Source: an uncultured Bacilli bacterium (GTDB taxonomy: Bacteria; Bacillota_I; Bacilli_A; RF39; UBA660). From it: 34,631 nt of DNA. The stretch spans positions 1-34,631 of the forward strand of contig CAKOLP010000001.1 in the NCBI GenBank assembly GCA_934096025.1, read 5' to 3'. The notes under the pieces are model-generated. The model had not been told where the DNA came from. It made no database searches and saw only the letters and a program-made list of their open reading frames with translations. The translations under genes were made by a program, and so were the position numbers. Positions 1 through 34,631 of this stretch are shown here, piece after piece; the first letter of the stretch is position 1; each line of letters opens with the position of its first letter.

Positions 1-411
1 GTAATGTTTTCTATTTTCATTATCAATTACATCTATATTTATAAGTTCATGGGAACACCAATAAAATATTTCAGATAAAGAGTAGATTACCGCTATTAAA
101 AGATAATATTTAGCAATTTTATCAGATAACAAAACAATAAATAAAATAAACAAAGCCCTTAGGATTACCCCTAGAGACATAATATACTTACTTTTATTTG
201 GAATCTTTTTAATAAAACGCTCCAAAAAACAAATGCCTATTGTTAATAATGTATATATAACAATGTAATATATTGCTATTGTGGTGATACTCTCGTTAGT
301 TACTTGTAAAAAGTATGCTACTAGAAATGTTTCAATAAATACTGCAGTCAAAGTATAAATTAAATCATTGGCCATTAAAAGCTTGGCGTTTTTACCTATT
401 TTACTACTCAT
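1..411 (-). CDS. Polytopic membrane protein, N-terminal part (transporter-like); gene runs off the window start
   Basis: Hand translation of the minus strand from the ATG at 409-411 (MSSKIGKNAKLLMANDLIYTLTAVFIETF...) stays open to base 1, giving 137 codons. It contains several hydrophobic helices. It is absent from the ORF track only because it is truncated. Confidence 0.5.
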   Translation of the reverse strand, partial: MSSKIGKNAKLLMANDLIYTLTAVFIETFLVAYFLQVTNESITTIAIYYIVIYTLLTIGICFLERFIKKIPNKSKYIMSLGVILRALFILFIVLLSDKIAKYYLLIAVIYSLSEIFYWCSHELINIDVIDNENRKHY

Positions 412-450
412 TTTTATCAATCCTTGCTAAAAGTAGTATAACACATAAAT

Positions 451-1884
451 TTATTCTTTTGGAACAGTATTTGCTCTTATTCTTTTTAAAGCTTGGACTG
501 TTTGAACTGATGTAGCCCATTCATTTTTAGGGTGCGATAAATTATTTGTTACTATTTTGACTCTATCCTTGTTTTCTAAGATGTGATTATAAGGAACTTT
601 AACACCGTTTACTAAAGCATACACAAAGCTATTGCCTAACTCCGTACTTATCTTATAAGCAAAATCAAGAGCTGTTGAGTATTCAGGTAACTCTATTACT
701 TCACCACTTGGGGTATATACATATATTTTATTGGAAAGAAGTTCTCTTTTTACTTGTTTTACAAAATCTTGATTGTCTTTAAATGCTTCATTTATTTCTA
801 ATAGTGAATTAAAGAATTGATATTTTTGCCGTAAGTCTTGTTGCATTTCGTCTCGGGCATTTCCTTTTTTAACATCGAAGTATGCTGTTAAACCGAATGA
901 TGCAATTTTATCCATTTCTCTCGTTCTAATTTGAGTTTGTATAATTTGGTCTTCTGGGCCAAAAACGGTTGTATGAAGACTTTGATACATATTTGTTTTA
1001 GGATTACAGATATAATCTTTAAACTTACTATTTATAGGACGATATTTTTGATGTAAAAAACCTAACACTGTATAACAGTCAATATCATTATTAACAATAA
1101 TTTTCAAAGACAATAAGTCAGGCATGTTATTTATACTCTTGCCTTTTTGGGTGCTTTTGTATACTTCATAGGCACTTTTAGCACAAATACCAATGCTACA
1201 TTCAATTCCTGCTTTATTTAGAATTTTGTTTAATTCTTCTAGCATAATTGTTAAAGAACTGTTTTTAGCTTGCTCTGCTCCTTGCATTAATCTTACAATT
1301 TTGTTATATTCTTCTCTATATAAATACATTAAAGAAAGGTCTTCAAGTTCTTTTTTTAAATCATAAGCTCCGATAGCATAAGCAAGTGGAACATATAATT
1401 CCAATGTTTCTAAGGCATTTTCTTTTTGTTTAAATTCCGATTTAAATTCAAGTGTACGCATATTATGAAGTCTATCTGCAAGTTTAATAATAATTATTCG
1501 CACATCTTCAGTAATACCTGTAATTATTTTTCTAGTGTTTGCATAATTCATTTCTTCTTCACTAGAAAAATTCATTTTAGATATTTTTGTTACACCTTCC
1601 ACTAAAGTGGCTACAGTTTCATTAAATTGATAAGCTATTTCTTCTTTGGTAACTGGTGTGTCTTCGATAGTATCATGTAATAATGCAGCGCAAATGGTAT
1701 CTATATCTGCATGCATTTCAGCAAGGATATAAGCTACAGTTAAGGGATGAATTATGTATGGTTCCCCACTTTGGCGAAGTTGCCCGTCATGTAATTTTTC
1801 GGCAAATTTATATGCCTTTTCTACTTCTTCGATTCCTTTCTTTTCATATTCTTTTACTTTTAATAATAAATCTTTAATTGTCAT
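451..1884 (-). CDS. rel: RelA/SpoT-homologue (RSH) protein: HD hydrolase + synthetase-like + TGS domains, short form (477 aa)
   Basis: HD-hydrolase motifs are present: RQSGEPYIIHP, LLHDTIEDT and DRLHNMRTL. The synthetase-domain core reads YQSLHTTV...QIRT. A TGS-like segment reads IYVYTPSGEVIELPEYSTALDFAY. The protein ends right after TGS. Confidence 0.9.
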   Translation of the reverse strand: MTIKDLLLKVKEYEKKGIEEVEKAYKFAEKLHDGQLRQSGEPYIIHPLTVAYILAEMHADIDTICAALLHDTIEDTPVTKEEIAYQFNETVATLVEGVTKISKMNFSSEEEMNYANTRKIITGITEDVRIIIIKLADRLHNMRTLEFKSEFKQKENALETLELYVPLAYAIGAYDLKKELEDLSLMYLYREEYNKIVRLMQGAEQAKNSSLTIMLEELNKILNKAGIECSIGICAKSAYEVYKSTQKGKSINNMPDLLSLKIIVNNDIDCYTVLGFLHQKYRPINSKFKDYICNPKTNMYQSLHTTVFGPEDQIIQTQIRTREMDKIASFGLTAYFDVKKGNARDEMQQDLRQKYQFFNSLLEINEAFKDNQDFVKQVKRELLSNKIYVYTPSGEVIELPEYSTALDFAYKISTELGNSFVYALVNGVKVPYNHILENKDRVKIVTNNLSHPKNEWATSVQTVQALKRIRANTVPKE

Positions 1885-1926
1885 AATTTTAATCAGCTTC
1901 TTACTTATTTTATTTTTTTTATTATC

Positions 1927-1955
1927 ATTTTATTAAAAACATATTGATTTGTCAA
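1927..1955 (-). promoter_or_regulatory. Sigma-A-type promoter for rel
   Basis: The minus strand reads TTGACA (1955-1950), a 17-nt spacer, then TAAAAT (1932-1927). This lies about 40 nt upstream of the rel ATG. Confidence 0.5.
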
Positions 1956-1974
1956 CCAAAAATTTAAAATTTTT

Positions 1975-2010
1975 TAAAAAAAGAAAAAAAGAAGTACAAT
2001 TGTACTTTCT
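1975..2010 (-). terminator. Weak rho-independent terminator after tag; alternatively a 16-bp palindromic operator
   Basis: AAGTACAATTGTACTT (1992-2007) is a perfect 16-bp palindrome. On the minus strand it is followed by CTTTTTTTCTTTTTTT. The stem is only about 6 bp with an AATT loop, so termination would be weak. Confidence 0.35.
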
Positions 2011-2137
2011 AATGTTAGTTTAATTTTATTAGTTCTTTCCGCTATCCTCCACTACAATTATAATTTGCAGAAGAAATTTGAATTATCAGAAGCCTTTGCA
2101 TATTATCTATTTCTATATTAAAAATTATTAAATATGA

Positions 2138-2232
2138 TTCCATTCCGTGAGATTTTGAAATTTCATTCCGTGAGATTTTAAGTTTTCATTCCGTGAGATT
2201 TTGGATTTTCATTCCGTGATATTTTGAAACAA
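2138..2232. repeat. Four head-to-tail copies of a 23-bp unit (consensus TTCATTCCGTGAGATTTTGRAWT)
   Basis: CATTCCGTGA starts at 2141, 2164, 2187 and 2210, an exact 23-bp period. The last copy contains the final codons and stop of tag. Confidence 0.9.
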
Positions 2233-2757
2233 AAAACATTCTTCTTCATGAGAGTTAATGATTCCAATAGCTTGAAGATATGAATAAATAATTGTTGTAC
2301 CCACAAATTTCATGTTTCTTTTTTGTAAATCCTTTGATATGGCATCAGAAAGTACCGAAGACGTAAAATGGCTCTCAAAATATATTTTTCCTTGCGTAAA
2401 TTCCTTTAAATAATTATAAAAGGAACCGTATTCTTCAATAATACTTTTAAATATTTTAGCATTATTAATGCTTGCTTTGATTTTTAATTTATTTCTTATT
2501 ATATCTTTATTTTTTAATAGGTCTTCGATTTTCTTATCATCATATTGTATTACTTTTTCTATGTCAAAGTTATCATAAGCTTTCTTAAATGCTTCTCTTT
2601 TATTTAGTACACATTCCCAAGAAAGCCCTGCTTGAAAAGATTCTAAAATAAGCATTTCAAATAAGTATTTATCGCTAGTATTTAAAACACCCCATTCTTC
2701 ATCATGATATTTAACATACAATTCATTTTTTAAATTACACCAACTACATCTATTCAT
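2209..2757 (-). CDS. tag: DNA-3-methyladenine glycosylase I
   Basis: The N-terminus RCSWCNLKNELYVKYHDEEWGVL and the motif ESFQAGLSWECVLNKREAF are typical of the Tag family. Length is 182 aa. Confidence 0.9.
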   Translation of the reverse strand: MNRCSWCNLKNELYVKYHDEEWGVLNTSDKYLFEMLILESFQAGLSWECVLNKREAFKKAYDNFDIEKVIQYDDKKIEDLLKNKDIIRNKLKIKASINNAKIFKSIIEEYGSFYNYLKEFTQGKIYFESHFTSSVLSDAISKDLQKRNMKFVGTTIIYSYLQAIGIINSHEEECFLFQNITE

Positions 2758-3446
2758 AATAAGGAACTATCTCCATTCTTGTAATTTATATATATTCCAT
2801 CTTGGACATTATAAACAAATATTTTAAATTTAATACCTTGGCCATTATCTTCTACCGACAGAGCTTCCATAATAACGCCAGTTGCTAATAGGTTATCATT
2901 TTCATAGACTGGAGTTACTCGATATAAGACATGATTTTTAGTGTTTCTTATATATTCTGCTACTTTATTTTCATAATCTAACATGACACCTGTATTCATT
3001 TGTCTAGTGCAAGTAATTAAATTATTGGGATTGGCATTTTCCCCGGTTAATTGATATCCGATTAAATGACAACGGTTATATAAGTATTTTCCCTCGATTA
3101 AGTCATACTTTACAGTGTGCCAGCCGGTAGGTTTAATCATACCAATAGATTTTCTTTTTTCCGTTGGCATTAAATCATAACCAATATTTGCAAAAGCTTT
3201 CGTGGCTCTATCTAAGTTATCTAAATTGTCATATTCTTCAAAACTTGTCGAAGTATCAACATTATCAAAATTAGGTTCATTATTATCTAATTCTATATAA
3301 CCTTTGCCTACATAATCCGGTATATAATTGATTGTGTAGGTTTCTTTTGTTTCATCTTTGTTAAATAAGTTATTATAGTTAAAGCTTAAAAAACTTATAA
3401 TTACTAATATGCATATAATACTTTTACTGTTTTTCTTCATAATCAT
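2754..3446 (-). CDS. Secreted or membrane-anchored DNA/RNA non-specific endonuclease (Endonuclease_NS_2 / DNA-entry-nuclease-like)
   Basis: It has an N-terminal signal/anchor (KKNSKSIICILVIISFLSF). The active-site region is NRCHLIGYQLTGENANPNNLITCTRQMN. Confidence 0.75.
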   Translation of the reverse strand: MIMKKNSKSIICILVIISFLSFNYNNLFNKDETKETYTINYIPDYVGKGYIELDNNEPNFDNVDTSTSFEEYDNLDNLDRATKAFANIGYDLMPTEKRKSIGMIKPTGWHTVKYDLIEGKYLYNRCHLIGYQLTGENANPNNLITCTRQMNTGVMLDYENKVAEYIRNTKNHVLYRVTPVYENDNLLATGVIMEALSVEDNGQGIKFKIFVYNVQDGIYINYKNGDSSLL

Positions 3447-3721
3447 TCCTCTTTAAAATTATTGTATATTTTTATTAATTTTTCTATTTCTTTTATTATA
3501 TATTCTTTTATAATACTTTTGTAGGTTATTTCTTCTTTAGCTTTTTTAAAAGTTTCTTCGTATTCTATGGTTGTAAAGACATCGATAGTTCTGCAGTCAT
3601 TTATCAGTTTATATAAAGAGTATTTTTCATTACATAGATTATTTATTTCTAATTCAAATGACATTCGCTCTTTTAAATGAAATAAAGCAAGATTATGGTA
3701 TTTTTTACTATATCTTTTCAT
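3443..3721 (-). CDS. Hypothetical 92-aa cytoplasmic protein, translationally coupled to the nuclease
   Basis: The ORF shares a 4-bp ATGA overlap with the nuclease start. An RBS (AGGAGGGG) sits upstream. I recognised no motif. Confidence 0.55.
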   Translation of the reverse strand: MKRYSKKYHNLALFHLKERMSFELEINNLCNEKYSLYKLINDCRTIDVFTTIEYEETFKKAKEEITYKSIIKEYIIKEIEKLIKIYNNFKEE

Positions 3722-3837
3722 TTGTATCCCCTCCTTGTAATTATAGCATAGTTTTAGCTAATCTTTTTTAAATTTGTGTAATAGTGTGGCTAATTAAATG
3801 GGTATTTAGTGCCATAATAATTGTGAGGTGTGTATTT

Positions 3838-4161
3838 ATGGCTATTTATAGTTATCATGAGTTACAGAAAAGATTAGAAAATTATAAAAATGAAACAGAA
3901 TTATATAAATTGATTTGTAAAAATATTAAGAAGTATAGAAAACTTAGATATAATGAATTTAAAAGGAATTCTTTAACTAATTCAATTAATCCTTATACTA
4001 CTGAGAATTTTGCTGCTTTACTTGATTATAATCATACACATTATAAAAGGTTTGAAAGCGAAAATGATTCTACGAAAAGAATCCCTTTAATAAAGTTATT
4101 AATGGCTTCGATTATTTTAGACATTGATTTAGAAGATTTGTTTAATGAAAATATATCATAA
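3838..4161 (+). CDS. Small helix-turn-helix (XRE-like) DNA-binding protein
   Basis: I prefer the ATG at 3838, which is preceded by GAGGTG, over the track's GTG at 3784. The HTH-like segment reads ...NPYTTENFAALLDYNHTHYKRFE... Confidence 0.55.
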   Translation: MAIYSYHELQKRLENYKNETELYKLICKNIKKYRKLRYNEFKRNSLTNSINPYTTENFAALLDYNHTHYKRFESENDSTKRIPLIKLLMASIILDIDLEDLFNENIS

Positions 4162-4621
4162 CATTAAACCTATATATAATAAGGATGCTAAGGTATTAAT
4201 TCTTGGAAGTATGCCTAGTGTAATATCACGGGAAAAAAAGTTTTATTATGCTAATAAAAATAATAGATTTTGGCCTATATTGGAAACTTTATTTAAAGTT
4301 AAATTAAGTACAAGTGAAGATAAGAAAAAGTTTTTATTAAATAATAATATTGCTTTATGGGATGTTTTTCAAAGTGTTGATATTAGTAAATCTAGTGATA
4401 GCTCTATTAAAAATGTAAAATATAATGATATATTAAAAGTATTACAAGAAACGAAAGTAAAAGTTATTTTTTGTACAGGTAAAGTTTCTTACAATGCTTT
4501 AATTAAACATTTTACTTTGGATACACTAGTTATTTATTTGCCTAGTCCGAGTAGTGCTAATGCTAAATTTAGTCTAGTAGATTTAGTAAAGGAATATAGA
4601 ACTATTCTTGATTATTTATAA
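4145..4621 (+). CDS. UDG-superfamily glycosylase, DNA-deoxyinosine (hypoxanthine) glycosylase-like (family 6)
   Basis: The motif LILGSMPSVISREKKFYYANKNNRFWPIL is typical of this family. A C-terminal LPSPSSAN motif is also present. Confidence 0.75.
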   Translation: MKIYHNIKPIYNKDAKVLILGSMPSVISREKKFYYANKNNRFWPILETLFKVKLSTSEDKKKFLLNNNIALWDVFQSVDISKSSDSSIKNVKYNDILKVLQETKVKVIFCTGKVSYNALIKHFTLDTLVIYLPSPSSANAKFSLVDLVKEYRTILDYL

Positions 4622-4626
4622 AAGAC

Positions 4627-5208
4627 CTAGTCTTTTTTTCTTTTGCGAGCATAATGTTCTTCAAGTGTTATGTTTTCATGATAAAGCATTTCGGCTAGAT
4701 TTAAGCCTACGAAACGATAATGCCATGGTTCATAAGCATAACCAGTTATTTCTTCACAAAATTGGGGATATCTTAAGATAAAACCGTATTTATAACTGTT
4801 TTCTTTTAGCCATGTTACTTCTCTATCCGTATCTTTTACATCATCAGAATAAACTCCATTTTTTAAATAAGCTATATCCATTGCTAGACCTGTTTGATGT
4901 TCACTACTTCCCGGTAATGCCACGTATTTATAAGCTTCTTCTCCTCGTTTTTTTATAATGGAAGCTAGTATTTGTTCTTGATATTCGTAACTACGATATC
5001 CACTGTCAACTATGATAAACATTTCATCTTCCCATGCTTTTTTTAACATTTGATCTACAAAAGGCTTTATTTCTATGGCTAACATAGGTTTTAAATTTGG
5101 GTCTAGGTAGTTATGAAAATTATTCTCATTTTCATCAACTGTATAAAGTTGTGGTTTGTAATTCCTATCTAAACGATGTTTTTTATTAACTAATATTTCA
5201 AAATCCAT
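4627..5208 (-). CDS. D-alanyl-D-alanine carboxypeptidase, VanY / peptidase M15B family
   Basis: Family motifs SGYRSYEYQ, SEHQTGLAMDI and EPWHYRFVG are present. Confidence 0.85.
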   Translation of the reverse strand: MDFEILVNKKHRLDRNYKPQLYTVDENENNFHNYLDPNLKPMLAIEIKPFVDQMLKKAWEDEMFIIVDSGYRSYEYQEQILASIIKKRGEEAYKYVALPGSSEHQTGLAMDIAYLKNGVYSDDVKDTDREVTWLKENSYKYGFILRYPQFCEEITGYAYEPWHYRFVGLNLAEMLYHENITLEEHYARKRKKD

Positions 5209-5286
5209 ATATGACTCCTTATCTATTTAATTATATCATTAAACGAATTAAAAATGCCTAGATTTTGCAACTAGACATTTTATTTT

Positions 5287-6312
5287 TTACATTTTAGGGT
5301 CAACTAAAATCTTAACTGCTGAGCTTTTACCACTTGTTAATTTTTCGTAAGCTTTTTGTGTTTGCTCTAAAGGTACTACATCATCAACAAATTTCATTAC
5401 ATCTATTTTTTCATTAGCAATTAAATCAATACATGCTTTAAATTCATTATATGTATAAGCAATAGCTCCTTGAACAACTAATTCTTTCATGACTGCCATA
5501 ACTGTGTAGGTTGGCACTGCATCTGTTGCTACCCCAACAAGAACAACTATACCACCTGGCTTTACCATTTGAATAGCTGTATTAACTGCTGCAGCATTTC
5601 CAACACACTCAATGACAACATCAAAGCCTCCATGTGTTTTGCTTACTAATTTTTCTGTTAATCCTTCTTCAGTTGCATTAAACCATTCATCAGCTACATC
5701 TAATTTTACGGCCTTATTTCCTCGATCTGGATTAGTTTCTGTTACACAAACATAACTTGCTCCCTCAAGTTTAGCAAACATTGCTGATGTTAAGCCAATA
5801 ATTCCACCCCCGATAACTAAGACATCATCACCAACAGCAATGCGTCCTAAGTGGGCTGCATGTAGTCCCACGGCAGTAGGTTCTACTAAAGCTACTTCTT
5901 CATCTTTCATATTATCAGGTACTTTTATAACCATATCTGGTCTTATAGCAATCTTTTCTGTAAGACCACCGGGATTATCTAAAGATAGCCCAATTGCTTC
6001 AGTCCATGTTTTACTACAATATTGATAATCTCCTTTACGACAAGCTTCACATTCATTACATGGTGATATTGGTAAAGCAGTTACTCTGTCACCTACTTGT
6101 AAGTCTAATCTATCTCCTGGGTCTAAAACTGTTCCACAAAATTCATGTCCCATTACTAGCCCTTTAGGTTCTCCATTTACCCAATAATGAATATCAGACC
6201 CACAAATACCACATTTTGATATTTCTACGATAACTTTTCCATTTAGAGAAACTGGTTCCTTTATTTCCTTAATTTCGAATTCTTTTACTCCTTTAATACT
6301 ACATGCTTTCAT
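5287..6312 (-). CDS. Zinc-dependent alcohol/polyol dehydrogenase (MDR family)
   Basis: GICGSDIHYW and GHEFCG are the catalytic-Zn motifs. CNECEACRKG is the structural-Zn motif. GGGIIGL is the Rossmann motif. Confidence 0.9.
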   Translation of the reverse strand: MKACSIKGVKEFEIKEIKEPVSLNGKVIVEISKCGICGSDIHYWVNGEPKGLVMGHEFCGTVLDPGDRLDLQVGDRVTALPISPCNECEACRKGDYQYCSKTWTEAIGLSLDNPGGLTEKIAIRPDMVIKVPDNMKDEEVALVEPTAVGLHAAHLGRIAVGDDVLVIGGGIIGLTSAMFAKLEGASYVCVTETNPDRGNKAVKLDVADEWFNATEEGLTEKLVSKTHGGFDVVIECVGNAAAVNTAIQMVKPGGIVVLVGVATDAVPTYTVMAVMKELVVQGAIAYTYNEFKACIDLIANEKIDVMKFVDDVVPLEQTQKAYEKLTSGKSSAVKILVDPKM

Positions 6313-6324
6313 TTACATTCTCCT

Positions 6325-7152
6325 TTACTTTTTATTTATTGTTACTACTCGAGGATAAGGAATTTCTATACCCTCAGCATTAAATCTTTTCATTATTATA
6401 TAGTATAAATTATACATATTTTCATATACATCACTATTATCATTTCCCCAGACCCATGCTCTTAAGGAAATACTTGAATCATTTAAACTCGACACTCTAA
6501 CTTTAGGAAACTCAACATTTTTGTTTTTTCCCTTGGGATTAGGATGATATAGCTTACTTAATTCTTCTTTTATTATTGTAATTGCTTTATCTATATCAGA
6601 TTCATAACTTATATTGAAATCAACTAACTTTACATTTTCATTGTCGGCATAATTAAAGTTCTCAATTGTATAGGTATTCATCTGACTATTTGGAATTAAA
6701 ACCCGCCGATTATTAATCGTTCTTATTACAGTATGGCGCATTGTGATATCTTCGACTGTTCCACTTACACCCTTGTCTACGCATTCAATAAAGTCCCCGA
6801 CATCATAAGCACTACCAATTACTACTGCTATACTTCCAAAAAAGTTTTTTAAACTCTCTTGGGCTGCTAGACCTAATACAACGGACCCAATTCCTAATCC
6901 AGATAATAGAGTTTTTGAAAAAGAATTAAAGACATCAAATTGACCAATAGATATTAATACCGCAAAAACATATAATACTAGCTTTTTGATTCTTTTAATA
7001 AATACCAAAAAGGTTGTAAGATTTTTCTTCTTGTGTATAGCTATAGTCTTCTCAATTATCTTATCTATTATATTATTTAGAACAAAAACAATGATAAATA
7101 CAGAAACTATACTAATAATTTTATCTACATATTTTTCTAAAAATTCTTTCAT
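6325..7152 (-). CDS. Small-conductance mechanosensitive channel (MscS family)
   Basis: Three N-terminal TM helices precede the MscS beta-domain pattern (GDFIECVDKGVSGTVEDITMRHTVIRTINNRRVLIPNS). Confidence 0.85.
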   Translation of the reverse strand: MKEFLEKYVDKIISIVSVFIIVFVLNNIIDKIIEKTIAIHKKKNLTTFLVFIKRIKKLVLYVFAVLISIGQFDVFNSFSKTLLSGLGIGSVVLGLAAQESLKNFFGSIAVVIGSAYDVGDFIECVDKGVSGTVEDITMRHTVIRTINNRRVLIPNSQMNTYTIENFNYADNENVKLVDFNISYESDIDKAITIIKEELSKLYHPNPKGKNKNVEFPKVRVSSLNDSSISLRAWVWGNDNSDVYENMYNLYYIIMKRFNAEGIEIPYPRVVTINKK

Positions 7153-7289
7153 ATATACTCCATATTATTATTTTATCAAAATACACTTTACTTGTCATTA
7201 TTTTAGGTTATGCACTTTACAGTTACTTTATATCTTGCTTTTTCTAAATTTTCTGTTATAATAAAAATCACTTATTAAGGGGGAAAATT

Positions 7290-8075
7290 ATGACTGTAAA
7301 TAAAACATTTTTATCTGAGATGAATTTCTTATCAATAGGAACTGATATTATTATACCCGAGTTATTTCAAAATATTAAAAATAATCCTGAGAATCCTTTA
7401 AAACCTACGGGTGGGTTTTGGGCAACAGAATATCACGAATCATACAAGTATTTTAGTCCATGGTTGGATTTTGCTTGTGTTCGTAAAGATATATTATATC
7501 GTTATTATCAATTATATGGTTTTAAACCAAAAGGCGTCTATTTTAGTATAAATCAATGTAGTAATATATTTATTTTGGATTCTTTTGAAAGTTATATGTA
7601 CTTACTAGAGCACTTTGGAAACAATGGGGTTATTGATTTTGAAGCAATGGCTCAAGTATATGATGGTGTTTATGTTAATGTCTTTGCTTTAAATAATTCT
7701 GATAATGATGTATTAAGACAAATGGGAAAAACTTGGGGAGTTAGTTCTCTGGTTGTCTTCAATTTAACAGTAATCAATTGTTTTCAGTCTGTTAATATTG
7801 ATATTGAAGAAAAAGATATTTTTGATTTTACGCTAGAACCACTTTTTTATATAATTAATGTTGAAAAAGGAGTACATAAAGTTAGCCATTCATCTAAACG
7901 GAGGGAAGAACTTATTGAAATAATGAGAGAATTTGTTCATACAAATGGATTAGCCCCAATACCTGAGAATATGAAGCTTCTTTTGGATATTTACGGTGGT
8001 GAAATACTTCACTTGTTTGGAAGTGACAATCCCAAACTTAAAAAAACTTTAACAATTAACAAAGTTTTACATTAG
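7290..8075 (+). CDS. Hypothetical protein (261 aa)
   Basis: This is a long ORF with the RBS AAGGGGGA upstream. I recognised no motif. Confidence 0.6.
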   Translation: MTVNKTFLSEMNFLSIGTDIIIPELFQNIKNNPENPLKPTGGFWATEYHESYKYFSPWLDFACVRKDILYRYYQLYGFKPKGVYFSINQCSNIFILDSFESYMYLLEHFGNNGVIDFEAMAQVYDGVYVNVFALNNSDNDVLRQMGKTWGVSSLVVFNLTVINCFQSVNIDIEEKDIFDFTLEPLFYIINVEKGVHKVSHSSKRREELIEIMREFVHTNGLAPIPENMKLLLDIYGGEILHLFGSDNPKLKKTLTINKVLH

Positions 8076-8078
8076 TAT

Positions 8079-8672
8079 TTAATTAATTTTAAATACTTTT
8101 TTTAATATTATACTTATTAAGTAAGCACATAAAGTCATAATAATTACAGTAATAATACTTGTAGGATTTTTAAAGCTTTCTAAAAGTCCTGTTCCTATAA
8201 CGCCCCAGAAATAGACTAAGAATATCTTACTAATTAAAATAGATATTAAAAACTTTTTAAATTCCATATCAGATAAGCCGGCGGCAATATTAATCATAAA
8301 TGCCGGAGTAAAAGGTATTGATAAGACAACTGTTATTTGCGTAAGTGAAAGATTTTTGACATAATTTAGACAATCGTTTAATAACTTGACATTTTTTATT
8401 TTTGGGACTATCCAATTTTTTAAAAACCTTTTTACTAAAAAGTAAGATAAAAGACATCCAAGACAAGTGAAAACCCACGAAATAAGAAAACCTCCGATAT
8501 GACCAAAAGCTATAAAATTAATAGTTATAAACACAAATAAAGGAAGTGGCGGAAATATACTTTCTAAACAAATGAAAATACAGCCCAATAAAGGACCATA
8601 AATTCCTAAATTATTAATCGTATTCATTATAAAATCATAAAAGGTATTAAACAATTCACTCATATATATCAC
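8079..8672 (-). CDS. DedA / TVP38-TMEM64 (SNARE-associated) family membrane protein
   Basis: The protein is polytopic with the family-typical layout (...FPPLPLFVFITINFIAFG..., ...IPFTPAFMINIAAGLS...). The start codon is uncertain: GTG at 8672 or ATG at 8663. Confidence 0.75.
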   Translation of the reverse strand: MIYMSELFNTFYDFIMNTINNLGIYGPLLGCIFICLESIFPPLPLFVFITINFIAFGHIGGFLISWVFTCLGCLLSYFLVKRFLKNWIVPKIKNVKLLNDCLNYVKNLSLTQITVVLSIPFTPAFMINIAAGLSDMEFKKFLISILISKIFLVYFWGVIGTGLLESFKNPTSIITVIIMTLCAYLISIILKKVFKIN

Positions 8673-8705
8673 TGTTATTATTCTACCACAAATTCAAAAT
8701 TTTAT

Positions 8706-8960
8706 CTATTTAATAACTTGTGTTACATCATAGCCAAAATATTCAAGCATAGCAACTACTCTTTGACTTAATCGACCTTTATTGCATACAATATAGTATT
8801 TTTTATTGTAGTCAAGCATCCTTTTATAATTTAGTAGTAAATCATCAGCGTATATGTTTATACTGTTTGGTGTTGGATATTTCTTATAGTCACTCGGATA
8901 TTGGACATCAATTAGTATTCCCATTCCACTGTGATAATCACTTAAATTTATCCTTTTCAT
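8706..8960 (-). CDS. Single-domain rhodanese-like protein
   Basis: The active-site loop is YIVCNKGRLSQ (C-x4-R type). Length is 84 aa. Confidence 0.65.
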   Translation of the reverse strand: MKRINLSDYHSGMGILIDVQYPSDYKKYPTPNSINIYADDLLLNYKRMLDYNKKYYIVCNKGRLSQRVVAMLEYFGYDVTQVIK

Positions 8961-9013
8961 ATAACATCACACTATAAGATATGATGTTTTTTTAAAACCA
9001 TTTATTTTAAATA

Positions 9014-9042
9014 CCTAAAAAAAAGACACGGAAATGTCTTTT
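9014..9042 (-). terminator. Rho-independent terminator closing the T4SS operon
   Basis: The minus strand reads TAA-AAGACA-TTTCCG-TGTCTT-TTTTTTAGG. That is a 7-8 bp stem, a 6-nt loop and a T-run, placed immediately at the T4CP stop codon. Confidence 0.7.
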
Positions 9043-11215
9043 ACTCATCAAAGAAGTCATCGAAGAATTCGTCATCAGATACAATATTATTGTCAATAAC
9101 TTTACTATCAGAATCAACTTTTATTTTGGGTATATCCTCAAGTTTAGGTTCTTCAGGCGTTAATATAATCTTAGGTTTATCTGCTTTTTCTTCTACTGGC
9201 TCTTTAATTTCTTTATTTAGTTTTTCTTTTTCTAATGCTTCTTGACGGTCAAGTTCTTTGAACTTTTCATCTAAGCTTTTTATTACACTATCTAAGTCCA
9301 AGTCACTCATTTTGCTATTAAATGGGCTATCTGGCATTGAGTTTTTTGGAAAGCTCGAATCTGGAAAATTAAGATTGTTATTCATTCCTGATGTTATTGG
9401 TGCTCCGAAAGAGCTTGGCATAGGGCCGAATGGGTTGAATCCTCCGGATGGGTTAAATGGATTCTTTGCACCTTGATCTTTTAATTGTTCACTCATTTTC
9501 TTGTTTCTTTCTTCAGTAACAAACTTTTTCAAATCAAATATTTCAACAGATCTTCTTTCACGAGTTGGATAATCTTCAGCTTTTCTTTCTATTCCCCAGT
9601 CCATTTTAAAGTCTGGTTCTAATTTTGTTCTAAAAGGGTCTGTTCTTAATCTTTTGATAATTGTTTCAAAAAGTTTCATTTTTTGTAAGTCAGTAACTGT
9701 TATAAGTGGCCTTGTAGCACTTTTATCTTTTTCATCAGTAACCCTTACTTCTCCGCACATCTTGCTAATTTCATCTAAAGCTTTCATTTCTGTACTTATT
9801 AAGTACACAATATTACCGCAATTACCTTTAATGATTTCTGCTACATTATCTCCATACACATCATTTAACTGAGCAAAGTTTTGAATGATGAATGTAAATC
9901 TTATATCCCGGCTTCGTGCTGCTGATACCATGGCATCTACATCTTTTAACGGAGGCATATTGGCAAACTCATCAAGAATAAAATTAGTTCTTATTGGAAG
10001 TTTTCCGCCATTTTCTTGAGCAATATCAATTAATGTTTCATAACATTGTTTTATAAATATTGTCATTAATGGGTGGTAAGTTTTCTTTTCATCGTGGATT
10101 ATCATGAAAACAGCGGTTTTACCTTTACCAATGTCTTTCATGTCAAAGTCACTATATGATAACATTTCACTTAAAGCTTCACCAGTTGAGAAGTTTCTTA
10201 TCTTTTGTCTAAATGTTGCAAGTAATCCACCCTTTGTATCACTAGGTGCATTAATTGTACTTGATGCAAACATATAAGCATTAGATTTTTCTCCTTTTAA
10301 GCCAAAATATTCTTTAATATAGTTGCTCATAGCAAACCGTTCTTCACCAACTGTACTCATTACATTTATACTATTTAAATTTACTTCTTCTTCTTTTCCA
10401 TCTTGAAATAAACCTAGTGCTAAACCTGAAAAGTAGTCTGCTGCTGATTTTTCCCAGAAGTCAGATTCATTTTTGTTTGAGGGATCATACAAAATATTTA
10501 GCGCTACGTCATTTAATAGTTCTATTGATTTATCTGCGTTGCCCTCACGATAATATCTAAATGGAAGTGATAAAGGGTTCCAAGAATTACCCCGAATTGG
10601 TTCCCGAAAGTTTAATACAATTATTTTATATCCTCTTTCTTTTAAGTAAGAAGCACTATATTTATAAATTTCCCCTTTAGGGTCAGTAATTACCATACTT
10701 TCGCCTTTTTTGGCTATTAAGTTTACCATTGGCTTAACGATTGTTTGAGTTTTACCACTACCTGTAGAACCTATAACTAAGTTGTGATATTCACCATTAT
10801 CTACCCACATTTCTTTACCATTATTAATTAGAGGAATTCCTGCTGCTTCAATATTATCAGAAAATGGGTCTACTTTTTCAACATCTGCTTGATCTTTTAT
10901 GTCTTTTTCATTTGCCCATTTAGAATAGCCATCGCTTGATTTCTTTTTAAAGCTTATTCCAAAACCAAATTCTTTTTCTCTTTTGAAAATATAAGAAGAT
11001 ACTGTTGAAAAAATACCTATTAATGCCGCTATAAAAAGTAATAGTGTTGCCCCAATGTACCTAGGTGTAAATGCTTTAAATGGTAAAAGGCCATAAAAAG
11101 TTCCGTCTGTTGTAAGACTTGCAAAATTTAATACTGCAATTGCACATAAATATAACAATAATACACAATATATAACAAATAACATAAAGTCTTTAGGTTC
11201 TACTTTAAATTTCAT
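9041..11215 (-). CDS. Type IV coupling protein (VirD4/TraG family ATPase) with a long low-complexity acidic tail
   Basis: Two N-terminal TM helices are present. The Walker A motif is VIGSTGSGKTQT, followed by ITDPKGE. The Walker B region is FILDEFAN. Confidence 0.9.
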   Translation of the reverse strand: MKFKVEPKDFMLFVIYCVLLLYLCAIAVLNFASLTTDGTFYGLLPFKAFTPRYIGATLLLFIAALIGIFSTVSSYIFKREKEFGFGISFKKKSSDGYSKWANEKDIKDQADVEKVDPFSDNIEAAGIPLINNGKEMWVDNGEYHNLVIGSTGSGKTQTIVKPMVNLIAKKGESMVITDPKGEIYKYSASYLKERGYKIIVLNFREPIRGNSWNPLSLPFRYYREGNADKSIELLNDVALNILYDPSNKNESDFWEKSAADYFSGLALGLFQDGKEEEVNLNSINVMSTVGEERFAMSNYIKEYFGLKGEKSNAYMFASSTINAPSDTKGGLLATFRQKIRNFSTGEALSEMLSYSDFDMKDIGKGKTAVFMIIHDEKKTYHPLMTIFIKQCYETLIDIAQENGGKLPIRTNFILDEFANMPPLKDVDAMVSAARSRDIRFTFIIQNFAQLNDVYGDNVAEIIKGNCGNIVYLISTEMKALDEISKMCGEVRVTDEKDKSATRPLITVTDLQKMKLFETIIKRLRTDPFRTKLEPDFKMDWGIERKAEDYPTRERRSVEIFDLKKFVTEERNKKMSEQLKDQGAKNPFNPSGGFNPFGPMPSSFGAPITSGMNNNLNFPDSSFPKNSMPDSPFNSKMSDLDLDSVIKSLDEKFKELDRQEALEKEKLNKEIKEPVEEKADKPKIILTPEEPKLEDIPKIKVDSDSKVIDNNIVSDDEFFDDFFDE

Positions 11216-11258
11216 TTCAATTCCTCATTTCTTAAACTATATTATACAATAAAATTAT

Positions 11259-12020
11259 TTAATCTTCTACAACTACTTCATATTTTTGATTATTGGATTG
11301 ATACATTACAAAACTTGGTTTATGAACATTGGAAAAGTAAGCTTTTTTAAATATAAGATTAGGTGTTTTTTGATCATTTAGCTTTATTACTGAATACAAA
11401 TGATAAGTTGGATTTAAAAGAGCATTCTTTGGTTCAATATTATTTTTTTTAATAATTGTTCTTGTTCCATTTATGTTAGTGTATAATAGATTAAAATAAC
11501 TGTTTGTCTGTTCTTCAATAAAATTATTGGCACTAATTAAATAATCCTTTATACCGTCATTATTTAAATCAACACTATATTTTGAGCAAGTAATATTGCT
11601 TAGGTCACTATAACTTTTAGATGTTAATTCATTTATAAAGTTTACATCACTTTGTAAGCATTCTTCATTTGTTATTCTTTCTATGTTATTTACAAGATTT
11701 TGTGTTGTAGCTAAAATATTATCGTCATAATTTAAGTATTTACTTTCATTTGTTAAAAAGTTCCAAGAATTTACGTATTCAGCTTTATAAATTCCTTGGT
11801 AACCTTCGTTTATATAAACAAGCATTTTGGTCGAACTATCAAAGCTACTTGGACTTTCGCTTTGCCAAGTATTATTCTCATATTTCCATAAAGTTTGCTC
11901 ACCTAAAATTAGGTATTTGGCTTCTTCAACAGCTTTATTTTGAGTTTGAGAGTAAAATAATACTATTATTATTAATATTGCTAAAATACAAATTATTATT
12001 ATTGGAACTTTTTTATTCAT
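11259..12020 (-). CDS. N-terminally anchored extracytoplasmic protein of unknown function (T4SS operon member)
   Basis: It has a single N-terminal TM helix (VPIIIICILAILIIIVLF). A DLNNDGIKDY Ca-binding-like motif is present. It sits between the hydrolase and the T4CP. Confidence 0.6.
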   Translation of the reverse strand: MNKKVPIIIICILAILIIIVLFYSQTQNKAVEEAKYLILGEQTLWKYENNTWQSESPSSFDSSTKMLVYINEGYQGIYKAEYVNSWNFLTNESKYLNYDDNILATTQNLVNNIERITNEECLQSDVNFINELTSKSYSDLSNITCSKYSVDLNNDGIKDYLISANNFIEEQTNSYFNLLYTNINGTRTIIKKNNIEPKNALLNPTYHLYSVIKLNDQKTPNLIFKKAYFSNVHKPSFVMYQSNNQKYEVVVED

Positions 12021-12032
12021 ACTTTTCCCTTT

Positions 12033-14555
12033 CTATTTAAACTTATAAGCTACAATTCTTGTTATATCCGTTAAATTATATGTATTAATTTTTCCTCCGG
12101 ATGGGTCTTTCACTACAACTTTATCACCAGATATTTCTTGGAATAAGACCCAGTGTTCTTGGATACTCTTGTTTTGTATTCTTAATAATGTAATATATTC
12201 TGCCGGACTATAATTATTGATTTTGTTAATTTTTTCTGATACTGAATATGCTCCCATTTCTATGGAAATAGCATCTGCTAGATTTGGCGCTATTTGTTTT
12301 ATAGCTGAGCAACCCCAAATAAGCCTACCATTCCCAGTAAAGCAATTTCCAGAATTCAAAGCTTTAACAAATGTCCCTGGATTTAATTCACTTACTGTCA
12401 CTTGAGTTCCTGAGCATTTTATTCCCATTGTAATCGCCGTAATTGTACAACCAGAACCGCTAACAGTATCATTACTAGATCCTAATTTATAACTTCCCCA
12501 CCTATCGTCACTTTGATTAAATAAAACACAATTTCCAGAGTCATATACTGTGCCTTTATAATTACTATCTATTCCATTTCCTCCGATACATTCATCAGAA
12601 GTAATATTAAATATTGTTTGTCTTTTTGGAATCATGTTTATATTAACTTGATACATAGAATATGCTTTTTGGTCTTCATCTGTTGTTGGCGCGCAATTAG
12701 CATCACTACATCTATTAGATTCACTACAGAAACCAGCAACTTGTGCAGATCTTGCAGTAGATAAGTATTGTTTCATATAAGGATAGTAATAACAGCCACC
12801 TTTTCCAGAGCTTCCTGGATTTGCCCATACTGAACCGATGTACGCGTACTTATTCATCATATCTGAAAGAGTGTCATATTTAGAAACTGTTTTTATAAAT
12901 CCTAAAACTCCCTCATTAAACGAACTATAGCGAATACAATCTTTACCTCCACCATTATTAGTACAGCCTATTCCATAATAATTATAATAATCACCCGGAC
13001 TATATCCCTCTACATCAGCTCTAGTTACTAAAACTTCCGGATTAATATTGTTTTTTACACAAATATCGTATATGTCTTCTGCGTGATTTATAAATTCTTT
13101 AGCATAACTTCCACTTTTTCCAGAATAATAGCTGTTTATCTTAGCTACAAAATCACTTTTTGACAATACTGTGCTTTTTAATGAAAATTCTTCACAACTA
13201 CTGCTATTGGTTATCGCAATATATTCACAATGACTAGCTAAGTCATATATTTGATATGTTGTTTCTTCATCATCTAACTGAATCGAATTTAAAATGCTTT
13301 TGTAATCTGAGCTTTCTTCACTATTTAGGGTTTCAATTAAATCTCTAGTTACATTGATAGTGTCTGATGACGGTAACTTAGATATCATATCATTATATGC
13401 TGAGGGTAAATATAAATAGTTTTCAATTTCATAATATACAGAATCAAACTCTGATTGCACTTCTGTTGGAATATCTGATTCATAGCTAACGCTGCACCCA
13501 TCAATAGATATATTTTTATTTTGACTATCGTAATTTCCCATTCCTAGGGCATTTGTTTTAACTAAAATCATTACCGCTTTTAATAATTCTGTATTATAAT
13601 CGGTTTCTTTAAGTAATGCATATGTACTTCCATATACGTAATCTTTAATTCCCATGCTAATAGATTCTTCTTCGCTTTCCTCACTACTACATGTTTTTAA
13701 ATTTACTGTCGTTAAATTATAGTTACATGCTTCGCTAAAATATCCGCCGTTATCATTATAATCGAAACCTGCTATAATAAGTATTACAATAAATATAATT
13801 ATTGCTATTCCTATAATAGCTATTATACCTGGATTAGTTAAAATAAACGCAACTATTTTTTTCCCTACACTTAAGGCAACTTTTTTTACTTTATCAGCTG
13901 CTTTTTTTTGGACTGCTTTTACTTTGGCAGCAGCTTTTTGCTCTACATTTTTGACAGCTGTTTTTGCTTTACTTTTTGCAGCATCTTTTAATGCTTCTGT
14001 TGGGTGCGTTGCATTATAAGCTTTTGCCTTTACATCATCAATTTTATTGGTTAGGGCATTTTTCTTAGCATTTGCATATTTTAGGTTATCCATTACTTGG
14101 TCCATTTTACTTTTTCTAACAGTGTTAGAACCGTCGGCTTTTACCGGAGCGTTGGCATCTTTTTTTAATTTGTGAGTTTTGCGCCTTTCATTATCTAAGT
14201 CGAAGACTTTTTGATCAAGATCTTTTTGCCTATTTTTATAGTGATTTTTATCATAAACTCCGTCACTATTTTTAGCATTATTATATTCTCTTTGCCCAAA
14301 TTTTTCTCTTTGTGCCGGAGTATTTGGTGTATCACTTAAATACTCTATATTATCTGTATCATTTACATCATTTAATTTATCATCAATTTGTAATTTTTCA
14401 TCTAAAATTGAATCTAATCTACCTAAATCCTCATCTAAATTAAAGTCATCTAAACCAACTTGAGAAGCAATTGTCCTCAAGTTGTCGGGGGAAGAATCAC
14501 CACTACCAGTGTCTAACCCTAATCGTTTAGCTTTTTCTATAATACTATTTTGCAT
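12033..14555 (-). CDS. T4SS-associated multidomain peptidoglycan hydrolase (VirB1 analogue, CwlT/PrgK/TcpG-like)
   Basis: The N-terminal region is charged (Lys/Ala-rich) and followed by one TM helix (IIAIIGIAIIIFIVILIIAGF). A tentative SpoIID-like segment reads KDYVYGSTYALL...ELLKAVMILVKTNAL. A glucosaminidase/muramidase-like segment reads INPEVLVTRADVEGY...YYGIG. The C-terminus is a C39-like/CHAP-type Cys peptidase (SGSGCTITAITMG...EHWVLF...VKDPSGG). Confidence 0.8.
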   Translation of the reverse strand: MQNSIIEKAKRLGLDTGSGDSSPDNLRTIASQVGLDDFNLDEDLGRLDSILDEKLQIDDKLNDVNDTDNIEYLSDTPNTPAQREKFGQREYNNAKNSDGVYDKNHYKNRQKDLDQKVFDLDNERRKTHKLKKDANAPVKADGSNTVRKSKMDQVMDNLKYANAKKNALTNKIDDVKAKAYNATHPTEALKDAAKSKAKTAVKNVEQKAAAKVKAVQKKAADKVKKVALSVGKKIVAFILTNPGIIAIIGIAIIIFIVILIIAGFDYNDNGGYFSEACNYNLTTVNLKTCSSEESEEESISMGIKDYVYGSTYALLKETDYNTELLKAVMILVKTNALGMGNYDSQNKNISIDGCSVSYESDIPTEVQSEFDSVYYEIENYLYLPSAYNDMISKLPSSDTINVTRDLIETLNSEESSDYKSILNSIQLDDEETTYQIYDLASHCEYIAITNSSSCEEFSLKSTVLSKSDFVAKINSYYSGKSGSYAKEFINHAEDIYDICVKNNINPEVLVTRADVEGYSPGDYYNYYGIGCTNNGGGKDCIRYSSFNEGVLGFIKTVSKYDTLSDMMNKYAYIGSVWANPGSSGKGGCYYYPYMKQYLSTARSAQVAGFCSESNRCSDANCAPTTDEDQKAYSMYQVNINMIPKRQTIFNITSDECIGGNGIDSNYKGTVYDSGNCVLFNQSDDRWGSYKLGSSNDTVSGSGCTITAITMGIKCSGTQVTVSELNPGTFVKALNSGNCFTGNGRLIWGCSAIKQIAPNLADAISIEMGAYSVSEKINKINNYSPAEYITLLRIQNKSIQEHWVLFQEISGDKVVVKDPSGGKINTYNLTDITRIVAYKFK

Positions 14556-14578
14556 AATACCTCCTTAAGGAGATGTTA

Positions 14579-16366
14579 TTAATAACCTCCACCTGATCCA
14601 AAAGAATCTAATTCTTCTTGTGTTAAAACTACTTGAATTTTCATTCTTTTGTTTCCACAAATAAATAAACCAAACCCTTGTTCATAATATTTAATTGATT
14701 CCATTTCTGATTCATTTAAATCAATTAATTTTGCTAAATCATCTACAGCTTGCTTTCTTAAATTCATTACTAAATAATAAGAGGCATTATCAAATATTGC
14801 TTTACCATGAGTAATAATATTTGGAGCAGCAAAGTCCGTAGGTTGTTGGGTAATTATAATTGTACCCGTATTATATTTTCTGCTTCTTCTTTGTATTTGA
14901 GCTAAAAATTCTGCCCCTAGTTCATTGTGTCCTGATAATAGAACATGAGCTTCATCTACCATCATAACGGTATTAAGGGATTTATCTAGGCATAAGCCCC
15001 AAGCATATTTTAATATATTAAAGAATAAAGCATTTTTAATATTTTCATCACTATTCATTAATTCTTTGATATTAAAGACGATAAAATCACTTTCAATAGA
15101 TAAAGTAGTCTTACCTGTAAAATAATATCTTAATTCTTTTACCAATGGTCTTACTTTTAATTCTAGTCTTTCTAAGACATCTCTTTCATGAGTTGCATCT
15201 GTCATACTAGTTAAATGTCCCCGTATTGTTGCATAAACATCATCAAAAGTAGGATAATCTGCACTAGTAAGCTTTGTAAAATCAGTATTGTAATCAATAC
15301 GATATCTTTTATAAGTTTCTTGTAAGACATCACTAAACATTGTTAAAACATCATCTTCGATACTCGGAGAATAATACTTCATAAAAGCTTTTACTTGTTG
15401 TAAAGTTCTTGTTAAAACTGTATACCCTAACCCTTGAGCTATTTCTTCTTCGTCCGTATCTATTACTATTTCTAGGGGATTAATCATCCCAAAAGTTCCA
15501 CCTTTACCTAAATCAAGGAAGTCACCGCCAAGAGAATGACACATTTCTCCTAGTTCACCCTCTGGATCTACACAAACTACTTTAAAGCCATTACGTATAT
15601 GTGTTCTAAGTAGTACTTTTGCAGCAGTTGACTTACCACTACCAGATGTACCAAGTAAAATTATATTGGCATTATTTCTATTATTTTCTTTTCTTATTTG
15701 GAATAAAAATTGATTAAATAATATTACTCCACCAGACCAGTCAACTCCAAGAAGTGTTGCATTTCCTGGGTCCTTTATACTATCAAATATAAATGGATAC
15801 ATGGCAGCTACAGTAACTGAGGGAATCGGTGTTCCAATACGATTTTCGATATCTTGTGGTGGGAAAATTGGCAATATTGATTTTAAAGCTTTTTCTTGTT
15901 CAAACATTAATGCAACAGCACGCATACCTAAAGCATCAAGATAACTTCGAACTTGGATTTTTCTTAGTTCTAATTCTTCTTTATTATCTGCAGTAATCAT
16001 TAAGTGCATTTGAAAGTCAAAAATTCTTGCTTGTGTTGCTGCTAGCATTTGAATGAATTGCTCTAAAGATTCATAGTCTTGTCTAATACGTTCTTGCATA
16101 GTATTATCTTTTTCACTTTGATATCTTACTTTTAAATCTGCTATTTCCTTATTTAACATTTTTTGTAAAACACTAAAAGGAATTGTCATATGTTTAATAG
16201 CTATTTTTACCCCTTGTAAATTCGTAATATCTGATAAAAATCCTGGCACAATATTTCTTGGAAAAGCTATTACAGTAAGAATTGTAGAATATTTTCCTCC
16301 AAGTACAAATTCTGTTGGTTTAAACTCCATTCCTTTTGGAGCTACTTCACTTTTAAGTTTACTCAT
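14579..16366 (-). CDS. VirB4-family T4SS ATPase, C-terminal (ATPase) portion
   Basis: The Walker A motif is LLGTSGSGKST and the Walker B motif is MMVDEAHVLL. The segment IIITQQPTDF is also present. At 595 aa it is about 200 aa shorter than typical Gram-positive VirB4 proteins. Confidence 0.9.
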   Translation of the reverse strand: MSKLKSEVAPKGMEFKPTEFVLGGKYSTILTVIAFPRNIVPGFLSDITNLQGVKIAIKHMTIPFSVLQKMLNKEIADLKVRYQSEKDNTMQERIRQDYESLEQFIQMLAATQARIFDFQMHLMITADNKEELELRKIQVRSYLDALGMRAVALMFEQEKALKSILPIFPPQDIENRIGTPIPSVTVAAMYPFIFDSIKDPGNATLLGVDWSGGVILFNQFLFQIRKENNRNNANIILLGTSGSGKSTAAKVLLRTHIRNGFKVVCVDPEGELGEMCHSLGGDFLDLGKGGTFGMINPLEIVIDTDEEEIAQGLGYTVLTRTLQQVKAFMKYYSPSIEDDVLTMFSDVLQETYKRYRIDYNTDFTKLTSADYPTFDDVYATIRGHLTSMTDATHERDVLERLELKVRPLVKELRYYFTGKTTLSIESDFIVFNIKELMNSDENIKNALFFNILKYAWGLCLDKSLNTVMMVDEAHVLLSGHNELGAEFLAQIQRRSRKYNTGTIIITQQPTDFAAPNIITHGKAIFDNASYYLVMNLRKQAVDDLAKLIDLNESEMESIKYYEQGFGLFICGNKRMKIQVVLTQEELDSFGSGGGY

Positions 16367-16367
16367 A

Positions 16368-16913
16368 CTACATCACCGCCCCAAATTTAGTTGTTTCTCC
16401 CCCATTTAAGAAGTTATCTAATATTACTCTTAAGTCATTGTTTGATGTTTGGGTAGATTGCAAGCCAGCACTAGCTAAGCCACTAATTAAATTATGTAGT
16501 TTCTTTTGCACTAGCTCTAATCTTTTTTCTTTAAATAAAATATAATATTCTGTATCAACAACATTATACTCACTACTCATAAATAGGTTAGCTTTATTAA
16601 TATCTTGCATAATTAATTTTTTAGCTATATTTGTCGTAGCGTTATTATACATAAGTTGTAATTGTGATAAATAAACATCTATATCAACAGGTCTATCAGC
16701 TATTAGAAGCCAAAAATCATAGTCAATACTATTATAAAAATTTCTAAGTTGATATATCGTATTGTTTTGAGTTCCTTGATCCATTATAAATATGTTTTTA
16801 GGAGTTACTTTTACTCCGGTTACATACATACCGTCATCTAATTGGATCATACCGTTCATAATTTGTCTTATTGGTAACCAATCTTCCGTATAATTTCTAT
16901 TCATCTCTGTCAT
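16368..16913 (-). CDS. VirB4 N-terminal domain encoded as a separate ORF
   Basis: The sequence DWLPIRQIMNGMIQLDDGMYVTGVKVTPKNIF resembles the N-termini of ConE/Orf16-type VirB4 proteins. Its stop (16368-16370) lies 1 nt from the next ATG (16364-16366), in a different frame. Confidence 0.65.
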   Translation of the reverse strand: MTEMNRNYTEDWLPIRQIMNGMIQLDDGMYVTGVKVTPKNIFIMDQGTQNNTIYQLRNFYNSIDYDFWLLIADRPVDIDVYLSQLQLMYNNATTNIAKKLIMQDINKANLFMSSEYNVVDTEYYILFKEKRLELVQKKLHNLISGLASAGLQSTQTSNNDLRVILDNFLNGGETTKFGAVM

Positions 16914-17211
16914 CTTTACAACACCAACCTTTCCAATAATATCTGCGAGGATTAAATATAAAACTAAATATGTTTATTATAAATTGTAATACATTGTGAT
17001 AGTACATTACCGGCGTTACTAGAAAACCTGTAATTAATGCCGGCAATAGAATAACTATCATTTGTGGTAATGAGGCGTGTTGTATTAATATTAACAAAAG
17101 TACCGTAAGCCCACAGCCAAATCCAAATAGCATTAAATCCGTCGGTGTAAAAAAGCCTAAAATCAATTGGGACTTTTTAGCATTTGCTGGTATCAAATAG
17201 TTATTATTCAT
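16897..17211 (-). CDS. PrgI / VirB3-like small membrane protein
   Basis: The protein is 104 aa and begins IPANAKKSQLILGFFTPTDLMLFGFG, followed by two TM helices. It lies directly upstream of VirB4 and overlaps it by 17 nt. Confidence 0.6.
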   Translation of the reverse strand: MNNNYLIPANAKKSQLILGFFTPTDLMLFGFGCGLTVLLLILIQHASLPQMIVILLPALITGFLVTPVMYYHNVLQFIINIFSFIFNPRRYYWKGWCCKDDRDE

Positions 17212-17231
17212 TCCTTTTCATTCCTTTCATA

Positions 17232-19712
17232 TTATTTGCTATCGCCACCACTTTTATTGGCACGTGCAAGTTTTTCAAATTCGGCATCTATATCAATATT
17301 TCTATCTTTCATCAATGTAATTAAATTATCAAAGGCATCAAAAGCATCTTGACCTGATAATTCTGATAATGGCGTAGTTCCAGGCGGCATATATTTTTCA
17401 TATAATGCAGAAATAACTGCCACATTTTCTTGCAATAAGTTGTTAACATTGGTTTTAGAAGAAGCAATTTTACTCCACCGTTGATTATCTCCTCCGCCAA
17501 AACTAAGTTGGGCATTGTTTAACGCTTCATTAGCTAAGTAATCAGCCACTTTATCTTTAGCATCATTATATTGTGCTTGTAACTTGTTCATGTAGTCATT
17601 ATATTGTGCTTGACTATTAATTACTATATCATTTCCATTAAAGTCTTTTACAGTTTTACCATTGACAGCGGCAAATGAAATAGTATTTAATTCCATTTCC
17701 ATATCGCCTAAAGATCTTACACATGGACTACCAGCTGAGGCAACAATACTTGCATTGTGAGCAACTGAGTTTAACATTTCATCTCTATGGGTTGCTTGGT
17801 AATTCACTTGCTTATTATTAATATCTGCTTGCATTTTATTGAAGCCGTCTTCTTGGAAAGCATAAGTTTTTAGATATTTTTTCAAATTTCTTTCAGATGT
17901 TGATAATTGATTTTTTAAATTTGCTAAATAATTTGAATAATCTAACTCACTATTAATAGCTATTTCATTACCGTTGAAGTCTCTAACTTTTTTACCAATG
18001 ATATCTTGAACATTACTTTTTCTCATTATATCTAAATGTTCATGCATAGCATCTAAAGACATATTAGGTCCCCCAGATGCTAAAACTAGTGCAGCGTTTT
18101 GACTAACTGCTTCCCGAGTTATTAAATCATCAACAACATTTCCTATCTTATCGTCTTCATTCAAGAATTTTTTATATGAATCTCTTTCGCTTTGCAAAGC
18201 ACTGTAGGAAGCATCAATGCCTAGATATGACTTAACAGCATCAGCTCTATCTCCCGCTGCATTCCATACTAAATTACTGGCATTTTGAAGCATTCCCATA
18301 GCTCCTGGAACGTATTTACCTGAAGCTTTATATCTTGCCCAATTTTCAGCTCTATTTCCACGTGCTTCTGTTGCAGCATCAACAGCTCCTCCTGCAGCTT
18401 TACGAACATCTGAAAAGTTTTTAGCTCCCCTTGCTCTATTTCCACCTCTAATAAAACCAGAAGCAGCACCAGCTCCAGCAGATAATACACCGCCCACTAT
18501 AGCTTTGCCTTTATTTCCAAGGCCTTTAGCCTCTTTAACTTTCTTTCCTGCAGCTACAGCATTTCTTGCTAAAGTTCCTGCAGCACCACCTACAGCACTA
18601 GCTGCAAGCAATCCACCACCAGCAGCAAGTTTTTCTCTTAAACCAAGTTTCATACCACCAGTATCAAGACCGAATAAATCGCCAAGAAGTTTAGGTATTT
18701 GTTTTATAAACATAACTACAGCCATAATTAAAATTGCTCGTACAAAAGTCGGTTGTAAAAAACCACTAAGTCCACCACTTTCACTTATTGTAGCTAGTGC
18801 TTCACTATTAACTATTATATTTATCATTTTTATACCAAAAGCTATAGCTCCGATTCTAATAAAGACTTCAACAAACAAGCTTATTATTTGTTTTACCCAT
18901 TTAGAAAATACGTCTTTAAGCTTTCCTCCTGGAACAACACGACAAACCACTGGTATCGGAGCAATTATTTGATAAAAAGCTAATTTTATCGTTCTTAGAG
19001 CCATATCAAAACAGAAGTTAAGAAGTACATATAATACAAATCCTCCAGCTATTGTTGATATTGGCCAGTAGTAATTAAGTTTACTATTATCATCATTCAA
19101 TTCTTTAGCTAGTTTTCCGTATTGCCCAAATGATGCACCATTATAAACTCTTGTATCAATACTTTTTAATGTATCATCGCCCGATCCTATACTTTCTGTA
19201 CACTCATCAGAAGCATCTAAAATATTTTCCGAACAACCGTCTTCTCCTAATTTAGGACTAAAAAATGCTCTAAATGTATAAAAAGCTATATCATTACCGC
19301 CTTTATTAATCAAGTCTTCTTCATTGCCATTTGTAGTATTGTCACTTAAAATAATCTTTGTTATCGTGCCTTGATTTAATAAAGCACTTTGAACATTAAA
19401 TACAAATCCAAAAATTGTTGGCAATACTGCCAAAATTACTAAAGAAACTACTACATTTTGGATAAGCTTAGGAAACGAACTTTCTCCCTTAGCAAAATTA
19501 TCCGGATTTATAACAGCCTTTAAAAGTGAATATGCTAGCACAAATAGCATTACTAAACCAATAACTATATATACTCTATTAGCTAAGTCTGTATATTCAT
19601 CCATTCCAAATAAATTGATTTTTGTTAAAGCAATAAAAATCTCATAAATATAACGAACAAAATTATATATTACACCATCTAACCACAACAAAAATTTATA
19701 AATAATATCCAT
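17232..19712 (-). CDS. VirB6-like polytopic T4SS channel protein with Gly/Ala-rich linker and duplicated C-terminal module
   Basis: Multiple TM helices occupy the first ~370 aa. A GGGLLAASAVGGAAG... stretch follows. Two ~85-aa repeats then occur (...KKVRDFNGNEIAINSELDYSNYL... and ...KTVKDFNGNDIVINSQAQYNDYM...). Confidence 0.7.
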   Translation of the reverse strand: MDIIYKFLLWLDGVIYNFVRYIYEIFIALTKINLFGMDEYTDLANRVYIVIGLVMLFVLAYSLLKAVINPDNFAKGESSFPKLIQNVVVSLVILAVLPTIFGFVFNVQSALLNQGTITKIILSDNTTNGNEEDLINKGGNDIAFYTFRAFFSPKLGEDGCSENILDASDECTESIGSGDDTLKSIDTRVYNGASFGQYGKLAKELNDDNSKLNYYWPISTIAGGFVLYVLLNFCFDMALRTIKLAFYQIIAPIPVVCRVVPGGKLKDVFSKWVKQIISLFVEVFIRIGAIAFGIKMINIIVNSEALATISESGGLSGFLQPTFVRAILIMAVVMFIKQIPKLLGDLFGLDTGGMKLGLREKLAAGGGLLAASAVGGAAGTLARNAVAAGKKVKEAKGLGNKGKAIVGGVLSAGAGAASGFIRGGNRARGAKNFSDVRKAAGGAVDAATEARGNRAENWARYKASGKYVPGAMGMLQNASNLVWNAAGDRADAVKSYLGIDASYSALQSERDSYKKFLNEDDKIGNVVDDLITREAVSQNAALVLASGGPNMSLDAMHEHLDIMRKSNVQDIIGKKVRDFNGNEIAINSELDYSNYLANLKNQLSTSERNLKKYLKTYAFQEDGFNKMQADINNKQVNYQATHRDEMLNSVAHNASIVASAGSPCVRSLGDMEMELNTISFAAVNGKTVKDFNGNDIVINSQAQYNDYMNKLQAQYNDAKDKVADYLANEALNNAQLSFGGGDNQRWSKIASSKTNVNNLLQENVAVISALYEKYMPPGTTPLSELSGQDAFDAFDNLITLMKDRNIDIDAEFEKLARANKSGGDSK

Positions 19713-19724
19713 AATTTAATCCCC

Positions 19725-20165
19725 CTAACTTATGTTGCAGGTACCATAGATACCAAACAATTCCATTAGCAATTCGACTATAATTGGCAAAAAGAAAATT
19801 AATACACAATAAATAAATCTTTTTATAGCTTTACTTCCTGCCTTTTTAATAGCATCCTTATCATTAGCTACTATAGCTTTCATAAAGTCTAATGTGACAA
19901 ATACAAAAAGAGCTATAATAGCGGCATATTTCATAATATCCAAAATTCGTTGAAGCCAATATGCCGGAGTACTATCTATGTCTGGGTCACCTAAATAGCT
20001 TTCACAATTATTTTCCATTGGCATAATACCATAGTTTTTTACAGTCATTATTTCTATTAATTCATCATTTCTATAAGATACCGCATTAACATCCTTTATA
20101 TTAAACGAAAAAAAGAATAGAAAAGTGAAACACAAAAACAAGAATTTATTAAAATTTTTATTCAC
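19725..20165 (-). CDS. VirB2/TrbC-like (pilin-like) small membrane protein, first gene of the T4SS operon
   Basis: A signal peptide (FLFLCFTFLFFFSFNIKDVNA) is followed by two C-terminal TM helices flanking the KAIVANDKDAIKKAGSKAIKRF loop. I prefer the GTG at 20165 (GGAG 8 nt upstream) over the track start at 20174. Confidence 0.5.
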   Translation of the reverse strand: MNKNFNKFLFLCFTFLFFFSFNIKDVNAVSYRNDELIEIMTVKNYGIMPMENNCESYLGDPDIDSTPAYWLQRILDIMKYAAIIALFVFVTLDFMKAIVANDKDAIKKAGSKAIKRFIYCVLIFFLPIIVELLMELFGIYGTCNIS

Positions 20166-20202
20166 TTTAATCACTCCAATTTCCTAAAAAAATTCTAACT
20201 AG

Positions 20203-20232
20203 ATTTTACCATAAGTATGGTATTTTAGTCAA
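20203..20232 (-). promoter_or_regulatory. Sigma-A-type promoter (extended -10) for the T4SS operon
   Basis: The minus strand reads TTGACT (20232-20227), an 18-nt spacer ending in TGG, then TAAAAT (20208-20203). This lies about 38 nt upstream of the first start codon. Confidence 0.55.
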
Positions 20233-20272
20233 TTTTTTATTTAACATGAAAAAAAGCAAGTTTAGCATATAA

Positions 20273-21532
20273 TTACTTTTTAAATTTTTTTAAAAATTTA
20301 TATGCTTTTAAGGCTTGCTTGTAGCTAAAATATACAAAGGGATTTATAACATAATCAAATTCTCCGATAAGCTCTATAATTTCTGGATTAAACCCTTTTT
20401 TTACTTCATAAATTCCATAATATGGATTATCTTTATCTAAGTTACCAGATATACCATAGAAATTTACATATTTTAATCCTTTGTCTAAAGAGTCTATTAT
20501 ATGAGCATTGTAATAAGCATACTTAGGATTAAATTCTTTATATAAAGCATTTGTTCCACTCATAAAAGTTATGCCCTCATCACCAATAAAAACTGACATT
20601 AATGCTCCGATATATATTTCATTATTGGTCTTTTTAAGAGATTTTGCTTCTTCTATTTCTTTTGTTAGTTTACTTATTTTGTTTTCTAGTTCTTGATAAT
20701 GTCTTTTAATTTTTTCGCCGATATTTATTTTTTTCATTTGAATTTTTAAATCAGAAAATTCTTTTTTAGCATTTTCTAAAGAATTATAAACATATTCATG
20801 ATATAATGACGTGTCAATATAAGTTATATATAAGGTAATATAGTCTTTTAGTAAAAGATACATTTTTTTGTAGTAGCTTGCAGGTCTTACAATAAAATTT
20901 TTAACTTTCCCTGTCTCTCTTAAAAGTTTGGTAAAAACTTCTATTTCTTTTTCATCTACTTTTTTTACTCTTACTCCCATATCTTTAGACTTAGTTATAT
21001 TTTTTTTAACACTTTTAGAAAAACTATTTAATGTATCATTATATGTTTCTTTTAGTTTGAATCGGCATAAGAATCGTGGTTGAAGTGTTTCAAAGTTTTG
21101 GGTTAGGCCTAGATGTTTAAACCCTATTTTTTTAAAATTATCTAATACAGTTTTTCCGTCTTCGGTAATTATATTGCCATTAGAATCCCTTGTGTTTAAG
21201 CAAATATTTGGGTCAACTTTTAAAAGAAAACCATGATTGTGTTTAACATATTTCACAACTTGCTCATGGAAAGACTTTAAAAGACTTAGATCATTTACAT
21301 CTAATAAATAACCTCGCGGAGAATAAAATAAACTAAGTTTTAAGGGCATCGTTTTTTCAAGTAACATAGTTACCCCGATTAACTTATCATTATCATAAAC
21401 ACCTAGTAAGTGATATTTCCATCCTGTTGCTTCTTTTAGTTTTCCCCAGGCTGGCAACTGATATATAGATATATATTCATTTTTCAAGGCAAAATCAAGG
21501 TAAGTTTTTTCTTCTAATACTTCCAATCTCAT
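20273..21532 (-). CDS. FemAB-family peptidoglycan interpeptide-bridge aminoacyltransferase
   Basis: The N-terminal pattern is typical (YQLPAWGKLKE..GW...LGVYDNDKLIGV...YSPRGYLLD). A central coiled-coil insert is present. Length is 419 aa. Confidence 0.85.
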   Translation of the reverse strand: MRLEVLEEKTYLDFALKNEYISIYQLPAWGKLKEATGWKYHLLGVYDNDKLIGVTMLLEKTMPLKLSLFYSPRGYLLDVNDLSLLKSFHEQVVKYVKHNHGFLLKVDPNICLNTRDSNGNIITEDGKTVLDNFKKIGFKHLGLTQNFETLQPRFLCRFKLKETYNDTLNSFSKSVKKNITKSKDMGVRVKKVDEKEIEVFTKLLRETGKVKNFIVRPASYYKKMYLLLKDYITLYITYIDTSLYHEYVYNSLENAKKEFSDLKIQMKKINIGEKIKRHYQELENKISKLTKEIEEAKSLKKTNNEIYIGALMSVFIGDEGITFMSGTNALYKEFNPKYAYYNAHIIDSLDKGLKYVNFYGISGNLDKDNPYYGIYEVKKGFNPEIIELIGEFDYVINPFVYFSYKQALKAYKFLKKFKK

Positions 21533-22752
21533 CTTTTTCTCCGTAGTCTTCTATAAATTTTTAACATACTAGGCAGTAATTTATACATTAGTTTATTATT
21601 TACTAAATCAAATTCTCCGATAAATTCAATATATTCGTCCCCGAACTTTTTCTTAAAATCATGTAATTTTGCCAGATTTTTATAAATCGTATGTGGATCT
21701 CCCGGCGTTCCAAAAAGATCAAAAAACTCATAACCTCTATTATATGCATCTTTAATTGCTTCATAATAACTTCTTGTTACAGCAAATGTAAGATTCGCTA
21801 TATCATCACTACCAATGTAAAGACTCCAACATCTATTATTAGTATAAGTACATATTAGGGAGCAAACAACTAATTCTTTTTTAGGTAGGTTTCTAAATGC
21901 TTCTTTTTCCTTTTCTAGTCTAGCAATCTTATTTTTTATGTCTGCTTCTTTTTTCTTAGATTTACTTAAAGATTTTCTTAGTTCATTTATTTCTTTGTCA
22001 ATGTCTTCTAATAGCTTGCTAGGATTTAAACTTATATTAAAATATTTCATTGCCCCTTGCATTTCTTGAGTAAAATATTCATAATACTTTAAGCTATGTG
22101 GGTCAAAACCGTCTTTACTACTGTTAGATTGTAAAAGTTGGTAAAATTCTTCTATCCTATCTTCATTATCTATTTTTAAATTATAGTTTTCACTTCTTTT
22201 AATTCCTTTTAAAAATGACTTACTAAAAGCTTGTTCTATTTCTTCCCAAGGTCTTTGCAAATTTATTCTAAATGTGTAACGAGGTTGATTTCCCTCATAT
22301 AACTTATAAAAGCCTGTATGTTTGTATCCTAGACTTAACATATAATTATAAAGTTCATAATTATTTTCTCCGTTTTCTTTAGGCAAGCCATTTTCATCAA
22401 TATCTTGATACTTAATATCTGGATCAAACTTAATATATATAATTTTATTATCTTTTGAATACTTTTTTAGTTGTTCAGTAATTTCTTTAATAAGTTCATA
22501 ATTAGAATAATCTAACAAAAATCCCCGTGGTGCATAACCATAACTATAACCTAAGGGTGTTTTTTTAAGTAAAATCAAGCAAGTAGCTACTAAGTTTCCG
22601 AATTCATCTTCCAAACCAACATACTTGGGAATTTGATTTTTGGCTTTTTCGCAAAATTGCCCCCATTCATAACTTTGTAAAAAATGTGATTTTGGATGAT
22701 TATCTACAAATTCTTTATATTTATCTTTATTAATATTTTCTATAAATTTCAT
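21529..22752 (-). CDS. FemAB-family peptidoglycan interpeptide-bridge aminoacyltransferase (paralogue)
   Basis: Family motifs HFLQSYEWGQF and YGYAPRGFLLD are present, with a coiled-coil insert. It overlaps the downstream paralogue by 4 bp. Confidence 0.85.
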   Translation of the reverse strand: MKFIENINKDKYKEFVDNHPKSHFLQSYEWGQFCEKAKNQIPKYVGLEDEFGNLVATCLILLKKTPLGYSYGYAPRGFLLDYSNYELIKEITEQLKKYSKDNKIIYIKFDPDIKYQDIDENGLPKENGENNYELYNYMLSLGYKHTGFYKLYEGNQPRYTFRINLQRPWEEIEQAFSKSFLKGIKRSENYNLKIDNEDRIEEFYQLLQSNSSKDGFDPHSLKYYEYFTQEMQGAMKYFNISLNPSKLLEDIDKEINELRKSLSKSKKKEADIKNKIARLEKEKEAFRNLPKKELVVCSLICTYTNNRCWSLYIGSDDIANLTFAVTRSYYEAIKDAYNRGYEFFDLFGTPGDPHTIYKNLAKLHDFKKKFGDEYIEFIGEFDLVNNKLMYKLLPSMLKIYRRLRRKR

Positions 22753-22871
22753 AAGTGATTCTCCTATCTATAAAAAGTTTATCACATCATATTATTTTTA
22801 ACAACATACTCTACATTTAGTTTGACAAATATATATTAATTAATACAAAAAATAGAAAATATTACTACTTT

Positions 22872-23519
22872 CTATTGTGTTATTTTTTGTCCGTCTTTAG
22901 TTATAATTGTATACGAAGAATTGCAAGTATATCCCTCGATACACCCAGTTACAGGCTCATACTCTAAAATATCTTCAACTTTATAATTTTTAAAATCATT
23001 ATCTAAATCAAAATTAATTTCTCCATTATTCCCAAAATAAACACTGTACACTTTTCCGTCTTCGGTTATAGCTAAAATATTAAAGTCTACAGAAGAAGAT
23101 ATGGTGTTAGTTCCTTTAATTCGTTTAATGTTTTTAATTTCTGTATATTTTTCTAGCTTGGGTTCTTCTTTAGAAATTGTTGGTAAATCCATAGTATAAT
23201 CATAAATGTTTTCTGTTATTGGTAAAAACTTACATTTGTAATATAAATAACCGTCTTCCACTAAAAATAGTTGTAATCTTAATTTTTCCGTAGGACTAGA
23301 ATCATATGATTTATCTATGGCATATGCAAACTTATCATTTACACTAATTGTTTCACTTTGTTTATTGTTTGTTATATCCTTGGGTTTATCCTCTACTTTG
23401 TTTGTATCTTCTGGTTTATTTAATACTTTATCATAAAATATATACCCACCTAAGCAAATACTTAAAATTATTAATGCTACACTTAAAATTATTAAACCTA
23501 TACTATTTTTGCTTTCCAT
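22872..23519 (-). CDS. N-terminally anchored protein of unknown function (paralogue A)
   Basis: The first ~37 residues (MESKNSIGLIILSVALIILSICLGGYIFYDKVLNKPEDTN) are nearly identical to those of the neighbouring gene. The rest of the protein is unrelated. Confidence 0.7.
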   Translation of the reverse strand: MESKNSIGLIILSVALIILSICLGGYIFYDKVLNKPEDTNKVEDKPKDITNNKQSETISVNDKFAYAIDKSYDSSPTEKLRLQLFLVEDGYLYYKCKFLPITENIYDYTMDLPTISKEEPKLEKYTEIKNIKRIKGTNTISSSVDFNILAITEDGKVYSVYFGNNGEINFDLDNDFKNYKVEDILEYEPVTGCIEGYTCNSSYTIITKDGQKITQ

Positions 23520-23532
23520 AACTTCCTCCTAC
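23413..23532. repeat. 120-bp near-identical module (RBS + anchor-coding 5' end), copy 1
   Basis: The sequence ggtttatttaatactttatcataaaatatatacccacctaagca...ccataacttcctcctac matches 24083-24202 with only a handful of mismatches. Confidence 0.85.
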
Positions 23533-24189
23533 CTAAATTGTAAATTGTTCATAATATATATGATTATCTTTAACACCTAAAACTAAATTAGCTTTTAGGT
23601 CTTTTGTTTTATTATTTTTATCTTTAATCGTTACTATAGTTTTATATTTATTGTTTTCTTTTTTTACTTCTGAATCTAAACTATAAGTATATTGGTTACT
23701 TCCAAAGCCGTCACCAGTATCATATGCTTTATAATAAACGTTATTTTCATAGTTTATTTTTTCTAAGCTTACATTAAAGTAATTTGTAAATTTTGTGTAA
23801 TCTGCTTCGGTCATAACTCGTGTACTATAAAGTGGATTAATATCTATTTCATCATATTTTATATTATACATACATGACATTAAGTAAGGCGCCATTTGTT
23901 CTAATAAATCGTTATTTGATACGTCAAGATAATCAGTACTCAAATAAAAACATTTATCTTCTAATGAGACATTACTAGTGTTTAAAGCAGATATAAAATC
24001 ATTTAATTCATTTTTAATTAAAGATAGGTTGTCATCTTGTCTGTTATTTTCTTGTTTATCTTCAATCCTGTTTGTATCTACAGGTTTATTTAATACTTTA
24101 TCATAAAATATATACCCACCTAAGCATATACTTAAAATTATTAATGCTACACTTAATACTATTAAGACTGTACTATTTTTGTTTTCCAT
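23533..24189 (-). CDS. N-terminally anchored protein of unknown function (paralogue B)
   Basis: The N-terminus is MENKNSTVLIVLSVALIILSICLGGYIFYDKVLNKPVDTN. The C-terminal domain diverges from paralogue A. Confidence 0.7.
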   Translation of the reverse strand: MENKNSTVLIVLSVALIILSICLGGYIFYDKVLNKPVDTNRIEDKQENNRQDDNLSLIKNELNDFISALNTSNVSLEDKCFYLSTDYLDVSNNDLLEQMAPYLMSCMYNIKYDEIDINPLYSTRVMTEADYTKFTNYFNVSLEKINYENNVYYKAYDTGDGFGSNQYTYSLDSEVKKENNKYKTIVTIKDKNNKTKDLKANLVLGVKDNHIYYEQFTI

Positions 24190-24202
24190 AACTTCCTCCT
24201 AC
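24083..24202. repeat. 120-bp near-identical module, copy 2
   Basis: See copy 1 at 23413-23532. Confidence 0.85.
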
Positions 24203-24233
24203 TTTACTGTATTCTAATTATAACATGGGATTT

Positions 24234-24830
24234 TTAAATATTATAATAAATCTTTTTGAAAATTAAGTTTATATCCGAAAATTTTACATTTGAAGCTGCT
24301 AATCCCCCTAGAACTTCTACATTAACACTGTATTTAGTATCTTCTTCTATTCTTAATAAAATGGTTTGATAAAAATGCATTATTTTGCCCTCGCCTTGTT
24401 CTAGTTTAAAATACAAATCTTTTACAGAAGTTTGGTTTTCATCTTGTAAATAGACTACTCCGCCATGGGCATTATCGGCGCCACTTATAAATGCCGTTAG
24501 GGTTATTTCATATATGCCCGGTTTAATTAAAACTTCATTATCATTTACTATTTCAAAATAAGCACTAGTATTTGGAATTAGCCAAGGCTCATTAATAATT
24601 AAAGCTCCCTCATTTGTGGTATCTAGAAAACTTGTGTAAAACATACTTTCTGTTGAAGCCGGAAAATTAATGGCATCACGACCTGGATCTCCTTTTGGAC
24701 CTTGCTCTCCTTGAAGCCCTATAGGACCTTGTGGGCCAGTCGGACCAACAAGAGTACAGATTAAACCTAAATCGAGTAATTCTTTTCTTAAATTTTGTTT
24801 TTCTTTTATTTTATTACAAAGATTTTGCAT
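24234..24830 (-). CDS. Collagen-like (G-X-Y) protein with beta-rich C-terminal globular domain, BclA-type architecture
   Basis: The collagen stretch is GPTGPQGPIGLQGEQGPKGDPG, preceded by LLDLGLICTLV. There is no signal peptide. The C-terminal domain is paralogous to that of 25468-26400. Confidence 0.8.
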   Translation of the reverse strand: MQNLCNKIKEKQNLRKELLDLGLICTLVGPTGPQGPIGLQGEQGPKGDPGRDAINFPASTESMFYTSFLDTTNEGALIINEPWLIPNTSAYFEIVNDNEVLIKPGIYEITLTAFISGADNAHGGVVYLQDENQTSVKDLYFKLEQGEGKIMHFYQTILLRIEEDTKYSVNVEVLGGLAASNVKFSDINLIFKKIYYNI

Positions 24831-24920
24831 TATATCACCTAATGTTAATATATGTTTTATTTAAAATATTGCCATTTACTTTAATATTATGATTTGATAC
24901 AATTAGAATGGTGAAGATAA

Positions 24921-25460
24921 GTGAATTTATTGGAAGTAGTATTAGTAATCATAATTATTTTAGGGATATTAGCTATTATATATACAGTGCTTTATAATAA
25001 TTTAGTTAGTTATAAGTTTAAAATAGAAAAAGCTGAGGGAATTATAGATGAAAATTTACGAGAAAAATATGATTCTATTTGTATCCTTAATAATATGATT
25101 AAAAAAGTAATTCCTAAGAAAGATTATTTAAAAGAATATATTGATCTTAAAAATAAAAGAATAAGTAATTATGATTTAGATAGAAAGTTAACTGAAGCTT
25201 TTAATATTATTATAGATGTTAAAAATGACTATAATGAATTAGATAATAAAGAATTTAATAATGAAATAAAAAAGATTAATCGTATAAATGTTACTTTAAC
25301 TTCTTGTAAAACTTATTATAATAAGAATACCGGGGAGCTAAATCAATTAATAAAGAAAATACCATCTAATATTGTAGCTAAGATAAACGGCTATAAGATT
25401 AAACCTTTTTTTGACGGGAAAAATATGCAAGATGCTGTTATAGATGACTTTAAGCTTTAA
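24921..25460 (+). CDS. LemA family membrane protein
   Basis: An N-terminal TM helix is followed by YNNLVSYKFKIEKAEGIIDENL. The C-terminal region YYNKNTGELNQLIKKIPSNIVAKINGYKIKPFF is typical of LemA. The start codon is GTG. Confidence 0.8.
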   Translation: MNLLEVVLVIIIILGILAIIYTVLYNNLVSYKFKIEKAEGIIDENLREKYDSICILNNMIKKVIPKKDYLKEYIDLKNKRISNYDLDRKLTEAFNIIIDVKNDYNELDNKEFNNEIKKINRINVTLTSCKTYYNKNTGELNQLIKKIPSNIVAKINGYKIKPFFDGKNMQDAVIDDFKL

Positions 25461-25467
25461 AAAAATC

Positions 25468-26400
25468 CTACATGTGGATTTTTTTTATGAGAAGATTTAT
25501 ATCATTTATTTTAACTTGAGATGAAGCCGCTTCACCAAGTATTCCTGCCATAACTTGTAGAGTTGTTTGTGTATCAAATTCGTGCATTACATTTTGGGAA
25601 AAATGCATTTGTGGAGTGGAACCCCCGGCTAGTTTAAAGGATAAATCCATTATTACTTTATTATTACTATATTTTAAATAAAATATCCCCCCATGAGTGG
25701 CATCTACTTCCTCGATAGCTCCAGAAAATGCTATTTCATACATTCCAGGCTGTACCACTATATCAGTGTTACTAGTTTGTTTGAAGTATTCAGAATCTAT
25801 TGGAATAATATTTATATCTTGAATACGGACATCTCCGGAAATATTTACTTCGGCATAACTAGCAAACAGTATTCCCTCGGTTGTACCTGTAGGCACTGGC
25901 CCCATTTCTCCGGGTTCGCCTTGCACCCCTTGGTCACCTTTTTCCCCTTTTGGTATATTTATTGTTAGGTTATGTGTAAGATTAATGAAGTCATCTTCGA
26001 CATATGCTTTTTCCCCAGGATTTAAAGTATTAGTATCTACTATATTAATTATTTCGCACTCACCGTCTTGCCCATTTGCTCCAGCTGGACCTGGCATGCC
26101 TTGATCTCCCTTATCGCCTTTTTCTCCGGGCATACCTTGGTCTCCTTTTATTGAACCTGTATCTTTCCAAATTCCGTCTTTTTCACTCCATATATATAAA
26201 TTAGAATTAACTAAGTATGCATCACCAGTTTTACCTAAAGGGTGATTTTCTATTAATTCATCTTCACTTTTATAATAATCAATTATGTTTATTCCCTCAC
26301 CTCGAGGGCCTGTTGGGCCAATAATTTGACAACATAAACCTAGATTAAGTAATTCTTGTCTTTTTTGTTGTAGTTTTTTTACTTCTTCACATTTACTCAT
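25468..26400 (-). CDS. Collagen-like protein with BclA-type architecture (two G-X-Y blocks + C-terminal globular domain)
   Basis: I prefer the ATG at 26400 (MSKCEEVKK..., GGAG 8 nt upstream) over the track start at 26439. The collagen blocks are GPTGPRGEG, GDQGMPGEKGDKGDQGMPGPAGANGQDG and GEKGDQGVQGEPGEMGP. Confidence 0.8.
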   Translation of the reverse strand: MSKCEEVKKLQQKRQELLNLGLCCQIIGPTGPRGEGINIIDYYKSEDELIENHPLGKTGDAYLVNSNLYIWSEKDGIWKDTGSIKGDQGMPGEKGDKGDQGMPGPAGANGQDGECEIINIVDTNTLNPGEKAYVEDDFINLTHNLTINIPKGEKGDQGVQGEPGEMGPVPTGTTEGILFASYAEVNISGDVRIQDINIIPIDSEYFKQTSNTDIVVQPGMYEIAFSGAIEEVDATHGGIFYLKYSNNKVIMDLSFKLAGGSTPQMHFSQNVMHEFDTQTTLQVMAGILGEAASSQVKINDINLLIKKIHM

Positions 26401-26559
26401 TAGATCAACTCCATATATTAAAATATGAAAAAAATACATTAAATGTTAAAAACATGGACAAGTATCATATACAAGTCCAAGTTTTGAGAATAAATTATAA
26501 GTGAAAGAAGTTATTAACTTCTTAAATTAACTCTTTATGAGAGAAAGGGATGAATATTA

Positions 26560-26820
26560 ATGAACAACATGTGTAAAGCTGAACAAAAAATTAATGCGTA
26601 TAATAAGGCTAACCCCAATGTTACATTTACTTGTTTTGGACCTACGGGACCTACAGGACCTGCTGGAGCTAGTATCCGTGTTGGTGTTACTACTACGACT
26701 AATCCAGGTACTAATGCCAGTGTTGTTAATGTTGGTACTCCGTCGAATGCTGTTTTAGACTTCTATATACCAGCTGGAGCTACGGGCGCCACTGGACCAA
26801 CCGGACCAACTGCTCGATAA
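26560..26820 (+). CDS. 5' segment of a split collagen-like (BclA-type) gene, truncated by the inserted element
   Basis: The ORF has an RBS and ATG, and contains [11 protein letters not shown] ... GATGATGPTGPTAR. It runs into a TAA supplied by the first bases of the inserted element. Confidence 0.8.
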   Translation: MNNMCKAEQKINAYNKANPNVTFTCFGPTGPTGPAGASIRVGVTTTTNPGTNASVVNVGTPSNAVLDFYIPAGATGATGPTGPTAR

Positions 26821-26830
26821 ATTAAATCAT
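26814..26830. repeat. Left terminal inverted repeat / attL core of the intervening element
   Basis: TCGATAAATTAAATCAT has the reverse complement ATGATTTAATTTATCGA. That matches 29710-29726 at 16 of 17 positions. Confidence 0.85.
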
Positions 26831-28845
26831 ATTATAAAATTCCATATAATTTTTATATTTCTAGTATTTGTTAATTCGTTATATTTTCCTACTATAATTT
26901 TTTCTACAAAAGTTTCAACTAATTCAACAGTTAGTTTATCAAAATTTTTATGTTCTTGAAAAATATTTGTTACTTCATTTTTCTGTTTAGTGATAACAGA
27001 TGTTATTTCATTTTGAATTATTCTTTGTTCAGTTTCCAATTTTTCATATTCTTCTTCATATTTTTTTAAAAGCACTTCAAATTCTTTTAAAGAAAGTATT
27101 TTATTTACACGGTCTAGGTATAAATTTTGAAAATAATTCTCTTTTAACTGCAAATGTTTATTAATATTTTCTAGCTCTTGCTCTAAGTAAGGCAACCTAT
27201 CACTCGAGAAATTATGGCTATTTTGTTCTTTACTTAGTTTATTTATTATTTCTTTATCATAGAATCTACTTAGCATATTGTTTATTTTTTCTAGTATGAA
27301 TTTTTGGAGTGTTTCTTCTTTAACAGACATTTTATTATCACAATTAGACCATTTTGTCTTTTTATCTTTACAACATAAATACCCTAGGCCACTAGAAGTG
27401 TTGCTTCCAGTTTTAATGAATAATTGATTACAATTTGCACAATATACTTTGTTACATAAAGGGTGTATTTTACCTTGGTTGCAGCTTCGAGTTCTATTCG
27501 ATAATCTAACCTGGACTTTATCCCATATGTTTTTGTCTATAATTTTTTCATGGGTATTTTCTTTTCTGATTCTTTTTTCAGCTCCATTTTTTATTAAAGT
27601 ATGGTTTTTATAACTCACTGTAGTTGTTTTAAATTGCACCATATTGCCTGTGTATACTTCATCTGTAAGTATTTTCCTAATAGTGGAACTAGACCATTTA
27701 AATTTTTTTCTTATATTATATGTAAAGTATGAGTTAGTCAATTGTTGATAAGCTTTATTAGCAATATTTATAAAGAGCTTTTTATGTTCTTTATTTTCTT
27801 TTAATTTTATTTCTAGTTGGTAATTAAGAAAATGGGTTCTATCAAGATTTTTAGTATAAGAAATAATTGCTTTAGTATGTTTAGGCAATGTTTCATTTTC
27901 ACTAATGCTTACACAATCTTTTATATTTAGGTTGTCCAATGTTATGTTTTCTTTTGTACTATAATATATTTGGGTTTTATTTGTTTTTCTTAAAATAATA
28001 TCACATTTACTAAATATGCTTGATAAATCTATAAGACTAACTAAATCCTTTAAGATTGCTGGTTCTTTATTAGTAAAATTTATATCTACTATGTAAGTTC
28101 CTGATTGTACAATATAACTATAATTTAAATAATTTTTTAAAACCGGTAACTTAAGTTTACTCCCTTGCATCAACTTATATTCGTATGGACTTAGTATATT
28201 ATCTTTATTCAAATTCTGGGCTATTTGGTCTAGACCTATACCCGATAAATACTCATTATATATTCTTTTAATAATTAAAGAGGGAAAAACATCAATAATT
28301 AAATGATTTTTATTTTCTGGGTCTTTTTTGTATCCATAAGTAGCAAAACTTGATGTTAGCTTTCCCTCTTTTCTTTTAGCCTTTAGTGTTTCGCGAATAT
28401 TTAGTGATGTATCTTCTAGGTACCATTCATCTGTTAAACTAAGAATTTGACTTGTTTTTTTAGTTTCTTTTTTAGTATTATCTATTTTATCCACGACTGT
28501 TATAAAGCGAACTTGCCATTCATGAAACAAATTATGAACATATTTTTCCACTAGTTCCATGTCTCTGGCAAACCTTGCTTGTGTTTTGCATAAAACTATA
28601 TCAATATTTCCGTTTTGACATTCCCTTATCATTTTGTTAAAATCTGGTCTTGAAATGTCTGAACCTGACCAATCTTCATCATTATAAACTTTTATTACAT
28701 TGAATCCTTGTTCTAAAGCATAATTACGTAACATTATTTCTTGATTTTTAATGCTTTCGGATAATTCTTCTTTAGATAATTTGTTCTTGTCTTCATCTGA
28801 TAATCGTAAATATAAAGCTGTTTTATTTCTATATTTAGTCGTCAT
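26827..28845 (-). CDS. Large serine recombinase (resolvase/invertase N-domain + recombinase domain + zinc ribbon + coiled coil)
   Basis: The catalytic region is ALYLRLSDEDK, with LCKTQARFARD downstream. The recombinase domain includes YGYKKDPEN...RIYNEYLSGIGLDQIAQNLN. Cys clusters are CNKVYCANC...CCKDKKTKWSNC. The C-terminus is a long coiled coil. Confidence 0.92.
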   Translation of the reverse strand: MTTKYRNKTALYLRLSDEDKNKLSKEELSESIKNQEIMLRNYALEQGFNVIKVYNDEDWSGSDISRPDFNKMIRECQNGNIDIVLCKTQARFARDMELVEKYVHNLFHEWQVRFITVVDKIDNTKKETKKTSQILSLTDEWYLEDTSLNIRETLKAKRKEGKLTSSFATYGYKKDPENKNHLIIDVFPSLIIKRIYNEYLSGIGLDQIAQNLNKDNILSPYEYKLMQGSKLKLPVLKNYLNYSYIVQSGTYIVDINFTNKEPAILKDLVSLIDLSSIFSKCDIILRKTNKTQIYYSTKENITLDNLNIKDCVSISENETLPKHTKAIISYTKNLDRTHFLNYQLEIKLKENKEHKKLFINIANKAYQQLTNSYFTYNIRKKFKWSSSTIRKILTDEVYTGNMVQFKTTTVSYKNHTLIKNGAEKRIRKENTHEKIIDKNIWDKVQVRLSNRTRSCNQGKIHPLCNKVYCANCNQLFIKTGSNTSSGLGYLCCKDKKTKWSNCDNKMSVKEETLQKFILEKINNMLSRFYDKEIINKLSKEQNSHNFSSDRLPYLEQELENINKHLQLKENYFQNLYLDRVNKILSLKEFEVLLKKYEEEYEKLETEQRIIQNEITSVITKQKNEVTNIFQEHKNFDKLTVELVETFVEKIIVGKYNELTNTRNIKIIWNFII

Positions 28846-28978
28846 ATGATTGCCCCGTTTTATTGTTAATACTATTTATATATTTAAAATACTTTTTATT
28901 AAATATAAGTTTTAAATTATCTATGTTATTATTTGTTTTATATTCTTCGGTGTAATTAAATTTTATTTCTTTTTTCAA
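28835..28978 (-). CDS. Possible 47-aa upstream ORF overlapping the recombinase start
   Basis: This is hand-translated: a TTG start is preceded by AAAGGTGA. The ORF reads (M)KKEIKFNYTEEYKTNNNIDNLKLIFNKKYFKYINSINNKTGQSYDD. Its stop overlaps the recombinase ATG region (TATGACGACTAA). It falls below the track threshold. Confidence 0.25.
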   Translation of the reverse strand: MKKEIKFNYTEEYKTNNNIDNLKLIFNKKYFKYINSINNKTGQSYDD

Positions 28979-29287
28979 AATAATCACCTTTACTAATTTA
29001 ATTTATGAATTGTTATTTTGTTTGGAACTAGCAAAGCTAATTATTTAAAATTTATTTTTGTTAAAAAAATTATATTTAGTTTTAAAATTGACTTATAACA
29101 TAAAATTTAATATATTAGTAATACATTTATATTTTTTATGCATAAACGTTAACTTTCGAGTGACGTTAGGAATAATATACTTGATTGTAATTATTCGAAA
29201 TACTTTATATTAAGTAATTTTTATGTATAAGAATTCTAAAAATAAAAAATATTTTAATTAAATTTCAAAAAGAAAGCTGGGATAAAT

Positions 29288-29710
29288 ATGTTTAAGATTG
29301 CAAAACTACAAAATGTAAATAATGAAAAAGTTAATATCAATACTTGTGGAATAACTGAAATTAAATTTGAAAATGGAAAAAAAGCATATTCTAATGATTA
29401 TAAAGCTTTAAGTTTTCAAGTTAATGGAGATAATTATTCTTTTGAATTTACATTAAATTGTAAACTTGAAGAACTATTAAAAATACCGGAGGATACCCCG
29501 ATAGATTTTAAGGATTACATGACTTCAAGTGAGCTAACGGTTCAAGAAGAATTATATTTTCCCCAAATAGACGCAACAGCTACTCGGTATTTAAAAACGA
29601 AGTTTAGTATTTTTGTAGCATTTTATATTGATCATTGTTTTGATGTTGACGATATTTATAGCGGTATGATTGAATTTAGCTTTAATTTGGCTGATTATTT
29701 AGAAGATTAA
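29288..29710 (+). CDS. Hypothetical 140-aa acidic protein, only non-recombinase cargo of the element
   Basis: The ORF has an RBS (AAAGCTGGGATAAAT-ATG). Its stop abuts the right inverted repeat. I recognised no motif. Confidence 0.65.
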
Positions 29711-29726
29711 TGATTTATTTTATCGA
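29710..29726. repeat. Right terminal inverted repeat / attR core of the intervening element
   Basis: ATGATTTATTTTATCGA pairs with 26814-26830. Confidence 0.85.
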
Positions 29727-30323
29727 GGAACTGGACCTACTGGTCCTACAGGGGCTCAGGGGGCTCAAGGAACAGCTGGGGTACAAGGGCCTCAAGGATT
29801 AGCAGGGCCTACTGGGCCAACGGGACCTACCGGCCCTACTGGGCCAGCAGGACCAGCAGGACCAGCCGGTGCACAAGGGGAACAAGGAGAAGAAGGAACT
29901 CCAGCTATAACAGCGTATTCATATAAATATGAAAATGGAACAGAAGACTATACCTTAACACAAAATACAGCAACTCAAGTGTTATTAAGTGAAGTTGGTT
30001 CAAATAGTAATGTTAATAATGCAGGAACTAATACTTTTACAATTACTACTCCTGGGGTTTACAAAATAGATTATTTCTTCTTAGGGTCTTCCTCAGTGCA
30101 AACTAATTTAACTTTATCAGTTAGACAAAATAACACTGCTATTACGGGTTCAGAGATTGAAAAAGAAGTACAGGCTAGTACTGAAGAAAGTATCAATGGC
30201 TCTGTAGTTGCTAGTTTATCAAATAATGATACTATTGATTTGGCTATATCTTCCACTACTAATGCTACGGTAACACCTGGCGATGATACAAATGCCTATA
30301 TGGTTTTACTAAGAATTGGATAA
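29727..30323 (+). CDS. 3' segment of the split collagen-like gene (G-X-Y repeats + C-terminal globular domain), no start of its own
   Basis: The frame is open from 29703 and reads [57 protein letters not shown], then a beta-rich domain. It is in the same frame as track ORF 29979-30323. No ATG or RBS precedes the repeats. Confidence 0.8.
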
Positions 30324-30484
30324 CTTTAATTTTTACTTACTTTAAACATTGATAAATTTTATAATCTAACATTTCCTTACTTGTAATTTTACAAAAGCTT
30401 TCTTTCTAAACTTTTATGAAGAAAATGATTCTTAAAAAAATTGTTTTCTTCAATTCATTTAAAAAAGCTAAAGAATAACCTTAG

Positions 30485-31147
30485 CTATTTAATTTCCCAA
30501 TTTATTGGTGTCTGCCCACTATTAATTAAAAATTCATTACACTGTGAAAACGGTTTACTACCAAAAAAGCCTCGGCTTGCTGATAAAGGTGATGGGTGTG
30601 CACTTGTTATAATCAAGTGTTTAGGACTCGTAATTAGTTTACTTTTTTCTTTAGCAAAGTTGCCCCATAAAATAAAAACTACTGGGGTATCTTTTTTGTT
30701 TAATTCTTTTATTATATTATCAGTTAGTATTTCCCAACCTAAATCTTTATGACTTGCTGGTCTATCTTTTTCAACTGTTAATACTGTATTTAAAAGAAGT
30801 ACACCCTCTTTAGCCCAGCAAGTTAAATCACCATTATTACAGGTAGCTATATGTAAATCTGTCGTTAATTCTTTAAAAATGTTTTTTAAAGAGGGAGGTA
30901 ATTTTTCTTTCTGAGGTACAGAGAATGATAAACCATTGGCTTGATTTTCTCCGTGATATGGGTCTTGGCCAACAATTACTACTTTAGTGTTTGCATAAGA
31001 AGTAAGCTTTAAAGCATTAAATATGTTTTCTTTACTTGGATATATAGTCTTATTCTCATATTCTTGTAAAATATGAGAATAAAACTTTTGAAACTTTATA
31101 TCGCTCCATACATTGCTTAAATGATTATCCCAGTCATTATTAATCAT
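30485..31147 (-). CDS. ung: Uracil-DNA glycosylase (family 1)
   Basis: Family-1 motifs VVIVGQDPYHGENQANGLSFSV and HPSPLSA are present. Confidence 0.95.
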   Translation of the reverse strand: MINNDWDNHLSNVWSDIKFQKFYSHILQEYENKTIYPSKENIFNALKLTSYANTKVVIVGQDPYHGENQANGLSFSVPQKEKLPPSLKNIFKELTTDLHIATCNNGDLTCWAKEGVLLLNTVLTVEKDRPASHKDLGWEILTDNIIKELNKKDTPVVFILWGNFAKEKSKLITSPKHLIITSAHPSPLSASRGFFGSKPFSQCNEFLINSGQTPINWEIK

Positions 31148-31946
31148 TTAAGGCCTCTTTGCAAGCATGAATTGCTTCGTTTAAGGTATTTGCCTTGATT
31201 AAGAATCTACTTGTATGGCAAAAACTTAAGTATGGAGGAAGTTTTTCTACCCAACTAATAGGAAAAGGTTTCTTTAATTTCACAGTTCCAGCACTAATAG
31301 GTACACCTTTTGCAGCGTATCCGCCCCGATTTGAGGGATAAATAACGTATATTGCTTCAGTTGCTGGAAGAAAGTCTTCAGTATAAAGATACTCATCTAA
31401 TATTATTATCCTTTTATCCGGAGCTTCACTATAGTATTTTTTTACTAATTCCGTATCTTTTAAATGTTGTTCTTCTCTGGATATAATGTTTTTTAAAATT
31501 ATCTTAGCAAATTTTACTGCCTCCTTGAACTCTTGATCAGCACTACTCTCATCTTTTAAAGGATTAAATAGGCTAATGGCAAAAGCTAAAGCATTATAAG
31601 AACCAGTATTATCAGATAAGTCTAAATCTTCGATTAGCTTTTTTTCAACATTTGTAACAATTTGTTCATCATATAACTCGGGTGCATAATATTTCCATAA
31701 CTTACCAAAGGAAGCATAAGGGATTCCATTCGGTCTTTTTTCATTGTCTTTCATATGGTGGTCAAATCTTCCCATGCCAATATCAAAAACTATGCCACTA
31801 AAATCATCAGGGACAACATTGCTCCTTATTATTTCCATTTCAGGATTTATTAGTTGTAAAAATGCTGCAGAAAAAACATCATCGGAATGAAATTTACTGC
31901 CGTGTGTTAAAGCTTTTTTACAGGTTTTTACTTCATCAATTTTCAT
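31140..31946 (-). CDS. MYG1 / UPF0160 family metal-dependent hydrolase
   Basis: The motifs THGSKFHSDDVFSAAFL and FDHH are present. I prefer the ATG at 31946 (GAGGT upstream) over the track start at 31973, which would overlap rlmH. Confidence 0.75.
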   Translation of the reverse strand: MKIDEVKTCKKALTHGSKFHSDDVFSAAFLQLINPEMEIIRSNVVPDDFSGIVFDIGMGRFDHHMKDNEKRPNGIPYASFGKLWKYYAPELYDEQIVTNVEKKLIEDLDLSDNTGSYNALAFAISLFNPLKDESSADQEFKEAVKFAKIILKNIISREEQHLKDTELVKKYYSEAPDKRIIILDEYLYTEDFLPATEAIYVIYPSNRGGYAAKGVPISAGTVKLKKPFPISWVEKLPPYLSFCHTSRFLIKANTLNEAIHACKEALND

Positions 31947-31953
31947 TACTACC

Positions 31954-32391
31954 TCACTTATGATATGTTTCATTATTAATAATTTTAAAACTACGATATA
32001 TTTGTTCTAACAAAATTCCTCTAAATAATCCATGTGGAAAAGTCATCTTTGAAAAGCTAATTAATTCTTGACAAGTATTTCTTATTTCGTCATTTAGCCC
32101 ATTTGACCCACCGATTATAAAAGTAATATTTCCATATTTCATTAGATAATTATCTATTTTTTGGGCAAATTCCGTACTTGTAAAACTTTTTTTGTTTAAA
32201 TCTAAACCTATGTTATAGTCTTTTGTATTGATATTTTTGATTAAGGTTTCTATTTCTTTTTGATAGTTAACATTATCTTTTAATTCTATTATTTCTATTT
32301 TGTGATATTTATTAATCCTTTTTTGATAATCATTAATTAGCTCAGTTAAATAAGGTTCTTTTATCTTTCCTACACATAATATTTTTATCAT
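31954..32391 (-). CDS. rlmH: 23S rRNA (pseudouridine1915-N3)-methyltransferase RlmH (SPOUT)
   Basis: The protein is 145 aa. It contains the motifs FIIGGSNGL and SFSKMTFPHGLFRGILLEQIYRSF. Confidence 0.9.
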   Translation of the reverse strand: MIKILCVGKIKEPYLTELINDYQKRINKYHKIEIIELKDNVNYQKEIETLIKNINTKDYNIGLDLNKKSFTSTEFAQKIDNYLMKYGNITFIIGGSNGLNDEIRNTCQELISFSKMTFPHGLFRGILLEQIYRSFKIINNETYHK

Positions 32392-33152
32392 ATTTCAATT
32401 ACTTCCGTTTTCTCATCTTGTCTAGCACAAATTATATTATCAAAAGAAATAGCATATTCTTTAAAAGTGTTGTTAATTGTTGATAATGCTAATTCTTCCT
32501 TGTTATTTGTTTCACTTAAATGAATTAAAACAATCTTTTTTGTATTTGCTCCGATTAACTTAGTAAGATAAAATGAAGCCGATTTATTAGATAAGTGACC
32601 CTCATCAGATAGAACTCTTTTTTTTAGCCAAGCTGGATATGGGCCGTGCATAAGCATTTCAATATCATGATTACTTTCAAATAAATATAAGTCTAGGTTT
32701 TTTAAATATTTAAAATTCTTTTGATTTATATAGCCCGTGTCTGTTACATAGGCTAGACTTTTTCCAGCATAACTTATAACAAAATTCCTTGAATCCGGAG
32801 CATCATGGCTGGATTTAAAGGATCTGATTTTTATGTCATTTAACTCTATTTCATCTTCTAAAACATAGATATGTTTATAATCATTTATATTTTCTAAGGA
32901 AGCAAATAACTTTTCACTTACTATTAAAGCGGCGTTTGTTTTATTCAAAAATGTTTTTAAACCCGCGATATGGTCACTATGATTATGACTAATTAAACAG
33001 TAGTCAATAGTTTTAATATCAACACCGATATCTTTTAGACTTTCACTAATGTATTTATAGTTTCTTCCAACATCAATTAAAAATCTTTTGTTATTTATTT
33101 CTAAGTAAGTGGAATTACCTTTAGAACCACTTGATAATACTACTGCTTTCAT
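32388..33152 (-). CDS. Metallo-beta-lactamase fold hydrolase (YycJ/WalJ-like)
   Basis: The sequence contains VLSSGSKGNSTYLE and the metal-binding motif SHNHSDHIAG. It has the conserved position next to rlmH. Confidence 0.85.
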   Translation of the reverse strand: MKAVVLSSGSKGNSTYLEINNKRFLIDVGRNYKYISESLKDIGVDIKTIDYCLISHNHSDHIAGLKTFLNKTNAALIVSEKLFASLENINDYKHIYVLEDEIELNDIKIRSFKSSHDAPDSRNFVISYAGKSLAYVTDTGYINQKNFKYLKNLDLYLFESNHDIEMLMHGPYPAWLKKRVLSDEGHLSNKSASFYLTKLIGANTKKIVLIHLSETNNKEELALSTINNTFKEYAISFDNIICARQDEKTEVIEI

Positions 33153-34624
33153 TAGCGCAACCTTATATAATTAAGTGGGTTTTGGAATGAATAACTTCCA
33201 TGGAATGGCCAACCTATTGATACTCCGAAGTGTAAGTGAACTCCGAATGCTAGACCTGATTCACCCATTTCTCCGATTTGAGCACCTTTAGTTACTTGGT
33301 CTCCCTCTTTTACAGTTGCTCGGTTTAAGTGGGCATATTGAGTATAAATGTTATTTTCATGTTGGATAATTACAAAGTTTCCATCGGTATTTCGGTAACT
33401 TACTTCCACTACTGTACCGTCAGCTACTGAATATATCGGCGATCTAAAGCCTGTACCAGATATATCGACACCAGAATGGAGTTTTTTACCACGCCAACCA
33501 AACGGACTTGTAAGCATGAATGGATAATTTGTTGGGTAGCCCCAGCCACTAACATTTACATAGTTTCCAGATATGTAACTTGGTCTAGTTTTTCTACCCA
33601 CAGTTACTTCTTGTTTAACCATTTCTCTGATTACTTCTTGATTTTTTATTGTTGCTTCATTAGAAGCTACACCATTTACAACATTATATGTAGCATGGAC
33701 TAAAGTTAAACCGTTTACCCCACTTTTAGTAATTTCAGAATAATCCGACGGCTTAGTATTATCTACGATTGTTTCACTACTAAATGGTGTTTCTATTTCA
33801 TTTATTTCATAAACATTATAACTTAAATTTAATAAAGGATTAATCAATGTAACATTTACGGTACTCCCCACTGTTAAAAGGGCCGTTTCTGATGAATACT
33901 TAGGATTAGCCACTAAAAATTCTTGAGTACTTATTTGGTTTTCTTCACTAATACTTGCGATACTATCCCCAGTTTTTACTACATAAGAATCCATTTTTGC
34001 ATCTGGGCCAAATAATAAATATTGACTTAGTGTATCAGAATCTGTAAATATATTTTCATCTACACTAATATAGCCCTCTTTTACTGTAATGGATTCTAAA
34101 AATTCCATGCTACTTATTATAGAACCTATTTCATTGATAGACCTATTACCCGCATTATATTTTGTTAATTGGTCATTGTTGATAAAAGATAAAACAAAGT
34201 TTTTTATTGCTGTATTAAATATTTCTTGATCTAGTACTTTTATATTTATTTCTTTTTTATCAGCGTCTTTAATAGTTATAATATAGCCTTTAACAGTAAA
34301 ATTGTTTAGATCTTCTATTTTTTTATAGATATTTTTGACATCAGTATAGTTGTTGTCATAACTTTTGGTCTTAATTATCTTTAAACCTGATGGGGGATAT
34401 ACATAACTAACATTGTATGTATCCTTGATTGTTTTTTGTTCATTATTTATTAAGTCATACAAATCATCTTTACTAGATATTTTTCCAATTTCTTCACCAT
34501 CTAAATAGACTTCATAAACATCAGTTGCCTCTATCTTATTAATTTCATATTTTTCATTTATAAAATATAAAACTACTATTAAAAGAGTAAGAATCGAAGA
34601 TACTATAATACTTTTTTTATTCAT
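33152..34624 (-). CDS. Anchored peptidoglycan endopeptidase: LysM + G5-like + M23 (LytM) domains
   Basis: An N-terminal TM helix is present. The LysM segment is YVVKTGDSIASISEENQISTQEFLVANP. The M23 motifs are HSGVDISG and GVHLHFGV. Confidence 0.85.
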   Translation of the reverse strand: MNKKSIIVSSILTLLIVVLYFINEKYEINKIEATDVYEVYLDGEEIGKISSKDDLYDLINNEQKTIKDTYNVSYVYPPSGLKIIKTKSYDNNYTDVKNIYKKIEDLNNFTVKGYIITIKDADKKEINIKVLDQEIFNTAIKNFVLSFINNDQLTKYNAGNRSINEIGSIISSMEFLESITVKEGYISVDENIFTDSDTLSQYLLFGPDAKMDSYVVKTGDSIASISEENQISTQEFLVANPKYSSETALLTVGSTVNVTLINPLLNLSYNVYEINEIETPFSSETIVDNTKPSDYSEITKSGVNGLTLVHATYNVVNGVASNEATIKNQEVIREMVKQEVTVGRKTRPSYISGNYVNVSGWGYPTNYPFMLTSPFGWRGKKLHSGVDISGTGFRSPIYSVADGTVVEVSYRNTDGNFVIIQHENNIYTQYAHLNRATVKEGDQVTKGAQIGEMGESGLAFGVHLHFGVSIGWPFHGSYSFQNPLNYIRLR

Positions 34625-34631
34625 TTTCTTC

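Follow-up and report, generated by a model that had tools for sequence, protein, structure and literature searches.

Relaxase-less chromosomal type IV secretion systems (T4SSs) with VirB2-like pilins and TrsD have been described in Patescibacteria, where they were essential for epibiotic growth, as far as the accounts of Quinonero-Coronel et al. 2025 (PMC12102498) and of Wang et al. 2023 (through the summary in PMC12857230) extend. The T4SS module of mycoplasma ICEs (ICEA/ICEB) comprises CDS5 (VirD4), CDS17 (VirB4), and CDS16 (VirB6-like); these ICEs are mobile, multi-copy, and randomly inserted, and they are associated with relaxase-independent-looking chromosomal transfer, and in PMC6030558 a relaxase for them figures only as part of the model. 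The pGO1/pSK41-type Trs systems and Erysipelotrichales ICEs (e.g., the Thomasclavelia ramosa element, L083) display the order TrsC (VirB3)–TrsD (VirB4 N-like)–TrsE (VirB4), after which comes a wall hydrolase (PMC12102498), and they are located on plasmids or ICEs together with SSB, primase, sortase-pilin adhesins, integrase, and relaxase. For the Streptococcus suis 89K T4SS, protein secretion has been put forward as a non-conjugative role (PMC12857230). 89K is a strain-specific pathogenicity island, and its 'type IV-C' T4SS consists of a minimal Gram-positive VirB1/B3/B4/B6/D4 set.

RF39 is an uncultured, genome-reduced, auxotrophic order of gut Bacilli near the Mollicutes, and no paper connecting RF39 with a T4SS was found in the literature. 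The window analysed here (a 34,631-nt stretch of DNA from an uncultured RF39/UBA660 bacterium) contained a close-packed T4SS operon of about 11 kb, composed of eight minus-strand ORFs (9041–20174). Judged by analogy, its closest analogue appeared to be the relaxase-less chromosomal T4SS of Patescibacteria (Saccharibacteria): the two shared a chromosomal, monoderm MPF_FATA-type apparatus lacking a relaxase in its vicinity, lineage-wide conservation in genome-reduced auxotrophs, PF18895 VirB2-like pilins, a TrsD-like protein adjoining VirB4, separate VirB3 and VirB6, peptidase/lysozyme genes downstream of virB4, the lack of a recognisable VirB8, and pilin paralogue arrays in some species. They differed as follows: (i) they belong to different phyla, RF39 being walled Bacilli with FemAB and VanY; (ii) VirD4 was in-operon and strongly conserved in RF39 but is usually remote and non-essential in Patescibacteria; and (iii) only one pilin gene was present in the RF39 window.

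The initial annotation had noted a resemblance to mycoplasma-type ICEs, and the sequences bore this out: besides the common minimal monoderm set, the best curated (NCBIfam) matches for VirB4 (Mbov_0397, 9e-103) and for the VirB6-like N-domain (Mbov_0396) were mycoplasma ICE families, both below the family cut-offs (344.6 bits against a cut-off of 590 bits). VirB3 and VirB4 were fused in mycoplasmas but occupied three genes in RF39; unlike the mycoplasma ICEs, the RF39 locus had no DDE transposase or inverted repeats, carried a wall hydrolase in its operon, and was fixed, with a single copy at every locus examined. The Trs/Erysipelotrichales systems shared the gene order but had VirB4 identities of at most 34%. 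The 89K system was likened to the RF39 one by gene set, and the RF39 locus was lineage-wide and to all appearances vertically inherited, in contrast to 89K. A single 50%-identity cluster, whose one full-length representative was at 68%, took in the RF39 VirB4s; beyond it, relatives displayed 45–46% and then ≤34% identity, and the best plasmid homologue had 29.6%. The nearest named VirB4 relative, that of T. ramosa, belonged to a genuine ICE carrying a serine integrase; more generally, the nearest named relatives (≤34%) were located on mobile elements of Erysipelotrichales and Mycoplasmatota, not Patescibacteria, which suggests that domestication in RF39 was independent of that in Patescibacteria.

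Exact peptide patterns served to gather the relatives, and the inspection covered the best 80 of 342, with one genome per species. The eight co-directional genes of the operon were separated by successive gaps of 12, 20, −17 (overlap), 1, 23, 12, and 43 nt, in agreement with the initial annotation. The 98-nt femA/pilin intergenic gap 5′ of the first gene contained a candidate sigma-70-type promoter whose −10 element was extended (20203–20232, minus strand; TTGACT-18-TGgTAAAAT) that scored 10/12 against the consensus and had TG preceding the −10 hexamer; it had been called a good promoter and was a genuine consensus match, but such matches were not enriched in the region (65 found versus 68.9 expected). 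Directly 3′ of the virD4 stop codon, a candidate intrinsic terminator (9014–9042, minus strand) displayed an A/U-rich 9-bp stem followed by U8 (dG −7.9 kcal/mol, z −2.3). It was missed by a stricter scan because its stem had only 2 GC pairs, and what had been described as a strong terminator is, from these sequence features, plausible as one of moderate strength.

The first gene encoded a T4SS_pilin (VirB2-like) protein (19725–20174, minus strand; PF18895, 0.025) that had a signal peptide and, at its C terminus, two hydrophobic helices. Translation probably begins at the second GTG (20165), for a product of 146 aa, which is also the length in public gene calls. PF18895 was matched by 28 of the 83 pilin family members (best 8e-6), and the pilins displayed a cross-species median identity of 50% and a dN/dS of 0.14; some species harbored two to three pilin paralogues, and in several species a Tad/T2SSE pilus-like cluster adjoined the pilin genes. 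The next gene encoded a VirB6-like polytopic membrane protein (17232–19712, minus strand; dN/dS 0.38) composed of a VirB6-like N-part (about aa 1–350), residues 4–351 of which matched NCBIfam MMCAP2_0566 (1.1e-12), Mbov_0396 (1.9e-8), and pLS20_p028 (3.5e-4), and a C-terminal domain, about 470 aa long and fast-evolving, in whose translation an internal repeat could be read; a strain sharing 99.97% identity with the window had this gene split by a 2-bp deletion. The third gene encoded a VirB3/TcpE/PrgI-like small membrane protein (16897–17211, minus strand; Pfam TcpE 1e-4, below threshold), overlapped the next gene by 17 nt, and aligned with positions 2–96 of the fused mycoplasma VirB3–VirB4 model of NCBIfam. 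Its dN/dS was 0.045, and it was present in 78 of 83 clustered sequences (the loci fetched, together with the window).

The VirB4 function was distributed over two genes: (i) a TrsD-like protein corresponding to the VirB4 N-terminal domain (16368–16913, minus strand; NCBIfam VirB4_plasma positions 101–276, 2.8e-13; dN/dS 0.027), annotated on record as PF26593 TraC-like, and (ii) the C-terminal two thirds of the VirB4 ATPase (14579–16366, minus strand; Mbov_0397 VirB4_plasma positions 294–891), which further matched the NCBIfam CD1110 family (7.7e-50) and Pfam P-loop_TraG and had an intact Walker A motif (GTSGSGKST). Among the best 80 of the 342 relatives, VirB4 was the most conserved protein of the neighbourhood (80–97% identity across 80 species-level loci, dN/dS 0.031), and the other VirB4 ORFs were all 593–595 aa (79/79). 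The initial annotation had correctly recognized two ORFs but had called VirB4 split. The VirB3, TrsD-like, and VirB4 three-gene layout was found in 81/81 of the loci inspected, as was the TrsD-like/VirB4 junction of a stop codon followed by ATG; the layout was found also in the Erysipelotrichales ICE. A frameshift or gene break was thereby ruled out, and the arrangement is ancestral. TGA was a stop codon in the window, so the separate ORFs were no artefact of genetic code 4. The last gene encoded a VirD4-type coupling ATPase (9041–11215, minus strand; PF02534 1.3e-53, TraG-D_C 1.6e-24, and NCBIfam CD1115 family 8e-88, above cut-off). TM helices were located at its N terminus, its Walker A motif read GSTGSGKT, and its C-terminal tail, acidic and of low complexity, ended in DDEFFDDFFDE. 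Its cross-species identity was 54–84% and its dN/dS 0.055, and all 44 other species-level loci (from the best 80 of 342 relatives) with VirD4 beside the cluster had it intact. The VirB2-, VirB6-, PrgI/VirB3-like, VirB4, and VirD4 identities initially assigned agreed with these Pfam and NCBIfam matches, some of them sub-threshold.

Between VirB4 and VirD4, two further genes were located. One encoded a putative cell-wall hydrolase, bitopic and modular, to which the VirB1 role was assigned (12033–14555, minus strand). Its cytoplasmic N-domain was conserved and was followed by a TM helix (about aa 233–263), a SpoIID-like domain, a middle region resembling lysozyme, and, at the C terminus, a domain of C39/papain type. 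The protein of the window itself (840 aa) had no Pfam match at 1e-3 (SpoIID 0.045 and Peptidase_C39_2 0.007, both sub-threshold), and its AF2 model (pLDDT 71.9) gave weak Foldseek matches to the PCAT1 C39 domain, AvrPphB, SleC, and SpoIID. Its homologues were modular, and the same-slot proteins of other species carried M23 (17), SpoIID (14), Phage_lysozyme (13), Phage_lysozyme2 (10), and also CHAP and NlpC/P60 domains; the earlier designation as a multidomain peptidoglycan hydrolase applied to the window protein indirectly, its own matches being sub-threshold. The other gene encoded a membrane-anchored all-beta extracellular protein (11259–12020, minus strand; AF2 pLDDT 87.6) with a DLNNDG motif and a fold without known match: it belonged to no Pfam family, and Foldseek against PDB gave no match at E≤1e-3. 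Its candidacy as a VirB8-like component was rejected on this Foldseek result, by which no VirB8-like component was found in the operon. This was the fastest-evolving gene of the operon (dN/dS 0.54), and its slot was occupied by one of three unrelated families (T253, f13, and f16) depending on species.

Across species-level RF39/UBA660 genomes, the order femAB, pilin–VirB6–VirB3–TrsD–VirB4–hydrolase–anchor–VirD4, rhod–dedA–u261–mscS–adh recurred in dozens of cases, so that the comparison placed the cluster at a fixed site from femAB to rhodanese–dedA–mscS. The earlier view of the flanking rhodanese, DedA, and FemAB genes as core was correct. The locus set was linked to RF39 family UBA660 by L009 (CAG:460) and L048 (CAG:776) (PMC13155120). 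Distances of the motor proteins mirrored those of the flanks (Mantel r 0.954, 33 genomes, 0/2000 permutations as high), VirB4 identity followed DedA identity (Spearman 0.85), and dS was 0.9–1.6 in cluster and flanks alike. The dN/dS was 0.03–0.06 for the four motor genes (VirB3, TrsD-like, VirB4, and VirD4), a sign of extreme purifying selection, 0.06–0.13 for flanks, and 0.38–0.54 for surface parts versus about 0.03 for VirB4. A subclade (e.g., L046, L048, L055, L062, L067, and L082) had another chromosomal context with VirD4 not adjacent, and the system must thus have been rearranged at least once.

These data bear on whether the operon belongs to a mobile element. Profile searches found no relaxase, Rep, or tyrosine/DDE recombinase families in any window ORF of at least 60 aa, as the initial annotation had stated, and no relaxase, Rep, or tyrosine integrase among 30 neighbouring proteins sampled from other species. 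The sole recombinase of the window (26827–28845) indeed lay in a separate insert of about 2.9 kb splitting a bclA-like collagen gene, and it was absent from species still having the T4SS. An ordinary site-specific ICE, with relaxase and integrase outside the window and the shared site arising by repeated insertion at a preferred target, would fit the presence of VirD4 and a full monoderm MPF gene set, the gene order shared with the genuine ICE of the nearest named relative, the best curated matches to mobile-element families, and the serine recombinases located a few kb from the cluster in some loci. It is nevertheless very improbable: housekeeping genes stood just 80–98 nt from both cluster ends, the window had no tRNA genes, no convincing direct repeats (named initially, as repeats bounding 9–20 kb, as the mark of an ordinary ICE) flanked the cluster, motor proteins evolved more slowly than the flanks, and the mirrored distances (Mantel r 0.95) with equally saturated dS were unlike repeated horizontal insertion. 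A DNA-processing module may lie elsewhere on the chromosome but is no longer needed as an explanation; no mobile element would co-diverge with the site of its insertion throughout a bacterial family. That the operon is a non-functional, decaying remnant of an ancient ICE that lost its DNA-processing and integration genes is scarcely credible, although relaxase and integrase were absent from the window, VirB8 was not found, and the closest strain had a frameshifted VirB6-like gene. The initial suggestion of a decayed ICE was abandoned, given the 79/79 full-length VirB4 ORFs, the 44 intact VirD4 loci, and the dN/dS of the four motor genes, below that of flanking housekeeping genes; ORFs were intact in about 80 species (best 80 of 342 relatives), the translational-coupling junction and Walker motifs were conserved, and a remnant would not stay the most conserved locus of the neighbourhood while dS exceeded 1. 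The operon is thus very probably a domesticated core T4SS and no ICE, the one of the alternatives initially listed that conserved synteny, co-divergence with flanks, and very strong purifying selection on the ATPases supported.

Two functional versions of domestication were weighed, each of them rather unlikely. Lineage-wide chromosomal DNA exchange without canonical relaxase or oriT would resemble the T4SS-dependent chromosomal transfer documented in mycoplasmas (PMC12857230), and the closest curated families (mycoplasma ICE VirB4 and VirB6-like), the position of RF39 among genome-reduced Bacilli near the Mollicutes, and the retention of a conserved VirD4-type DNA coupling protein agree with it; however, in contrast to the T. 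ramosa ICE, the operon had no nicking enzyme, SSB, or primase within or beside it, VirD4-type coupling proteins normally require a relaxase pilot, and one subclade had no adjacent VirD4. An uptake or feeding conduit as proposed for Saccharibacteria, in which the T4SS and a pilin bridge bring nutrients or DNA to the auxotrophic cell, would suit RF39, in which fatty-acid synthesis and several pathways for amino acids and vitamins are missing (PMC6784871), as is, reportedly, the synthesis of nucleotides (PMC13155120), and would suit the layout shared with Patescibacteria (PMC12102498) and the Tad/T2SSE pilus-like clusters; but the in-operon, strongly conserved VirD4 points to export, while the coupling protein of Saccharibacteria is encoded remotely and is dispensable (PMC12102498), attachment of RF39 to other cells is hypothetical, and the Erysipelotrichales/Mycoplasmatota affinity of VirB4 would make the likeness convergent.

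The preferred reading, held with high confidence, is that of a vertically inherited chromosomal monoderm (MPF_FATA-like) T4SS, detached from any mobile element and serving as a core envelope machine of RF39/UBA660; a core status in all RF39 is extrapolated from the best-covered family, UBA660. In such a machine, the modular hydrolase would open the cell wall locally, the VirB6-like protein, VirB3, and TrsD/VirB4 would constitute a membrane translocon with its motor, the pilin-like protein would form or cap an extracellular conduit, and VirD4 would deliver a cytoplasmic substrate into the channel. Any specific substrate or transport direction is tentative. As VirD4 was retained in the operon, contact-dependent export of a macromolecule to neighbour cells is favoured over element self-transfer or pure uptake, and the substrate would be protein, or DNA via a non-canonical route. 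The fast-evolving surface parts (pilin, VirB6 C-domain, hydrolase modules, and anchored beta protein) would fit the engagement of variable partners. From its sequence context, RF39 most likely uses this T4SS for a purpose other than mobile-element spread.

The eight ORFs of the T4SS operon were arranged on the minus strand from 20174 to 9041, with spacings of 12, 20, −17 (overlap), 1, 23, 12, and 43 nt, in low-GC (~28%) DNA read with the standard bacterial code. They encoded, in order: (i) a T4SS_pilin/VirB2-like protein (19725–20174; PF18895, 0.025 for this protein); (ii) a VirB6-like N-terminal domain plus a 470-aa variable C-terminal domain (17232–19712; MMCAP2_0566, 1.1e-12; Mbov_0396, 1.9e-8; pLS20_p028, 3.5e-4); (iii) a TcpE/VirB3-like protein (16897–17211; Pfam TcpE, 1e-4, sub-threshold); (iv) the VirB4 N-terminal domain as a separate, TrsD-like protein (16368–16913; positions 101–276 of the NCBIfam VirB4_plasma model; PF26593 TraC-like on record); (v) the VirB4 ATPase with an intact Walker A motif [14579–16366; NCBIfam VirB4_plasma (Mbov_0397), 9e-103; CD1110 family, 7.7e-50; Pfam P-loop_TraG and AAA_10]; (vi) an 840-aa bitopic protein in the hydrolase slot (12033–14555); (vii) a 253-aa membrane-anchored protein (11259–12020); and (viii) the VirD4 coupling protein (9041–11215; PF02534, 1.3e-53; NCBIfam CD1115 family, 295 bits, above the 250-bit cut-off). 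All matches of the VirB6-like and VirB3-like proteins lay under the curated cut-offs; the position and order of both genes were conserved. PF18895 was matched by 28 of the 83 pilin family members (top value 8e-6), and several species carried two to three pilin paralogues. The promoter proposed in the initial annotation did match the consensus, TG extension included, and lay in the one upstream gap of any size, but such matches were no commoner than in shuffled sequence. A candidate terminator on the minus strand, a 9-bp A/U-rich hairpin followed by U8 (dG −7.9 kcal/mol), was found downstream of virD4.

A PDB sequence search with the VirB6-like protein gave nothing useful. Its C-terminal domain harbored, at residues ~560–720 and after a Gly/Ala-rich linker, two copies of a ~100-residue repeat [...V(R/K)DFNGN(E/D)I.INS...Y..Y...L...], which had no match in Pfam or PDB. 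L001 (L numbers denote the related loci fetched), a metagenome contig with 99.97% identity to the window, displayed a 2-bp deletion at its position 2583 (window ~18635), with AGAGAAAAA changed into AGAAAAA; the deletion lay exactly at the boundary of the VirB6-like membrane domain and soluble C-terminal domain, resulting in separate ORFs of 370 and 459 aa, and may reflect either true strain variation or a fault of the assembly.

VirB4 had initially been described as split into two ORFs. Two ORFs were indeed present, but no gene was broken: the TrsD-like/VirB4 junction was preceded by a conserved G-rich stretch and consisted of a stop codon followed by ATG, with a spacing of 0–1 nt or a 1-nt overlap (TAATG), in 81/81 loci. 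A frameshift or pseudogene at the junction was thus ruled out, and so was an artefact of genetic code 4, since TGA terminated 7 of the 36 large ORFs and the relevant stops were TAG or TAA. Because the stop-ATG junction was conserved in all these loci, the 'split' is best read from sequence as an ancestral, translationally coupled arrangement and not as a lesion. The three-gene VirB3/TrsD/VirB4 layout was also found in the nearest named relative (Thomasclavelia ramosa), and the same layout is known from pGO1 (TrsC/TrsD/TrsE) and likewise from Patescibacteria (PMC12102498).

The 840-aa protein had no significant match in Pfam or PDB sequence searches; when searched in segments, it gave sub-threshold matches to SpoIID (0.045) and Peptidase_C39_2 (0.007). 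The domains of its AlphaFold model (pLDDT 71.9) were well predicted, and Foldseek matched the model weakly to C39/papain-like peptidases, SleC, and SpoIID. Its homologues were modular, sharing the N-terminal half with the C-terminal catalytic modules swapped, and the 47 proteins in the same slot of other species contained Peptidase_M23 (17), SpoIID (14), Phage_lysozyme (13), Phage_lysozyme2 (10), CHAP, C39_2, and NlpC/P60. Given these slot domains, the modular homologues, and the sub-threshold and Foldseek matches, 'multidomain wall hydrolase' is a reasonable putative name for the window's protein; the initially proposed multidomain peptidoglycan hydrolase thus agreed with the clear M23, SpoIID, lysozyme, and CHAP domains of slot proteins elsewhere, while the window protein itself reached only sub-threshold or weak matches. 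The 253-aa protein was modeled (pLDDT 87.6) as an N-terminal helix leading into an all-beta domain, with no PDB neighbour at E ≤ 1e-3 in Foldseek. An assignment as a VirB8, PrgL, or TcpC analogue was ruled out by this confident all-beta model without an NTF2 fold and without a PDB neighbour, and no VirB8-like (NTF2-fold) bitopic protein was found, the 253-aa protein being the sole candidate. The 253-aa slot was occupied by three unrelated families in other species, some of them lipoproteins, and Pfam searches of the slot proteins from 51 loci gave only lipoprotein-signal and noise matches.

The genes flanking the cluster encoded (i) RelA/SpoT, Tag, a non-specific endonuclease, UDG, VanY, an alcohol dehydrogenase, MscS, DedA, and rhodanese on one side and (ii) two FemAB proteins, small membrane proteins, collagen-like BclA-type proteins, LemA, UDG, MYG1, RlmH, an MBL-fold protein, and an M23 peptidase on the other, both sets being ordinary chromosomal genes. 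The initial observation of a self-contained T4SS operon with no relaxase, integrase, or replication gene nearby was borne out by family searches of the window. No relaxase or Rep family was found in window ORFs of at least 60 aa or among 30 neighbour proteins sampled from ±10-kb loci of other species, and no tyrosine recombinase or transposase family and no tRNA gene were found in the window. The 30 sampled neighbours included LeuRS, LysM, an acyl-CoA ligase, a SleB-like hydrolase, an acyltransferase, a T2SSE ATPase, glycosyltransferases, a few serine recombinases, and unassigned proteins. Repeats flanking the cluster were only chance-level and AT-rich, with no att direct repeats, and no flanking inverted repeats were more than 75% complementary. 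GC content was not convincing as an island signal, the difference between the cluster (30–35%) and the flanks (25–29%) being small.

The one recombinase of the window was a 672-aa large serine recombinase (26827–28845, minus strand), located together with a 140-aa ORF inside a ~2.9-kb insert. This insert split the bclA-like collagen gene, whose N-terminal 86 aa lay at 26560–26820 and whose frame resumed at ~29715, leading into the BclA_C domain and ending at 30323; the gene was uninterrupted at the same position in related species. The insert resembles sporulation-type gene-intervening ('skin'-like) elements. The recombinase was ruled out as the integrase of the cluster, having its own insert in the bclA-like gene and being missing from species that keep the T4SS. 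At 22872–24189, two neighbouring membrane-anchored paralogues (215 and 218 aa) were near-identical over their N-terminal 40 residues, TM helix included, but had unrelated C-terminal domains, and neither matched a Pfam family; relatives of the 218-aa protein were found in other species upstream of the pilin gene, adjoining large 420- to 640-aa proteins of no assigned family. A 261-aa protein of no Pfam family was encoded between dedA and mscS on the opposite, plus strand (7290–8075); its position was kept in most species, but with an identity of only 28–42% and a dN/dS of 0.35–0.54 it varied far more than the genes around it.

RF39 occurs commonly in the guts of humans, primates, rabbits, chickens, and ruminants and has a strongly reduced metabolism, and to our knowledge it has no cultured member. 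A scan with one genome per species gave 342 VirB4 relatives, and the best 80 of these, at 80–97% identity, were the loci inspected; the same VirD4 protein was present on three metagenome contigs. The relatives were recorded as uncultured Bacilli, Tenericutes, or Mycoplasma, including Firmicutes bacterium CAG:460 and Mycoplasma sp. CAG:776, and their lineage assignment was based on CAG-460 and CAG-776, two genera of family UBA660, order RF39 (PMC13155120). This uncultured order is marked by extensive genome reduction and numerous auxotrophies (PMC6784871). By tblastn and ORF clustering, the cluster was located at the same site in dozens of species-level genomes, with the conserved order femAB, pilin–VirB6–VirB3–TrsD–VirB4–hydrolase–anchor–VirD4, and rhodanese–dedA–u261–mscS–adh (u261 being the 261-aa gene). 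About 13 loci (including L046, L048, L053, L055, L056, L061, L062, L066, L067, L069, L075, and L082) formed a rearranged subclade in a different housekeeping context: pduL–dus–murC upstream (by reading of the sequences) and bclA-like plus glycosyltransferase genes downstream, two long (270–450 aa) pilin-family proteins, a coiled-coil-looking extra gene separating VirB6 from VirB3, and no VirD4 alongside.

Several loci displayed further variations. (i) A Tad/type IV-pilus-like cluster, composed of a T2SSE ATPase (Pfam-confirmed), two membrane proteins, two 75- to 97-aa and two 160- to 190-aa pilin-like proteins, and a 320-aa protein, lay directly upstream of the T4SS pilin genes in L045, L047, L049, L052, L060, L070, and L079; this neighbourhood recalls Saccharibacteria, where type IV pili and T4SS are jointly required. 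(ii) A 270- to 290-aa gene, by eye looking like a candidate Rpn/YhgA-type PD-(D/E)XK 'recombination-promoting nuclease', was inserted between virD4 and rhodanese (L004, L005, L007, L010, L012, and L051) or between VirB6 and VirB3 (L082). (iii) In L043 (region 55–4282), a second, divergent VirD4-like gene of 37% identity preceded the core T4SS by a few kb and adjoined genes for an HTH/M78 regulator and an AbiEii-like AAA protein; this is probably a separate mobile or defence element. (iv) MAG bins of the loci were imperfect: L016, L021, L023, L050, L066, L078, and L081 came from Agathobacter, Muribaculaceae, or Methanobrevibacter bins, yet they carried the RF39-type T4SS and flanks, and these bins are probably contaminated.

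Median identities to the window were 86.6% (minimum 79.8%) for VirB4, 78.9% for the TrsD-like protein, 72.6% for VirD4, and 67% for VirB3, compared with 68.7% for rhodanese, 69% for DedA, 70.8% for MscS, 78.2% for ADH, and 66.9% for FemA; they dropped to 31–50% for the pilin, VirB6, hydrolase, and anchor proteins. Pairwise distances of the motor proteins followed those of the flanks (Mantel r 0.954, a value reached by 0/2000 permutations) across the 33 genomes carrying all markers, with the motor evolving at about half the rate of the flanks. Against the closest species, dS was 0.9–1.6 in cluster and flanks alike, and dN/dS was 0.03 for VirB4 and TrsD, 0.045 for VirB3, and 0.055 for VirD4, versus 0.06–0.13 for the flanks, 0.14 for the pilin, 0.38 for VirB6, 0.44 for the hydrolase, and 0.54 for the anchor protein. 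The pattern was thus one of a conserved cytoplasmic and membrane motor versus fast-evolving exposed parts. The 79 other VirB4 ORFs all measured 593–595 aa in length.

ICEs and conjugative plasmids carry a relaxase/oriT near the T4SS and a border integrase with att/tRNA and spread horizontally, and none of these features was found at the RF39 locus; instead of the patchy presence and host-discordant phylogeny of horizontal spread, there were a conserved context, co-divergence with the flanks, and a dS equal to theirs. The co-divergence, dS, dN/dS, intact genes, and conserved VirB4 junction exclude a decaying remnant as well as an ICE that was inserted recently or repeatedly. Of the three readings initially offered, the decayed ICE was countered by the low motor dN/dS (0.03–0.055) and the intact VirB4 ORFs, and the domesticated T4SS was the one to gain backing, from the fixed position, co-divergence, and constraint. 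The data point to a complete monoderm T4SS as a fixed chromosomal locus of RF39/UBA660, with ATPases more conserved than the neighbouring housekeeping genes.

Among known systems, the monoderm MPF_FATA-type T4SS had its VirB4, VirD4, VirB6-like, and VirB3-like components in the RF39 operon, with no VirB8-like one found. The suspected likeness to mycoplasma ICEs held insofar as these supplied the closest curated families, but the scores were under the cut-offs, the gene architecture differed, and the DDE transposase was missing: the Mbov_0397 VirB4 equivalog (VirB3 and VirB4 fused, ~890 aa) was covered by three RF39 ORFs, the best piece scoring 344.6 bits versus a 590-bit cut-off, and neither the DDE (Mutator-like) transposase CDS22 nor the terminal inverted repeats of these ICEs were found in the RF39 window. 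Unlike the ComB-type DNA-uptake T4SS of the diderm Helicobacter, which has VirB7/VirB9/VirB10 and no VirD4, the RF39 operon contained VirD4, and no VirB7, VirB9, or VirB10 families were matched.

In the library clustered at 50% identity, the RF39 VirB4s had one full-length representative (68% identical to the query), followed by two clusters at 45–46%, all others being ≤34%; the named members of these next clusters were Thomasclavelia ramosa/Coprobacillus, Solobacterium, Erysipelotrichaceae, Culicoidibacterales, and a Mycoplasmatota plasmid. No VirB4 homologue above 29.6% identity was found among PLSDB plasmids. The T. ramosa VirB4 gene was located within a typical ICE with a sortase-dependent pilin, SSB, a primase-like protein, and a terminal serine recombinase adjoining housekeeping genes, and HMMs of the RF39 pilin and VirB6 families detected no counterparts in this ICE. 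Judged by these VirB4 relatives, the RF39 system looks to be a conjugation module from the Erysipelotrichales/Mollicutes neighbourhood, taken up and fixed at an early stage of the lineage.

The closest functional analogue is the Patescibacteria T4SS, a chromosomal system that lacks a relaxase and has VirB2-like pilin arrays, TrsD beside VirB4, peptidase plus lysozyme genes downstream, and a remote, non-essential coupling protein; in Southlakia, this type of T4SS is essential for epibiotic growth (PMC12102498; PMC12857230). The RF39 T4SS was likewise chromosomal and lineage-conserved, with no relaxase near virB4 within the loci examined, VirB2-like pilin gene(s), and a TrsD-like ORF beside virB4 in 81/81 loci. 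It differed in that VirD4 lay inside the operon under strong constraint, the host was a walled Firmicute, and its ancestry was apparently separate: the sequence data suggest that RF39 VirB4 lies outside the monophyletic Patescibacteria clade, its nearest named relatives being Erysipelotrichales, Mycoplasmatota, and Culicoidibacterales. It is notable in itself that a Firmicutes T4SS operon begins with a PF18895 pilin gene, because Gram-positive MPF classes are stated to be without VirB2 homologues (PMC12102498). Almost all Gram-positive T4SSs are known only as mobile-element DNA-transfer devices, the lone lineage-wide non-mobile exception described being Patescibacteria (2025 review, PMC12857230), and no publication connecting RF39 with a T4SS was found in our literature searches. 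The locus is a new and apparently independent example of a kind of T4SS recognised recently, one that arose from monoderm conjugation machinery, is non-mobile, and extends across a whole lineage.

As to its working, the putative hydrolase would open the wall, VirB6, VirB3, and TrsD/VirB4 would form the translocon, the pilin would make an external conduit or cap, and VirD4 would recruit a cytoplasmic substrate. The activity would most likely be contact-dependent export of protein or DNA to neighbouring cells, a reading favoured because VirD4 is retained; relaxase-independent chromosomal exchange and a Saccharibacteria-like feeding bridge are both live alternatives. A broader proposal, to which we give a rather low probability, is that this conjugation-derived machine may be a core cell-cell conduit on which RF39 depends, domesticated independently of Patescibacteria, with two possible forms: (i) a bridge to partner cells sustaining an auxotrophic, possibly epibiotic or parasitic, lifestyle and (ii) an order-wide chromosomal exchange without need for a relaxase. 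If true, either form would make this the first T4SS of bona fide Firmicutes that is both non-mobile and lineage-wide, and would offer a concrete clue to the resistance of RF39 to cultivation.

Pipelines labelling any cluster of VirB4 and VirD4 as a 'conjugative element' will mis-annotate the RF39 locus in hundreds of MAGs. [quoted passage not shown]

Follow-up and report, generated by a model that had tools for sequence, protein, structure and literature searches.

Known elements moved by large serine recombinases

The closest described counterparts of the locus reported here are elements that a large serine recombinase (LSR) inserts and removes. In Bacillus subtilis, skin (SpoIVCA, in sigK) and SPbeta (SprA/SprB, in spsM), together with skinCd of C. 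difficile, are LSR-mediated intervening elements of mother-cell genes. Each of them is a prophage or what remains of one, with sizes of 14-134 kb, and their hosts are proven spore formers in which sigma-E or sigma-K control has been mapped. A small factor sets directionality in SPbeta (SprB) and in skinCd, and SPbeta illustrates that developmental excision can occur in an element that is actively mobile as well. A non-phage example is gin, which splits gerE, a small late-sporulation-type gene, in Bacillus cereus ATCC 10987 (PMC5595907). It carries 31 genes and three recombinases, among its products a serine recombinase (GirC) and a known directionality factor of only 42 aa without a recognised motif (GirX); its attP-type site is an inverted repeat about a central dinucleotide, and its excision during sporulation, demonstrated experimentally, restores the open reading frame (ORF) scarlessly (PMC5595907).

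Two further groups are likewise non-phage. Tn4451/Tn4453 (TnpX) and Tn5397 (TndX) of clostridia are small elements that an LSR moves via a circular form, with resistance genes as accessory cargo. Both TnpX and TndX act at a GA dinucleotide; their targets are only loosely defined and resemble the joint of the element. To our knowledge, TnpX needs no directionality factor. The SCC elements of staphylococci are non-conjugative cassettes with variable cargo; they are inserted by LSRs at one conserved chromosomal site, use two recombinases (CcrA/CcrB), and have their attB at the 3' end of rlmH, which is left undisrupted.

The locus described here lies in a 34.6-kb stretch of DNA from an uncultured Bacilli bacterium, called the window throughout. 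The main reading, to which a probability of roughly 0.85 is given, is that 2,921 bp of the window are one copy, integrated and apparently intact, of a small mobile cassette of non-phage type; the cassette comprises a 47-aa ORF, a 672-aa LSR and one cargo gene and inserts into Gly-Pro-Thr repeat DNA. In contrast to skin, SPbeta and skinCd, none of which sits in a collagen-like or exosporium gene, and to SCC, where a collagen target is absent, this cassette interrupts a collagen-like gene. An earlier note on this DNA knew of no described case in a bclA-like gene, and the literature likewise yielded no published LSR element in a collagen-like or bclA gene. Table 1 lists the features.

Table 1. 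Features of the split gene, the cassette and its surroundings in the window
Feature	Position	Strand	Remarks
Neighbouring short collagen-like gene, intact, 198 aa	24234..24830	-	context only
Neighbouring collagen-like gene, intact, 310 aa	25468..26400	-	context only
5' segment, split collagen-like (BclA_C-type) gene	26560..26810	+	through central AC of crossover core
attL	26789..26830	.	B arm 26789-26808 (…GGACCAACCGGACCA), core AC 26809-26810, P' arm 26811-26830 (TGCTCGATAAATTAAATCAT)
LSR, 672 aa	26827..28845	-	Pfam and 24-sequence alignment; stop codon within P' arm
Conserved 47-aa ORF	28835..28978	-	TTG start after Shine-Dalgarno-like AAAGGTGA; 11-nt overlap with recombinase start
CATAAATTAAATTAG motif	28993..29007	-	leader of small-ORF/recombinase operon
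Cargo ORF, 140 aa, predicted all-beta	29288..29710	+	divergent from recombinase operon; stop codon adjoins P arm
attR	29710..29751	.	P arm 29710-29729 (ATGATTTATTTTATCGAGGA), core AC 29730-29731, B' arm 29732-29751 (TGGACCTACTGGTCCTACAG)
3' segment of split gene	29732..30323	+	~18 Gly-X-Y triplets, then BclA_C-type globular domain

The split gene and its restored product

With the element in place, the 5' ORF (26560-26820) encodes 86 aa that end in ...GPTGPTAR before a TAA at 26818-26820. The reading frame open from 29703 ends at 30323 and has no in-frame start codon between 29703 and its repeats, in which 18 Gly-X-Y triplets were counted; position 29727 precedes 29979 by 252 nt and shares its frame. 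On all these points the earlier note was accurate. Since the 5' part stops at 86 aa and the 3' part lacks a start codon, the BclA_C-type protein of this gene cannot be produced as long as the element is integrated. Neither half contains a stop or a frameshift, and joining 26560-26810 to 29732-30323 gives an 843-nt coding sequence for 280 aa with an unbroken Gly-X-Y run, which supports the earlier view that precise excision would turn an interrupted BclA_C/collagen gene into one ORF. The 5' segment is 86-88% identical to its sister-species orthologue, the promoter region upstream of it is kept between species, and the globular domain of the 3' segment has 72-80% identity with the sister-species fragments P0002 and P0003.

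When joined at TCGA, as first proposed, the protein has 284 aa and matches Pfam Collagen at 36.4 bits (cut-off 27.2) and BclA_C at 42.6 bits (cut-off 38). The uninterrupted orthologues for which the earlier note had called exist as single genes: more than 100 full-length homologues are encoded by one ORF each, with 99-100% coverage of the joined protein. Given the inverted repeat that brackets the element, the arrangement is not due to chance. The split of the gene by the cassette is real. The two intact neighbours, described earlier as paralogues, do share the architecture of the split gene; their identity to it is only ~23%.

Crossover core and attachment sites

Natural empty sites reveal the true crossover core. 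Comparison of the intact sister-species allele (…CAAGGTCCAACTG/GTCCAACAGG) with attL (…GGTCCAACTG/CCCGATGTAATAAATCAT) and attR (…TTTTATCGAGGAACTG/GTCCAACAGG) identifies AACTG, with a central AC, as the common core, found in the window at 26808-26812 and 29729-29733. The TCGA that was thought to be the point of exchange is indeed shared by both junctions (26814-26817 and 29723-29726), but the same alleles rule it out, and its first copy falls within the P' arm. Crossover at AACTG therefore sets the element at 2,921 bp and the protein at 280 aa rather than 2,909 bp and 284 aa, and the attB and attP junctions predicted earlier are 12 nt off. The 17 nt adjoining the junction (ATGATTTATTTTATCGA) are identical in sister-species loci L001 and L003, and deeper internal DNA diverges.

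The longest inverted repeat of 26500-30400 pairs 26794-26830 with 29710-29746 (37 nt, 78% complementary) and flanks the element. The rebuilt attP, ATGATTTATTTTATCGAGGA-AC-TGCTCGATAAATTAAATCAT, is near-palindromic, its inverted-repeat arms being alike at 18/20 positions, which recalls the attP-type repeat of gin. The natural attB of the family is DNA encoding consecutive Gly-Pro-Thr triplets (GGnCCAACnGGnCCn-AC-nGGnCCnACnGGnCC). The recombinase would pair such a site with the near-palindromic attP, strand exchange taking place at the AC within a Thr codon, whereas TnpX and TndX differ in dinucleotide and target; here the core is AC and the attB, coding for (Gly-Pro-Thr)n, is well defined and unlike attP beyond the core-proximal bases. 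Conservative recombination of attL with attR would remove the element scarlessly, restore the 280-aa protein with a continuous collagen repeat and yield CCGGACCAACTGGACCTACTGG and TTTATCGAGGAACTGCTCGATAAA as junctions.

The recombinase, the small ORF and the cargo

The 672-aa LSR was correctly recognised in the earlier note. It scores above the Pfam cut-offs for Resolvase, Recombinase and DUF4368; for Zn_ribbon_recom its score of 24.7 bits lies just under the cut-off (25.3). Besides the catalytic motif YLRLSDED (S16) it has a recombinase domain that contains an insertion specific to the family, a zinc ribbon with four invariant Cys and a coiled-coil/DUF4368 tail, and every invariant residue of the 24-sequence alignment is retained, including the catalytic Ser and the zinc-ribbon Cys. 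The C-terminal DUF4368 is presumably typical of the TnpX/TndX group, and among solved structures the catalytic domain of TnpX (2MHC) is nearest in sequence. As for SCC, CcrB is the best NCBIfam match, yet at 93.5 bits it is far under the cut-off of 900; the recombinases of skin, SPbeta and skinCd are only distantly related. The window's recombinase has more than 2,000 homologues and forms a lone lineage whose nearest relatives are 64-65% identical.

The claim that the element holds almost nothing besides the recombinase was wrong, as a cargo ORF and a conserved 47-aa ORF also lie inside, making three ORFs in 2.9 kb. With an HMM built from 13 copies, the 47-aa ORF (motif F.Y.EE(F/Y)KT…LK.IFNKKYF.YI) was located directly upstream of the recombinase in 83/90 loci; of the other 7, all but one are also missing the recombinase, either whole or at its 5' end. 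The ORF matched no family in Pfam, PHROG or PADLOC. Judged by position, size and conservation, it is a candidate for a recombination directionality factor, or for an accessory subunit, in the manner of SprB, the skinCd factor or GirX. In related elements, the leader of this operon reads …GTATCAAAT…CATAAGTTAAATTAGGAACTAT…ATAGTTCTTTTTT and is accompanied by a terminator-like hairpin that is missing in the window's copy. The motif occurs in 16/57 non-redundant upstream regions versus 2.8% of random windows, but the matches are not independent because they come from related clades. Turning to the 140-aa cargo protein, it belongs to a small family (45 clusters at 50% identity) and is not conserved among sister elements. 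Comparison of its AlphaFold model (mean pLDDT 88.9) with the PDB gave no structural relative (best E 0.1, TM at most 0.45). Unlike in Tn4451, Tn4453 and Tn5397, no transfer or mobilisation gene is found within the element.

A family of elements in collagen-like genes

About 80 related recombinases come from genomes of uncultured low-G+C gut Bacilli, labelled RF39-, 'Mollicutes'- or 'Tenericutes'-like, and apparently make up a large, so far undescribed family of recombinase cassettes. In 52/75 related loci, at least three Gly-X-Y triplets are found no more than 150 nt from the stop codon of the recombinase, compared with 3.1% of random windows. Where an element in a collagen-like gene has both ends in the locus, rejoining is in frame and gives a complete gene with continuous Gly-X-Y (12/12). 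The restored proteins have Cys-rich N-termini; an exosporium-leader family was not detected in them, nor was a signal peptide or wall anchor matched. Elements occur in both orientations relative to the target gene, and several genomes hold two copies. In contrast to gin with its one target gene, the family occupies a repeat motif in many different collagen-like genes of many species.

Element sizes range from 2.9 to ~12 kb. The cargo includes a GNAT acetyltransferase, an APH-type kinase, an ECF-type sigma factor, nucleotide-metabolism genes, and a radical-SAM enzyme with an rRNA-methyltransferase-like protein. Recombinases that are 93-100% identical occupy different species and different collagen-like genes, a pattern of horizontal spread. 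From this varied cargo and these near-identical recombinases, the family is seen to consist of active mobile elements. The earlier comparison to a reduced skin-like element thus holds in that this is a near-minimal LSR cassette; it fails in that the cassette is not a one-off domesticated remnant, but belongs to a large mobile family with variable cargo.

Within species, family elements show presence/absence polymorphism. The 311-aa protein predicted for a restored L010 has an exact copy in public data, and the empty locus that encodes this copy aligns collinearly with its occupied counterpart (98.5-99.5% nucleotide identity). Element-free alleles occur on contigs up to 52 kb. For the window's species, the interrupted allele is carried by 5/5 contigs, and the exact 280-aa protein is absent from ~15 billion public proteins. 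Neither version of the attP junction (AACTG or TCGA) is present in IMG/VR. Sequence comparison demonstrates mobility for the sister lineages rather than for the window's own recombinase lineage. The same site is occupied in the window's species and a sister species by independent insertions, whose recombinase lineages are only 65% identical.

Alternative explanations and the trigger of excision

The element is most improbably a prophage or prophage remnant of the skin or SPbeta kind. While the recombinase matches the PHROG 'integrase' family phrog_95, phage structural, lysis and replication genes are absent from the window's element and from sister elements up to 12 kb. Only 6 distant relatives were found in the 2.9 million contigs of IMG/VR, and identity is at most 33% to recombinases of sequenced phages (at most 35% when plasmids are included). 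That the element is a dead insertion, a fixed fossil in a pseudogene, has little to recommend it, even though only interrupted alleles are seen in the window's species and its recombinase lineage has no close relatives. The recombinase is full length with its invariant residues, both att sites have identical AACTG cores and well-matched arms, both gene halves are undamaged, and an apparent deletion in contig L106 is merely a scaffold gap of N's; the window's copy is probably still active. A population-level on/off switch is somewhat less improbable. Occasional vegetative excision, possibly with re-integration of the circle, could create subpopulations with or without the surface protein and so permit, for instance, escape from phages or host immunity. 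Surface proteins of the collagen-like kind are typical variable antigens. Within a species, occupied alleles are found alongside empty ones, and multiple copies with a preference for collagen genes make combinatorial variation conceivable. However, an excised circle, lacking replication genes, would not persist, making the switch one-way; no sample was found to hold both forms of one strain; and the target proteins match no signal peptide or wall anchor.

Coupling to sporulation is the more serious alternative, although a doubtful one. A mother-cell sigma factor would switch on the recombinase and/or the 47-aa factor, and a collagen-like exosporium gene would be rebuilt only in the terminal mother cell while the spore retains the interrupted copy. 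As in skin, SPbeta and gin, the recombinase gene lies within a coding sequence that would be restored scarlessly, and it is accompanied by a candidate directionality factor of small size. The target combines a BclA_C domain with collagen repeats, and bclA genes are sigma-K-dependent in C. difficile (PMC3789822). The whole family favours such genes, where insertion would be cost-free in a spore former. Cys-rich N-termini, two intact halves in 12/12 interrupted target genes and a CATA-type motif upstream of the small-ORF/recombinase operon also fit, and RF39 is a predicted spore former (PMC10868615). Contigs of two related metagenome-assembled genomes with family members encode sigma factors that in NCBIfam match SigG (L049, 335 bits) and SigK (L058, partial, 171 bits) best, but both matches fall below the curated cut-offs and belong to other species. 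No recognisable sporulation gene lies within the 34.6-kb window. The CATA motif has no convincing -35 element (AC or ATA) and is kept only within related clades, and such strings are common in AT-rich DNA. An argument from purifying selection fails because the shared site occupancy reflects independent insertions. The long element-free contigs suggest polymorphism between strains and not a subpopulation of mother cells, APH, GNAT and methyltransferase cargo is usual for ordinary mobile elements, and an exosporium-leader family was not detected in the target proteins.

For the mobile cassette, then, ordinary mobile-element behaviour, sporadic or transfer-linked, is the somewhat favoured trigger of excision, with the collagen-like gene simply off in carriers. 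A trigger in the sporulating mother cell is possible but tentative, and something else, such as an on/off switch, is unlikely. Developmental excision would nonetheless be compatible with mobility of the same element, as it is for SPbeta.

The interrupted gene and its restored product

The two pieces of the split collagen-like gene belong to a single gene, since more than 100 full-length homologues of 236-315 amino acids, covering 99-100% of the joined protein, span both as single open reading frames (ORFs). Together with a 274-aa protein from a sister species, these are the uninterrupted orthologues that the earlier note, made from the sequence alone, had thought worth seeking. Its ORF coordinates, open 3' frame without a start and TCGA at both junctions are all confirmed, and the stretch from 29703 to the Gly-X-Y repeats contains no in-frame start codon. 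When the pieces are joined at TCGA, as the note had proposed, the resulting 284-aa protein matches the Pfam models PF01391 (Collagen; 36.4 bits against a cut-off of 27.2) and PF18573 (BclA_C, C1q/TNF-like; 42.6 bits against 38), giving the Gly-X-Y region followed by a BclA_C domain that marks BclA-type architecture. The exosporium-targeting leader of BclA-type proteins was not found in the target protein, as the NCBIfam exosporium-leader models gave no match at an E-value of 0.01 or better. The targets show a C-x-(L/I/V)-GPTGP motif that resembles this leader only loosely, and the restored proteins are predicted to have Cys-rich N-termini.

Features of the window and attachment sites of the element family
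Feature	Position	Strand	Remarks
5' ORF of split gene	26560-26820		86 aa; ends GATGATGPTGPTAR, then stop
3' frame of split gene	29703-30323		Open; 18 Gly-X-Y triplets and globular end
Recombinase	26827-28845	minus	672 aa; Resolvase, Recombinase and DUF4368 domains
47-aa ORF	28835-28978	minus	11-nt overlap with recombinase start
140-aa ORF	29288-29710		Small family; not common to sister elements
AACTG copies	26808-26812 and 29729-29733		
Window attP			ATGATTTATTTTATCGAGGA-AC-TGCTCGATAAATTAAATCAT; arms match 18/20
Window attB			GGACCA-AC-TGGACC
Sister-species attB			…CAAGGTCCAACTG/GTCCAACAGG…
Sister-species attL			…GGTCCAACTG/CCCGATGTAATAAATCAT
Sister-species attR			…TTTTATCGAGGAACTG/GTCCAACAGG…
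Family attB consensus			GGnCCAACnGGnCCn-AC-nGGnCCnACnGGnCC
Type IV coupling protein	9041-11215	minus	
VirB4/TraG-like ATPase	14579-16366	minus	
TcpE	16897-17211	minus	Weak match below cut-off

The promoter region of the split gene (26450-26500) is highly conserved between the window and the sister-species contigs L092, L093 and L095; the two species are saturated with changes at synonymous sites. Within it lies ATGGACAAGTATCATAT(A/G)CAAGTCCA, which includes a direct ACAAGT repeat and may be a regulator binding site.

Crossover site

A cluster look-up with the 86-aa fragment returned a 94-aa 5' fragment, 205-aa 3' fragments and the uninterrupted 274-aa protein from the sister species. The intact gene lies on three contigs (L092-L094) with the same neighbours as in the window, namely a 310-aa collagen-like gene upstream and UDG downstream, and neighbouring proteins are 68-87% identical between the two species. 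AACTG is the sole sequence common to the sister-species attB, attL and attR, and this comparison identifies it, with AC at its centre, as the predicted crossover core in place of TCGA. Joining at AC defines an element of 2,921 bp and fuses 26560-26810 to 29732-30323 in a 280-aa protein, rather than one of 284 aa, with an unbroken Gly-X-Y phase (…GATGATGPTGP/…, the slash marking the join). The in-frame restoration of one ORF that had first been proposed is therefore retained, while its join point moves to the AC of AACTG.

A crossover at TCGA has some appeal, as centring on its CG gives a 14/15 palindrome per half-site and also joins in frame; TCGA itself falls within the palindromic attP arms. 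Its central dinucleotide would, however, be palindromic, and the join interrupts the Gly-X-Y phase with an 'ARGT' that the intact sister-species allele does not contain. Natural empty sites contradict it, and its junction occurs in no protein or DNA searched. Around AC, by comparison, the attP is an imperfect inverted repeat and the central dinucleotide is identical in attL and attR, as is typical of elements mobilized by large serine recombinases (LSRs); the longest inverted repeat of the region flanks the insert on both sides. The longer junctions predicted for this strain are CCGGACCAACTGGACCTACTGG for attB and TTTATCGAGGAACTGCTCGATAAA for attP. The circular attP junction was not found in IMG/VR in either its AACTG or its TCGA version.

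With a full-length recombinase that keeps all invariant residues, intact cores and arms, and both gene halves open, this copy looks functional from its sequence. Samples with this strain include the assemblies ERZ28614082, ERZ27287162, ERZ27287034 and ERZ28616530. The interrupted allele is present on all five contigs of this species; neither the restored 280-aa protein (in the public protein collection searched) nor the empty attB (among contigs of this species and public proteins) was found. In contig L106, what looks like a deletion in the recombinase is a run of N's at a scaffold gap.

The recombinase and other contents of the element

The recombinase carries a resolvase-type catalytic domain (PF00239, 81.3 bits against a cut-off of 23.3), and R14 and S16 of its YLRLSDED motif are invariant in 24 aligned family members. 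It further contains the recombinase domain and the zinc-ribbon/coiled-coil region of LSRs: PF07508 scores 66.3 bits (cut-off 21.1), DUF4368 26.1 bits (cut-off 25) and the zinc ribbon PF13408 24.7 bits, just below its cut-off of 25.3, with C469, C472, C492 and C502 invariant in the same alignment. By sequence, the closest solved structure is the TnpX catalytic domain. The insert has a G+C content of 24%, as against 29% for the whole window.

The element had been described as holding almost nothing besides the recombinase, but it also encodes a conserved 47-aa ORF and a 140-aa ORF. In 83 of 90 loci, a hidden Markov model built from the 47-aa ORF detects a homologue immediately upstream of the recombinase; the remaining loci, with one exception, are missing the recombinase or its 5' end. 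Its product, which has no match in Pfam, PHROGs or PADLOC, is a candidate directionality factor; GirX, the known directionality factor of the gin element, is a protein of 42 aa without a recognised motif (PMC5595907). The 140-aa protein, for which a confident all-beta model without detectable structural relatives was obtained, was considered for the same role and rejected, as among related loci it occurs only in L013, where it lies outside the element. It is treated as cargo.

A conserved leader (GTATCAAAT…CATAAGTTAAATTAGGAACTAT…ATAGTTCTTTTTT) lies about 40-130 nt upstream of the small ORF in the related loci L010-L017, L033-L040, L049-L051, L062, L076 and L087. It corresponds to no Rfam family, and an Rfam scan of the window and three related loci returned no RNA family. 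The leader ends in a terminator-like hairpin immediately before the ribosome-binding site, while the window copy has no hairpin. In the L033-type leader, the 3' arm of the hairpin has a potential pairing partner in an upstream AGAACTATGG, an arrangement that would point to an attenuator.

A recombinase family directed at Gly-X-Y coding repeats

More than 2,000 homologues of the recombinase were found. When one genome per GTDB species was scanned, 170 relatives emerged; 80 of them were kept, and these derive almost exclusively from metagenome-assembled genomes (MAGs) of uncultured gut 'Bacilli', 'Mollicutes' or 'Tenericutes'. Nearly all loci show a conserved element end within about 45 nt after the recombinase stop, with collagen-type codons beyond it, and at least three Gly-X-Y triplets occur within 150 nt in 52 of 75 testable loci compared with 3.1% of random windows. 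In all twelve elements that reside in collagen-like genes and have both ends within the locus, a join at AC, the midpoint of the inverted repeat, yields a continuous Gly-X-Y phase and a complete gene. Family elements occur in both orientations relative to their target gene.

Natural empty sites provide a further test of these joins. The 311-aa restored protein predicted for the element at L010 has an exact copy in public data (P0296), and an empty locus (L103) is collinear with occupied L010 at 98.5-99.5% identity, with the element cleanly absent. In sister elements the empty attB has the sequence expected of the conservative recombination product, both here and where L092-L094 are set against the occupied sister-species alleles L095 and L001.

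All seven (GPT)3-type sites of the window fall inside the split gene. At L013 (approximately 2954-3000), a type-A element follows the first GPTGPTGPT run of a split-gene homologue, an insertion point whose counterpart in the window (26638-26660) is an attB-like site without an element. Outside collagen genes, a sub-clade with recombinases 46-47% identical (L067, L072, L078, L079 and L085) abuts …GCACCAACnGGnGCnCTnGA… after the recombinase stop; this reads APTGALD(S), which resembles an ABC-transporter ATPase motif. The pattern suggests target switching between two coding motifs that have CCAACnGG in common. Family members with clear inverted-repeat ends also lie in non-collagen sequence at L039 (1333-12045) and L062 (497-5558). 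The former has a 10-bp shared core region (GAAACTAC-type) and encodes 1,042-aa and 855-aa proteins with only faint JetC-like and LmuB-like matches, and the latter adjoins a GGGGGAAAC/CTCCCCC hairpin.

Mobility and cargo

Comparison across species indicates that the family members are mobile. In six other GTDB species representatives (L010-L013, L015, L016 and L087, two of them in one MAG), copies with 93-95% identity to the sister-species recombinase (L095) occupy different collagen-like genes, and two species representatives carry recombinases that are 100% identical. The window recombinase forms a separate lineage with 64-65% identity to all others. Because the recombinase lineages of the window species and the sister species are only about 65% identical, the insertions at their common site are independent; the shared site reflects separate, possibly recent, arrivals at one hot spot instead of common descent. 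The dN/dS of the split halves, 0.03-0.19 at dS above 1, might be read as a sign of rescue by selection after insertion, but since the insertions are independent it is no evidence for post-insertion selection.

Family elements range from 2.9 to about 12 kb. Their cargo includes a GNAT acetyltransferase, an APH-type kinase, a radical-SAM/SPASM enzyme with an RlmA-like methyltransferase, an ECF-type sigma factor, and Ham1 (ITPase), kinase, phosphoribosyltransferase and GreA-like genes; it contains no phage structural genes. Hardly any family members occur in IMG/VR, and identity to the recombinases of sequenced phages and plasmids reaches 35% at most. In the cargo region of the sister element L003 (2158-2250), there are two direct copies of about 40 nt (GATCATTTATTGCTCGCACCAC..GAAGCGATTAACATTT). 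L004 (10145-12213) is a nested insertion in the same gene: compared with L005 (10145-10828), the 3' fragment of the already split gene is shortened again, from 227 to 142 aa, by a second, unrelated element with genes for a serine recombinase of 542 aa and for RecA-like and DnaB-like proteins. Conjugation-type genes, together with large unannotated proteins, line up on the minus strand of the window at 9041-19712, at a distance of 7 kb from the split gene. This run is probably an integrative conjugative element, and it could serve as a vehicle for small cassettes.

Possible link to sporulation

The element interrupts a coding sequence, encodes its own site-specific recombinase and by precise excision would restore the ORF, as sporulation-specific gene-intervening elements (skin, SPbeta, vfbin and gin) do. 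The earlier note tied its excision to the mother cell of sporulating cells, a proposal compatible with mobility and not opposed to it, yet on balance rather unlikely. In its favour are the architecture, which is like that of known gene-intervening elements, and the targets, BclA_C/collagen proteins with Cys-rich N-termini, for which C. difficile bclA1-3 offer a parallel by analogy in their dependence on sigma-K (PMC3789822). RF39 is predicted to sporulate (PMC10868615), and sigma factors are encoded next to family members on contigs from two related MAGs: a full-length one at L049, with SigG as its best NCBIfam model (335 bits), and a partial one at L058, with SigK as its best (171 bits over half its length), each below the curated cut-off. 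Against this, the 34.6-kb window holds no sporulation genes, and neither the split gene nor the recombinase operon has a convincing mother-cell promoter. No clear sigma-K or sigma-E consensus occurs in the conserved region upstream of the split gene, a sigma-70 scan did no better than on shuffled sequence, and upstream of the recombinase operon no convincing sigma-E or sigma-K promoter was found, the CATAA(A/G)TTA before the small ORF having no matching -35 element and being confined to related clades. Element-free alleles on long contigs, moreover, point to strain polymorphism, and the cargo is of the kind usual in ordinary mobile elements. B. subtilis queries for Spo0A, SpoIVA, SpoIIID, SpoVT, SspA and SpoVS had no convincing match in about 1.3 Mb of related loci, a sample too small for absence to count; one Spo0A match covered the receiver domain only, at 28% identity, and only the sigma-factor queries matched.

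Extended to the whole lineage, gut Bacilli that are uncultured and have reduced genomes, the same idea would be that each genome keeps several exosporium-type collagen genes interrupted in the germ line, and that the recombinase and the 47-aa factor rejoin them in the terminal mother cell alone. This scenario is doubtful at present. If true, it would describe the smallest known gene-intervening element (2.9 kb) and the first mobile-element family specialised, via Gly-Pro-Thr repeat DNA, on one class of late sporulation genes. At L058 (3-389, minus strand), the contig ends within the sigK-like gene, at about residue 132; skin elements classically target sigK.

Comparison with known systems and significance

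Taken together, these sequence comparisons describe a real and well-defined integrative, gene-intervening element, predicted to be mobilized by a large serine recombinase. Its closest counterparts among described systems are gin/gerE, skin, SPbeta, Tn4451 and SCC. TnpX/TndX-type transposons have a GA central dinucleotide and targets like their circular joint, whereas the core here is AC in 12 of 12 family elements, and the (GPT)n-coding attB and AT-rich palindromic attP differ beyond the core-proximal bases. SCC elements carry a ccrA/ccrB pair or ccrC and have their attB at the 3' end of rlmH. In contrast, there is a single recombinase here, which scores 93.5 bits against the CcrB cut-off of 900, and by synteny the rlmH of the window (31954-32391) is intact and 1.6 kb away. 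The earlier note knew of no described case in a bclA-like gene, and full-text literature searches likewise found no published recombinase element in a collagen-like or bclA gene. What is new here is the target class and the minimal two-protein core.

The family offers large serine recombinases with a predictable target, their natural attB being a short coding repeat that is nearly palindromic. Dozens of natural attP/attB/attL/attR sets are recoverable from public data, which may help to show how LSRs recognise their sites and may supply new integrases. In uncultured gut Bacilli, many collagen-like genes will be labelled as fragments or pseudogenes though interrupted by a removable element. Elements of 3-12 kb move GNAT, APH-like, methyltransferase and nucleotide-metabolism genes across species without recognisable transfer genes. 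Should excision prove to be linked to sporulation, programmed gene rearrangement would take in exosporium genes and a lineage that is uncultured, with a minimal two-protein system to dissect.

Follow-up and report, generated by a model that had tools for sequence, protein, structure and literature searches.

A BclA-type collagen-like gene, of the spore-surface class, was found to be split by a cassette of 2,909 bp (26818-29726) in an uncultured gut bacterium. The insertion site, an unusual one, was located in the Gly-X-Y repeat DNA of the gene. The stretch of DNA that was analysed, referred to as the window, was 34,631 nt in length, and positions are counted from its first letter. The best explanation of the whole is probably a minimal integrated element of a large serine recombinase, with a crossover at a central CG, that would be excised or inverted.

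The 5′ half of the gene (26560-26817, plus strand) consisted of 86 codons ending in ...GPTGPTAR, as taken from the ORF list and the rejoining, and its TAA stop codon (26818-26820) came from the cassette. The 3′ half (29727-30323, plus strand) contained collagen repeats and a BclA_C/C1q-like domain, with the stop codon at 30321-30323. In silico excision restored the frame. The two rejoined halves gave an ORF of 284 aa with Collagen and BclA_C domains (Pfam), which aligned end to end with intact homologues of 260-290 aa. The homologous gene was uninterrupted at the LemA - gene - UDG position in genomes of the same genus. A search of 5.8 billion proteins gave no intact allele of the window orthologue; the best match over the full length was 55% identical, and the two closest protein matches to the split gene were 3′ fragments beginning in a P arm. 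Since no intact allele of the orthologue is on record, integration into a naive site is not documented.

The recombinase (26827-28845, minus strand, 672 aa) was identified by Pfam, NCBIfam and PHROG as a large serine recombinase with Resolvase, Recombinase, zinc-ribbon and DUF4368 domains. The N-terminal Resolvase catalytic domain (PF00239, 81 bits) had the nucleophilic serine motif. C-terminal to it were the Recombinase domain (PF07508, 66 bits) and the zinc ribbon (PF13408), which was counted as present at 24.7 bits, slightly below the cut-off of 25.3. The C-terminal DUF4368 domain (PF14287) passed its cut-off of 25 with 26.1 bits. In PHROG, the protein belonged to integrase family phrog_95 (E = 2.5e-84). 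An apparent 77-bp deletion in the recombinase gene of a same-species contig was rejected, being a scaffold gap of Ns.

A small ORF of 50 aa (28835-28987, minus strand) overlapped the recombinase start by 11 nt. It matched no Pfam or PHROG family, and about 20 members of the family had a homologue with the motif ...IFNKKYF.YIKR.EN directly upstream of their recombinase. The small ORF is a candidate recombination directionality factor or partner. An AT-rich divergent intergenic region (28988-29287), as read from the sequence, extended from the small ORF to ORF140 (29288-29710, plus strand), a cargo gene with no Pfam, NCBIfam or PHROG match. No homologue of ORF140 was found in the other elements, and in two genomes of the same genus homologues with 47-51% identity occurred as stand-alone genes upstream of LemA; ORF140 was therefore rejected as a directionality factor of the family. 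The small ORF upstream of the recombinase is conserved in the family; ORF140 is not. The promoter scan gave 28 sites versus 24.9 in shuffles, with no excess, and the site numbers of the promoter and terminator scan were not above those of shuffles.

TCGA was present at both junctions of the cassette (26814-26817 and 29723-29726). attL (26794-26830) consisted of a B arm (26794-26813), TCGA and a P′ arm (26818-26830), and attR (29710-29746) of a P arm (29710-29722), TCGA and a B′ arm (29727-29746). The junction sequences were CAACTGCTCGATAAATTAAATCAT for attL and ATGATTTATTTTATCGAGGAACTGG for attR; those of the rebuilt attB and attP were CAACTGCTCGAGGAACTGG and TTATTTTATCGATAAATTAAAT, and the predicted inverted junction was CAACTGCTCGATAAAATAAATCAT. 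The left end TCGATAAATTAAATCAT (26814-26830) and the right end ATGATTTATTTTATCGA (29710-29726), the latter read as its reverse complement, agreed at 16 of 17 positions. The 30-bp attP, once rebuilt, was self-complementary at 28/30 positions, with CG at its centre. The attB arms matched at 13/20 positions, or at 15/22 when both TCGA halves were counted. The stop codon of the recombinase, a minus-strand TGA (26827-26829), lay inside the left (P′) arm, and the ORF140 stop codon (29708-29710) had its last base in common with the right arm. The initial annotation had described the 16/17 inverted repeat, a nearly perfect palindromic attP centred on CG, attB arms matching at 15/22 positions and a cassette packed end to end between these two stop codons. 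The recount agreed on each of these points, for attB with the TCGA halves included.

The longest inverted repeat of the region was formed by the 37-nt arms 26794-26830 and 29710-29746. The inverted repeat by itself is unexceptional: 11 inverted 17-mers with ≤1 mismatch at a distance of 0.5-5 kb were found in the AT-rich window, versus 1-9 in dinucleotide shuffles. The repeat is significant because its arms coincide exactly with the two junctions at which the BclA_C/collagen gene is rejoined in frame, and because related elements repeat the same architecture. In the 1.13-Mb genome, arm matches with ≤1 mismatch were located only at the two cassette ends. Short att sites (less than about 50 bp) with inverted-repeat arms and a common central dinucleotide were found in the cassette and likewise in five relatives.

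Related recombinases were searched in 400 genomes of the same order, and about 25 were found, with 35-66% identity and 640-700 aa. In most of them, collagen GGNCC repeats were reached within 20-45 nt after the stop codon. The family members occupied different collagen-like genes at varied positions; the insertion was near the N-terminus in G166, the closest relative with both ends resolved, and after the N-domain in the window. The DUF4368 domain is the mark of the multi-targeting TndX-like clade (PMC10083194). Close relatives were carried on elements of 28-31 kb, and one of these, that of G166, was conjugative, with genes for a VirB4-type ATPase, MobL relaxase, VirD4 coupling protein and TrbL. 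Relaxase, coupling-protein and type IV secretion genes were absent from the window cassette; besides the recombinase, it contained just the small ORF and ORF140. Most likely, the window copy is a minimal derivative descended from the conjugative elements that carry the closest recombinase relatives.

Unoccupied and free sites were also searched. The strict attB pattern gave no unoccupied site in 401 family genomes, and the protein-motif and GGNCC-N7-CG-N7-GGNCC scans gave no empty attB in the window's own genome and all collected loci (3.3 Mb). In the empty-attB scan of all species genomes, the matches were dominated by high-GC organisms, with no AT-rich match. Free attP was not found in the species-representative genomes. 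The metagenome contig search with the recombinase returned only distant Clostridia relatives with ≤46% identity.

The cassette could be what is left, now inert, of a conjugative element that inactivated one of several paralogous collagen-like genes, with the symmetric sites as a fossil. All transfer genes of the 28-31-kb relatives have been lost from it, and neither an intact allele nor an excised form has been recorded. The window recombinase formed a long terminal branch on the recombinase tree. Clearly decayed copies occurred in related species, where the P arm and the 3′ gene half lay beside scrambled element remnants and a Ham1 gene. However, the recombinase ORF of the window was intact and retained 114/115 family-invariant columns, among them those of the catalytic motifs, YLRLS and RFARD included. 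Both att sites were intact, with 1 mismatch between the arms, and the coupled small ORF was intact and conserved. Both gene halves were still open and in frame when rejoined, and the element was identical or nearly so in five samples. An inert remnant is considered unlikely.

For the preferred explanation of a functional element, the crossover was compared in five elements of the window's subfamily, each with both ends resolved and rejoining its gene in frame. The overlap of attL and attR was TCGA in the window (2.9 kb) and in G251 (3.1 kb), TCG in G166 (30.8 kb), CGA in G087 (28.4 kb), and CG in G280 (9.2 kb). Only CG was common to all five overlaps; TC and GA were therefore ruled out as the family-wide crossover, and CG was left. 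CG was the exact symmetry centre of both attP and attB. The symmetric spacing GGNCC-N7-CG-N7-GGNCC was present in 5/5 rebuilt attB sites, the two GGNCC motifs being 21 nt apart from start to start, and the P and P′ arms of the five elements matched at 13-15 of 18 positions. The assignment of CG combines the intersection of overlaps, across enzymes only 55-66% identical, with the symmetry of the sites; within the small clade formed by the window and G166, the common overlap was TCG, and TC was excluded there by the symmetry argument alone. The comparison, which took in about 20 related elements overall, suggested that the crossover is probably at the self-complementary CG and that the enzyme is blind to site direction. 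The crossover would be located at 26815-26816 in attL and 29724-29725 in attR. A central dinucleotide whose asymmetry would fix the direction of integration appears to be absent.

Other subfamilies had different centres. In-frame rejoining was obtained for G075 at TGCA (centre GC) and for G370b at AT, and the centres of these two further subfamilies were self-complementary too. One relative, G147, had GG where the others had CG. The more distant TA-centred elements G248 and G295/G231 had convincing palindromes with flanks out of frame, and were left out of the argument.

The orientation of the elements was investigated relative to the target gene. The recombinase end was beside the 5′ half of the gene in 7 elements and beside the 3′ half in 15. 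The recombinase tree required at least 5 switches of orientation, of which 3 or more fell on branches with good support. The orientation labels were no more clustered on the tree than shuffled labels, and the switches needed were no fewer. Opposite orientations were observed in the sister pairs G029/G273b and G248/G012. The window and G251 held the element in opposite orientations at homologous attB sites, both of which read ...C-TCGA-GGAACTGGACC. In five near-identical same-species assemblies, a single cassette orientation was observed, and neither an excised (attB or attP) nor an inverted junction was found. The initial annotation had called for a search for both orientations; these were found across relatives, sister pairs included, and within the species only one was seen. 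Its conditional claim that a crossover at the central CG would leave no polarity gains support from the overlaps of the five elements, the symmetry of the sites and the presence of both orientations among relatives.

Ordinary serine-integrase sites were considered as another explanation, in which strands are exchanged off centre, at the asymmetric TC or GA within TCGA, polarity is kept and only excision occurs. The window alone gives the 4-bp overlap TCGA and no finer resolution, the closest both-ended relative gives TCG, and the single orientation in 5/5 same-species assemblies would fit as well. However, the overlap was CGA only in G087 and CG only in G280, and TC and GA cannot both be the crossover of the family. 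attP and attB were each symmetric about CG, with an equal N7 to GGNCC on each side, and the dyad centre is where dimers of serine recombinases cut (PMC3556126, PMC5595907). The opposite orientations at the homologous attB sites of the window and G251 also argue against a retained polarity, and an offset crossover is judged very unlikely. A programmed, DNA-invertase-like inversion switch with different outputs in two orientations would agree with the inverted-repeat ends, the symmetric core and a weaker PHROG DNA-invertase match of the catalytic domain, but it is hardly credible: TAA directly follows TCGA in either orientation, so the gene fragment ends identically both ways, no alternative fusion partner is present, the five assemblies of the species have one orientation, and the relatives are conjugative elements, not switches.

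The proposed element, with a CG crossover, was compared with known systems. Like the window cassette, gin in gerE of Bacillus cereus ATCC 10987 (GirC; GirX 42 aa) is a small non-phage gene-interrupting cassette with a large serine recombinase. Imperfect inverted-repeat att sites are common to both, and sporulation genes are present in both hosts. The excision of gin is driven by a very small partner protein (PMC5595907). The predicted cleavage dinucleotide of gin is AA, which is asymmetric, while the centre of the window sites is the symmetric CG; the target is gerE for gin and the collagen-repeat DNA of a BclA-type gene for the window. Excision of gin during sporulation has been demonstrated, whereas for the window cassette it is a suggestion. 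SPbeta (SprA/SprB in spsM) and skin (SpoIVCA in sigK) are also large serine recombinase elements that split a gene, and precise excision rebuilds the gene (PMC4191935, PMC5499854, PMC5025042). They are prophages or prophage-like, whereas the window element is 2.9 kb with conjugative relatives, and members of the window family differ in their orientation to the target gene.

The window recombinase shares the C-terminal DUF4368 domain with Tn5397/TndX and the DUF4368 multi-targeting clade. It is also similar to this clade in having close relatives on one conjugative element and on similar large elements, and in a family that inserts at several genes and positions with a common motif. TndX and TnpX exchange strands at the asymmetric GA, whereas the centres of the window family are self-complementary (CG, GC, and AT) and the target is specifically collagen-repeat DNA. 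Tn3 and gamma-delta resolvases exchange strands at the self-complementary AT of res site I, and in this they resemble what is proposed for the window family. The directionality of resolvases comes from accessory sites and synapse topology. No accessory sites were evident at the window, and large serine recombinases are not known to rely on any. For serine integrases, the non-palindromic central dinucleotide alone sets the polarity of the site, and a self-complementary core is unusual for this enzyme class. In the integrase of Listeria phage A118, sites with symmetric cores (G1C and G2C) gave deletions and inversions, the core alone set orientation, and the symmetric-dinucleotide sites synapsed productively in either alignment (PMC3556126). 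The symmetric core of A118 is an engineered mutation of the natural GG, whereas in the window family it is apparently the natural state.

In the proposed mechanism, recombinase dimers would bind the P and P′ arms, which are nearly identical, as well as the two quasi-symmetric collagen arms, and would cleave at the central CG with a 2-bp stagger. Since CG is self-complementary, the overhangs would pair in either alignment of the two sites, so attP × attB integration would be possible in either orientation. The attL × attR reaction would give either excision with exact rebuilding of the 284-aa gene or inversion in place, and equivalent attL- and attR-like sites would be present after inversion. 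Excision probably depends on a partner protein, for which the best candidate is the 50-aa ORF that is conserved ahead of the recombinase gene. Both inversion and excision activity are predicted for the window strain. The host genome had Spo0A_C and SpoIVA (spo0A and spoIVA), and the BclA_C and collagen domains of the target are typical of exosporium proteins. Excision in the sporulating mother cell is a plausible, if tentative, suggestion for a host with spo0A and spoIVA.

A wider proposal is more speculative and is held to be possible but doubtful. The whole lineage may have done without an asymmetric dinucleotide, being direction-blind through CG, GC or AT on the two-fold-symmetric DNA of Gly-Pro-Thr repeats. 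Upon activation, the choice between excision and inversion would be random, and in these gut spore-formers with small genomes the minimal copies may have been retained as sporulation switches that rebuild spore-surface collagen genes.

Synthetic biology relies on six non-palindromic dinucleotide pairs (PMC4111918) and on a fixed insertion orientation (PMC13586533). With this cassette, the genes known to be interrupted by recombinase elements come to include BclA-type collagen-like genes, and the new case comes from an uncultured, genome-reduced gut lineage that still has core sporulation genes. A natural symmetric-core family, if true, would provide ready-made orientation-randomising enzymes and a test case for the competition between excision and inversion. 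It would also mean that a mobile element can do without polarity.

The 2,909-bp cassette (26818–29726) that splits the BclA-type collagen-like gene of the window belongs to the gene-intervening elements of large serine recombinases. In form it most resembles gin, and it has conjugative relatives like Tn5397. When 26818–29726 was deleted in silico, the 86-codon 5′ fragment and the 3′ fragment of the gene joined in frame, and the resulting 284-aa protein combined collagen repeats with a BclA C-terminal domain. At the corresponding position, other same-genus genomes held an uninterrupted homologue (about 267 aa), with LemA on one side and a UDG-MYG1-SPOUT-MBL block on the other, so the cassette has inserted into a conserved locus. 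The recombinase (672 aa, 26827–28845, minus strand) contained Resolvase, Recombinase, and DUF4368 domains and a near-threshold zinc ribbon, and matched the PHROG integrase family phrog_95. Its terminal branch in the recombinase tree was 0.51, versus 0.025 and 0.12 for its nearest relatives in genomes G166 and G222. Despite this long branch the enzyme is probably active, judging from its sequence, since it kept 114 of the 115 family-invariant columns.

The TCGA core was located at 26814–26817 in the left junction (attL) and at 29723–29726 in the right junction (attR). The adjoining 13-nt arms were inverted copies with one mismatch, matching at 16 of 17 positions when TCGA was counted. Joining the element ends rebuilt a 30-bp attP with CG at its centre, in which 28 of 30 positions were self-complementary. 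In the attB rebuilt from the gene flanks, the 20-nt arms matched at 13 of 20 positions, or 15 of 22 with the halves of TCGA added. The recombinase stop codon (26827–26829, minus strand) lay within the left arm; that of the cassette gene ORF140 (29288–29710, plus strand), at 29708–29710, overlapped the right arm by one base. These counts and coordinates agreed with the initial annotation, which had described ends matching at 16 of 17 positions, a near-perfect palindromic attP on CG, an attB dyad of 15 of 22, a recombinase stop inside the left repeat, and an ORF140 stop abutting the right one. The pair 26794–26830/29710–29746 was the longest inverted repeat of the region. Repeats of this kind, 17-mers inverted with one mismatch, are no rarity in the 29% G+C window (11, versus 1–9 in shuffles), so length is no argument by itself; the repeat is meaningful by its position and its conservation in relatives.

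A search of 400 same-order genomes yielded about 25 related recombinases of 640–700 aa (35–66% identity over the full length), most with GGNCC collagen repeats within about 20–45 nt past the recombinase stop codon. More flanking DNA was retrieved, both ends of several elements were located, and flanks were rejoined. A collagen reading frame was restored in each of five elements, named here by their genomes: the window element (2.9 kb, attL/attR overlap TCGA), G251 (3.1 kb, TCGA), G166 (30.8 kb, TCG), G087 (28.4 kb, CGA), and G280 (9.2 kb, CG). Their element-side P and P′ arms followed the common pattern AGAWGAWTTA...AT-CG, with 13–15 of 18 matches between arms. In all five rebuilt attB sites, exactly seven bases separated CG from the GGNCC on either side. 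This 21-nt spacing departs from the 9-nt collagen period; at the protein level it matches an irregularity that includes an Arg (...GPT-A/P-R-G/A-T-GPT...). Several further collagen-like paralogues with a common N-terminal module were present in the window (24234–26439) and on contigs C57, C60, and C70 of the same genome; none contained a GGNCC-N7-CG-N7-GGNCC site.

The crossover must fall within bases common to attL and attR. The intersection of the five overlaps was CG, which is also the dyad centre of attP and attB. Provided that related enzymes cut homologous sites at the same place, this points to strand crossover at CG in this family and supports the reading of the initial annotation, which had been made conditional on such a crossover. 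Other registers, such as the neighbouring AT, did not restore the frame when junction sequences were checked by hand. Elements of two more distant subfamilies also rejoined in frame: G075 at TGCA, whose centre is GC, and G370b at AT, an overlap of 2 bp. The three different central dinucleotides (CG, GC, and AT) are all self-complementary; the chance expectation for such a centre is one in four. The TA-centred elements G248 and G295/G231 were left out, as their flanks do not rejoin in frame. Just past the recombinase stop, G147 (L117, C12) read AACAAT-GG-AGCAAC, with GG where the others read CG; this site may be mutated and immobilised, and no second end of the element was located.

A symmetric overhang should leave orientation unfixed. 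In seven elements (window, G222, G166, G286, G012, G029, and G370b) the recombinase was antisense to the gene, with its 3′ end beside the gene's 5′ half; in 15 it was co-directional, with its 3′ end beside the 3′ half. On a maximum-likelihood tree of 22 recombinases, orientation required at least five changes, at least three of them on well-supported branches, and no fewer than with shuffled labels. Close sisters (G029/G273b and G248/G012) had opposite orientations. The window and G251 elements were also opposed at near-identical attB sites (...C-TCGA-GGAACTGGACC), in target genes that are homologous and not positionally orthologous. Orientation in the family was not fixed, as expected of the proposed symmetric core. 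When A118 integrase sites were mutated to symmetric cores, both deletions and inversions were obtained, and orientation was set by the core alone (PMC3556126).

The collagen gene of G251 (L169, C20, 1341–8816) was interrupted twice. The second insert carried a different recombinase (about 540 aa, about 30% identity), of a type also found in G426 (L168, C2, 4728–8919), and ended in the inverted repeats AAAAGTGGCA/TGCCACTTTT. In this order, recombinase elements seem to have hot spots in collagen-like genes. In related species (L160, 1000–2640; L161, 880–1060; L162), a fossil attR, composed of the P arm GATGATTTATTTTATCGA and the 3′ gene half, adjoined scrambled element-gene remnants and a Ham1-like gene, on contigs without the 5′ gene half. 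As these decayed copies show, simple death in place is another fate open to such elements.

Two elements of 28–31 kb shared the att architecture (G166 contig C13, L253+L111; G087 contig C7, L251+L113). The G166 element encoded a VirB4-type ATPase, a MobL relaxase, a VirD4 coupling protein, and TrbL, which identify it as a conjugative element; it also held a Cna-B-like surface protein, a P-type ATPase, and a cytosine methyltransferase. The layout of G087 was similar, and the window cassette kept the integration module alone. Among large serine recombinases, DUF4368 marks the TndX-like clade, whose members are multi-targeting (PMC10083194); this fits a family hitting many collagen genes via a common motif. 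About 20 members had a conserved small ORF of 45–60 aa (...Y.EEF.T....T.E.LK.IFNKKYF.YIKR.EN) directly upstream of the recombinase, in many cases with translational coupling between the two; in the window (28835–28987, minus strand) it overlapped the recombinase start by 11 nt. The small ORF had no match among Pfam or PHROG families, and analogy with the 42-aa GirX (PMC5595907) makes it the best candidate directionality factor. ORF140 had no homologue in other elements of the family. It looks like captured local cargo, since homologues (47–51% identity) were stand-alone genes upstream of LemA in two same-genus genomes without the cassette (L164, 4103–4522; L167, 351–761; both minus strand).

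The host genome comprised 1.13 Mb in 218 contigs and encoded Spo0A (C187:744–1046) and SpoIVA (C7:12630–13340). This reduced gut lineage (about 1.1 Mb) appears to keep core sporulation genes, and a spore-surface role of the BclA-type gene is plausible. In four other same-species metagenome assemblies (at least 99.9% identical), the cassette had an unchanged orientation and identical att sites, and neither attB nor attP was found in them. No intact allele of the window orthologue was on record, and a search for an unoccupied site of GGNCC-N7-CG-N7-GGNCC architecture found none in 401 family genomes or in the host genome and collected loci (3.3 Mb). Excision, inversion, and their timing are what we infer for the window organism. 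One stable orientation in vegetative consensus assemblies would be expected, without being proof, if recombination between attL and attR depends on an induced partner. A crossover dinucleotide that is symmetric by nature, as these sites suggest, would set the element apart from every characterised serine integrase found in the literature covered.
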